A DNA stretch of 64,000 nucleotides, from the NCBI GenBank assembly GCA_964016885.1, contig OZ024752.1:21390001-21454000 (forward strand), in the 5' to 3' direction. Numbering within the stretch: the first letter of the stretch is position 1; each line of letters starts with the position of its first letter. A program made the position numbers and the translations under genes. The notes below the pieces were generated by a model. That model saw only the letters and a program-made list of their open reading frames with translations. It did not search any database and was not told where the DNA came from. This document shows positions 1 through 64,000 of this stretch, one piece after another. Source of the stretch: Eledone cirrhosa (taxonomy: Eukaryota).

Positions 1-746
1 TTATTTATTAAGGTTTAAATACGGTGTTTTTGTCGTATTGAACAGAACAAATCTTGCAGTTTTGCTTTTTGTTACTCGCTGGTAAACATTCATAACCTTC
101 CAGCTAGCTAATTCTATCGTATTCTCCAATTCCTTAAATTCCTTAATTCCATCGTATTCCCAAACAAAAAAAAACAAAATCCTTCCCATTCTTAATTCTA
201 TCGTATCCTCCAATTCCCTAATTCTATCGTATTCTCAAACAAAAAAACAAAAAACAACAAAATCCTTTCCATTCTACTTCTTATAATTTACTTTAAATAT
301 ATATATCATGCTACCTCGAAAGTCAAAAATCCCGCTCATACACCCCTCACCCACCATTTTCTTCACGAGGGGTTGCGGTCAGCCACTCTCTCTCTCTCTC
401 TCTCCCCCCTTCCCACTCTCTCTCTCTCTCTCTTAGCTACACACACACACACACATATATATATAAGATAAATTCCCGTTCATGTTTATTCACTTTCGCC
501 AAACAATTGCTGCTTCAACTACCCCTACTACGGTGTAACCATGTAATCGTAACGTTCACGTTTTTCCTATCTCCTCCACACACCACAATTTCGTACAAAC
601 ATCCAATCCCGCAAAATCCGAAATCTGTATTTTTTGTTATTTATTAAGGTTTAAATACGGTGTTTTTGTCGTATTGAACAGAACAAATCTTGCAGTTTTG
701 CTTTTTGTTACTCGCTGGTAAACATTCATAACCTTCCAGCTAGCTA
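1..746. repeat. 110-bp exact direct repeat (1-110 and 637-746; first copy cut by the window edge)
   Basis: TTATTTATTAAGGTTTAAATACGG...CCAGCTAGCTA occurs twice. Confidence 0.9.
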
Positions 747-3700
747 CCCCACATCCCTCCCACCCGCCCCCACACACCACCATTCTTAATACGTGGACCA
801 ATCATAAGCCAGAGACCCCCCCCACACGCATCACCATTATTACTATAAGCCAGAGACCCCCCCCCCCCACACGCATCACCATTATTATTATTACGCGGAC
901 CAATCATAAGCCAGAGGCCTATACTATCGCTTGCACGGTTGCCTTCGATATATGATGGATGGATGGATGGATGGACGGACTGCGGAATCCTGGAGAGTGG
1001 AGGGGAGAGAAAAATCTGGACGCTCAGAGCGAAAATGCCAATGCTAAAGTCAAATTCACCTCGTGGACGAGAATGCGAGCACTCTTCTTTGTTTCGCCCG
1101 CGGATGGCTAACATAACCCCATCTCCCCCCGCCCCACACCACCCCCACCCTCCAAACGCGATCCAAAACTTCAGAGTTGGTACCATAAATGTAGGCACCC
1201 TAAAGGGGCGCGCTAACGAGGTTGTAGAAATGCTTGAACGTAAGGAGGTCGATGTTTGTTGTATTCAAGAGACCAGGTGGAGGGGTGGGTCTGCTAGATT
1301 CATTGAGGGTAAAAAAACGATGTTATAAGCTTTTCTGGGTGGGAAACGACGATGGGCTGGGTGGAGTAGGAATCATGGTAGCAGAAAAGTGGGCGGATAA
1401 GATAATAGACGTAAATAGAGTGAACGACAGAATAATTAAAATACGACTTGTCCTCAATAGAACTACGGTGACAGTAATATCTGCGTATGCACCCCAATCC
1501 GGACTGCCCGGCACTATAAAAGACAGATTCTATGAGACACTGATGCTCACTACCTCCCAAATATCTGACAGTGACTATATAATTATTGCAGGCGACCTAA
1601 ATGGTCACGTTGGGCAACATTGTGACGGCTACGACGAAATCCATGGAGGCTATGGGTTTGGTACTAGAAATGAGGAAGGCTCCAGAATCCTGGAATTCTG
1701 TGATGCAAATAACCTAACTATCTGTAACACTAACTTCAAAAAACGTGACAATCACCTGATCACCTATAGATCCGGGGAACACACAAGCCAGGTAGATTAT
1801 ATCCTTACCAGAAGACGTGACAGAGTGTCTGTTGTAAACACTAAATCCCTCCCCCATGAAGAATGCACCTCCCAACATAGACTGATAATTAGCGACCTCA
1901 TAGTCAGGTCGAGACGTACTCGACAGCAGAAGAGGACTATCCTCAGGAGAAAAATATGGAAGCTAAAGGACCCCACAGCCAAAAATAAATTTCAAAACAT
2001 ATTACTTGATGCTTTCGACAGTAAGGAAGAACACTTAGAGTCGGACAATATAGAGGGACAGTGGGAATTTCTGAAAGCAAACCTGCTGTTGGCCACAGAC
2101 GAAGTCTGTGGCTGGAGCAGGCCTGTAGGCAGGAGGAGAGTAACATGGTGGTGGAACAGTAAGGTGGAGGAGTCAATTAAGGCCAAAAAGCAGGCTTGGA
2201 AAGTATGGCGGGATGGGGGAAGTAGAGTAGACTATCAAGTGGCCAGGAGGGAAGCTAGGAGAGAAGTGTACTTAGCAAGAAGGGAAGCTGAGGAAAGAAA
2301 GTTCAAGCATGTCCTACAACGCGATGACCAAAAACGTGAGGTGTTCAGGATTGCTAGGCAATGCGTCAAGGAAAACCGTGATATTGTCGGGGAGAAGTGT
2401 GTACTTAACGATGATGGCATACTTGCCATCACCGACACTGATAAGAAGGCAGCTTGGAAGTGTCACTATGAAAGGCTACTAAATGAGGAGAATAAATGGG
2501 AGAAAGACAGTCTCCCCCATGTCGACCCAATAGAGGGACCAGCAGTGTTAGTCGAGGGGAGTATAATAAGTAAGGCAATCAAGGATATGAAGACAGGTAA
2601 GGCGGCTGGGCCTTCGGAAATAGTTGCTGAGATGCTGAAGGCATCTGGCACGGTGGGACACACCATGGTCACCCGCATAGTTAACCAAGTCGCACAGAAT
2701 GGGGTTGTTCCGAAGGACTGGCATAGCAGCATCATCGTTAACTGTTATAAGGGTAAAGGAGACGCCCTAGATAGGAGTAACTATAGAGGCATTAAATTAA
2801 TCGACCAGGTCATGAAGGTCACAGAAAAAGTAATAGCGCAACTAATCAGAGAGAGAATTGACCTAGATGAAATGCAGTTCGGGTTTGTGTCAGGCAAAAG
2901 TACCACAGACGCTCTTTTCATAGTACGACAACTACAGGAGAAGTACCTAGCTAAAGGTAAACCCCTCTACTTAGCTTTTGTCGACTTGGAGAAAGCCTTC
3001 GACAGAGTCCCCCGCTCCATTATCTGGTGGGCTCTTAGAAAACTAGGCGTTGACGAATGGCTTGTGAGGGCTATACAAGCCATGTATAAAGAAACAGTCA
3101 GCAAGGTTAGAATTAACAACGAATATAGTGAAGAGTTTAGCGTAAAAGTTGGCGTCCATCAGGGCTCTGTTCTCAGCCCCCTACTATTTATTATTGCCCT
3201 TCAGGCTATAACAGAGGAGTTCAAGACAGGCTGCCCATGGGAACTCCTATACGCAGACGACCTGACACTCATAGCGGAATCAATGGCCGAGCTAGAGAAG
3301 AAATTCCAAACATGGAAGCACGGCCTAGAGTCAAAAGGACTTAAAATTAACCTGGCTAAGACCAAAGTTCTAGTTTGTAGGAAAGAAAACAAGGCGGCGG
3401 TCCCTTCTGGGAAATGGTCGTGCTCGGTGTGTAGGAAAGGCGTAGGTAGAAACTCCATTTTGTGTCCTAAATGCAAAGTATGGGTGCATAAAAGATGTAG
3501 TGGGATCACAGGTAAGCTAACTAAGAACATAGATTTTACATGTGGCCGGTGTTCTGGTGCAATAAGTAGCAGCAAGTGCCCACACAATACTAGCTCTTTC
3601 AATTGCGCAGAGGGTTCTATAGAAATAGTGGACAGCTTCCGTTACCTGGGCGATAAAATCAGCAGTGGGGGAGGGTGCTCTGAAAGTACTGTAGCTAGAG

Positions 3701-4580
3701 TCAGAACTGGTTGGAAAAAGTTCAGAGAGCTTATACCACTATTAGCTGCTAAAGGGTTCTCCCTAAAAATGAAAGGCAGGTTGTACGATGCCTGCATACG
3801 AACAGCAATGTTGCATGGCAGTGAGACCTGGGCATTGTGTGCAGAGGATATACGCAGACTAGAGAGGAACGAAGCTTGCATGCTCCGCTGGATGTGTAAC
3901 AGTAATATACGTGAACGGCAAAGCATAAACGAACTAAGGAAAAAATTAGAGATAAGAGGGATCAGATGTTGTTTACTCGAGAGAAGGCTACGTTGGTATG
4001 GACACGTGATGCGCATGAAAGTCGATAGCTGTATAACAAAGTGCAGGGCAATAAAGATAGACGGTAGCCACGGAATAGGCAGACCTAGAAAAACCTGGGA
4101 CGAGCTGATAAACTCCGACCTCACACACTTACACCTCTCCAAGACAATGTCACTGGACCGAGACCTTTGGCGGTACTCAGTAACAGAGAAGACCCGCCTT
4201 GCCAGTAGGCATCTCTAACAAAATACACCCCGTCCCACCACCACCACCCCCACCCCATCCACACCACCCCGTCCTATGTAAAGTTATGTTGGTGCCGCGC
4301 CATCCGGGCCGAAACAAATGAGATCGTGTAGGTGTCACGACAAAAAAACACACAGTCCACGCTGTAATGTGGCCGTGTAGGCAACACGGTAAAAACCTCC
4401 CAGACCCACACTGTAAATGTGGTTGGTGTTAGGAAGGGCATCCAACTGTAGAAAACCTGCCAGACAGTCCTATGCGAGCAAGACAATCACTCTTGCCTCA
4501 AGTGGGACTACCCCCGTCCAAACCCATGCAAGCGTGGAACACGGACGTTAAACGTTGATGATGATGATGATGATGATGAT
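637..4580 (+). mobile_element. RTE-clade LINE, family A, near full length (5' boundary uncertain)
   Basis: APE endonuclease (GTINVGTL, IQETRW, SAYAPQ, GDLNGHVG, SQHR), RT (QFGF, FVDLEKAFDRV, GVHQGSVLSP, YADD), RTE C-terminus (RRLRWYGHV..GRPRKTW), 3'UTR ending in (GAT)n. Confidence 0.95.
939..4218 (+). pseudogene. RTE ORF (APE-RT-PHD finger) split by one extra A in the run at 1311-1317
   Basis: ORFs 939-1328 and 1234-4218 join as ..RFIEGKK/RCYKLFW when compared with GKSQCYKFFW in the intact 41561 copy. Confidence 0.9.
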
Positions 4581-5106
<526 letters not shown>

Positions 5107-6781
5107 ACGTGGGAAAGTAAAAAATCGGAGAATAGACCGTTAAAACATGTTTATTTAAAACAGCACCTACGTACGTTTCGCCCAGTTGGGCTTCTCAAGG
5201 GCATAAATAATCAAAAGTGTTCCTTATATTGCTCGGAAAGAGTTTTGGGGGTTAAATCCACATTAAAGTTCATTGCTCGCAAAAATAGCTTGTTTTGATT
5301 TTGCAGCAGGTCAAGGGAGGTAACTCTGGCCGGTGTTAGGGCAGTCTTTCCCGGACAATTTTATTTATTTATTTTTTTTTTTGTAGTATCTGTTTGTCTG
5401 AGGCTGGGTCTGGTATGCAAGGATTGTTTCCTGGGTGTTATTTTGCAGCGCCTGCCCGCCGGGGTGTTAAGACTTGTTGCAGGGAGATCCGGTGTACAGT
5501 TTCACTCCTCATCCTTAACCCATCTGAAGAAGGATATTTTTAAGCGATGTGTACAACTTATCGCTATTTCAGCTCTGCTGTTGATGAGCTCGTGGGGTGC
5601 AGTTATGATGTGGTAGAGCTCCATGAGGCAAAGATCGCATTTCCTCTTGAAGTTGTACGGTGCAGCCCTACCGACAATCTCCCAGTGCGTGGAGAAGCTG
5701 ATGTTTAAGTCCTTTAGTGATGTGATGTAGTCCGCGAGCGAAGTGGAGTGCCTTAGTTTTCTATTTGTGAAAGAGTGGAGATGTGTTCGAAACCTAATGT
5801 TGAACGGGCCGGAGGTAGCCCCTATATAATGTTTAACGCTATTGTGGCTAGTAATAGTGCATCTATATATAACCCTATCAGTCAAGCAGTATCCTCTAAG
5901 GGGGCAGCGTCCTCTGTCGCGGCAGTTGCAATTTCTGTCGCGGTTCTCTCTATTTCCCATGGTAAGGCTATCATTGTTGCTGCCTACGTTATTACCTACG
6001 CTACCGCAGCTGTCGTTAGCACAATTACAACCCACATCACGCGGGGTGGTGCGATTGTTATTCCACACGTCATGTCCTGCATGTTCCCCAGTCATTTCGC
6101 GGTTATGCTGGTTGCGTCTGCGGATGCCGTTGTCAACACTATTGGATGCTGCCAGGGAGTTGTTAAGGCCGATATAGTTATTGTCAGGTGTAGGTGCGTC
6201 TGTGTCGAGGTGCTGTGTCTTGGTGATCTTACTGTGGTTCGTTGTTCCTATGATGTCTGCTAGGTTAGGAGTAGTAGAGAAGGATATTTTTATATTGTTC
6301 CTATTAAAAAAATGTTCCATATCTATGGTTGGGCGGGAAGTTCTTCTCTAAGGCTTCGAAGAACATCGGGGTATGTTGGAGGCCACACTCCAAGAGTAGG
6401 GTGGGGGGGTGGGGGTGGAACCATAGGACGTTACGGTGGCGATTACGTGTCCTTGTACTTTTGCTACGAGTGGTTCCATCTAGGTGACCGCTCTTATGTG
6501 TGTTAATGCGCAGTCGCCCGTTCGGTGCCCCTTTCACTTTATGCTCGGGTGCACTCTTCCGACCTCTTCCATGTTACTCGAACTATTCCCCTATTACAAA
6601 ACCAACAAAGGCGACGGCCTACTACCAACGCTTTCCAACCAACATCTTCGTGTACATAAACATGGAAGAGGTAGGAAGAGTGCACCCGAGCATAAAGTGA
6701 AAGGGGCACCGAACGGGCGACTGCGCATTAACACACATAAGAGCGGTCACCTAGATGGAACCACCCATAGCAAAAGTACAA
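5107..6781 (-). mobile_element. Penelope-like element, 5'-truncated with 5' inversion (GIY-YIG ORF 5502-6320)
   Basis: CNCR..CPLRGYCL..VIYRC..YIGAT..RF..H..KCDLCLME..INSRAE GIY-YIG domain. Hammerhead motif and AATAAA lie downstream; inverted duplication 6453-6575 / 6659-6781. Confidence 0.85.
5163..5204 (-). ncRNA. Minimal type I hammerhead-like motif (variant core CUUGAGA)
   Basis: ugcc-CUUGAGA-A-GCCCA-ac-UGGGC-GAAAC-GUAC-GUA-ggug, followed by AAUAAA, in the PLE 3' end. Confidence 0.6.
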
Positions 6782-7496
6782 TTTATTATCCTAATGTACA
6801 TTAGGATAATAAATTTAGTTATAGAAATCAGCTAGTTACCTCCCCTTACGCATTAACTCCCCTTAATCACACATACACTTCCGGAAAATAATACGATGTC
6901 AATTCTCGCAACGAAAACAACCTGCTCTATAGTATTGGATTAGAGAACAACAAGATGTGGTGTTCTAACATGGTTCATCAAGCATCCAATGTTGAATCAT
7001 CGTCGATTGTGTGAGGCACATATAATCTATAGATTGCGTTTCCTGGATTGTGAAAATTGTGGTGTATGCGAGGACCGTGGCGTTGTTTTGCTTCTCATTT
7101 TTAATATTTTAATATTTTTGATATTTCTCTACACAGAGACTTCTATATCATACATATATAAAAAATACTTTACCAATACAACCCCCATAATACTCTTGAT
7201 TGCCCGCTTAAACTGCTTGTATTACATATAACACCCTGCCGCACTATAATCTTATATAAATAAGACCCACGTGTAACTATTGCATACACTAACTACTTCA
7301 AACTATCCTCTTGCTTTATCTTCGTAAACTGCCAATGTTAATTTTGTCCTTTAATATGACTTTAATCTTTGTATGTAAATTGCCATGCTATATTATTATA
7401 ATGGATGTCAACCCACTGTGCATCAATATATACATATGTTTCTATATGTCTCTTGTGTTGGAAAGGAGGTCAAGTATGTAAAAAATCATTGAAAAA

Positions 7497-7545
7497 TTGC
7501 TCCGAAGACTCCAAACCTCGGTTTGGAAGAAACAATTGTAAGCGA
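7497..7545 (+). ncRNA. Minimal type I hammerhead motif (core variant CCGAAGA)
   Basis: uugcu-CCGAAGA-C-UCCAAAC-cucg-GUUUGGA-A-GAAAC-AAUU-GUA-agcga. Stem I pairs, stem III is palindromic, AAUAAA follows. Confidence 0.7.
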
Positions 7546-8473
7546 ATAAATGGTTTAAACAGAACTTTGATTCATGTAATTTCTATATAACTGCTCTGTA
7601 GAACAACTGATGTTGTTACATTGAGCTATTTATCTTACTGGTAATAAGGTAGTAATAAATTACTGTCTTTCACTATTTAGGGTTTAAAATATATATAACT
7701 ATAAAAGGTTTTAATATATACATAACCATAAATAGTATCCTTAATACTATATATATATATCATATATATCATTATATATATATATATCATATATATCATT
7801 ATATATATATATATATATATATATCATATATATCATTATATATATATATATATGTTTGACACACAAACAAAATGGCGTAGGATAGAAGAAAGGAAAGGCA
7901 CAGAAACGAAGAAAGAAATCCCCAGTCACTGAAGAGGTCACAGAGTGTGTGACGAAAGAACTATGACTATATATATATAAACAACTATCTGGTTGTGGAA
8001 CCAACCAACCAACCAGAAATTTATAAATTTGTAAATTTATAAATATATATTAAACTAAATTGAAGTGAAAGCAACTGGTGCGTGTGTTTCTTATTGGCAA
8101 CATGACCCTCCCAAAGTATAACAATATCGGTTTCAACACACGATTTCAGATAAAGAATCTTGCTAAACAAATTCAGAAACGAAATATATATATATCATTA
8201 TATATATATATATATATCATATATATCATTATATATATATATATATAACGGAAGAAATGTGGTAAGGAACCAGGTGGACCATAACGCACCAAAGTACTCA
8301 ATACTTAGGGTAGTTGAGTGGGTAATAGGAACGAGTAGGACCCCGACGGCTGAGCTCAAGCCGTTTCGACGGCTAATTCTGGACTAAATGAGTTAGTCCA
8401 GATGGCTTCCAAAATAAATGGTTGCATTTTAAAAGGGTACGTCAAAGCTTATTTGTAAAACTGTTATATGTTG

Positions 8474-8538
8474 TATTTTGTCTGATGAAGGCATACCATA
8501 ATTTAATTTGGTATCCCTGAAATATGTATAATGAAATA
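8474..8538 (+). ncRNA. Minimal type I hammerhead ribozyme
   Basis: uauuuugu-CUGAUGA-AGGcAUACCA..UGGUAUcCCU-GAAAU-AUGU-AUA-augaaaua; AAUAAA overlaps the 3' end. Confidence 0.7.
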
Positions 8539-8666
8539 AATATGGTTTTATAAATATAGTTTCTATTTATTAATATCGTATATCTACTCCAAATACTTGT
8601 CGAGTGCTTTATATCAGTTATAAAAATATTTACTTGTTGTATCCCAACAATTTTAAATAGAACTTT

Positions 8667-8707
<41 letters not shown>

Positions 8708-8879
8708 TTATACTTGGGGAGGGTCATATTTGTGAAATATTGCCAGAATTAATAACAGAACACACTCACTGTTTTGTTGGTTTTCGCTTCTGTGTCTTTT
8801 ATATCGGTAACCTAATTTACTCGGTCCTCAATGTTGCCATTGACTGACCGACGGTCGAAAATATAACACAGATACAATA

Positions 8880-9950
8880 TAGACACAAACACATATATAT
8901 AGTTTATCATAAATCTTTCGTTGCACATCTGCAACATCGTCAGTGGTGCTATTGTTGTTTCCTCCTGTTGAATTGTATGGCTACGCCATTTTTATTCAGT
9001 CTGTCTTTATTATTTATTTGCTTGTTTGTTTATTTTATTTTGTCTTCTTTGCGCATGCGTTCGCGTGTGTTTATAGTGTTTTGTTTGATGTGTGATGTGT
9101 GTTCGTGATTGGGTGACTAATGTGTGTTTATGTGTTTGTTGTTATTGTGCTTGTGTATGTATTTATTTATTTATTTATTTAATTTAATTTTATTTACTTA
9201 TTTATACTTCTCTTAGGTCAGTGTTGTTTGTTTGGGTGTTGTTGTTATTCCATTCATTCTTTCTGTTTAGTCTTGGTCTTCTAAGTTCTATTTCACTGGC
9301 CTCTCTGATTTGCCTATCTGCTGGGTCATTTCTATGTTTAGATATTATTCTAATTTCTATGTTGTCTATGTTACCGTCATGTTGTCTGGCATGTTCGTAT
9401 AGTACTGACCCGTTTTTTCGTCCTTTTAGTTCCCCCCAGTGTTGGTCTATCCTTTCACCTATGCTACGAGCTGTCTCACCTATGTATATTGTTGTCATGT
9501 TTCTGCAGGTACCCTCTGTACATCTCATGCTATAGACCACGTTTCTAGTCTTACAGTTTATCCGGGGGTTTACCTTACATATGATACATTTCCTATTGGT
9601 ACAGTGGGTTTTCTTAAAAGGGTAGGTTTTGCTGATCAGGGATTTTATGGTGGTTCCTGGCTTTTCTACCACCTTAATTTTTAAGTGGGTCTTTCTCAGG
9701 GCCTTTCTACACTTGTTAGCTAATTTCCCTCCAGGGGTAGCGTCCACAAACATGACACTCTGGTATCTCTGGTTGTCGTACCATGAGGTGGCTTTCCCTA
9801 TCTTATGTCTAGCCCTATCTTATGTCTAGCCCTATCCATGATTTGCTCCTGTATAATGGGCAAATTCCTTTCATGTCCAGTTCTATGAGGGTCTTATACT
9901 TCTCCATGGCTCCTTCGTATACTCTGACTCTGTCTCTTTGGTTGTAGCCA
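8880..9950 (-). mobile_element. Penelope-like element 3' fragment (GIY-YIG ORF 9202-9753; Naiad-like by motif recall)
   Basis: FVDATPGGKL..KVVEKPG..C....C..C..CKTRNVVY..YIGETARSIGERI.QH..EH...H..RQIREA..LNRKNEW; hammerhead downstream. Confidence 0.85.
8906..8948 (-). ncRNA. Minimal hammerhead motif in PLE pseudo-LTR
   Basis: CUGACGA-U-GUUGCA-gaug-UGCAAC-GAAAGAUUUA; stem I is weak. Confidence 0.6.
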
Positions 9951-10047
9951 GACACACGATTTCATATAAAAAACTTCGCAAAACTATATATATATCATTA
10001 TATTTATATATATATATGTATATATATTATTATATATATATATATAT

Positions 10048-12555
10048 GAGGAGAGTAACATGGTGGTGGAACAGTAAGGTGGAGGGGTCAATCAAGGCCA
10101 AAAAGCAGGCTTGGAAAGCATGGCGGGATGGGGGAAGTAGAGAAGACTATCAAGTGGCCAGGAGGGAAGCTAGGAGACAAGTGTACTTCGCAAGAAGGGA
10201 AGCAGAGGAAAGAAAGTTCAAGCATGTTCTACAACGCGAGGACCAAAAACGTGAGGTGTTCAGGATTGCTAGGCAATGTGTCAAGGAAAACCGTGATATT
10301 GTCGGGGAGAAGTGTGTACTTAACGATGATGGCGTACTTGTCATCACTGACGCTGATAAGAAGGTAGCTTGGAAGTGTCACTACGAAAGGCTACTAAATG
10401 AGGAGAATAAATGGGAGAAAGACAGTCTCCCCCACATCGACCCAATAGAGGGACCAGCAGTGTTAGTCGAAGGTAGTATAATAAGTAAGGCAATCAAAGA
10501 TATGAAGACGGGTAAGGCGGCTGGGCCTTCGGAAATAGTTGCTGAGATGCTGAAAGCCTCTGGAACGGTGGGACACACCATGGTCACCCGGATAGTAAAC
10601 CAAATCATACAGAATGGGGTTGTTCTGAAGGACTGGTGTAGCAGCATCATCGTTAACTGTTACAAGGGTAAAGGAGACGCCCTAGATAGGAGTAACTATA
10701 GAGGCATTAAATTAATCGACCAGGTCATGAAGGTCACAGAAAAAGTAATAGCGCAACTAATCAGAGAGAGAATTGATCTAGATGAAATGCAGTTCGGGTT
10801 TGTGTCAAGCAAAAGTACCACAGACGCTCTTTTCATTGTACGACAACTACAAAAGTACCTAGCTAAAAGTAAACCCCTATACTTAGCTTTTGTCAACTTG
10901 GAGAAAGCCTTCGACAGAGTCCCCCGTTCCATTATCTGGTGGGCTCTTAGAAAACTAGGTGTTGACGAATGGCTTCTGAGAGCTATACAAGCCATGTATA
11001 AAGAAACAGTCAGCAAGGTTAGAATTAACAACGAATATAGTGAAGAGTTTAGCATAAAAGTTGGTGTCCATCAGGGCTCTGTTCTTAGCCCCCTACTATT
11101 TATTATTGCCCTTCAGGCTATAACAGAGGAGTTCAAGACTGGCTGCCCATGGGAACTCCTATACGCAGATGATATAACGCTCATAGCTGAATCAATGGCC
11201 GAGCTAGAGAAGAAATTCCAAACATGGAAGCACGGCCTAGAATCAAAAGGCCTCAAAATTAACCTGGCTAAGACTAAAGTTCTAGTTTGTAGAAAAGAAA
11301 ATAAGGCGGCGATCCCTTCCGGGAAATGGCCATGCTCAGTGTGTAGGAAAGGCGTAGGTAGAAACTCCATTTTATGTCCCAAATGCAAAGTATGGGTGCA
11401 TAAAAGATGTAGTGGGATCACAGGTAAGCTAACTAAGAACACAGATTTTACATGTGGCCGGTGCTCTGGTGCAATAATTAGCAGCAAGTGCTCACAAAAT
11501 ACTAGCTCTTTCAATTGCGCATAGGGTTCTATAGAAATAGTGGACAGCTTCCGTTACCTGGGTGACAAAATCAGCAGTGGGGGAGGGTGCTCCGAAAGTA
11601 CAGTAGCTAGAGTCAGAACTGGATGGAAAAAGTTCAGAGAGCTTATACCACTATTAGCCGCTAAAGGGTTCTCCCTAAAAATGAAAGGCAGGTTGTATGA
11701 TGCCTGCATACGAACAGCAATGTTGCATGGCAGTGAGACCTGGGCATTGTGTGCAGAGGATATACGCTGGATGTGTAATAGTAATATACGTGAACGGCAA
11801 AGCATAAACGAACTAAGGAAAAAATTAGAAATAAGAGGGATCAGATGTTGTTTACTCGAGAGAAGGCTACGTTGGTATGGTCACGTGATGCGCATGAAAG
11901 ACGACAGCTGTATAACAAAGTGCAGGGCAATAAAGATAGATGGTAGCCACGGAGTAGGCAGACCCAGAAAAACTTGGGACGAGCTGATAAATTCCGACCT
12001 CACACACTTACACCTCTTCAAGACCTTTGGCGGTACTCAGTAATAGAGAAGACCTGCCTTACCTAAATACAAAGTAAAACCTACTACAGTCAGTAGGCAT
12101 CTCTAACAAAATACACCCCCATCCCACCACCCCCACCCGCCCCTTTCAATGTAAAGTTATGTTGGTGCCACAACATCCAGGCCGAAACAAATGAGATCGT
12201 GTAGGTGTCACGACAAAAAACACACAGTCCACGTTGTAATGTGGCCGTGTAGGCAACACGGTAAAAACCTCCCAGTCCCACACTGTAAATGTGGTTGGTG
12301 TTAGGAAGGGCATCCAGCTGTAGAAAACCCGCCAGACAGTCCACGCTGTAATGTGGCCGTGTAGGCAACACGGTAAAAACCTCCCAGCCCCACACTGTAA
12401 ATGTGGTTGGTGTTAGGAAGGGCATCCAGCTGTAGAAAACCCGCCAGACAGTCCTATGCGAGCAAGACAACCACTCTTGCCTCAAGTGGGAAAACTCCCG
12501 TCCAAACCCATGCAAGCGTGGAACATGGACGTTAAATGATGATGATGATGATGAT
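10048..12555 (+). mobile_element. RTE family A, 5'-truncated decayed copy inserted in (TA)n
   Basis: Close to the 939-4580 copy from RRVTWWW onward. Premature stop at 11522-11524, small deletions, 112-bp tandem duplication in the 3'UTR (12225-12448), (GAT)n tail. Confidence 0.95.
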
Positions 12556-12857
12556 ATATATATCATTATATATATATATATAAAAATACAAATAAATTAT
12601 CGAGAATTGGAACTTCGGCCCACGAAATGACGAAACACAATCTTCGAAATGTGTGGCAAAGTGCTCAAAAGTTTGGATAAACCAGTGCTATAACTAACGT
12701 TTAATACCAACACACTGAGACGATGCTTAAACAATCATTCGCACAGCTGAAAACACGACCAAGAAAATTCGGGTCAGACAAATATAAATATATATGAATG
12801 AAAAATTTACGCGGACCCCCTGGAAAGATAGTAAATTCCAGCATTTGGGATATATAT

Positions 12858-13708
12858 ATCATCATCATCATCATCATCGTTTAACGTCCGTGTTCCACGC
12901 TTGCATGGGTTTGGACGGGGGTTTTCCCACTTGAGGCAAGAGTGGTTATCTTGCTCGCATAGGACTATCTGGCGGGTTTTCTACAGCTGGATGCCCTTCC
13001 TAACACCAACCACATTTACAGTGTGGGGCTGGGAGGTTTTTACCATGTTGCCTACACGGCCACATTACAGCGTGAACTGTGTGTTTTTTGACGTGACACC
13101 TACACAATCTCATTTGTTTCGGCCTGGATGTTGTGGCACCAACATAACTTTACATTGAAAGGGGCAGTGTTGATGGGGTGGGGGTGGTTGGACGGGGGTG
13201 AATTTTGTTAGAGATGCCTACTGACTGTAGTAGGTTTTACTTTGTATTTAGGTAAGGCGGGTCTTCTCTATTACTGAGTACCGCCAAAGGTCTCGGTCCA
13301 GTGACATTGTCTTGGTGAGGTGTAAGTGTGTGAGGTCGGAATTTATCAGCTCGTCCCAGGTTTTTCTGGGTCTGCCTATTCCGTGGCTACCATCTATCTT
13401 TATGGCCCTGCACTTTGTTATACAGCTATCGACTTTCATGCGCATCACGTGTCCATACCAACGTAGCCTTCTCTTGAGTAAACAACATCTGATCCCTCTT
13501 ATTTCTAATTTTTTCCTTAGTTCGTTTATGCTTTGCCGTTCACGTATATTACTATTACACATCGAGTGGAGCATGCAAGCTTCGTTTCTGCGCACAATGC
13601 CCAGGTCTCAGTGCCATGCAACATTGCTGTTCGTATGCAGGCATTGTACAACCTGCCTTTCATTTTTAGGGAGAACCCTTTAGCGGCTAATAGCGGTATA
13701 AGCTCTCT
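12858..13708 (-). mobile_element. RTE family A 3' fragment, inverted relative to the upstream copy
   Basis: RELIPLLAAKG..RRLRWYGHV..GRPRKTW plus 3'UTR; tail reads (ATC)n on +. Confidence 0.95.
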
Positions 13709-13725
13709 TATCATTATATATATAT

Positions 13726-14060
13726 GGAGGCACATGGCTTAGTGGTTAGAGCATTCGCCTTGCAATCAAAAGGTTGTGAGTTCAATTCTCAGACCGGGTG
13801 ATGTGTTGTTTCCTTGAGCAAGATACTTTATTTCACATTGCTCCAGTTTACTCAGCTGTAGAAATGAGATTATAGGGACTGGGATCCCTATCATTCCACT
13901 TTAAAGTGGTTGTGAAGGTGCCATGGCAAAAAAGCACCCAGCACTCACTGTAAATGAGGTTGGTGTTAGGAAGGGCATCCAGCTGTAGAAATCAAGCCAA
14001 AAATCAGTTCCCGTCTCACCTTTGCAATCAGTGAAAAGTGAACGTAAAAGGAAATGATGA
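13726..14060 (+). mobile_element. tRNA-derived SINE with RTE-derived 3' tail
   Basis: A box TGGCTTAGTGG, B box GAGTTCAATTC, core CCTTGAGCAAG..TTGCTCCAG; tail matches the 3'UTR of the 41-45 kb RTE. Confidence 0.85.
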
Positions 14061-14088
14061 TATATATATATATCATTATATATATATA

Positions 14089-14222
14089 GTTACGTCCCTT
14101 TACAATCTGAGTTCAAATCCCGCCGAGGTTGACTTTGCCTTTCATCCTTACGGGGTCGATAAAATAAAGTACCAGTAATGTACTGGGTAATTGCTGGCCT
14201 TGTGCCTAAAGTAGAAACAATT
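14089..14222 (+). mobile_element. SINE family S1, 5'-truncated
   Basis: GAGTTCAAATCCCGCCGAGGT..GGGGTCGATAAAATAAAGTACCAG..GTAGAAACAATT. Confidence 0.85.
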
Positions 14223-14239
14223 ATATATATATATATATC

Positions 14240-14269
<30 letters not shown>

Positions 14270-14274
<5 letters not shown>

Positions 14275-14852
14275 GTGGCCTACTCCAGTGCCACGGAACA
14301 CCCGCCCATCGCCTCACGGTCGAACAACGTACTATCTTCATCTTACAGACCCACACTCCCCCCGGCCTGAACTCCCCACCCTTATTCCTTTAGCGTTCGA
14401 CCGCCCCCCTCCCCCACTTATCCCCCACTAACACCACTAACACACCCCTCCTTTTCACTCGCCCACCCCACACTAACAATACTAACACCTCCACTCCACC
14501 CCTCATCTGACCACCCTTCCCCAACTAACATACTAACATCCCTTCCCTCCCCTCTTCTCCTCCTCCCCCCTCCTTATCACACGCACACACTTACACCACC
14601 CACCCCACACGCAACTAACATCACTAACACCCTCCAACCCCACGCACATGTACCCACACACCCTCGTACACCACCAACTCTACACACCCTACCCCCACTC
14701 ACACCTGCATTCCACCCCTCCCCACCTCCCGTCTACTAACACCTCCTCACCAAACTACACACACACCAGTACACCACACTCCCTCCATAGAACCACACAC
14801 ACCCTTCTCTCCTCACTCCACACTCACTCATCCCACTAACACCCCTACTAAT

Positions 14853-14883
<31 letters not shown>

Positions 14884-15821
14884 CCTCACTCCAACTCTCA
14901 CACCTACCCATCCTCGCCTCCCTACCATTCCGCTGACTGCTGCTATGCCCTTCCGACCACTGTCTCAGCACCAACTGACCACAGCACTTCCACTGCTGAC
15001 CACTTCCTGTTGCGCGCGCGCACCCCACATCTCTCCTCTTCCGACCACCGCTTCTTGGATTACCCACACGCGTTTTGACTTCCAACCAAAATCTCCATAC
15101 ATCCGTGTAACTTACCACTTTCAACCATCCTCTAACACCATCACCTATATAACTCACCCACACACACATCCCAAAACAATTTTTTTTATCCACACGCCAC
15201 CCACACCCACAACACGCTTAAACCACACACACGTGCTTCCCACCACATATTTACACCCTCAGCCCCCTGATTCCTCTCCCCCCACCCCCCTATCCACACA
15301 CGCACAGACCCTCCGACACACAAAAACACCCCCCACACACACCTTCCTGAACATGCAACCCCGTTCTTCCCCCAACCCTCACTTTCACATACACACACAC
15401 ACACACACACGCACACCTAACCACACACACCACCTTCAGCCCTCCCCGCTCGGACACCCCGTCTCCCTCTCCCCACTCCACCCGCCTCCACCTCTACTCA
15501 CCCCATACCCTTCCACCACCTGTTTACCCCCCTTTTAATTTCAGTTTATTTTGATCATGCCTTTATTTTTAAATGTTCTCATTCCTTGTATTTTGATCAT
15601 GCTTTATTTTTATTTATTATTTATTATATTTTTGTCTTTATTTGTTAATTTTTCATTCGCACCGTTTCCTTTCGCTATATGTCTCTCCACCACTCCCCTT
15701 CTCACCTGAAGAAGGGCTTATGCCCGAAACGTCGTCCTCCACCTACCCCCCACTCTCCTGAGCGTGAATTTAATAAACATTTGTCGTACTGCCTCTCTGT
15801 TCTGTCCCTGTTCAATTTTTC

Positions 15822-15822
<1 letters not shown>
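14270..15822 (+). mobile_element. C/A-rich degenerate region ending in a hammerhead-like core and AATAAA; probable PLE remnant
   Basis: Strong C-strand bias. CTGAAGA-A-GGGC-TTAT-GCCC-GAAAC-GTC-GTC at 15706-15736, with no local stem I evident. Confidence 0.45.
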
Positions 15823-15878
<56 letters not shown>

Positions 15879-15919
15879 TTATATATATATATATATATAT
15901 CATTATATATATATATATA

Positions 15920-16110
15920 GGGCGGTGGATTGGCAGCATCGGTAGAGGGTCGGACGCCATGCTTTGCAGCAAAGACTTACGGCCCTTTATGGTCTGAGTT
16001 CAAATCCCGCTGAGGTTAACTTTGCCTTTCATCCTTTCGGGGTCGATAAAATAAAGTACCAGTAATGCACTGGGTAATTGCTGACCTTGTGCCAAAAGTA
16101 GAAACAATTA
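15920..16110 (+). mobile_element. SINE family S1, full length
   Basis: A box TGGCAGCATCGG, B box GAGTTCAAATCC, conserved body, flanked by (TA)n. Confidence 0.9.
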
Positions 16111-16128
16111 TATATATATATATATATA

Positions 16129-16605
16129 TTGGAATAAATGCTCTGAAATAGCGATATATATGTGAATATAGACATAGAATATTCGAAAATATTCTGTATG
16201 TTTATAATAAACATTTTGAAGACCTAATCGCTATAGAATAGAATACGTCACGTATTACAATTAGATTCTCGATAAAAGCAAGGGAAGTAATCTACGCGTT
16301 TCATTCTCGTTAGAAATCATCAGGACTACATATCCAGTGCTTTTATCGAGAATGACACAGCTAGAGACTTATAGAATACTTAGCTGTGTACAGGAACTGG
16401 TTTGAAAGAGCGGTTGCCGGTCCGGCAGAAATTAGAAATTGGAATAAATGCTCTGAAATAGCGATATATATGTGAATATAGACATAGAATATTCGAGAAT
16501 CTAATTGTAATACGTGACGTATTCTATTCTATAGCGATTAGGTCTTCAAAATGTTTATTATAAACATACAGAATATTTTCGAATATTCTATGTCTATATT
16601 CATAT
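16129..16605. mobile_element. PLE pseudo-LTR remnant with direct and inverted partial duplications
   Basis: Direct repeat 16129-16186 / 16439-16496; inverted repeat ~16155-16272 / ~16494-16605; internal hammerhead. Confidence 0.7.
16287..16329 (-). ncRNA. Minimal type I hammerhead ribozyme
   Basis: guaguc-CUGAUGA-U-UUCU-aacg-AGAA-U-GAAAC-GC-GUA-gauuac; canonical core and 6-bp stem I. Confidence 0.8.
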
Positions 16606-16657
16606 ATATATATATATATATATCATTATATATATATATATATCATTATATATATAT

Positions 16658-16841
16658 GTGGTGGATTGGCAGTATCAGTAGAGGGTCGGACGCCATGCTT
16701 TGAAGTTTAGAGTTACAGCCCTTGCCATTTTGAGTTCAAATCCCGCCGAGGTTAACTTTGCCTTTCATCCTTACGGGGTCGATAAAATAAAGTACCAATA
16801 ATGTACTGGGTAATTGCTGGCCTTGTGCCAATAGTAGAAAC

Positions 16842-16846
<5 letters not shown>
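16658..16846 (+). mobile_element. SINE family S1
   Basis: Same A/B boxes and body as the 15920 copy. Confidence 0.9.
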
Positions 16847-16879
<33 letters not shown>

Positions 16880-16881
<2 letters not shown>

Positions 16882-17065
16882 CAAAGGAATTGTGGTAAGG
16901 AACCAGATGGACCATAACGCACCAGAGTAATCAATACTTAGGGTAGTAGAGTGTGTAATAGGAACAAGTATGACCCCGACCGCAGAGCTCAACCCGTTTC
17001 GACGGCTATTTCTACAGTCCAGAAATAGCCGTCGAAATGGCTTGAGCTCTGCCGTCGGTGTCATA
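16880..17065. repeat. Interspersed repeat with fold-back end (hairpin 16969-17065); other copies ~8248-8400 and ~55250-55318
   Basis: Shared TGTGGTAAGGAACCAG..CATAACGCACCA.AGTA.TCAATACTTAGGGTAG. Confidence 0.75.
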
Positions 17066-17106
17066 TTTTTTTCTATATATATATATATATATATCATATA
17101 TATATA

Positions 17107-17293
17107 TAATGATTTCTACTTTTGGCACAAGGCCAGCAATTATCCTAGTGTATTACTGGTACTTTATTTTATCGACCCCGTAAGGATGAAAGGCAAAGTT
17201 AACCTCGGCAGGATTTGAACTCAGACCATAAAGGGCCGTAACTCTTTGCTGCAAAGCATGGCGTCCGACCCTCTACCGATACTGCCAATTCAC
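17107..17293 (-). mobile_element. SINE family S1
   Basis: Reverse complement of the 15920 copy. Confidence 0.9.
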
Positions 17294-17345
17294 CATATCA
17301 TATATATATATATATAATATATATCACATATATATATATATATCA

Positions 17346-18603
17346 GTAAACCCCTCTACTTAGCTTCTGTTGACCTGGAGAAACCTTTGACAGAGTGCCA
17401 CACAACCTTAATTTGGTGGGCTCTTAGAAAACTAGGAGTAGATGAATGGCTTGTGAGAGCTATACAAGCCATGTTGAGAGGAACAGTCAGCAAGGTTAGA
17501 ATTAGCAATGAATATAGTGATGATTTAGTGTAATAGCAGGGGTTCACTAAGGCTCTGTCCTTAGCCTCCTCCTGTTTATTATTGTCCTTCGTGCTATGAC
17601 AGAAGAGATTAAGACTGGCTGCCCATGGGAACTTCTATATGAAGATGATCTAACTCTCATAGCTGAATCCATGGCTGAACTAGAGAGGTCGTTCCAAACA
17701 TGGAAGCATGGTCTTGATTCAAAAGGCCTTAGAGTCAACTTGTTTAAGACTCAGCTTCTAGTATATAGAAAGGAAAATAGAGCACAGTGTGTAAGAAAGG
17801 AGTAGGTAAGCTATCTAAGAATGTAGATTTTATATGTGGCCGATGCTCAGGTGCAGATGTTTCTATAAAAATAGTAGACACCTTCCGTTACCTAGGCGAC
17901 AAAATCAGCAGTGGAGGAGGGTTTTCTGAAAGTACAGTAGACAGAGTTAGAATGGGATGGAATGAAGACCTGTATAGATTAGAAAGAAATGAAGCTTGCA
18001 TGCTCCAATGGATTTGTAAAAGTAATAAGAGAAAGACTCAGCATAAGAGGTATCAAATGTTGTGTTCTGGAGAGGAGGTTGCGTTGGTATAGACATGTGA
18101 TGCGTATGAAGGATGACAGCTGTATAAAATAGTGCAGGGCAATGAAAATTGTTGGAAGCTGCGGAGTGGGTAGACCAAGAAAAACCTGGGACAAGATGAT
18201 AAAAACTGACCTACACCTCTCTAAGATAATGACACTGGATCAAGACCCAACTACCATTGTACAGAAGACCCAACTACCATTGAATACAAACCTACAGTCA
18301 ATAGGTACCTCTTAACTAAATGTACACCCCACCCCTACCCCATCCGCCATCTCCCGTTCCATCCACTGTGTCGATGACACAACAGTCCACACTGTAAGTT
18401 GGTCATGTAGGAGACATGGTAAAAAGGCACCCAATCCACACTGTAAATGTGGTTAGTGTTAGGAAGGGCATCCAGCTGTAAAAACACCTGCCAGAGACAC
18501 TTCTGTGTGAGCGAGACATGGTCTCCTGACCATTCCCGCTTCAAACGGAACAAAACCGTCTAACCCATGCTAGCATGGAAGAAGGACTTTAAACTATGAT
18601 GAT
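17346..18603 (+). mobile_element. Decayed RTE 3' half
   Basis: KTGCPWELLYEDDL.., multiple stops and deletions, RTE 3'UTR and GAT tail. Confidence 0.9.
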
Positions 18604-19126
18604 ATATATATAATAGCAATACGTGAAAGATATATAAATGTGTGTGTGAATTAGCTTATGCCATATTTTTGACTACAGAAAATAGTCTGACATGGCATAT
18701 AAGCCCCCATAACTGAGAAAAATAAGCATCAGCATGTGTGGGAATTGTACTTCTTATTGCTCGGATAAGTGTGCTAGACGGATTACATCAACCTGCCCAC
18801 CCTGTTTTTCTCTGTTAAATTTAGAAGCTATGGCTTGATAACGATATATATGTAAATGAGTTTGATTCTTTTAGAATATGGTGGTCATCATCATCATGGT
18901 GTATTTGAAAATTGAATTAGAAGTTTTTGTTGTATTTTGCCGACAGAAAATTGTCTAATAACATGGCATATAATTAAACTATTTTCTGTATTCAAAATAT
19001 GGAGAAAACTTCTAATTTAATTTTCAATTATTGTTGCATTATCAACACAAGTGTTTATATATATATATATATCATCATCATCACTTAACGTCCATTTTCC
19101 ATGCTAGCATGGGTTAGCCATATATA

Positions 19127-19361
19127 TATGTGGAAGACAAACAGTCACCCATGAATACCAGTCTCTTCTCTTCATGCCAAAGACAAAGGCTGATACAGCT
19201 TGCCACCAGTGACAGTGCAACTCTCATTTCTAAAGAACACGTTGCTCCAGTTCTTTAGAAATGAGAGTTGCGCTGTTACTGGTGGCAAGCTGTATAAGCC
19301 TTTGTCTTTGGCATGGAGAGAAGAGACTGGTATTCATGAGTAACTGTTGGTCTTCCACATA
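19127..19361. repeat. Long fold-back palindrome (~112-bp arms, 11-nt loop), probably SINE-derived
   Basis: TATGTGGAAGAC..TAAAGAAC-acgttgctcca-GTTCTTTA..GTCTTCCACATA. Confidence 0.9.
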
Positions 19362-19658
19362 AAAACCTTGCCCAAGCTTGTGCCTTAGAGTAGAACTTTC
19401 TAGATGATCATTCATGATTGAATTGGGGCCTTTTTTTATACATGTGGTCTGGAACTGCTGATCGGTCAGTTATAGATGTATAGTTTACATTTGTGTGGCT
19501 TTTGGTTTAATCTTGGTATGTTCAAGTTGAAGCAATTGATTATCTTAGTCACACACACACACACATACATATATATGGTTGACAAAAAAAAAAAAGAAGT
19601 TTTTTCGTCCTTCCTGTTCTCATCTTTCTATTTTATCTTTTATTACTAATTCTATCTT

Positions 19659-19690
19659 CTGATGAAGGACTAGTGTCTGAAATGTTAAAA
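19659..19690 (+). ncRNA. Degenerate hammerhead-like core
   Basis: CTGATGA-A-GGAC-TAGT-GTCT-GAAA-TGTTA; stem I not evident. Confidence 0.35.
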
Positions 19691-20033
19691 CTCTTTTCCT
19701 AATATATCAAGCATTAAACTAATAGATTTCTTCATTGTTTGTGTTTATTTTTTACACACACACACACACATATATTATTTCTACAGCAATAAAATGTATC
19801 TTTCTCATATCTATTTATTGTACATAAGAACAAATGATAGCTATTGTAAATGTTTAGTTCTTTTTGCTCTGTTATCATTAATATCTAAATAGTTAGCACG
19901 TTGCTGTTTTTGTTACTGTTGTTGTTAACATCTAAATAGTTAGTATATTATTGTTGTTGTTATTACTGTTATTGATATTGTTGTCATTGTGCAATCAACA
20001 GTTGATTTATTCTACTTTCACTATCTTCCACAG

Positions 20034-21680
20034 AAATCCAGGCTTGTCCACAAGCAAACATCAAAGAAGGCAAAATATGGACACAAGAAACTAGAGTATG
20101 TATTTTAATTCTTATCTAGCTTTGACAGTAAATACACTACAGGCAGAAAATTGGCAGAGTTGTTAGAACATCAGATAGAGTGCTTTGTGGTATTGGATGG
20201 AGAGATATGGTCAGAGAGTTGGTGGTGTGGTTAGAAGAGTTCACAGAGAAGTTGAAGTAGATCTAAAAAAAAAAGAAAAGTGATGACAAGAGACTTTGGG
20301 CTATACCTGATGTTCTAACTACTGATATTCAGGTGAGAGTGGAAGTTACATATGCAGAGACATCCATCTTTCAGAGTGAAGTTTGAGTATAGAGTGTATC
20401 CTGGTTAGCAGAGAGAGAGATATGTGATAGATCAAGGGGAAGAGATTGGAGTCTTGGAGAAGATGTGTGATGTATGTTTATTATTTGAATGGTCTAGGCT
20501 GAATTTGAGTTCAAAGATATTAGAAAAGAAGAAAACATTTTTGTGAGAGTTTAGTAGTATTTTTTTGGCTGAGATATTTAGGAAAGTGTAAAGGGTGTTG
20601 GTGTCATCATCATCCAGTTTTTAATTATGCAGGACGCGATTAATCCCTAAGTAGGGGTGGATCCTGCCTGACAACGCTCCTTAGCGTCCCGCTGGTCTCA
20701 CTTGGGCCAGGTCAAGCCTAGCTTGATCCCGATGGACATCCTCTATCCAAGTCCTTTTTGGTCTTCCTGGGTCGACATTCATCATTTTGGTGTGCACATG
20801 AGACCCCATTATCGATAATCCTGTGCCAGGTGCCTGGTATGAATCCTTGTTACAGATTAAACTCCACTAAAGTGATGGGCCAAGTGATGTGATGTATCTC
20901 AGAATTTAAGACATGGCTCAAAACACTGTTTAACTCTTAACATCCTGTAATCATTTAGTAGGAATTATCTAAAAACAGATTTTTAATTCAAATTGTCTAA
21001 TATCTTTTCTGGAGGACACATTGTTGTGAAAATTTGCTGTATTAAAGACTTTAATCCTTAATGTGGTGCAGTTTTGTACTTTACAAGAATGTCTTGCTAA
21101 TGTGGTTTCATGCACTTCAGAATGGTAAAGGTTAAATAATTTATTTGACCAGCCACTGCTGTAACTTTTGTCCAACAGTAACAACTATAACATTAACCCG
21201 ATTTGTATTTCATTTAATTCTAATTAACTTACACGTCTTTGATTTCTTTCCTTACAGGGCTAAACACACAGCTTGGCAGTCTCCTATACCACGGTAAGTT
21301 AACAGTTATTTCTCAGGTTTACCAAGTCATTGTATATAGATTGCTGGAATCATTAGAGTGTCAAATAGAATGTTTTAGTTACAACCCTTTACATTCCGAG
21401 TTCAAATCCTGCCGAGGTTAGCTTTGCCTTTCATCCTTGCAAGATCAATAAAATAAAGTACCAGTTACGCACTGGGGTAGATTTAATTGACTTTTCCCTC
21501 TCCCAAAATTGTTGGCCTTGTGCCTAAATCAGAAACTGTTATATATAGCTTCTATTCTCTCTCAGATTTATCAAGTTAAAAACAACAGCCATTACTTGCA
21601 TACAGCTACTTCATTCTCAGATTTACCAGTCTTCTAACAGTTATCAGCATCATTTTACAGCAGAAACCAATACCAGGTAG
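20034..21680 (+). other. Candidate small exons of an unidentified + strand transcript (20034-20095, 21258-21293, 21566-?)
   Basis: Polypyrimidine+CAG acceptors and GTATGT/GTAAGT donors. Joined frame reads KSRLVHKQTSKKAKYGHKKLEAKHTAWQSPIPRFIKLK..; no homology recognised. Confidence 0.3.
21335..21540 (+). mobile_element. Older SINE related to S1
   Basis: GAGTTCAAATCCTGCCGAGGTTAGCTTTGCCTTTCATCC..AAAGTACCAG..GGCCTTGTGCCTAA. Confidence 0.8.
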
Positions 21681-21844
21681 CTAAAAGGAAAGGCTAGATA
21701 ACAGATATTCATAGCATGAAAAGAGGTTTTAAGAAGGTTTGCCAATATTCTGCTTTACAAGGCAGTGTCTCAGTGTGAATCAGGATATTGTTGAGAAATA
21801 GTGTGTTGAAAATGACACTGATGCACTTAACATCACTGATGTTC

Positions 21845-22765
21845 AAAAGAAGTGGCCTGGAAATGCTACTACGAGGTTAATGAGTGTAGAGAATGAGTGG
21901 CAGGAAGAGAGATTACCTTCAATTGAGGGATTAGTTATCGAAATTGACAGTTGTAGAGTCAAAGAAGCAATAAAGGAAATGAAAGATGGTAAAGCTGCTG
22001 GGTCATCTGAGATGCTGTAAGCAGTTGAATTAGTCACATGCATAGTCAATCAGGTAATACAAGATGGAATCAAATCCAATGACTGGCACAGCAACATAAG
22101 CATTAATGACCACAAGGGAAAAGGTGATGCTCTAGAAAGGAGCAACCACAGAGGAATGAAACTAATGATCCGAGTTATGAAAGTGACAGAAAGAGTTCTC
22201 GCACAGCTAATTAGGGAAAGAGTTAAATTAGATGAGATGTAGTTCAGGTTTATGCCAGGGAAGAGTACCACAGATGCCCTCTTTTTAGTGAGACAACTTT
22301 AAGAGAAAAATGGCTTGTGAGAGCATTGCAAGCCATGTACAGATGAGAATAGGAAGTGAGTTTAGTGAGGAATTCAAAGTATAAGTAGGAGTGCCTCAGG
22401 ATTCAGTTCTTAGCCCACTTCTATATATTATAGTCCTCCAGGCATAACAGAGGAGTTTAAGACTGACTGTTTGCTGATGACTTGATCCTCATAGCTGAAT
22501 CTATGAAAAGGCTAGAGAATAAATTCCACCTGTGGAAACAGAACTTAGAGTAAACTTATCAAAAACCAAAGTATTAATGGATGAATTAGTGCCAAAAAAT
22601 CTCAAGGGAAGGAAGCCATAGTAAATGAAGACCCGAATGGAGGTGGTGAGAGCTGATCTCAAATCGCTGAAGCTCACAGATGAGTTGAAGGAATGTGATG
22701 TGTACTGAGATGCTGTGTGAATAAAGATCCATGCAACCCATGCAGATATAAAATGATGATGATGT
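21845..22765 (+). mobile_element. Old decayed RTE fragment
   Basis: Remnants of ENEW..IEG..KEMKDGKAAG..KGKGDALER..VMKVTERV; (GAT)n end. Confidence 0.8.
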
Positions 22766-24585
22766 TTTACATCTTTATTTCCATGCTATCACGTTCTTCT
22801 AAATCTCTAACTCTGAAGTAGAATTGATATTATCATTTAGGAGCAAATGAGGTCATGTTTTGCCTAACAGTGCAACAAAAGGGTAGTAAAAGATTTGAAC
22901 AGTTATTATGTTAAGTTAAAGACGGAAACATTTGCCTGAGTAAGGGGGGGGGGGGTCTTCTCTGAAAACATTCTGTCCAGCTCTCTTGAGAGTTTCTTTT
23001 ACTGCTAATCATATGGTTAACAATTTAACCTAAAATTTATATGAAATTAAGAAAACAAACTCAATACTTTGACTAGTCTTTGTTGAGAACACATGTCTCT
23101 GGAACTTTCTTCCTGCCCATGTGGTTAGGAAGACATCATCTTAAATCTCAACCTTTGTATTACATTTATTTTACATTATTAATCTGGTTGGTGTTAGGAA
23201 GGGCTTTCAGCTATAGAAAACTTGCCAAACATTGTCGAGAAGACTATTCAATTGTACCAGGAGTTTGATAACCTCCCTAGTGCTGGTGCCATGATAAAAC
23301 GCACTTAGTACACTCTGTAAAGCACTGGAATGTATGTAAGCATGCTGTGTGCCCCCCCCCCCACCCCACCTTTTTTTAGAGATCAGTAGTACTAACTTAG
23401 TTTTTGATGATCCGTCCAACCCATGCCAGCATGGTAGAACGGATATTTGATGATGATTTAAAACATTTCTCTTTTATCTATATTTCTCAACAGGAAAGAA
23501 GGCAATTAAAGAACAGGCCTCAACAAATGAATGTACAGAATAGGTTTGGAATAAGAATTTGACACCATTTTTCACCTCATTCTCACCACATTCGATGTGG
23601 TTTGATTGATTTTTTTTTTTTTTTTGCCAATTAAAGATGAAAATATTTCTGTGCAACCCACATAAAAAAAAAAAACACTTGATTAAATTTGTAGATCTCT
23701 TCCTCCCCACCTAACTTCTTTTTAGTTTTTATGAGTACACGTTTCCAGTAAAACCCACCAGTCATGTACGAGTTGGTCTCTTGATCAACCAATGAGAGTT
23801 CAATTGTTTATTGATTGGCTGAAGAAGATCAGATACTTCAGTCTAGAATTAAGTTTTATTTATTTTCCATGCTAGTATGGGTTGGCAAGGTCAATAAATA
23901 TCTTTGCAACTGGTTTCTGAAAACCCTTGGCTGGATTCACAGAGGACAGGTGAGACAGTTGTTTGTATGTCATGTTGCTCTATTATGCTTAGTCATGATA
24001 TAAAACTTTCAACAACACAGTTCACCTAACTGTACCTATAACAAAGTATAACCTACTAGTGTATTTCCTATCTGCCACTCTCTCTCTCTACCTACCTTTC
24101 TTGTAAGATATTCAAAGATACTTTGGTGTCAATACTATTCTTCCAGATTATCAACTCATTATAAATCCCCAAAGAGGGATCCAATTCAACAGTAACCCAA
24201 CCACCCTGCTGCTCATTTAAAATTGTCGAAATAAATACTTGTAATATACTGGGGACTTTGCTGTGTCTTTACCTAAGTCTCATTTCTATAAAATCTATTA
24301 AAAACAAACAAAAAAATAAAACAAAATTTAAAAAATTGAGATATTTTTATAATTGAATAGAGCTGAATGGAATAGATATGAAGAAAGAATGTATTGGGAA
24401 GTTGAATCGAAAGGACTGCACGCTTTCTAAACCCTCATTTCATCTCCACTGCTGCCAACAATAGAGCTAAACCATAGCATTTGCTATGCTAAACTTTCTC
24501 ACCAGTTTCTGTTCCAGAGTTTTCACAAGACTGGCTACAGTCACCCTGTTTCTCAGTACAGTCTTCACCAATCATCAGCTTATCT

Positions 24586-24903
24586 TTACAAATGTTTAAC
24601 CTGGTCTTCGGAATCAGGCATAGCAGCAGCAGTTAATTCATTTTTACAATCAGATTTGGCAACAAGAATGTTGTCAGCCTGACTGAGTTCGGTGTCAAGT
24701 GTTCTCTCTGCTGTAACAGTTGTGGCATTTGGTTCTTTTTTTTCTGTTGTTTCACAGTTATTTGCAGCCAGGCGCTGCTGTGCTCTGGATGTCTCTTGCA
24801 GATTATACTTGCGGAACTTGTAGAAGTCTTTTACAACACTTAAGCAACAAACTCCTCTCAACAACTCCACAACAACAATAAGATCTGGTTTACTGTAGTT
24901 AAC
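24586..24903 (-). CDS. THUMPD1: THUMPD1 last coding exon (105 aa + stop)
   Basis: Acceptor ctttttcttgcag. VNYSKPDLIVVVELLRGVCCLSVVKDFYKFRKYNLQE completes the THUMP domain in phase with ...NPLNK of the previous exon; intron 24904-51843. Confidence 0.9.
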   Translation of the reverse strand, partial: VNYSKPDLIVVVELLRGVCCLSVVKDFYKFRKYNLQETSRAQQRLAANNCETTEKKEPNATTVTAERTLDTELSQADNILVAKSDCKNELTAAAMPDSEDQVKHL

Positions 24904-25099
24904 CTGCAAGAAAAAGTGAGACATTGTATATTGTCATTATCAGTAAAAACGTTTTTAAAGCATATGGTTTCGCTTTCTTCTCACCTCCCTCCTCTCTTAC
25001 ATCAACTCTCCTCCCTCACTTATTATCACTTACCCATGATATGCTTATCATATGTCTTACCTCCCTCATCCTATTCACATTCTACAGCCCCCAATATAG

Positions 25100-25462
25100 A
25101 GTAGCGGGAGCCCTTCAGTCGTCTATGACCAGCAAACTCCCTAATGCTGATGCCGCGATGAAAATACACCCATCACACTCTGTAAAGTAAGTGGTGATTG
25201 GAAGGGTATATAGCTGTAGAAATTATGCCAAAAGGGCAGAGAGGACTCTTCTTTTGTGTCAAGGCACGACAACCTATTTGTGACCTACACGATAAATGCA
25301 CCAAGTACACTCTGTAAAGTGGTTGGCATCAAGAAGGCCATATAGCAGTAGAAACTATGACAAGAATGAGTGGAACTTATGAGCAAGACATGGTCCTCTC
25401 ACCAGTCTCAGACAATCACAAACTGTCCAACGTATGGAACATGGATGTAAAATGATGATGAT
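25100..25462 (+). mobile_element. RTE/SINE 3' tail remnant (similar tails at ~23185-23457 and ~52490-52692)
   Basis: ACACTCTGTAAAGTGGTTGGCATCAAGAAGG..GGATGTAAAATGATGATGAT. Confidence 0.65.
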
Positions 25463-26139
25463 TTTATATATATATGTATAGACCTTTTTGTATTTGTGGT
25501 ATAAGCATAGCCATTGCATTCAGTCGTTTTTCTTGGTGTCACACTTTTTAACTTGTGTTTTACTCTGTTTAGCTTCTCGATCCATTGAGTGCTTTGTGAT
25601 TGCCTCAAACAACTTGATTAGTACCTGCTACATGGCAGCTACAACTTCAATTCATATCCAATATTATATATATATTACATATGAACACATACATGCATAC
25701 ATATATGTACATATGTATGTGTACCTTTGCTTCACATTTGACATTGCAGGTATAGGTGATGATATTTGTTTAAACAGAAGTCCTTCTGCTCAATAGTTAG
25801 ACATACTAAGATCCATACCTTACTTAAAACCAAATGAAGGTTGATACAAGGAAGGCTAACCAGACATAGAATACTGCCTTGAAAAGTTTCTGCTAACCCA
25901 TGTTAGCATAGAAAAATGGGTGTAAAAAGCAAAAATGATGATGATCAAGAGGAGGAATACGAAAGTGATTTAACTTCTGGTAATGAAGGATTGGGTATTT
26001 CATGTGATATGGTTTATTGTTTTACAGATTCTGGAGAGATGGTTAGATAAGTTGACACAAGCAGGATTATAAATCCAGCAATAACAATAAAGATCAAGAT
26101 GACTTGACACTGCAAGGATTAGAAAAGATAAGTTGACAC

Positions 26140-26960
26140 TGTAAGGATTGTTTTTGCCATAATACTTGATATATAAGGGTCACTAAACCTTATATCAGTG
26201 CTCCAGTAATTTCACAGTCTTGGAAATTGTTTTATACCAAACATAATATTTATGGTAAAAAACGCTTGCATTTCTGCAGCATCTGTCGGTCGCCATAACA
26301 GATTGGGTTTTCCTCGATTTGAAATCTGTTGTTGGGCATATCAATTAGTCTCTTCTGCCACAACTCCAAAGAAAGTTTGTGGCAAAAATAAAAATAAATA
26401 ATCCAGTGTTTTAGTATTTTCAATAAAATCGGGAACATGTATTGGTGGTAATTTTCGACCACGTTGCTGTAATATTTTCAATGGCATCCTGGAGATCTCC
26501 TTCGTTTTCACTTTCAAAACAACAATCATCGTGGGATGAAATTTCAGAAATGTACACATCTGATTCATTTGAAGATAAATCACTAATATTATCGTTTGTT
26601 TCTTGTTCATTTTGAATGTCATCGTGTGTAAAACCTTCAAAGTCAGTATCGCTACTTTCACAAGCCATGTTGATACACACAAAAAAATCTGTTATACATT
26701 CAACGTTAAAAAACATGTGTTGTTTCAAGTTGTTTCATTATGTTAAGTGTTAAGTTTTGAAGTAAGGGCCTAATCTGGCAGTAATCTCAAAATGACAAGA
26801 TACTGATGACAGTATTGTTTATTTTTGGAACAATATTTTAGTGTGGGTGTTATTGGCCGTTTTTGGCCGGTTTGAACAAATAAAGGGGAAATAATTGCGA
26901 CCAGTTTTGGCTGTTTTGAATACTAATATTATGAATGGACAAACTCTTTTAAGGTGTTAA
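26140..26960 (-). mobile_element. piggyBac transposase N-terminal relic (PGBD4-like)
   Basis: Acidic N-terminus, then LFLFLPQTFFGVVAEETN*YAQ..WRPTDAAEMQAFF.INIMFGI..P...YWSTD..PYISSIM. Possible terminus TTAA-CACCTT at ~26960. Confidence 0.75.
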
Positions 26961-27573
26961 TTGCAAACCAAGTTTTAACTCTTTTCCTACCATACTGCTT
27001 GAACAATCTCTTGTTCTATGTCACAAAGCTGTTTATTATAAAATGTTTATCTATATACTACTAAACCTCTGTGATTGTGTGCTTGTCTGTAATTTAATAC
27101 AGCCAAAACGGCGCATAACAGGAAAATACTTTGAAAGCAAGTTGCTCCCGAAATGGGAATACAAATGGAATAAAACAAGTTTTGTGTAAATCAGAGTATG
27201 GGTATCTTCATAAATGGAGAGAAGGAAAAATAGAAGAGAGAGAGCTGGTGGTGTTGTTGAATGAAATTATAACAGGTGACTTCAAAGAGTCGAATACTGC
27301 ATTACTATATCTAGCTAAAATGTGATGACTAACTATTAAGTCATATGTATTATATAACTTGTGCTAGGACAGGATGTGTGTAGCGAATATTTCCTGCTAA
27401 ATAAGAAGGGTTTATAAATTCATGTGTGTGTGTATATATATATAAGTGTGTGTGTCTGTGACCAGTGTATATAGGTCACAAACACCCACATCTCTCTGTC
27501 TCTCTCTCTCTCTATATATATATATATCACAGAAAAAAAAGAGAATCAGTGTTGCGACGAATAGAATTTATTG

Positions 27574-27657
27574 GACATATTACAATCGTTTCTCTGGCGA
27601 CCAGCTCGAGGCACGATCGAACCTGACTCTGAAAATCGCAAGGTCCTCAGATACGTC
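27574..27657 (-). ncRNA. Type I hammerhead ribozyme in the left arm (sense to THUMPD1 pre-mRNA)
   Basis: gacguau-CUGAGGA-cCUuGCGAUU..GGUCGCcAGa-GAAAC-GAUU-GUA-auauguc; 7-bp stem I; AAUAAA 1 nt downstream. Confidence 0.8.
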
Positions 27658-28175
27658 TTGATTCTACGAAGCAGATTTTCCTAATGTCCTTTTACATCGA
27701 TATACTTCGCTTGTCGGCTTAGATCCTGTTATTGTCATTCTAGGAGTGGTCAAGAACTGTACACGTCATCGGTATTTCTAGCCACTCATGGTTGTCCACT
27801 ATTTGGTTCTTTTCATTCTCCATCTGTCAATCAAATTTGTTTCTTAGGTTGGAATTACTAGTGTAGTAGGTAAGGGGTTGTATGCTTTAACTGCTGGCGG
27901 CCCTTCGACGTCTTCACTGTCTTTAGGCGCCCACTTCTACACCGATGGTGTACACACCCGCAAATGTATTGTATGCGACGATCACCGTAAATAATGTTTG
28001 GAGGGAATTTTTAAATCAAATTAGAAAAATATTTAGCATAACGTTTCAAGAAGACAGCCTCAGAATACCTTAAAACATATTTCAAAAGGAAAAAGAAAAC
28101 TCTGTACAAAGAACATTTTTAAATGAATGTTTGGAACAGCCTTTCAAAAAAAGTTATTTCGAAAGAATTTTATAA

Positions 28176-31100
28176 ATATACACATATCTACACTCACACA
28201 CTGTACTCAGGGAAGTGTGTACAGTTGATATACACACATCTACACTCACACACTGTACTCAGGGAAGTGTGTACAGTTGATATACACATATCTACACTCA
28301 CACACTGTACTCAGGGAAGTGTGTACAGTTGATATACACATAACTACACTCACACACTGTACTCAGGGCAGTGTGTACAGTTGATATACACATATCTACA
28401 CTCACACACTGTACTCAGGGCAGTGTGTACAGTTGATATACACATATCTACACTCACACACTGTACTCAGGGAAGTGTGTACAGTTGATATACACATATC
28501 TACACTCACACACTGTACTCAGGGAAGTGTGTACAGTTGATATACACATATCTACACTCACACACTGTACTCAGGGCAGTATGTACAGTTGATATATACA
28601 TATCTACACTCACACACTGTACTCAGGGCAGTGTGTATAGTTGATATACTCATATCTACACCCACACACTGTACTCAGGGCAGTATGTACAGTTGATATA
28701 CACATATCTACACTCACACACTGTACTCAGGGAAGTGTGTACAGTTGATATACACATATCTACACTCACACACTGTACTCAGGGAAGTGTGTATAGTTGA
28801 TATACACATATCTACACTCATACACTGTACTCAGGGAAGTGTGTACAGTTGATATACACACATCTACACTCACACACTGTACTCAGGGAAGTGTGTACAG
28901 TTGATATACACACATCTACACTCACACACTGTACTCAGGGAAGTGTGTACAGTTGATATACACATATCTACACTCACACACTGTACTCAGGGAAGTGTGT
29001 ACAGTTGATATACACATATCTACACTCACACACTGTACTCAGGGCAGTGTGTATAGTTGATATATACATATCTACACCCACACACTGTACTCAGGGAAGT
29101 GTGTACAGTTGATATACACATATCTACACTCACACACTGTACTCAGGGAAGAGTGTACAGTTGATATACACATATCTACACCCACACACTGTACTCAGGG
29201 AAGTGTGTACAGTTGATATACACATATCTACACTCACACACTGTACTCAGGGAAGTGTGTACAGTTGATATACACATATCTACACTCACACACTGTACTC
29301 AGGGAAGTGTGTACAGTTGATATACACATATCTACACTCACACACTGTACTCAGGGAAGTGTGTACAGTTGATATACACATATCTACACTCACACACTGT
29401 ACTCAGGGAAGTGTGTACAGTTGATATACACATATCTACACTCACACACTGTACTCAGGGAAGTGTGTATAGTTGATATATACATATCTACACCCACACA
29501 CTGTACTCAGGGCAGTATGTACAGTTGATATACACATATCTACACTCACACACTGTACTCAGGGAAGTGTGTACAGTTGATATACACATATCTACACTCA
29601 CACACTGTACTCAGGGAAGTGTGTACAGTTGATATACACACATCTACACTCACACACTGTACTCAGGGAAGTGTGTACAGTTGATATACACATATCTACA
29701 CTCACACACTGTACTCAGGGCAGTATGTACAGTTGATATACACATATCTACACTCACACACTGTACTCAGGGAAGTGTGTACAGTTGATATTCACATAAC
29801 TACACTCACACACTGTACTCAGGGAAGTGTGTACAGTTGATATACACATATCTACACTCACACACTGTACTCAGGGAAGTGTGTACAGTTGATATACACA
29901 TAACTACACTCACACACTGTACTCAGGGAAGTGAGTACAGTTGATATACACATATCTACACTCACACACTGTACTCAGGGAAGTGTGTACAGTTGATATA
30001 CACACATCTACACTCACACACTGTACTCAGGGAAGTGTGTACAGTTGATATACACATATCTACACTCACACACTGTACTCAGGGCAGTATGTACAGTTGA
30101 TATACACATATCTACACTCACACACTGTACTCAGGGAAGTGTGTACAGTTGATATATACATATCTACACTCACACACTGTACTCACGGAAGTGTGTACAG
30201 TTGATATACACATATCTACACTCACACACTGTACTCACGGAAGAGTGTACAGTTGATATACACATATCTACACTCACACACTGTACTCAGGGAAGTGTGT
30301 ACAGTTGATATACACATATCTACACTCACACACTGTACTCACGGAAGTGTGTACAGTTGATATACACATATCTACACTCACACACTGTACTCAGGGAAGT
30401 GTGTACAGTTGATATATACATATCTACACCCACACACTGTAATCAGGGAAGCGTGTACAGTTGATATACACATATCTACACCCACACACTGTACTCAGGG
30501 AAGTGTGTACAGTTGATATACACATATCTACACTCACACACTGTACTCAGGGCAGTATGTACAGTTGATATACACATATCTACACTCACACACTGTACTC
30601 AGGGAAGTGTGTACAGTTGATATACACATATCTACACTCACACACTGTACTCAGGGCAGTGTGTATAGTTGATATATACATATCTACACCCACACACTGT
30701 ACTCAGGGAAGTGTGTACAGTTGATATACACATATCTACACTCACACACTGTACTCAGGGAAGAGTGTACAGTTGATATACACATATCTACACCCACACA
30801 CTGTACTCAGGGAAGTGTGTACAGTTGATATACACATATCTACACTCACACACTGTACTCAGGGAAGTGTGTACAGTTGATATACACATATCTACACTCA
30901 CACACTGTACTCAGGGAAGTGTGTACAGTTGATATACACATATCTACACTCACACACTGTACTCAGGGAAGTGTGTACAGTTGATATACACATATCTACA
31001 CTCACACACTGTACTCAGGGAAGTGTGTACAGTTGATATACACATATCTACACTCACACACTGTACTCAGGGAAGTGTGTATAGTTGATATATACATATC

Positions 31101-34100
31101 TACACCCACACACTGTACTCAGGGCAGTATGTACAGTTGATATACACATATCTACACTCACACACTGTACTCAGGGAAGTGTGTACAGTTGATATACACA
31201 TATCTACACTCACACACTGTACTCAGGGAAGTGTGTACAGTTGATATACACACATCTACACTCACACACTGTACTCAGGGAAGTGTGTACAGTTGATATA
31301 CACATATCTACACTCACACACTGTACTCAGGGCAGTATGTACAGTTGATATACACATATCTACACTCACACACTGTACTCAGGGAAGTGTGTACAGTTGA
31401 TATTCACATAACTACACTCACACACTGTACTCAGGGAAGTGTGTACAGTTGATATACACATATCTACACTCACACACTGTACTCAGGGAAGTGTGTACAG
31501 TTGATATACACATAACTACACTCACACACTGTACTCAGGGAAGTGAGTACAGTTGATATACACATATCTACACTCACACACTGTACTCAGGGAAGTGTGT
31601 ACAGTTGATATACACACATCTACACTCACACACTGTACTCAGGGAAGTGTGTACAGTTGATATACACATATCTACACTCACACACTGTACTCAGGGCAGT
31701 ATGTACAGTTGATATACACATATCTACACTCACACACTGTACTCAGGGAAGTGTGTACAGTTGATATATACATATCTACACTCACACACTGTACTCACGG
31801 AAGTGTGTACAGTTGATATACACATATCTACACTCACACACTGTACTCACGGAAGAGTGTACAGTTGATATACACATATCTACACTCACACACTGTACTC
31901 AGGGAAGTGTGTACAGTTGATATACACATATCTACACTCACACACTGTACTCACGGAAGTGTGTACAGTTGATATACACATATCTACACTCACACACTGT
32001 ACTCAGGGAAGTGTGTACAGTTGATATATACATATCTACACCCACACACTGTAATCAGGGAAGCGTGTACAGTTGATATACACATATCTACACCCACACA
32101 CTGTACTCAGGGAAGTGTGTACAGTTGATATACACATATCTACACTCACACACTGTACTCAGGGCAGTATGTACAGTTGATATACACATATCTACACTCA
32201 CACACTGTACTCAGGGAAGTGTGTACAGTTGATATACACATATCTACACTCACACACTGTACTCAGGGCAGTGTGTATAGTTGATATATACATATCTACA
32301 CTCACACACTGTACTCAGGGAAGTGTGTACAGTTGATATACACATATCTACACTCACACACTGTACTCACGGAAGTGTGTACAGTTGATATACACATATC
32401 TCCACCCACACACTGTACTCAGGGAAGCGTGTACAGTTGATATACACATATCTACACCCACACACTGTACTCAGGGAAGTGTGTACAGTTGATATACACA
32501 CATCTACACTCACACACTGTACTCACGGAAGTGTGTACAGTTGATATACACATATCTACACTCACACACTGTACTCAGGGAAGCGTGTACAGTTGATATA
32601 CACATATCTACACTCACACACTGTACTCAGGGCAGTATGTACAGTTGATATACACATATCTACACTCACACACTGTACTCAGGGAAGTGTGTACAGTTGA
32701 TATATACATATCTACACTCACACACTGTACTCAGGGAAGTATGTACAGTTGATATACACATATCTACACTCATACACTGTACTCAGGGCTGTGTGTACAG
32801 TTGATATACACATATCTACACTCACACACTGTACTCAGGGCAGTATGTACAGATGATATACACATATCTACACTCACACACTGTACTCAGGGAAGTGTGT
32901 ACAGTTGATATACACATATCTACACCCACACACTGTACTCATGGAAGTGTGTACAGTTGATATACACATATCTACACTCACACACTGTACTCAGGGCAGT
33001 GTGTATAGTTGATATACACATATCTACACCCACACACTGTACTCAGGGAAGTGTGTACAGTTGATATACTCATATCTACACTCACACACTGTACTCAGGG
33101 AAGTGTGTATAGTTGATATACACATATCTACACTCACACACTGTACTCAGGGAAGTGTGTACAGTTGATATACTCATATCTACACTCACACACTGTACTC
33201 AGGGAAGTGTGTATAGTTGATATACACATATCTACACTCACACACTGTACTCAGGGAAGTGTGTACAGTTGATATATACATATCTACACCCACACACTGT
33301 ACTCATGGAAGTGTGTACAGTTGATATACACATATCTACACTCACACACTGTACTCAGGGAAGCGTGTACAGTTGATATACACATATCTACACTCACACA
33401 CTGTACTCAGGGAAGCGTGTACAGTTGATATACACATATCTACACTCACACACTGTACTCAGGGAAGCGTGTACAGTTGATATACACATATCTACACTCA
33501 CACACTGTACTCAGGGAAGTGTGTACAGTTGATATACACATATCTACACTCACACACTGTACTCAGGGAAGCGTGTACAGTTGATATACACATATCTACA
33601 CCCACACACTGTACTCAGGGAAGTGTGTACATTTGATATACACATATCTACACTCACACACTGTACCCAGGGAAGCGTGTACAGTTAATATACACATATC
33701 TACACCCACACACTGTACTCAGGGAAGTGTGTACAGTTGATATTCACATAACTACACTCACACACTGTACTCAGGGAAGTGTGTACAGTTGATATACACA
33801 TATCTACACTCACACACTACTCAGGGAAGTGTGTACAGTTGATATACACATAACTACACTCACACACTGTACTCAGGGAAGTGTGTACAGTTGATATACA
33901 CATATCTACACTCACACACAGTACTCACGGAAGTGTGTACAGTTGATATACACACATCTACACTCACACACTGTACTCAGGGCAGTGTGTACAGTTGATA
34001 TATACATATCTACACTCACACACTGTACTCAGGGCAGTATGTACAGTTGATATACACATATCTACACTCACACACTGTACTCAGGGAAGTGTGTACAGTT

Positions 34101-37100
34101 GATATACACATATCTACACTCACACACTGTACTCAGGGCAGTATGTACAGTTGATATACACATATCTACACTCACACACTGTACTCAGGGAAGTGTGTAC
34201 AGTTGATATACACATATCTACACTCACACACTGTACTCAGGGAAGTGTGTACAGTTGATATACACATATCTACACTCACACACTGTACTCAGGGCAGTGT
34301 GTACAGTTGATATACACATATCTACACTCACACACTGTACTCAGGGAAGTGTGTACAGTTGATATACACACATCTACACTCACACACTGTACTCAGGGCA
34401 GTGTGTACAGTTGATATATACATATCTACACTCACACACTGTACTCAGGGCAGTATGTACAGTTGATATACACATATCTACACTCACACACTGTACTCAG
34501 GGCAGTATGTACAGTTGATATACACATATCTACACTCACACACTGTACTCAGGGCAGTATGTACAGTTGATATACACACATCTACACTCACCCACTGTAC
34601 TCAGGGAAGCGTGTACAGTTGATATACACATATCTACACTCACACACTGTACTCAGGGAAGTGTGTACAGTTGATATACACATATCTACACTCACACACT
34701 GTACTCAGGGAAGTGTGTACAGTTGATATACACATATCTACACTCACACACTGTACTCAGGGAAGTGTGTACAGTTGATATACACATATCTACACTCACA
34801 CACTGTACTCAGGGAAATATGTACAGTTGATATACACATATCTACACTCACACACTGTACTCAGGGAAGCGTGTACAGTTAATATACACATATCTACACT
34901 CACACACTGTACTCAGGGAAGCGTGTACAGTTAATATACACATATCTACACTCACACACTGTACTCAGGGCAGTGTGTACAGTTGATATACACATATCTA
35001 CACTCACACACTGTACTCAGGGAAGAGTGTACAGTTGATATACACATATCTACACTCACACACTGTACTCAGGGAAGTGTGTACAGTTGATATACACATA
35101 TCTACACTCACACACTGTACTCAGGGAAGCGTGTACAGTTAATATACACATATCTACACTCACACACTGTACTCAGGGAAGCGTGTACAGTTAATATACA
35201 CATATCTACACTCACACACTGTACTCAGGGCAGTGTGTACAGTTGATATACACATATCTACACTCACACACTGTACTCAGGGAAGTGTGTACAGTTGATA
35301 TACACACATCTACACTCACACACTGTACTCAGGGCAGTGTGTACAGTTGATATATACATATCTACACTCACACACTGTACTCAGGGCAGTATGTACAGTT
35401 GATATACACATATCTACACTCACACACTGTACTCAGGGCAGTATGTACAGTTGATATACACATATCTACACTCACACACTGTACTCAGGGCAGTATGTAC
35501 AGTTGATATACACACATCTACACTCACCCACTGTACTCAGGGAAGCGTGTACAGTTGATATACACATATCTACACTCACACACTGTACTCAGGGAAGTGT
35601 GTACAGTTGATATACACATATCTACACTCACACACTGTACTCAGGGAAGTGTGTACAGTTGATATACACATATCTACACTCACACACTGTACTCAGGGAA
35701 ATATGTACAGTTGATATATACATATCTACACTCACACACTGTACTCAGGGAAGCGTGTACAGTTAATATACACATATCTACACTCACACACTGTACTCAG
35801 GGAAGCGTGTACAGTTAATATACACATATCTACACTCACACACTGTACTCAGGGCAGTGTGTACAGTTGATATACACATATCTACACTCACACACTGTAC
35901 TCAGGGAAGAGTGTACAGTTGATATACACATATCTACACTCACACACTGTACTCAGGGAAGTGTGTACAGTTGATATACACATATCTACACTCACACACT
36001 GTACTCAGGGAAGCGTGTACAGTTAATATACACATATCTACACTCACACACTGTACTCAGGGAAGCGTGTACAGTTAATATACACATATCTACACTCACA
36101 CACTGTACTCAGGGCAGTGTGTACAGTTGATATACACATATCTACACTCACACACTGTACTCAGGGAAGAGTGTACAGTTGATATACACATATCTACACT
36201 CACACACTGTACTCAGGGAAGTGTGTACAGTTAATATACACATATCTACACTCACACACTGTACTCAGGGAAGCGTGTACAGTTAATATACACATATCTA
36301 CATTCACACACTGTACTCAGGGAAGCGTGTACAGTTAATATACACATATCTACACTCACACACTGTACTCAGGGCAGTGTGTACAGTTGATATACACATA
36401 TCTACACTCACACACTGTACTCAGGGAAGAGTGTACAGTTGATATACACATATCTACACTCACACACTGTACTCAGGGAAGTGTGTACAGTTGATATACA
36501 CATATCTACACTCACACACTGTACTCAGGGAAGTGTGTATAGTTGATATACACATATCTACACTCACACACTGTACTCAGGGCAGTGTGTACAGTTGATA
36601 TACACATATCTACACTCACACACTGTACTCAGGGAAGTGTGTACAGTTGATATACACATATCTACACTCACACACTGTACTCAGGGAAGTGTGTATAGTT
36701 GATATACACATATCTACACTCACACACTGTACTCAGGGAAGTGTGTACAGTTGATATACACATATCTACACTCACACACTGTACTCAGGGAAGTGTGTAC
36801 AGTTGAAATACACATATCTACACTCACACACTGTACTCAGGGAAGTGTGTACAGTTGATATACACATATCTACACTCACACACTGTACTCAGGGCAGTAT
36901 GTACAGTTGATATATACATATCTACACTCACACACTGTACTCAGGGAAGTGTGTACAGTTGATATACACACATCTACACTCACACACTGTACTCAGGGAA
37001 GTATGTACAGTTGATATACACATATCTACACTCACACACTGTACTCAGGGAAGTATGTACAGTTGATATACACATATCTACACTCACACACTGTACTCAG

Positions 37101-40100
37101 GGAAGTGTGTACAGTTGATATACACATATCTACACTCACACACTGTACTCAGGGAAGTGTGTACAGTTGATATACACATATCTACACTCACACACTGTAC
37201 TCAGGGCTGTGTGTACAGTTGATATACACATATCTACACTCACACACTGTACTCAGGGAAGAGTGTACAGTTGATATACACATATCTACACTCACACACT
37301 GTACTCAGGGCAGTATGTACAGTTGATATACACATATCTACACTCACACACTGTACTCAGGGAAGTGTGTATAGTTGATATACACATATCTACACTCACA
37401 CACTGTACTCAGGGAAGTGTGTACAGTTGATATACACATATCTACACTCACACACTGTACTCAGGGAAGTGTGTACAGTTGATATACACATATCTACACT
37501 CACACACTGTACTCAGGGAAGTGTGTACAGTTGATATACACATATCTACACTCACACACTGTACTCAGGGCAGTATGTACAGTTGATATATACATATCTA
37601 CACTCACACACTGTACTCAGGGAAGTGTGTACAGTTGATATACACACATCTACACTCACACACTGTACTCAGGGAAGTATGTACAGTTGATATACACACA
37701 TCTACACTCACACACTGTACTCAGGGAAGTATGTACAGTTGATATACACATATCTACACTCACACACTGTACTCAGGGAAGAGTGTACAGTTGATATACA
37801 CATATCTACACTCACACACTGTACTCAGGGCAGTATGTACAGTTGATATACACATATCTACACTCACACACTGTACTCAGGGAAGTGTGTATAGTTGATA
37901 TACACATATCTACACTCACACACTGTACTCAGGGAAGCGTGTACAGTTGATATACACATATCTACACTCACACACTGTACTCAGGGAAGCGTGTACAGTT
38001 GATATACACATATCTACACTCACACACTGTACTCAGGGAAGTGTGTACAGTTGATATACACATATCTACACTCACACACTGTACTCAGGGAAGCGTGTAC
38101 AGTTGATATACACATATCTACACCCACACACTGTACTCAGGGAAGTGTGTACATTTGATATACACATATCTACACTCACACACTGTACTCAGGGAAACGT
38201 GTACAGTTGATATACACATATCTACACCCACACACTGTACTCAGGGAAGTGTGTACATTTGATATACACATATCTACACTCACACACTGTACTCAGGGAA
38301 GCGTGTACAGTTGATATACACATATCTACACCCACACACTGTACTCAGGGAAGTGTGTACATTTGATATACACATATCTACACTCACACACTGTACTCAG
38401 GGAAGTGTGTACAGTTGATATACACATATCTACACCCACACACTGTACTCAGGGAAGTGTGTACAGTTGATATTCACATAACTACACTCACACACTGTAC
38501 TCAGGGAAGTGTGTACAGTTGATATACACATATCTACACTCACACACTGTACTCAGGGAAGTGTGTACAGTTGATATACACATAACTACACTCACACACT
38601 GTACTCAGGGAAGTGTGTACAGTTGATATACACATATCTACACTCACACACTGTACTCACGGAAGTGTGTACAGTTGATATACACATATCTACACTCACA
38701 CACTGTACTCAGGGAAGCGTGTACAGTTGATATACACATATCTACACTCACACACTGTACTCAGGGAAATATGTACAGTTGATATATACATATCTACACT
38801 CACACACTGTACTCAGGGAAGTGTGTGCAGTTGATATACACATATCTACACTCACACACTGTACTCAGGGAAGTGTGTACAGTTGATATACTCATATCTA
38901 CACTCACACACTGTACTCAGGGAAGTGTGTACAGTTGATATATACATATCTACACTCACACACTGTACTCAGGGAAGTGTGTGCAGTTGATATACACATA
39001 TCTACACTCACACACTGTACTCAGGGAAGTGTGTACAGTTGATATACACACATCTACACTCACACACTGTACTCAGGGAAGTGTGTGCAGTTGATATACA
39101 CATATCTACACTCACACACTGTACTCAGGGAAGTGTGTACAGTTGATATACACATATCTACACTCACACACTGTACTCAGGGAAGTGTGTACAGTTGATA
39201 TACACACATCTACACTCACACACTGTACTCAGGGAAGTGTGTGCAGTTGATATACACATATCTACACTCACACACTGTACTCAGGGAAGTGTGTACAGTT
39301 GATATACACATATCTACACTCACACACTGTACTCAGGGAAGTGTGTACAGTTGATATACACACATCTACACTCACACACTGTACTCAGGGAAGCGTGTAC
39401 AGTTGATATACACACATCTACACTCACACACTGTACTCAGGGAAGCGTGTACAGTTGATATACACATATCTACACTCACACACTGTACTCAGGGAAGTGT
39501 GTACAGTTGATATACACATATCTACACTCACACACTGTACTCAGGGAAGCGTGTACAGTTGATATACACACATCTACACTCACACACTGTACTCAGGGAA
39601 GCGTGTACAGTTGATATACACATATCTACACTCACACACTGTACTCAGGGAAGTGTGTACAGTTGATATACACATATCTACACCCACACACTGTACTCAG
39701 GGAAGTATGTACAGTTGATATACACATATCTACACTCACACACTGTACTCAGGGCAGTGTGTACAGTTGATATACACACATCTACACTCACACACTGTAC
39801 TCAGGGAAGTGTGTACAGTTGATATACACATATCTACACTCACACACTGTACTCAGGGAAGTGTGTACAGTTGATATACACACATCTACACTCACACACT
39901 GTACTCAGGGCAGTGTGTCAGTTGATATACACATATCTACACTCACACACTGTACTCAGGGAAGTGTGTACAGTTGATATACACATATCTACACTCACAC
40001 ACTGTACTCAGGGAAGTATGTACAGTTGATATACACATATCTACACTCACACACTTTACTCAGGGCAGTGTGTCAGTTGATATACACATATCTACACTCA

Positions 40101-40923
40101 CACACTGTACTCAGGGAAGTATGTACAGTTGATATACACATATCTACACTCACACACTGTACTCAGGGAAGTATGTACAGTTGATATACACATAACTACA
40201 CTCACACACTGTACTCAGGGAAGCGTGTACAGTTGATATACACATATCTACACTCACACACTGTACTCAGGGAAGTGTGTGCAGTTGATATACACATATC
40301 TACACTCACACACTGTACTCAGGGAAGTGTGTACAGTTGATATACACATATCTACACTCACACACTGTACTCAGGGAAGTGTGTACAGTTGATATACTCA
40401 TATCTACACTCACACACTGTACTCAGGGAAGTGTGTACAGTTGATATACACATATCTACACTCACACACTGTACTCAGGGAAGTGTGTACAGTTGATATA
40501 CACATATCTACACTCACACACTGTACTCAGGGAAGCGTGTACAGTTGATATACACATATCTACACTCACACACTGTACTCAGGGAAGTATGTACAGTTGA
40601 TATACACATATCTACACTCACACACTGTACTCAGGGAAGTATGTGCAGTTGATATACACATATCTACACTCACACACTGTACTCAGGGAAGTGTGTACAG
40701 TTGATATACACATATCTACACTCACACACTGTACTCAGGGAAGTGTGTACAGTTGATATACACATATCTACACTCACACACTGTACTCAGGGCAGTGTGT
40801 ACAGTTGATATACACATATCTACACTCACACACTGTACTCAGGGAAGTATGTACAGTTGATATACACATATCTACACTCACACACTGTACTCAGGGCTGT
40901 GTGTACAGTTGATATACACATAT
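28176..40923. repeat. 52-bp tandem satellite, block 1 (~245 units)
   Basis: Consensus GATATACACATATCTACACTCACACACTGTACTCAGGGAAGTGTGTACAGTT; period 52 checked (28331 to 28383). Confidence 0.99.
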
Positions 40924-43900
40924 ATCCATATATACCATGCGACCCTCAGTTCCTACCTCCCCCCCCTCTCTATGCACTTCTTTAAGGCTTACTACCCTGT
41001 CTTTAACCTAATTCATTCAATCTGAAAATATTGAAGAGATAAGACACTTTCCCATTCTTCTCTGCTAAAATGTACCACTAGAGCTGATTCAAATTTTCCC
41101 AGCCAGCCATCCATCTAATCTACGAAGGTATTTTAGCCTACATATTGTCGTTAATATTATGATGTTCCCTGCTGTATTAGCGTTAAATTTTCCCTGCTGT
41201 ATTAGCGATAAATTTTCGAGGGTTTCTCTTAGTAGCTTTTTTCATGACGTTATTATTGTTAATTTTACTGATGTAGTATTAACTTGGATATTTACCATGC
41301 GACCCTCAGTTCCTACCTCACAATTTCCCTCTCCCCCACCCCCACACACCACCATAGTCTATTCGACCAATCAAACCTAGCATGCCATTTCCACTGCTGC
41401 TGCTGCTACTACCTGCCTAACTAACTCTCTCCTCCTCTGGCGCATCCCAACACACCCTGCCATTACCCCACCACCACTGTCCTTCTAGCCCTCAATTTTC
41501 CCACCGTTATGGATGGATGAGCTGGGAATACACGAGCAACTCTGAATCAATAGATGAAATATGAATCTGCGAGCTACCAAGCACCCACGTGAAGCGCCAA
41601 CCCAGAGACCCTCCCCTACGAGTGTCGACAAATGCCCAAAACTCCGAGTTGGTACCATCAATGTAGGCTCAATGAAAGGAAGAGCAGGAGAAATCGTAGA
41701 AATGCTAGAGCGAAAGGAAGTTGATGTATGCTGTGTGCAAGAGACTAGATGGAGAGGAGGGTCTGCTAGAGTCCTTGTAGGAAAAAGCCAGTGCTACAAA
41801 TTTTTCTGGGTGGGAAATGACGATGGGATGGGTGGTGTAGGTATACTATTAGCTGACAAGTGGGTAGATAAAGTAATCTCAGTGTACAGGGTAAATGCAA
41901 GAATCATTAAACTCAGACTAGTCCTGAATAAGACAATTACCACAATAATATCAGCTTACGCACCCCAATCGGGGCTGCCAGACGAACTTAAGGATAGGTT
42001 TTACGAGTCCCTAATACACACTACTGCTCTAACAGACGACAAGGACTTCCTAATCATTGCAGGAGATTTTAACGGACACGTAGGTAAACACTGCGACGGC
42101 TTCAATAGAGTACATGGAGGCCATGGAGTTGGCACAAGGAATGAGGAAGGATTCAGACTTCTAGAATTCTGCGACGCCAATGACATGTCGATATGTAACA
42201 CAAACTTTAAAAAACCCGACAACCACCTGATCACCTATAGATCAGGGGAGCACTCTAGTCAGTTAGATTTTATCCTCATCAGAGGACGTGACAGATGGAC
42301 GGTCGTAAACACAAAAGCCTTCCCTAGTGAGGAATGTACATCCCAACATAGCTTAGTTGTCAGCGACCTCACGGTCAGAACTAGACGAGCCCTGAAACAG
42401 AGGCCAACCTGGAGAAGAAAGATCTGGAAGCTGAAAGTCCCCTCAACCAGTAACAGATTTAAAGATATTTTACTCAACGCCTACGACAGTAAAGAAGAAC
42501 AGATAGAGACATTTAACGTAGAAGAGAACTGGGAGTTCCTAAAAAATAACTTACTAGAGGCGACGGATGAGGTTTGTGGCTGGAGTAAGACCTCAAGCAG
42601 GAGGAGAGTGACTTGGTGGTGGAACAATAAGGTAGATGAAGCAGTCAAGGCCAAGAGACAGGCATGGAAAGAATGGAAGAACGGGGGGAGCAGGGTACAT
42701 TACATAGAGACCAAGAGGGAAGCTAGGCGACAAGTATACTTAGCTAGGAGGGAAGCAGAGGATAGAAAATTCAAGCATGTTTTACAACGTGAGGACCAGA
42801 AACAGGAGGTATTCAAGATTGCGAGGCAGTGTGTCAGAGATAGTTGTGATGTCATTGGAGAGAAGTGTATCCGGAATGATAAAGGTGAGCTTGCCCTCAC
42901 AAGTGCTGAGAAGAAAGATGCATGGAAGAGTCATTATGATAGATTACTAAATGAGGAGAATGCATGGGAAGAAGAGACCCTACCCCACGTAGACCCTATA
43001 GAGGGACCAGCAGTACAAGTCAGCGGCAGCGTAGTAAGTAAGGCAATCAGAGATATGAAGATAGGGAAGGCAACCGGTCCATCGGGTATAGCTGCCGAGA
43101 TGCTGAAGGCATCTGGGTCTGTAGGTCACACTATAACCACACGTATCGTTAACCAGGTAATACTAGAGGGGGCCATACCAAAAGATTGGTGCAGTAGCAT
43201 CATTGTCAACTGCTACAAAGGTAAAGGCGATGCACTAGATAGAGGAAACTATAGAGGTATAAAGTTGATGGACCAGGTCATGAAAGTAACAGAAAGAGTT
43301 ATAGCACAGCTGATTAGGGACCGGGTGAATATAGACGAGATGCAATTTGGGTTTGTACCAGGGAAAGGCACCACTGATGCGCTCTTCCTTGTGAGGCAAT
43401 TACAGGAAAAGTACCTAGCTAAAAGTAAGCCACTCTACTTGGCATTTGTCGACCTTGAGAAAGCCTTTGACAGAGTTCCACGTGCAGTAATCTGGTGGGC
43501 TCTTAGAAAACTAGGAGTAGATGAATGGCTTGTGAAAGCGGTACAAGCCATGTATAGGGGAGCAGTCAGCAAAGTTAGGATTGGCAATGAGTATAGCGAG
43601 GAATTTAGCGTACAGGTTGGGGTCCACCAGGGCTCTGTTCTTAGCCCTCTCCTGTTCATCATAGTCCTGCAGGCAATAACGGAGGAGTTTAAGACCGGAT
43701 GCCCATGGGAACTCCTGTATGCTGATGACCTCGCACTCATAGCTGAATCTATGGTAGAACTAGAGAATAAATTCCAAACCTGGAAGCAGGGACTAGAGAG
43801 AAAGGGCCTCAAAGTCAACATGACAAAGACTAAGGTCCTTATAAGTAGACGAGAAAACAGAACCCAGATCCCCTCAGGGAAATGGCCTTGCTCAGTATGT

Positions 43901-44983
43901 AGGAAAGGTGTAGGTAGGAACTCCATTCTTTGCCCCAAATGCAAACAATGGGTACACAAGAGATGTAGCGGGATCTCAGGAAGCTTAATTAAGAATGTAG
44001 GATTCACATGCAGCAGCTGTGCTGAAACAGCAAGCAAACAGCCACAGGAAACAAGTACCACCAATCTCTGGGAGGGCCCTGTAGAAACAGTAGACAGCTT
44101 CTGCTACCTAGGTGACCGAATTAGCAACGGAGGTGGGTGCTCAGAAAGTACAATAACTAGGGTAAGAACGGGATGGAAGAAGTTTAGGGAACTACTACCA
44201 CTGCTAGCTGCAAAAGGCTTCTCCCTCAGAATGAAAGGCAGACTGTATGATGCGTGTATCCGAACAGCGATGTTGCATGGTAGTGAGACCTGGGCGCTGA
44301 AGGTGGAAGACCTACGTAGATTAGAGAGAAACGAAGCCTGCATGCTCCGATGGATGAGTAACAGTAATATACGTGAACGACAAAGCATAAATGAATTGAG
44401 AGAGAGACTGAGCATAAGAGGAATCAAATGCTGCGTGCAGGAGAGGCGGTTACGCTGGTATGGACATGTGATACGTATGAAGGATGACAGCTGCATAAAA
44501 AGGTGCAGAGCACTAGAAGTTGATGGAAACCGCGGAGTGGGGAGACCCAAGATGACTTGGGATGAGGTGATAAAAGCCGACCTTACCCAACTACACCTCT
44601 CAAAGTCAATGACACATGACCGTGACTTCTGGCGTCACGCAGTAATACAGGGTACCCGACCTCCCATGGGTACATGCTGAAGCATATAAACAATATGACC
44701 CCCCCCCCCACCGCAAGGTGGTCGTGGAGGTGCCACGGCAAAAAAGCACCCAGCCCACACTGTAAAGTGGACGTGTAGGCGCCACGAAAAAGCACCCAGC
44801 ACTCACTGTAAATGAGGTTGGTGTTAGGAAGGGCATCCAGCTGTAGAAATCAAGCCAGATCAGTTCCTGTATGAGCAAGGCATGGTCAGCCGACCAGACA
44901 CTGCCCACAACAGGACAACCCGTCTAACCCATGCTAGCGTGGAAGAACGGACGTAAAACGGTGATGATGATGATGATGATGAT
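40924..44983 (+). mobile_element. RTE-clade LINE family B, apparently full length, inserted in the satellite
   Basis: 5'UTR, single ORF, 3'UTR and (GAT)n tail. Array reads ..CACATAT| before and |ATATCTACAC after. Confidence 0.97.
41561..44680 (+). CDS. Intact RTE polyprotein (APE endonuclease, RT, PHD-type finger), 1039 aa
   Basis: ATG start, no stops. GTINVG, VQETRW, GDFNGH, SQH; DLEKAFD, QGSVLSP, YADD; CSVC..CPKC..H..C..CSSC. Confidence 0.95.
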   Translation: MNLRATKHPREAPTQRPSPTSVDKCPKLRVGTINVGSMKGRAGEIVEMLERKEVDVCCVQETRWRGGSARVLVGKSQCYKFFWVGNDDGMGGVGILLADKWVDKVISVYRVNARIIKLRLVLNKTITTIISAYAPQSGLPDELKDRFYESLIHTTALTDDKDFLIIAGDFNGHVGKHCDGFNRVHGGHGVGTRNEEGFRLLEFCDANDMSICNTNFKKPDNHLITYRSGEHSSQLDFILIRGRDRWTVVNTKAFPSEECTSQHSLVVSDLTVRTRRALKQRPTWRRKIWKLKVPSTSNRFKDILLNAYDSKEEQIETFNVEENWEFLKNNLLEATDEVCGWSKTSSRRRVTWWWNNKVDEAVKAKRQAWKEWKNGGSRVHYIETKREARRQVYLARREAEDRKFKHVLQREDQKQEVFKIARQCVRDSCDVIGEKCIRNDKGELALTSAEKKDAWKSHYDRLLNEENAWEEETLPHVDPIEGPAVQVSGSVVSKAIRDMKIGKATGPSGIAAEMLKASGSVGHTITTRIVNQVILEGAIPKDWCSSIIVNCYKGKGDALDRGNYRGIKLMDQVMKVTERVIAQLIRDRVNIDEMQFGFVPGKGTTDALFLVRQLQEKYLAKSKPLYLAFVDLEKAFDRVPRAVIWWALRKLGVDEWLVKAVQAMYRGAVSKVRIGNEYSEEFSVQVGVHQGSVLSPLLFIIVLQAITEEFKTGCPWELLYADDLALIAESMVELENKFQTWKQGLERKGLKVNMTKTKVLISRRENRTQIPSGKWPCSVCRKGVGRNSILCPKCKQWVHKRCSGISGSLIKNVGFTCSSCAETASKQPQETSTTNLWEGPVETVDSFCYLGDRISNGGGCSESTITRVRTGWKKFRELLPLLAAKGFSLRMKGRLYDACIRTAMLHGSETWALKVEDLRRLERNEACMLRWMSNSNIRERQSINELRERLSIRGIKCCVQERRLRWYGHVIRMKDDSCIKRCRALEVDGNRGVGRPKMTWDEVIKADLTQLHLSKSMTHDRDFWRHAVIQGTRPPMGTC

Positions 44984-47900
44984 ATCTACACTCACACACT
45001 GTACTCAGGGCAGTATGTACAGATGATATACACATATCTACACTCACACACTGTACTCAGGGCAGTATGTACAGTTGATATACACATATCTACACTCACA
45101 CACTGTACTCAGGGAAGCGTGTACAGTTGATATACACATATCTACACCCACACACTGTACTCATGGAAGTGTGTACAGGTGATATACACATATCTACACT
45201 CACACACTGTACTCAGGGAAGTGTGTATAGTTGATATACACATATCTACACTCACACACTGTACTCACGGAAGTGTGTACAGTTGATATACACATATCTA
45301 CACTCACACACTGTACTCAGGGAAGTGTGTACAGTTGATATACACACATCTACACTCACACACTGTACTCAGGGAAGTGTGTACAGTTGATATACACATA
45401 TCTACACTCACACACTGTACTCAGGGAAGAGTGTACAGTTGATATACACATATCTACACTCACACACTGTACTCAGGGCAGTATGTACAGTTGATATACA
45501 CATATCTACACTCACACACTGTACTCAGGGAAGTGTGTACAGTTGATATACACATATCTACACTCACACACTGTACTCAGGGAAGCGTGTACAGTTGATA
45601 TACACATATCTACACTCACACACTGTACTCAGGGAAGCGTGTACAGTTGATATACACATATCTACACCCACACACTGTACTCAGGGAAGTGTGTACATTT
45701 GATATACACATATCTACACTCACACACTGTACTCAGGGAAGCGTGTACAGTTAATATACACATATCTACACTCACACACTGTACTCAGGGCAGTGTGTAC
45801 AGTTGATATACACATATCTACACTCACACACTGTACTCAGGGAAGTGTGTACAGTTGATATACACACATCTACACTCACACACTGTACTCAGGGCAGTGT
45901 GTACAGTTGATATATACATATCTACACTCACACACTGTACTCAGGGAAGTGTGTACAGTTGATATACACATATCTACACTCACACACTGTACTCAGGGAA
46001 GCGTGTACAGTTGATATACACATATCTACACTCACAGACTGTACTCAGGGAAATATGTACAGTTGATATACACATATCTACACTCACACACTGTACTCAG
46101 GGAAGCGTGTACAGTTGATATACACATATCTACACCCACACACTGTACTCAGGGAAGTGTGTACAGTTGATATATACATATCTACACTCACACACTGTAC
46201 TCAGGGAAGTGTGTACAGTTGATATACACATATCTACACTCACACACTGTACTCAGGGCAGTATGTACAGTTGATATATACATATCTACACTCACACACT
46301 GTACTCAGGGAAGTGTGTACAGTTGATATATACATATCTACACTCACACACTGTACTCAGGGAAGTGTGTACAGTTGATATACACATATCTACACTCACA
46401 CACTGTACTCAGGGAAGTGTGTACAGTTGATATACACATATCTACACCCACACACTGTACTCAGGGAAGTGTGTACAGTTGATATACACATATCTACACT
46501 CACACACTGTACTCAGGGCAGTATGTACAGTTGATATATACATATCTACACTCACACACTGTACTCAGGGAAGTGTGTACAGTTGATATATACATATCTA
46601 CACTCACACACTGTACTCAGGGAAGTGTGTACAGTTGATATACACATATCTACACTCACACACTGTACTCAGGGCAGTATGTACAGTTGATATATACATA
46701 TCTACACTCACACACTGTACTCAGGGAAGTGTGTACAGTTGATATACACACATCTACACTCACACACTGTACTCAGGGAAGTGTGTACAGTTGATATACA
46801 CATATCTACACTCACACACTGTACTCAGGGCAGTGTGTACAGTTGATATACACATATCTACACTCACACACTGTACTCAGGGAAGCGTGTACAGTTGATA
46901 TACACACATCTACACTCACACACTGTACTCAGGGCAGTGTGTCAGTTGATATACACATATCTACACTCACACACTGTACTCAGGGAAGTGTGTACAGTTG
47001 ATATACACATATCTACACTCACACACTGTACTCAGGGAAGTGTGTACAGTTGATATATACATATCTACACTCACACACTGTACTCAGGGCAGTGTGTATA
47101 GTTGATATACTCATATCTACACTCACACACTGTACTCAGGGAAGTGTGTACAGTTGATATACACATATCTACACTCACACACTGTACTCAGGGCAGTGTG
47201 TACAGTTGATATACTCATATCTACACTCACACACTGTACTCAGGGAAGCGTGTATAGTTGATATACTCATATCTACACTCACACACTGTACTCAGGGAAG
47301 CGTGTATAGTTGATATACACATATCTACACCCACACACTGTACTCAGGGAAGTGTGTACAGTTGATATACACACATCTACACTCACACACTGTACTCAGG
47401 GCAGTGTGTACAGTTGATATACACATATCTACACTCACACACTGTACTCAGGGAAGTGTGTACAGTTGATATACACATATCTACACTCACACACTGTACT
47501 CAGGGCTGTGTGTACAGTTGATATACACATATCTACACTCACACACTGTACTCAGGGAAGTATGTACAGTTGATATACACATATCTACACTCACACACTG
47601 TACTCAGGGAAATATGTACAGTTGATATACACATATCTACACTCACACACTGTACTCAGGGCAGTATGTACAGTTGATATACACATATCTACACTCACAC
47701 ACTGTACTCAGGGAAGTGTGTACAGTTGATATACACATATCTACACTCACACACTGTACTCAGGGAAGTGTGTACAGTTGATATACACATATCTACACTC
47801 ACACACTGTACTCAGGGAAGTGTGTACAGTTGATATACACATATCTACACTCACACACTGTACTCAGGGCAGTATGTACAGTTGATATACACATATCTAC

Positions 47901-48905
47901 ACTCACACACTGTACTCAGGGCAGTATGTACAGTTGATATACACATATCTACACTCACACACTGTACTCAGGGAAGTGTGTATAGTTGATATACACATAT
48001 CTACACTCACACACTGTACTCAGGGAAGTGTGTACAGTTGATATACACATATCTACACTCACACACTGTACTCAGGGAAGTGTGTACAGTTGATATACAC
48101 ATATCTACACTCACACACTGTACTCAGGGAAGTGTGTACAGTTGATATACACACATCTACACTCACACACTGTACTCAGGGAAGTGTGTACATTTGATAT
48201 ACACATATCTACACTCACACACTGTACTCAGGGAAGCGTGTACAGTTGATATACACATATCTACACTCACACACTGTACTCAGGGAAGCGTGTACAGTTG
48301 ATATATACATATCTACACTCACACACTGTACTCAGGGAAGCGTGTACAGTTGATATACACATATCTACACTCACACACTGTACTCAGGGAAGCGTGTACA
48401 GTTGATATACACATATCTACACTCACACACTGTACTCAGGGAAGCGTGTACAGTTGATATATACATATCTACACTCACACACTGTACTCAGGGAAGTGTG
48501 TACAGTTGATATACACATATCTACACCCACACACTGTACTCAGGGAAGTGTGTACAGTTGATATACACACATCTACACTCACACACTGTACTCAGAGAAG
48601 TGTGTACAGTTGATATACACATATCTACACTCACACACTGTACTCAGGGAAGTGTGTACAGTTGATATACACATATCTACACTCACACACTGTACTCAGG
48701 GAAGTGTGTACAGTTGATATACACATATCTACACTCACACACTGTACTCAGGGAAGTGTGTACAGTTGATATACACATATCTACACTCACACACTGTACT
48801 CAGGGAAGTGTGTATAGTTGATATACACATATCTACACTCACACACTGTACTCAGGGAAGTGTGTACAGTTGATATACACATATCTACACTCACACACTG
48901 TACTC
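44982..48905. repeat. 52-bp tandem satellite, block 2 (~75 units), followed by ~1.8 inverted units to 48996
   Basis: Same consensus resumes in register after the LINE tail; polarity flips at 48905. Confidence 0.99.
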
Positions 48906-49516
48906 TTCCCTGAGTACAGTGTGTGAGTGTAGATATGTGTATATCAACTGTACACACTTCCCTGAGTACAGTGTGTGAGTGTAGATATGTGTATATTTAT
49001 AAAATATGCTTTCGAAATAACTTTTTTTGAAAGGCTGTTCCAAACATTCATTTAAAAATGTTCTTTGTACAGAGTTTTCTTTTTCCTTTTGAAATATGTT
49101 TTAAGGTATTCTGAGGCTGTCTTCTTGAAACGTTATGCTAAATATTTTTCTAATTTGATTTAAAAATTCCCTCCAAACATTATTTACGGTGATCGTCGCA
49201 TACAATACATTTGCGGGTGTGTACACCATCGGTGTAGAAGTGGGCGCCTAAAGACAGTGAAGACGTCGAAGGGCCGCCAGCAGTTAAAGCATACAACCCC
49301 TTACCTACTACAGTAGTAATTCCAACCTAAGAAACAAATTTGATTGACAGGTGGAGAATGAAAAGAACCAAATAGTGGACAACCATGAGTGGCTAGAAAT
49401 ACCGATGACGTGTACAGTTCTTGACCACTCCTAGAATGACAATAACAGGATCTAAGCCGATAAGCGAAGTATATCGATGTAAAAGGACATTAGGAAAATC
49501 TGCTTCGTAGAATCAA

Positions 49517-49606
49517 GACGTATCTGAGGACCTTGCGATTTTCAGAGTCAGGTTCGATCATCACATTGATCGTGCCTCGAGCTGGTCGCCAGAGAAACGA
49601 TAAATT
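49517..49606 (+). ncRNA. Inactivated hammerhead in the right arm
   Basis: Same CTGAGGA..GAAAC core, but a 15-nt deletion (TTGTAATATGTCCAA) removes the cleavage triplet, the stem I 3' strand and AATAAA. Confidence 0.7.
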
Positions 49607-49723
49607 CTTTTCATCGCAACACTGATTCTCTTTTTTTCTGTGATATCATACTCTGCTCTACGAGAGCATCGAGTGCTCATACGGCCTACCACATACGGAT
49701 GCTTTAAGCATCCAATATCAATT

Positions 49724-49759
<36 letters not shown>

Positions 49760-50039
49760 GGGCCTTCTAATTTCATTGTACATTATATACATGTCTGTGT
49801 ATATTTTAATTATTTAAACATTATTTTTAGGTGAACATTATTTTAAAAAATATATTTTTAAGTGAACGTGACCCAAGGGGTCATGGGTGGTCTAATATTT
49901 ATCTAAAACCCTTCCATGATAATTTCATGTAAGAACTTTTGTTAAATTATTAAATCCCTCCAAATTCTTGATTTTCAAAATTATTTGAAAATAAAGCAAT
50001 TAAATTAGAACATGGAATGAAGTTATTGAGTGTTGGATA

Positions 50040-51370
50040 GAAAGGAAAATGTGGAATATTAATGAAATGTAGTTTGGATTTATGACAGGAAGAACAACTG
50101 AAGCAGTTAGAGAAGTACAGAGACAGGAGGGAGAATTTATTTTAAGGTTTGTTGATCTGGAGAAAGCTTTTGATAGGGTTCCATGTAAAGTAGTGAAATG
50201 GACATTGAGAAAGTGGAGAAATAGTTGAGTAGAGTAGTGATATCAATGTATAAGTGAGCATGTGCAGTTGGAAGGATGAAGGATGGGAACAGTGATGAGT
50301 TTGTAGTGAATGCTGAAGTGCATGAGGGATCAATATTAAGCCCACTACTATTTATAGTCGAGATGGTGGTACTATCCTGAAGTGTAAAGGAAGGTTTATC
50401 ATGGATGTTGTACATAGATGATCTGGTATTAATAGCAGAGAGTATATATGGACTGTGAGAGAAAATGAATAGGTGGGAGGAATGTATGGAGGCAAAAGAT
50501 ATGAAGGTGAATATGAGAAAGATCAATGTGATGGCAGGTGGCAAAGCATTTGGTGAGATGGAAAGTATGGGAAGGTGGCTGCGGCATGCAGGAAGAATAT
50601 TGGAGGGAACTCCAGTAAATGTATGATATGCACTGGATGGGTACATAAAAAATATAGTGGTATGGAAAAAGACCCATCAAACACATACAAGCATGGAAAA
50701 GCAGATATAAAATGATGATGAATGTGGCAACTACATTTAAGTGTAAAGTGTGTATGGAGGGAGCTAAAGATAGTGAGGATGATGAACGGAAGCTTGGAAA
50801 TTGTGTCAAGATGGAAGATGTGTAAACATTTTGTCACCTTGGAGACGAGTTGAATGGAGAAGGTGAATCAGACTTAGTGTCAGTAGCTAAAGTGAGATGT
50901 GTAAGAAAGAAGTTCTGGGAACTGTATGGTGTGTTATTGAGGAGGGAAATGTTACCGAAACCGAAGGGAAAGGTGTATTTGTGATAAGAGCTATGGTTTA
51001 TGGGAGTGAGACATGGGTGGGGTTTATGGAGCAGCAGGGAAGGTTGGAAAAAATAGAAATGAGAAATGTCCGTCGAATGGACAGTTGAAACAGAACCAGT
51101 GATGAATGTTTTGGAGAGAAATGGAATGAGATGGTTGGATCATGTGTTGAAGAAGAATAAAAGTGGCTAGGTGAGAGGAGTGATGGAAATTAATATGAAA
51201 GGAAGTAGTGGAAGGAGAAGATCAAGAAAAACATGGCTAAAGTTGATGAAGGAGGAAATTAAAGGTTGATGAGGCAGGATGCAGACGATGGGGAAAAAAT
51301 GGAGAAGCTTGTGATGAGATCTCCATTGTTAATCCCTGCTTTAGCAGGAAAAAAAGGCCTGAAAATGCTT
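50040..51370 (+). mobile_element. Ancient RTE remnant
   Basis: FVDLEKAFDRVP, HEGSILSPLLF, YIDDL, MVYGSETW and GRRRSRKTW remnants with many stops. Confidence 0.8.
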
Positions 51371-51371
51371 G

Positions 51372-51757
51372 TTATTTGAAAATCACAGGCAATGTTAATT
51401 AAAAATCTGGTCAGAAAAGATTTCAAGGTGTAAAAAATGTGTATTTCAGACACATAGACCAATTAGGGAAGAACACATCATTCATTTTTGTTTCACATTT
51501 GAAAAGAGGGTAATAGCCCTGACATATCATGTTGAAATACACTGGGTAAAACATTACTGTTATATTTGTCATCATTTACTCTTTATATTTTCGTACCACA
51601 TTGTATCGGCTTTTTGAAACTTATCACAGTTAATTAGTTTATTGCATCTTTACAATCTGGTTTAATTTTTTACACCTTTAAGACTTTGCTCGTTACACCT
51701 TTAACTCTTTTCTGACCAGGTTTCTAATTAACAACATTGCCTGTGATTTTAAAATAA
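51372..51757. mobile_element. MITE-like element with ~60-bp imperfect inverted ends
   Basis: TTATTTGAAAATCACAGGCAATGTT..CTGGTCAGAAAAGA..AAGGTGTAA versus its reverse complement at 51693-51757. Confidence 0.65.
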
Positions 51758-51843
51758 TTTATTATATATCTCAGAATGCTTTATATTAATAATAATAATA
51801 ATAAACTAATTATTAATGCAGCAGACTTCATTAAATTACCAAC

Positions 51844-52320
51844 CTTATTTAAGGGATTCATTTCTTCAATAATCTGGCAAAGAATCCGAATAACATCATC
51901 ACGGGAAACTCTGGATGACATGCGAGCTTTAAAAGAAATGCCGTAGGTCTGCATAGTTCCAAAAGGTGTGGAGAAAAATGGTTCCAACAAATCTGTGACT
52001 ACCTTTGTTATGTCTGCCAAATCAATACGACAAATGACGCTTACTGGAAGAACCCGAAGACTATAACGGGTCTTTTGGACTTGACTTTGGTAGATATCAG
52101 CAAGGATGTGATGAATTAATCCACATGGATCTTCTAGAGTAGTCTTGATGAAGAGACAATTTTTGGTGCCGCTGTCCACCTGCTGGAATCTCCGTTCAGT
52201 AGGTTTTTCCTCTTTCAAGGCCTTTACTTCTCGTTCAAGTTCATCTTCAATCTCACCAGCTGATTCTTCTGATTCTTCTTTGTTATCTTTAGATTCCAAA
52301 TTCTTTGATGTCACCTCTGT
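51844..52320 (-). CDS. THUMPD1: THUMPD1 coding exon 2 (159 codons)
   Basis: Acceptor ttttcccgacag. Reads EIEDELEREVKALKEE..RRFQQVDSGTKNCLFIKT..KTRYSLRVLPV..FKARMSSRVSRDDVI..MNPLNK, then donor GTTGGT. Phase 0 at both ends. Confidence 0.9.
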
Positions 52321-52752
52321 CTGTCGGGAAAAATATTAGAAAATGAAACAAAACAATAAAGGTAAATACTGTGGCTTATTAGTTTTCTTTTATTAGTTAG
52401 GAAGAGGAGAAAGAAGAAGAAAGGCAGTGCTTATAAACCATCAGATCTTCCTTGACTGTAGAGGTAGGAATAGGTTGGTAAAGATGATAGTGGTAGTGCT
52501 GGTACCATGAGAAAATGTACCCAGTACACCCTGTAAAATGGTTGGCATTAGGGAAGGCATCCAGCTGTAGAAACCATGCCAAAATTGGAATGTGTAAGCA
52601 AGATGGAGTTACCCAACATGTCTAAATCTTGGAGAGTGACAACTTGTCCAACCCATGCTAGCATGGAAAAGAGAGGTATGATGATGATGATATGAATGAT
52701 GAACATGTGCAGGCCAGTGGAGGAAGATACAAGAAAGTAGAAAGTTCTAGAG

Positions 52753-52944
52753 CAATGTTTCCCACAAGATTAGGTGTAGTTCAATAAAATTTCATAAACG
52801 TTTTTATTTTTTTAATATGAATAAATTCTCTTGTTTTAGAGACAATTTTTGTTTCATGTAATGTCTTATTAAAATTAAGGTTGTGGGGTTTATCAGTAAA
52901 ACCTAGTTATGGGTTCCACAATAAAATAAGTTTGGGAACCACTG
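52753..52944. mobile_element. hAT (Charlie-like) MITE
   Basis: Ends CAATGTTTCCCA / TGGGAACCACTG; 8-bp imperfect TSD TTCTAGAG / TTCAAAAG. Confidence 0.55.
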
Positions 52945-53589
52945 TTCAAAAGGACTGCATCGAGGGGTGTGGAAGGCTTTGGCAAAGTGTTTATTAAGGC
53001 TTATATATTTGTAAATACATCAGAATATTTGTAAGGTTAGGTGCTAGATAATTGACTACACAGTCATGTGGTCAAATATTACTACAACTACTGTATTGTG
53101 GCCTCCTTAAGCAAGGCAAATATTCAGTTTATCTGACAACAGATCACCCAGTTTCATTTCACATAAAGTACAATAATTTCACCAACTGCAACAATAATTA
53201 GTCCATTAACCCTCTCAGTACCATATTTTTAATAAAATACACTACCTCAAGAATTTGATAATATATCTAACTTTCCCCATTATAAATGGGGAATATAACT
53301 TAAACTTTTTATATGAAATTATGATGAAAGGTATTTTGATATATCATCATTGTTTAATGTCAATTTTTTTCATGCTGGCCTGGGTTTTCCAAAGCCATTT
53401 CACCTAAATGATGCACTGGAATAGCTAAAGAGTCCACTCATCACTAAGCTAATGAAAGCACCAATCAAGGCTATAGTAAAATGAAGAGGGCCCAAAGAAA
53501 ATACTGCAGTAAATTTCATCCAACGTTTTACCAAATCAACTGCCCCCTTTAAACATTAAATAATAAAACAAAACAAAACAAACACTCAC

Positions 53590-53793
53590 ATGTTCAGGTC
53601 CATATAATTTGTCGGCATATTCATTGAGAAGATTATACATTTCTTTAACAGCTTGACTTTCATTCCGGTTACACGTGACCAAAAAACCTTGCATCCCAAC
53701 ATCAAGGGAGTTCCACTTCTTACGTTTTTTATACATGCACTTCTTGTAGTATGTATGTGATTTCTTTCTCTTGAGTTCATCATTACCTCCCAT
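53590..53793 (-). CDS. THUMPD1: THUMP domain-containing protein 1, coding exon 1 (68 codons)
   Basis: MGGNDELKRKK...LDVGMQGFLVTCNRNESQAVKEMYNLLNEYADKLYGPEH matches the THUMPD1/Tan1 N-terminal motif (G.LITCN..E...V.E.Y.LLNEY.D.LYG). Phase-0 donor GTGAGT follows 53590; acceptor tgtgtttcag precedes 53810, leaving 17 nt of 5'UTR in this exon. Confidence 0.9.
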
Positions 53794-54267
53794 TCTGGTG
53801 TACACACAACCTGAAACACACAATAACACAAACTTATGAACATGTTTTCACCTGTAGAGCCGGTGCTTCAATATTTAACACCCTAGCCTACAACTACAAT
53901 GATTGCCCTCAAATCTCCCAAATTAAATAGTTTTAACTTACATTGTAGTAAGGCCTAGATTATGACACTTGCTCATACCATGCTAAGAAAATTACTAAGC
54001 CTGCATTTTCTACTGCATAGTCCACACAAACTCATGCCAAATCATGTGATAGGTTGTATCACTATATGACCCTTTCCACAACACTGTTGCATGACAAAGA
54101 TGTTTAGTAATTTATTTATTGATTGCAGAAAATAATATATTTAGTTATACAAATTTGTATAAAACTGCTTTGAAGTTCAGTAATGCATCCTAGTTGGCCT
54201 AATGGTTGTGCAGACCCCTCTGTATAACTGCTGTTTACCATTTTTGATGTAGAGTTAGGTCTTTATT

Positions 54268-54840
54268 TTTCTTCTTCGCCCACTTATTCCTGGAAGGGTC
54301 GTGAGGGGGGGGGGGGAGATAGAGTCCTCAAACACTCCTTTCTGCGGGTTCTGTCAGAAGCAATTAATCTGCATTTAATCTGGCTGGATCCCTAAGCAAG
54401 ACCAGTCGAGCTCTTAAAAATTCATTAATGAAAAAAAATGGGAAAGGAGAGCAATATATATACCAGCTGTGTCTCGAGGAGAACAGCCAGTGACCCCCCG
54501 CTGCATCAGTCATTCCACCCCACGGGGCTACTTTCTCAAGCGGGATGCATTCCACCTGATTTTGCGGAAGGAAACGCTAGTGTTAGTCTCAGCATTTAGA
54601 TGTTTCGCTTATCTGCCCTATCGGAGGACATTATCCAGGTTTGTGGCCGAAGCGACAAAGCTGGAGTAAAGAAAAAGTGGCAGCACGTGGCGTCCCAGAT
54701 TAGCGGTTTTCCCACCCACTCGAACGAGAAAAGGGTTCGCCATGGTCGAAGCAGGTAGGCAGGATCCAATTGTGATGGGAAACGGACCGCACCAAGTCTC
54801 TGATGGCGTCATTCAAAGTGGAAACGACCTGCACCGTGAT
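54268..54840 (-). mobile_element. Possible decayed LINE 3' end with (GAA)n tail
   Basis: GC-rich broken frames ending ..RDPARLNAD*, a short UTR and GAAGAAGAAAAA; family not recognised. Confidence 0.3.
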
Positions 54841-54899
54841 GACAAAAGAGGGGGAAATAAGAAGTAATTTTTAAGTAGAGAGCAACCCAGTAAAATGGA

Positions 54900-55110
54900 G
54901 TATGTAATAAAAACAACCGTGGGCCCTAGCAGTTTTACGATATTCAATGCGTTCTGCTTGCCTCCACTTATCAAACAAATTTAAGGTAATTTTTTACTAT
55001 TTACTTATGGAGTTCTCGGGCGGAGGACGAGGGAAAACGAGTAATTTACGACGGTTTTGAAGGCCATATTAGTAACAAAAAAACAACAACATAAGTTCCT
55101 CCTTCAAAAT
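54900..55110 (-). promoter_or_regulatory. Candidate THUMPD1 promoter / non-coding first exon
   Basis: Locally CpG-rich, repeat-free stretch upstream of the ATG exon, which itself begins with a splice acceptor. Possible donor GTAAAT after 55005. Inference only. Confidence 0.3.
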
Positions 55111-55861
55111 TTGAACTAATCCTATCAACTAACTACCCTTAAAATTAATATATTTATATATATATATATATATATATAAAGTAAAATTCATTTCTGAGAC
55201 TCTGAGACGGGTGTAACAGTAAAAATATTATATATATATATATTATATACTACCCTAAGTATTGAGTACTCTGGTGCGTTATGGTCGATCTGGTTCCTTA
55301 CCACAATTCCTTTGTTATATATATAAATACCGAATTTTAATCTATTCATCCATCATACAACTAATATTAAATATATTATTTACTGTCGTGGCGTTTACTA
55401 CTTGACAAACTATTCCATTCACAAATAAATTAATATTTTCTGATGTCTATAGTTGTTGCTTCTAAAACGTATATTTGTTACCTCTTCGTAAATATTTATT
55501 CTTCTGGAATAATTTACAAATATTTATACCAGATATTGCCGTATAAGTAAAGCTAAGCAAGAGGACGAAGCCGGCTAATATTACTAGATTATGTAGACCA
55601 TAATATATTACTATTAAATATCTTATATACTGTAGAAGGGTGGAAAGTAAAGGTGAAAGCTCGTGAAACAAAGTTGTAGTAGATGCATAATAAGCGAGGT
55701 AATGTTAATACCGGTTAATGTGTACATACCTTTTTTGTATATGTATTTCCAAGAAAATACTCCGAAGGAAACCGACTATAAACAGGATAACACGCGAGAA
55801 CATTTAGTGTTTGGCTGTGATAGTTGTCTCCCTTGATATCAGAATCACCTCCCTTGTTATA

Positions 55862-56131
55862 TATGTGGCTTTGTGTTTAGAGTATAAAGCTTACAATCGT
55901 AAGGTGGTGAGTTCGATTCCCGGCGGCGCGTTGCTGTCAAAAATGAGTTGTACCAGCAGTTCGAAGGACCAGCCTTGTTACGCACTGTGTCACACCGAAT
56001 CTCCCTGAGAACTAAGTAAAGGGTAAATATGTCTGGGGAATGCTCAACCACTTGCACGTTAATTTCACGAGCAGGCTGTTCCGTTGATCGGATCAACTGG
56101 AACACTCGTCGTCGTAACCAACGGAGTGCCT

Positions 56132-56134
<3 letters not shown>
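55862..56134 (+). mobile_element. tRNA-derived SINE (third family)
   Basis: A-box-like TGGCTTTGTG, B box GAGTTCGATTCC, ~270 bp, ends at (TA)n. Confidence 0.75.
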
Positions 56135-56182
<48 letters not shown>

Positions 56183-56307
56183 GGAGGTGAGTTTTATTGT
56201 AGTACAATAAAGCAATGCAGATATCGGATAAGAAGCACTCTACAGTTTGTAGGACTGGAGTATACATAATATATAAGATCAAAAGATAGTTAAAGGAGTT
56301 CCATGTA

Positions 56308-56374
56308 TTTTATTATGCGCATTTCAAAAACAAACATCATCATGCAATAATATTTGTGTTTTCATCAGATAAAA
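56308..56374 (-). ncRNA. Type I hammerhead ribozyme
   Basis: uuuuau-CUGAUGA-AAAcACAAAUA..UGUUUGUUUUU-GAAAU-GCGC-AUA-auaaaa; palindromic stem III. Confidence 0.75.
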
Positions 56375-56429
56375 GAGGAGAACATGATATGAAGGCTAAA
56401 AAACACTTGTGGATAGTGCAGTTTTAAAT

Positions 56430-56486
<57 letters not shown>

Positions 56487-56649
56487 CACGTTATACAACA
56501 AGGTAAACCCAGTACAATGCTTGTCGGAAATAATAATAATAATAATAATGAAATTATTGTGTAAAGAACTCAGGTGCACTACAACTTTGAAAAGTCCACT
56601 TAAATCTGTTGGAACGCGAACATAAATAACAATACGAACAACAATAATA

Positions 56650-56843
56650 ATAATTGTTTCTACAATAGGCACAAGGCCAGCAATTATTCCAGTGTATTAC
56701 TGGTACTTTATTTTATCGACCCCCGTTAGGATGAAAGGCAAAGTTAACCTCGACGGGATTTGAACTCAGATGTTAAAGGGCCGTAACTCTATACTGCAAA
56801 GCATCGCATCCGGCCCTCTACCGATACTGCCTATCCACCGCCC
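56650..56843 (-). mobile_element. SINE family S1
   Basis: Reverse complement of the S1 body and head. Confidence 0.88.
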
Positions 56844-57747
56844 TCTGAGAGATAGAAATAATAATAATAGAAATAACAGGAACGATAACAATAGACAGAA
56901 CAATAACAATAACTATAATAATAATAGCAATAAACGTAACAACAATACATGTAACAACCACAATAATAGAAATAGCAATAACAACGTTAACAGTAGGGAA
57001 AACAACAGGTATAATGACAATAATAATAGTACACACAACTATTAACGGTAGATTTAATGACAACCTCTTACAAGAACCTGTTCTTCAGCCCAACTGACAA
57101 AACATACAAGATGAATACAATTTATCCCACTAAATTACCTTTTAATAAAAGAGTTTGTATACCACAACAAATAGATGACCAAACAGACTCACAGTTTACC
57201 ACAGCTAGAAATATACTTAGACAGGTAGTAGAACAATATACTAGGAGACAAGACAGACCAGATATTCAACGACTTGGAAGAAAACCTGCAGAAGGCTTAC
57301 TTAGTCTCATGCAGCGCACAAGGGATGGTGAGGTAGTGTCTCTACCCAGAGACAAATCCAGTAGAATGTCAATAGACAGCTTGCTGAACTACATCAAGAC
57401 TATGCAACCCCACATGATCAACACGAGCGAAACAACACCACAGGTACATGAGGAAAGAGAAAAGATCCTCAATGCTCACATGATGATGTGGACCGACATC
57501 CTAAAACCAAGTAGACGCACAGCCAATTATTTCCAAGCCTCTAACAATGACATACCACCCTTATATGGACTCCGCAAAGACCATAAGACAACTAACAAAA
57601 CCCATATGCAGAGCCAATATTGCCAGTAACTACAGGATCTCCTACTTCCTCTCTATGATTATAGGCCCCATAATTAAAATGTCCCCAGATATATGTGGCA
57701 GCACAGAGGACCTCCTCAGTAGAATCAATGAATGCAACAACAACAAA

Positions 57748-58005
57748 ATCATCCATCCATCCATATCCAGTTTTGGTCTTTAGGGTGCTGCAGTTGTCCT
57801 GGACTCTGAGGTAGGCAACACCAGGCAATGTCTCACAGCCATTCTCCATGAATTTCTGTCTATAGTATCAACATCGGCCAAGTTCCATTTATATAAATCC
57901 CTCTTCACGCATTCCAACCACGTCTTCCTTGGTCTGCCGCAATCTCTAGTGTCGGGGATTGCCAAGTGAGTGATGGAGTTGATGCATGACGTGGCTTGTT
58001 GTACA
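57748..58005 (-). mobile_element. Short RTE-type 3' fragment with (TGGA)n tail nested in the PLE
   Basis: GRPRKTWLECVKRDL..DRNSWR. Confidence 0.75.
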
Positions 58006-58534
58006 TGTCAGTATGGATGTAGTATCCCTGTACCCATCCATTGACATTGATTTTGCTGTGGAAAAATGTGTGGAAATAATCAGTGAGAACGAAGTGGAGT
58101 TCTGAGACGTTGACACAAAGACTTACTTAGACTTACTTATGACACTGAAAACTTAGATAATTATGACATTAATGGTTTCTGCCCTAGTAGGCCAACAAGA
58201 GGTAAACCTCCCACCATAACCTCAATGGCGAATAAGACTCCCATAGGAAGATAGAATGGATGGACCAAAGCCATATGGACACCCCAAAACAACGATCAGG
58301 TGAGGAAAATGGTCGCACATGCAGTAGGGGCTAGTATTAAAACTACCCTAAAGGGCCACATGTTTAAATTTAATGAGAAAATATACACCCAGAATGAGGG
58401 AACAGCCATTGGCGTCAGCTTAGCTGGTGATGTTGCCAACCTATTTATGGTATGGTGGGAGAGGAGACTCAGAGAACTCCTAGAAGAGAACTCCATAGCC
58501 CTCATCATGTACTCTCGTTACATAGATGATATCA

Positions 58535-59225
58535 TCATCATCTTCATTTTACGTCCGCTTTTCCCTGCTTACAAGAGTGGGACGAGTCTTATTCAGCACA
58601 GCATCTCTCCACTTGTCACGGTCCTGCGTCATCTCCACCATGAGCTTCAGCAATCTGAGGTCTGTTCTTACCACCTCCGCCCATGTTTTTCGTGGTCTAC
58701 CTCTACCACGTCTTCCTTCAACTGGCATTTCCTGGCACTTCTTCACCCATCAGTCATCCTCCATGCGCATCACATATCCATACCACAGCAGTCTCCTCTC
58801 TCGCACACTACATTCTATCCCTCTCAGACACAGTTTCCCTCTCAACACATCCATGCTGGGTCGTTCACGCACATTGACATTGCACATCCAACAGAGCATG
58901 CTTGCCTCATTTCTCTCCAGCCATCGCATATCCTCTGCAGTTGCTGCCCAAATCTCACTACCATGCAGCATCGTGCTCCTCACACAGGCATCATATAACT
59001 GGCCTTTCATACGCAGAGAGAAACCCTTCTTCGTCAGCAGAGGAAGCAGCTCCCTAAACTTCTTCCAATCCCTCCTTATTCTAGATACTATGGCCTCGGA
59101 ACACCCCCCTCCCATGCTAATCTGATCTCCTAGGTACTGGAAGCTATCAACCACTTCTATAGCACCCGCCTGTATTTGAAAAATGTGTCTATTAATGCGA
59201 CTTCTATCAATGTGTCTATCAATGC
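58535..59225 (-). mobile_element. RTE 3' fragment inserted right after the PLE YIDD codons
   Basis: VDSFQYLGD..RRLLWYG..GRPRKTW; flanked by GATATCA at 58528-58534 and 59226-59232. Confidence 0.9.
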
Positions 59226-59767
59226 GATATCAATATAATAATAAAAACACACCCACAAGAGAGTACCAATAAACCTAGAAAATAACACAATGGAGGGCAT
59301 GCAGCTGATAGCTAACTCCATATACCATAGCATAACTGTAACTATTGATTACCCTTCCAAACACCCTAATAATAATAGACTACCAATATGAGACACAGAA
59401 CTCTGGTTAAACACTATAAATGAGAGGCCCAAATTCTCCACTCACATTATGCTAAACCCGTGGCCTCCAAAACCTTATACTTAAAAGCTCAGCAATGTCC
59501 AATAGTGCTAAGTTTAATACTCTGATCGCAGACTTGGTAAGAATGATGAAAAATGTGTCAATCAATGATAAACATTGATTGCCAGATAAATTAACTATGG
59601 AGATATAAAAGATACAGAAGTGAAAATCAATCCAAACCAAGCAGTGAGTGTATTTTATTATTATTTCTGGCAATATTATAACAATATATATATATATTTA
59701 ATTAGAAAGGAATAGCTCTGTTCTATACATAGAGCACTCTTTTTCTTCGAAAATACTTAACACACAT

Positions 59768-59809
<42 letters not shown>

Positions 59810-59970
59810 TATTTAATTATCTAATAAACAACACAATATAATTATTCCATTACTGAAGGTTTCATGAAGTCAGACGATTCTAACAGAAACGTCTAGTTAG
59901 AATTGTCTTATTTTGTGAAACCTTGGGTAATGGAATAATTATATTGTGTTGTTTATTACATAATTAAATA
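59810..59970. repeat. 161-bp hairpin palindrome
   Basis: TATTTAATTAT.TAATAAACAACACAATATAATTATTCCATTAC.. versus its reverse complement, with a short loop. Confidence 0.9.
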
Positions 59971-60029
59971 GCTCTGTACTAGACATAGAGCACTCTTCTT
60001 TCCGTTACCCTTTCTACGGGAATACATAA

Positions 60030-60856
60030 CTATAGGGTCAAAGAAGCAATTAAGGAAATGAAAAGTGGTAAGATTGCTGGACCATCAGGGATAGTTGCTG
60101 AGATGCTGAAGGCATCAGAAGAAGAAGGAAATAAACTGGTTACACACATAGTCAATCAAGCTATATATGGTGGAGTCATACCCAAAGACTGGTGTAGCAG
60201 TATTCTTGTAAATTGCTACAAAGGTAAACGGGATGCTCTGGAGAGGAGCAATTATAGGGGTATAAAACTGATGGATCAGATTATGAAAGTAACAGAAAGA
60301 ATGCTAGCACAACTAATTAGAAAAAGGGTCAAATTAGATGAGATGCGTTTGGTTTTGTGCCTGGGAAAAGTACAACAGTGCTTCCTCTGTTGACAAAGAA
60401 GGGTTTCTCCCTATGAACGAAAGGCCGGTTATATGATTCCTGTGTGAGATGCGTGATGTTAAATGGTAGTGAGACATGGGCAGCAACTGTAGAGGATATG
60501 CTGGAGAGAAATGAAGCAAGCATTCTCCAATGGATGGGCAATGTCAATGTGCATGAATGACCAAGCATAGTCAAGTTGAGAGAGAAACTGTGTATAAGAG
60601 GGATAGGTTGTAGTGTGTGGGAGAGAAGACTGCATTGGTATGGTCATGTGATGCACATGGAGGATGACAGCTGGGTAAAGAAGTGCAAAGAAATCCTGGT
60701 GGAAGGAAGACGCAGTAGAAGAAGACCACGAAAATCATGGGTGGAGGTGGTGAGAGCTGACCTCAGATCGCTGAAACTCACAGAGGCGATCACGAATGGG
60801 GAGATCCTGTACAAGCAAGGAAAAGCGGACATAAAATGATGATGACGATGATGATA
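60030..60856 (+). mobile_element. Internally deleted RTE fragment
   Basis: KSGKIAGPSGIVAEMLKA..KLDEM jumps to LLTKKGFS..RRLHWYGHV; GAT tail. Confidence 0.88.
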
Positions 60857-61691
60857 TATATATATATACATATATATCAGTTGATAATACAAGAGTGTAT
60901 ATGGCTAAGAAAATTTAAAGCTCAATATGATTTTATAATCCTCAACAAGATTTGTAATTATTTACAACTTTGCTTAATTCTCCCACTGGGACATCAATAC
61001 ATGGTTTGAACTTAACTCTGATGAGCTATTTTTATTGGAATAAATCTTTTGTTCCTGTTAGCAAAACGTTTATAAGTCCCCATTAAATATTTTAATAACA
61101 ATCCAATGGCAAGTGGTATTTTAGGGGCTAATGCTTTGCTTTAAAAAAATATCCTTAAAAATAAGTCTAAGAGAAAGAATAAACATTAAAAAAAAAGAAA
61201 TAAACAAATAAGCGAAGCATTTGGTCAAACAATTCCCTAGGGAATTAATAGAAACCAAAATATATGATAAAGCTAGCAGTTAGAATTACTGGTTGTCTAG
61301 CTTACTGTATTCATTTATGCATGCATACATACATGGACACACACACACATATATATATATATGGTGGCTGCCAACTCGTTTTCGAGTACGGCCACTATTT
61401 AATATCCATGTAGGAGAACCCCTACCGATGCACTGAACGAGTGTAACTTTTTAGTCCAGCTAGCGACTTGAAAACTCTGGTACAAACACTACACTTGTGA
61501 CAATTATTGACACATAGTGCTGGGCCCATGGTACCATGTGACGACAAGTGCAGAGAGATCTCCAGATATTAAGCAATGCCTGTGCCGTGAAGCTTTTATA
61601 GTGAGCAAAGGCACTGCACAAAGCCAGTCCCATTCTCTTAACCAAATATATATACGTACACATATATATACATACATGCATATATACATGG

Positions 61692-61750
<59 letters not shown>

Positions 61751-62174
61751 CACATATATATACATACATGCATATATATATATATTCTTACACATACACA
61801 TGAGCTGCTGACCAAATAAGTTTTGATATCAATGGGTTAAAGACATAGGTAAAATCAATTAGTGGTCAGTTCAGTCAAAAGTCTTGTATGTAATGTATGT
61901 AATGTATGTATATATATTTTGTAAGTATATATATATTAATATGAGTGTTTAACTCTGTCTTTTATTTGTATATATATATATATATATGTAGATAAATCTA
62001 CCAAAATATACGGTAGTGTCCAATCCGTATGAAGAATGCAATGTAATCCAAATATCATGAAAAGAGATGTATTCAAAAATTTTTTCGATGAAAGTCACAG
62101 GAAAACAGAGTCAAGATAAATTGATAAAAACAACGAATAAAAACAAAGAAACAGTTCTTTATATTAAAAAATTC

Positions 62175-62310
62175 ATCATTTTACGATCGTTTCTAGGATA
62201 TATATGTGTGTGTGTTGGTATGTATATCATATACATCTATGTAAAAATTTTACAAACTATCAGAGGGAATATACATACCTACACATATATATGCTGTCTT
62301 CAGAAATAAT
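62175..62310 (-). ncRNA. Type I hammerhead with long extended stem II
   Basis: auuauuu-CUGAAGA-cAGcAUAUAUAUGUGU.GGUAUGUAUAU..AUAUACAUACC..ACACAUAUAUAUcCUa-GAAAC-GAUC-GUA-aaaugau. Confidence 0.75.
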
Positions 62311-62600
62311 TGCATTACTGGTACTTTATTTTATCGACCCCGTAAGGATGAAAGGCAAAGTCAACCTCGGCGGGATTTGAACTCAGATCGTAAAGGGACG
62401 TAACTATGCTGGAAAGCATGGCGTCCGACCCTCTACCGATACTGCCAATCAGAAATAATTGTTTCTACGTTTGGCACAAGGCCAGCAATTACCCAGTGCA
62501 TTACTGGTACTTTATTTTATCGACCCTCTAAGGATGAAAGGCAAAGTTATCCTCGGCGGGATTTGAACTCAGAATGGCAAGGACCGTAATTCCACTACTG
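62311..62600 (-). mobile_element. Two tandem partial S1 SINEs
   Basis: TACTGGTACTTTATTTTATCGACCC..GGATTTGAACTCAG occurs twice. Confidence 0.85.
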
Positions 62601-62614
62601 GAATTTCAGAAGGA

Positions 62615-64000
62615 ATACTTGACCAGAAATACATGTAGTAATCTATTCGACATTACTATGGGCTCTAGTGATTCTGCCCAAATTACCGATCTTGTGGGCC
62701 TCTTTCTTCTATTTAACATAAATGCTTCTTTTCCCCACCTTAAAGGTGGTTTATATCGTGATGACTGTCTTTTTCTTTCCACTAACTTTAGCCTATCAGA
62801 AATTGGAAAAAATAAAAAACTTATTAGAACTTTCCTCAAAGACTATTATAGTCTCACTATTACATTTGAAAAGACCAGTAAAGTAGTTAATTTTCTTGAT
62901 ATAACTTTAGACTTATCTACGGGTATCTACCAACCTTACCATAAACCTAACCAAAACTTACATTACATACACTCACAATCCAATCACTCTGATCTATCCT
63001 TAAAAACCTAGCATATAATATCTCACTCAGAATTTCTAACCTTTCATCTAACCAGGGTGTATTCGATAAAAATGCGACCTTTTATAACGAAGCTTTAGCT
63101 AGAAGCGGCTACAAAAACAAATTAGTATATATACCTTGTACCAATAATACTTCAAACATACAACCCAATATTGCCAACAAACACCAAATGAAAAATACAC
63201 ACCTAAATGCCACTCACACTACACCCAAAAATACCAACCTAAAACTTAATTTCTCTACCTCTTCTCACATACAATATAATAAATTTCAAAAAACCATCCA
63301 TCCTAATACTCCAATATATGTCAATAACATTACTAACAAAATTCCTAATAATCAGGCTAAAACACCTAAATCAGTGAATCTAACTAAACATATGTATAAT
63401 AAATTCACTAATATTAACTCTCTTAGTAAACATCAGGATACATCGTATACAAATAAAAAACAGCATCGAAACCGTAATAGACGAGTTACTTGGTATAATG
63501 CTCCATTTAATCTACAAATTAAAGATAATATCCCTAAAATCTTTTTTTACTATCCTAGAGAAAAACTTCCCGCCAAACCATAAATACCATCAAATTTTAA
63601 ATAGATCAACGGTCAAATTCTCCTACTCCACTACCAAAAATATACAACAAAATATAAGTGCCTACAATGCATATAAATGTAAAAAAAACCCATGAATATA
63701 CCACCAATACATCAAACTAACCATAATACTAAAATAAACCACAGCAAACCACCATCTCCTTCACATACAAGTCGAGTAAATTCCACACCTAATTTGACTA
63801 ACTCTCCTGATATAATATTCACGAAAGGTTGTAACTGCAGAAACAAAGCAAATTGCCCATTAAAAGGAAATTGCCTTATTAATAACATAGTATATAAATG
63901 TAAAATTAGCACTAAGGACTCAACTTATTCATATATAGGAGCTACTTCTAACCAATTTAAAGTAAGATTTAATACCCACAAACACAGTTTTTAAAAATGC
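62615..64000 (+). mobile_element. Penelope-like element (YRDD-type RT plus GIY-YIG), frameshifted, runs off the window
   Basis: FDITMGSSDSAQITDLVGL..GLYRDD..VNFLDITLDL..YHKPN..SNH; RRVTWYNAPF; CNCRNKANCPLKGNCL..IVYKC..YIGAT. Same lineage as the 5.1-6.8 kb element. Confidence 0.9.

What the first reader, a model, noticed from the sequence alone, without database searches (positions are those of the whole stretch)
27524..49646. 22-kb ribozyme-capped palindromic cassette: hammerhead-bearing inverted arms around a 52-bp satellite, inside a THUMPD1 intron
Seen: two ~740-bp inverted arms, each with an outward-facing hammerhead core and inner 52-bp units. One side has ~320 units (~16.7 kb); the other has ~1.8 inverted units. 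No transposase and no clear TSD. Known: minimal type I hammerheads followed by AATAAA mark Penelope-like pseudo-LTRs, which often occur with an inverted partial copy. Inference: a non-autonomous PLE or retrozyme-like element captured a 52-mer and seeded a macrosatellite, which would link a ribozyme retroelement to satellite birth. The arms differ by indels, which argues against a simple read fold-back artefact.
Basis: partly seen in the sequence, partly recalled or inferred. Interest (0 to 1): 0.8.

Follow-up and report, generated by a model that had tools for sequence, protein, structure and literature searches.

The report
Penelope-type insertion carrying giant internal satellite
Inside a gene of an octopus-like animal sits a mirror-image insertion with the marks of a Penelope-type jumping gene, including one motif predicted to be a self-cutting RNA, and a 52-letter repeat that is linked to the same element in a relative has reached about 320 copies on one side, likely mostly after the insertion, which suggests that such elements can plant new satellite DNA inside genes.

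Summary
The structure is real but needs two corrections. The array (245 + 75.5 units of 52 bp) is split by a 4,058-bp LINE with an intact 1,040-codon frame. Only the left arm keeps a whole type I hammerhead; a 15-bp deletion removes the cleavage site, half of helix I and the AATAAA from the right arm. Rfam does not detect the motif; a descriptor does (0 of 2,000 shuffles). It lies in a THUMPD1 intron of an octopod. Reads from a relative show a very abundant family whose depth rises about 130-fold towards the ribozyme end, two alternative 3' ends (the right 'flank' holds a ~65-80-bp tail), and contigs that join the 52-mer to the arm. This is the known head-to-head, one-tailed layout of Penelope-like insertions. 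The 52-mer is likely internal cargo of the family, not a local capture, and likely expanded mostly as DNA afterwards. No RT/endonuclease frame, no covariation proof, no reads across the inner junction. Earlier notes of this scan report the same two-arm layout at other loci of this genome, one with satellite. New variant of a known kind.

The parts
24586..24903 (-). THUMPD1 coding exon downstream of the host intron (ends in a stop)
   Evidence: 68% identical to residues 276-363 of O. vulgaris P0003; AG acceptor
27500..27527 (.). (CT)n(AT)n microsatellite flanking the left arm; likely target site
   Evidence: sequence; family copies in organism A also end in (AT)n at the equivalent point (table 7)
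27528..28175 (-). Left arm, non-coding 3' part of the element without tail
   Evidence: no Pfam match in six frames
27567..27657 (-). Type I hammerhead of the left arm: helix I 27657-27651 with 27580-27574 (7 of 7 pairs), core box 27650-27644, long helix II, GAAA 27592-27589, self-complementary helix III 8-mer 27589-27582, predicted cut after 27581, AATAAA 27572-27567. Same strand as the THUMPD1 pre-mRNA
   Evidence: not found by Rfam
28176..40923 (.). 52-bp array, first block, 245.2 units; includes a run of 33 identical units at a lag of 31 units
40924..44981 (+). Later LINE insertion (endonuclease, RT, PHD finger; (GAT)n tail; RTE-like by recall), frame 41558-44680; unit phase kept across it
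44982..48905 (.). 52-bp array, second block, 75.5 units; shares 16 of its 19 variants with the first block
48897..48920 (.). Head-to-head junction: 9-bp inverted stem with a 6-nt spacer, inside the unit's own short inverted repeat
   Evidence: sequence; not spanned by any read seen
48906..48996 (+). 1.75 inverted 52-bp units, both of consensus type
48997..49642 (+). Right arm; broken hammerhead (helix I 5' strand 49517-49523, core box 49524-49530, GAAA 49594-49597, 15-bp deletion after 49601)
   Evidence: the deleted letters are present in family reads (table 7)
49643..49711 (+). One-sided 3' tail, part of the element family; its true end may lie up to about 49723, before (AC)n
   Evidence: depth stays high to 49709 and contigs join 49558 to 49648 (tables 2 and 5c); the tool skipped 49712-49765
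51844..52305 (-). THUMPD1 coding exon upstream of the host intron (part searched)
   Evidence: 88% identical to residues 122-275 of P0003; THUMP domain

Best explanation
This is likely one insertion made by a Penelope-type reverse transcriptase, with two head-to-head arms whose shared 52-bp unit is linked to the arm in a relative, and whose left run of units likely grew to about 320 copies mostly by DNA-level duplication after insertion. Inferred steps: (1) the donor RNA read 52-bp units, about 530 nt of non-coding sequence, a dimer-type hammerhead, AATAAA and a short tail; (2) the enzyme cut an AT-rich microsatellite and copied the RNA from both DNA ends, starting at two fixed points, one giving the tail (right) and one not (left); (3) both copies stopped inside the 52-bp run and were joined head to head within the unit's own hairpin; (4) the left run, which probably already held several variant units, expanded by block duplication and shuffling; (5) a LINE jumped into the array; (6) each arm lost a different small piece, leaving one whole ribozyme motif. 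Shown directly: the anatomy, the intron position, the LINE, the family's abundance, its two ends and the unit-arm link in a relative.
For: Hammerhead topology in the left arm: 7 of 7 helix I pairs, 8 of the first 10 helix II pairs, both core boxes, helix III 8-mer that pairs with itself at 8 of 8 positions; 0 of 2,000 dinucleotide shuffles of the arm give helix I >= 7 with helix II >= 6 of 8, 7 of 2,000 give helix I >= 5. In three runs of one sample of organism A, summed depth on the ribozyme end is 130-140 times that on the inner arm and rises stepwise outwards, as 5' truncation would give. Two ends: 255 raw reads of X6 and 26-29 contigs per run leave at 49646 into (AT)n, while depth at 49661 in X6 is 892 against 919 at 49631. 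8 of the 12 joints listed for the left end are strand switches at 27602-27685, i.e. other, much shorter head-to-head copies. 2 of the 24 listed contig pieces bridge unit and arm by 31 or more letters on each side (48965-49154 and 48944-49099, 9-11% other letters). PMC8557442 (passages) describes an inverted 5'-truncated copy, a tail at one end only and microsatellite targets; PMC11167929 (passages) ties the tail to two RT start sites; PMC4209133 (parts 1-2 of 4) describes palindromic helix III and pairs of hammerheads on opposite strands. DNA-level growth: identical runs of 33, 9 and 8 units at lags of 31, 18 and 17; 8 singleton changes in 16,380 bases; 20 of 54 pairs of common variants show all four combinations.
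Against: No RT or GIY-YIG frame in the arm: 0 Pfam matches in six frames, 0 phmmer hits for the one frame searched; the autonomous partner was not found. Rfam gives no hammerhead. The descriptor was written after I saw the motif by eye, and my first, tighter pattern missed it. The base of helix II is a C-A mismatch, not the conserved G-C, and a family variant at 27595 (13% of X1 depth, 390 of 1,309 X6 reads) breaks a helix II pair in my register. No two-sided compensatory change was seen, and only 40 of 96 and 40 of 258 variant rows were shown. The tail is about twice the 30-40 bp of the literature. Units differ by 4.0% pairwise while the arms differ by about 1%, and unit similarity does not fall with distance: simple growth from two or three seed units does not explain this. 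Contig depth is not copy number (the tool says so; the same sequence gave 2-3-fold different depths), the strand-switch joints rest on 3-5 reads or one contig each, and the bridging contigs come from one sample.
Confidence: 0.6

Rival explanations
1. Same Penelope-type insertion, but most of the array arrived with it: the donor RNA held a long, already varied array, or the RT slipped back in register on the repeats, so that one arm received hundreds of units in one event.
For: Unit diversity (4.0% pairwise) exceeds arm divergence (about 1%); few singletons; no distance decay of similarity. In organism A the unit-to-inner-arm depth ratio is 162-178 in three runs, close to the 161 units per arm here, so long arrays may be the rule for the family. 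Changes that read A-to-G on the element's sense strand outnumber the reverse 107 to 6 by occurrence.
Against: Kilobase block duplications and a LINE inside show that the array has a DNA-level history. The A-to-G excess is only 4 against 1 distinct variants. The depth ratio can equally come from free-standing arrays. The steep truncation gradient says the enzyme rarely copies more than about 150 nt, which makes a 16.7-kb copy unusual.
Confidence: 0.22
2. The 52-mer is an independent satellite. A Penelope-type end fragment once landed in or beside it, and read-through transcripts carried satellite along.
Against: The unit joins the arm at the same point in both arms here and in diverged copies of organism A. 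320 raw reads of X6 continue from the unit at 48946 into other sequence, which may be a single-unit state of the element (number of loci unknown).
Confidence: 0.1
3. Non-autonomous foldback DNA transposon (Tetris- or Galileo-like) whose long terminal inverted repeats hold internal 52-bp repeats.
For: Long, 99%-identical inverted arms with inner tandem repeats and no coding frame look like Tetris (PMC4079207, passages). A formal ATAT lies on both sides. This was my first guess.
Against: No 8-10-bp TSD; ends are asymmetric in the family (tail on one side); depth falls about 130-fold within the supposed TIR; a hammerhead with AATAAA sits at the end.
Confidence: 0.05
4. The palindrome is an assembly or library fold-back artefact, or a one-off local inversion.
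For: The inner junction is a near-perfect hairpin and no read across it was seen; no genome or reads of this individual were available.
Against: The arms differ by 7 substitutions and 4 indels, and the family holds both of the larger missing pieces; one arm difference (27562) is a common family variant; both flanks belong to one intron between consecutive exons; the right arm has a family-typical tail that a fold-back of the left arm could not create.
Confidence: 0.03

Closest known systems
[quoted passage not shown] 2021, PMC8557442; passages seen)
   Same: Inverted 5'-truncated copy joined head to head, tail at one end only, microsatellite target, hammerhead near the end; some Chlamys families are lengthened by tandem repeats.
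   Different: No RT or GIY-YIG frame in what was inserted; tail 65-80 bp rather than 30-40; one arm holds a 16.7-kb array.
Type I / minimal hammerheads of PLE pseudo-LTRs (Cervera and de la Pena 2014, PMC4209133; parts 1-2 of 4 read)
   Same: Type I strand order, short palindromic helix III suited to dimers, pairs on opposite strands, mostly solo copies from truncated elements.
   Different: Helix II encloses 51-63 nt; no G10.1-C11.1 pair; the two motifs are 22 kb apart instead of 100-700 bp, and one is broken.
Animal non-LTR retrozymes (PMC7229834, passages; bioRxiv 10.64898/2026.07.22.740005, part 1 of 5)
   Same: Non-coding, type I hammerhead, proposed to be moved by PLEs.
   Different: In retrozymes every 150-450-bp monomer carries the ribozyme; here the 52-bp unit has none and there is one motif per arm.
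Tetris foldback element and its TIR-220 satellite (PMC4079207; passages)
   Same: Internal tandem repeats of inverted arms act as seeds of long arrays.
   Different: Tetris is a DNA transposon with 8-10-bp TSDs and symmetric ends; this one shows retroelement marks.
Penelope-related satellites (review PMC12692304, one passage; catfish HviSat02-2707, PMC11955569, passages)
   Same: Satellites related to Penelope elements are on record.
   Different: In the passages seen the monomer itself is Penelope-related (2.7 kb in the catfish); an internal 52-bp unit expanded inside one arm of an intact two-arm insertion was not described there.

Membership tests
Penelope-like element (EN+) | ORF with telomerase-like RT and GIY-YIG endonuclease | tested here: not met
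   6-14 stops in each of six frames of the arm; no Pfam match; no phmmer hit for one frame. Applies to this copy only; what lies upstream of the units in full-length members is unknown. Hence 'Penelope-type', not 'is a PLE'.
Penelope-like element (EN+) | Hammerhead motif at the 3' end / pseudo-LTR | tested here: met
   Left arm; right arm broken by deletion
Penelope-like element (EN+) | Inverted 5'-truncated copy joined at the 5' end | tested here: met
   short versions in organism A (weak support)
Penelope-like element (EN+) | Tail at one end only | tested here: met
   longer than the published 30-40 bp
Penelope-like element (EN+) | Strong 5' truncation across the family | tested here: met
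   about 130-fold depth gradient; depth is only a rough measure
Penelope-like element (EN+) | Direct partial-tandem pLTR | tested here: not met
   arm matches only its inverted partner in the window; optional in truncated copies
Type I hammerhead ribozyme | Core boxes, NUH site and three helices in type I order | tested here: met
   (core consensus recalled, layout checked against PMC4209133)
Type I hammerhead ribozyme | G10.1-C11.1 pair at the base of helix II | tested here: not met
   C-A mismatch at 27643/27593
Type I hammerhead ribozyme | Match to an Rfam hammerhead model | tested here: not met
   Rfam at gathering score also missed the four other descriptor hits of the window, so this negative is weak
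Type I hammerhead ribozyme | Covariation in the helices | tested here: inconclusive
   one variant keeps the dimer helix paired (27587), one adds a helix I pair (27573), one breaks a helix II pair (27595); tables truncated
Type I hammerhead ribozyme | Self-cleavage | not testable with these tools
   needs an in vitro assay
Non-LTR retrozyme | Hammerhead in each tandem monomer of 150-450 bp | tested here: not met
   descriptor finds no motif in the array; unit is 52 bp
Non-LTR retrozyme | Linear and circular monomer RNAs | not testable with these tools
   no RNA run was listed
Foldback DNA transposon (Tetris-like) | Long TIRs with internal tandem repeats | tested here: met
Foldback DNA transposon (Tetris-like) | 8-10-bp TSD and symmetric ends | tested here: not met
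   flanks; one-sided tail

The most novel reading that the evidence does not exclude
A non-coding, ribozyme-ended Penelope-type family is a satellite courier: its RNA carries a long ribozyme-free 52-nt array, and the telomerase-related RT writes hundreds of units into one arm in a single insertion (by plain copying or by slipping back in register), so that new macrosatellite loci, even inside genes, are born by retrotransposition.
Probability: 0.22. Interest if true: 0.72.

Novelty: new variant of a known kind. Interest (0 to 1): 0.42.

Why it matters
How dispersed satellite arrays reach new places in gene-rich DNA is an open question; seeds carried by DNA transposons, Helitrons and LTR elements are documented, and Penelope links are recorded only loosely in the papers seen. 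Here both ends of the carrier, the seed units and a young array are all preserved, so one genome-wide count can tell whether arrays are copied through RNA or grow in place. The locus also puts a whole hammerhead motif and an AATAAA on the sense strand of the THUMPD1 pre-mRNA, before the exon that completes the THUMP domain, and gives that RNA two 99%-complementary arms; any effect on the gene is untested. The insertion layout itself is ordinary for Penelope-type elements, which fill 6.83% of the O. vulgaris assembly (supplement of PMC13282606).

Tried and rejected
Rfam on the whole window and on both arms: no hammerhead. First hammerhead pattern with helix II up to 40 nt: missed the motif; a second candidate near 49112 has no helix II and was dropped by eye. 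The window's own genome is not held, so copy number and co-occurrence in this assembly could not be counted. No RNA holder was listed; this is no evidence on expression. Coding origin of the arm: tblastx against the window, best E 1.9; Pfam, six frames, none; phmmer of one sense frame against 1.84 billion proteins, none; the other five frames were not searched that way. Two motif scans of metagenome contigs (ribozyme end, 52-mer): 0 matches each. Look-ups of earlier findings by sequence: nothing relevant. Two short motifs were not found in the one supplementary file held for each of PMC13282606 and PMC8557442; the sequence libraries of those papers were not among the files seen, so the family may already be in them. 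RNA-editing signature in units and arms: 4 against 1 distinct variants, 3 of 4 arm transitions; inconclusive. Empty site in organism A: not visible, the microsatellite stretches were skipped by the tool. Foldback DNA transposon, my first reading, was dropped. Six literature searches listed no paper on this arrangement in cephalopods; the library lacks most subscription papers.
Full report
Observation. The two arms are real. Aligned from 27528-28270 and 48906-49643 they share 716 columns and differ by 7 substitutions and 4 internal indels of 1, 15, 12 and 2 bp. The 15-bp piece is present only on the left, the 12-bp piece only on the right. The arm matches nothing else in the window. Tandem Repeats Finder gives 245.2 units of 52 bp at 28176-40923 and 75.5 at 44982-48905, and the right arm holds 1.75 inverted units. 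The unit phase is kept across it. The host intron runs from 51843 to 24904 on the - strand between exons that match residues 122-275 (88%) and 276-363 (68%) of an Octopus vulgaris THUMP-domain protein; the second-best match is from Argonauta, so the animal is an octopod.

The hammerhead. Rfam finds no hammerhead in the window at gathering score, nor in either arm at E up to 10, and my first pattern missed it. By eye, and then with a wider descriptor written afterwards, the left arm has a full type I motif on the - strand: helix I with 7 of 7 pairs, the first core box at 27650-27644, a helix II that encloses 51 nt with 8 of its first 10 positions paired, GAAA, a two-pair helix III, a predicted cut after 27581, and AATAAA at 27572-27567. 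The eight letters of helix III pair with themselves at all 8 positions (two G-U), as a dimer-type ribozyme needs (PMC4209133, parts 1-2 of 4 read). Of 2,000 dinucleotide shuffles of the arm, 7 gave a hit with helix I of 5 or more pairs, 1 with 7 or more, and 0 with helix II also paired. The same descriptor finds four other motifs in the window (7929+, 8482+, 16323-, 56368-), none reported by Rfam, so the Rfam blank is weak. The right arm is not hit: its 15-bp deletion removes the cleavage triplet, the 3' strand of helix I and AATAAA. Against activity: the base of helix II is a C-A mismatch where the paper reports a conserved G-C, and the unconstrained fold (-28.0 kcal/mol) beats the ribozyme fold (-20.7). 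Covariation was not shown: among the 40 of 96 variant rows displayed for the left end none falls in the core boxes, the cleavage triplet or helix I; 27587 turns two G-U pairs of the dimer helix into A-U, 27573 adds a helix I pair, and 27595 breaks a helix II pair.

The family elsewhere. No genome is held for the window. Five runs of two organisms hold part of the arm, none more than a third of its sampled words. Laid on the right arm, three contig sets from one sample of organism A give summed depths of about 110,000-150,000 on the 52-mer, 250-1,400 on the inner arm, rising to about 100,000 over the last 145 bp, against 2-15 on flank at 50004-50100. The ribozyme end is 130-140 times deeper than the inner arm, and the unit 162-178 times. 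These are orders of magnitude only: the tool warns that the figure is no copy number, and the same sequence gave 2-3-fold higher values. At 49646, 255 raw reads of X6 and 26-29 contigs per run leave into (AT)n, like the left end here, while X6 depth is 919 at 49631 and 892 at 49661 and contigs of X2 and X3 join 49558 to 49648. I infer two alternative 3' ends, without and with a tail of about 65-80 bp; the tool skipped 49712-49765, so the exact end is open. The family carries both pieces that the two arms lost. Two of the 24 listed contig pieces bridge unit and arm by 31 or more letters on each side, with 9-11% other letters, so unit and arm co-occur in older, different copies. Eight of the 12 joints listed for the left end are strand switches at 27602-27685, each on 3-5 reads or one contig: weak signs of much shorter head-to-head copies. 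Organism B holds the last 69 letters of the ribozyme end with 2 differences. Organism A lacks this window's own letters at several arm sites (for example 49225 in all three runs) although one flank piece of 136 letters is identical; whether it is another species or lacks this insertion I cannot tell. No joint at 48905/48906 was among the 15 of 55 shown.

What it is. The layout matches the published one for Penelope-like insertions: an inverted 5'-truncated copy joined at the 5' end, a tail at one end only, and microsatellite targets (PMC8557442, passages). In vitro, a PLE enzyme cuts AT-rich DNA, extends both strands and starts reverse transcription at two sites whose spacing is the tail (PMC11167929, passages). 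I infer that both DNA ends were extended on the family RNA, that both copies stopped inside the 52-bp run, and that they were joined within the unit's own short inverted repeat, leaving a 9-bp stem with a 6-nt spacer. The inserted part is non-coding: 6-14 stops per frame, no Pfam match, no phmmer hit for the one frame searched. It is therefore Penelope-type in how it works, but not shown to be a PLE or to be non-autonomous. It is not a retrozyme, since the unit has no ribozyme (definitions from PMC7229834, passages, and the 2026 preprint, part 1 of 5). The foldback reading fails on the TSD, the asymmetric ends and the gradient (PMC4079207, passages).

How the array grew. There are 31 variant types in 319 units read, 16 shared across the LINE, and only 8 singletons in 16,380 bases; identical runs of 33, 9 and 8 units recur at lags of 31, 18 and 17; 20 of 54 pairs of common variants show all four combinations. 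This fits recent block duplication and shuffling in DNA, with the LINE arriving in an existing array. But units differ by 4.0% pairwise while the arms differ by about 1% (roughly 1.3 million years at the rate used in PMC13282606, part 1 of 3 read, if the arms started identical and were not converted), and unit similarity does not decline with distance (1.8-2.2 differences at all lags). The variant pool is thus older than the insertion or was imported later. How many units came in with the RNA is the open point, and it separates the best explanation from the novel case.

Novelty. The insertion layout and the ribozyme are known. Satellites from Penelope elements are named in a 2025 review (one passage) and in a catfish study (passages); another review has no mention of Penelope in its main text (PMC9659126, term count and passages). 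Six searches listed no description of a ribozyme-free internal unit grown to 16.7 kb inside one arm of an intact two-arm insertion; sequence libraries in supplements were not visible. Earlier notes of this scan report many two-arm hammerhead insertions in this genome, one with satellite and one minisatellite grown from a decayed PLE; I read them after reaching the Penelope-type reading and did not check them. Verdict: new variant of a known kind, interest 0.42.

Noticed in passing
window 40924-44981 (+): Apparently intact LINE (1,040-codon frame, (GAT)n tail) inside the array; a 27-bp stretch near its 5' end is repeated (40933 and 41293). About 75% identical to another long copy at 1163-4204.
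   Followed up: partly
window 7929 (+), 8482 (+), 16323 (-), 56368 (-); a weaker one at 19659 (+): Other type I hammerhead-like motifs, not reported by Rfam; probably ends of other Penelope-type elements.
   Followed up: no
window 5502-6347 (-), 9202-9819 (-), 57030-58998 (+), 62538-63583 (+): Broken frames that look like Penelope RT or GIY-YIG pieces by eye; Pfam gave only a weak RT match for 58255-58998.
   Followed up: partly
window 49752-50003: Another very high-copy repeat in organism A directly beyond the tail and the (AC)n(AT)n run.
   Followed up: no
window 48946 (run X6): 320 raw reads leave the 52-mer on its 5' side into other sequence; may show a single-unit form of the element or just one locus.
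   Followed up: no
window 27567-27657 (-) and 48997-49642: The whole hammerhead motif and AATAAA lie on the sense strand of the THUMPD1 pre-mRNA; the right arm could pair with the left arm, leaving the 15 nt around the cleavage site unpaired.
   Followed up: no
window 26341-26734 (-): Acidic frame that resembles the start of a piggyBac-like transposase (recalled likeness, not tested).
   Followed up: no
window 13735-13792 (+): tRNA-like sequence just above Rfam's gathering score; likely a SINE head.
   Followed up: no
window 49965-50100: A contig of organism A is identical over 136 letters of flank, yet that sample lacks this window's arm variant.
   Followed up: partly
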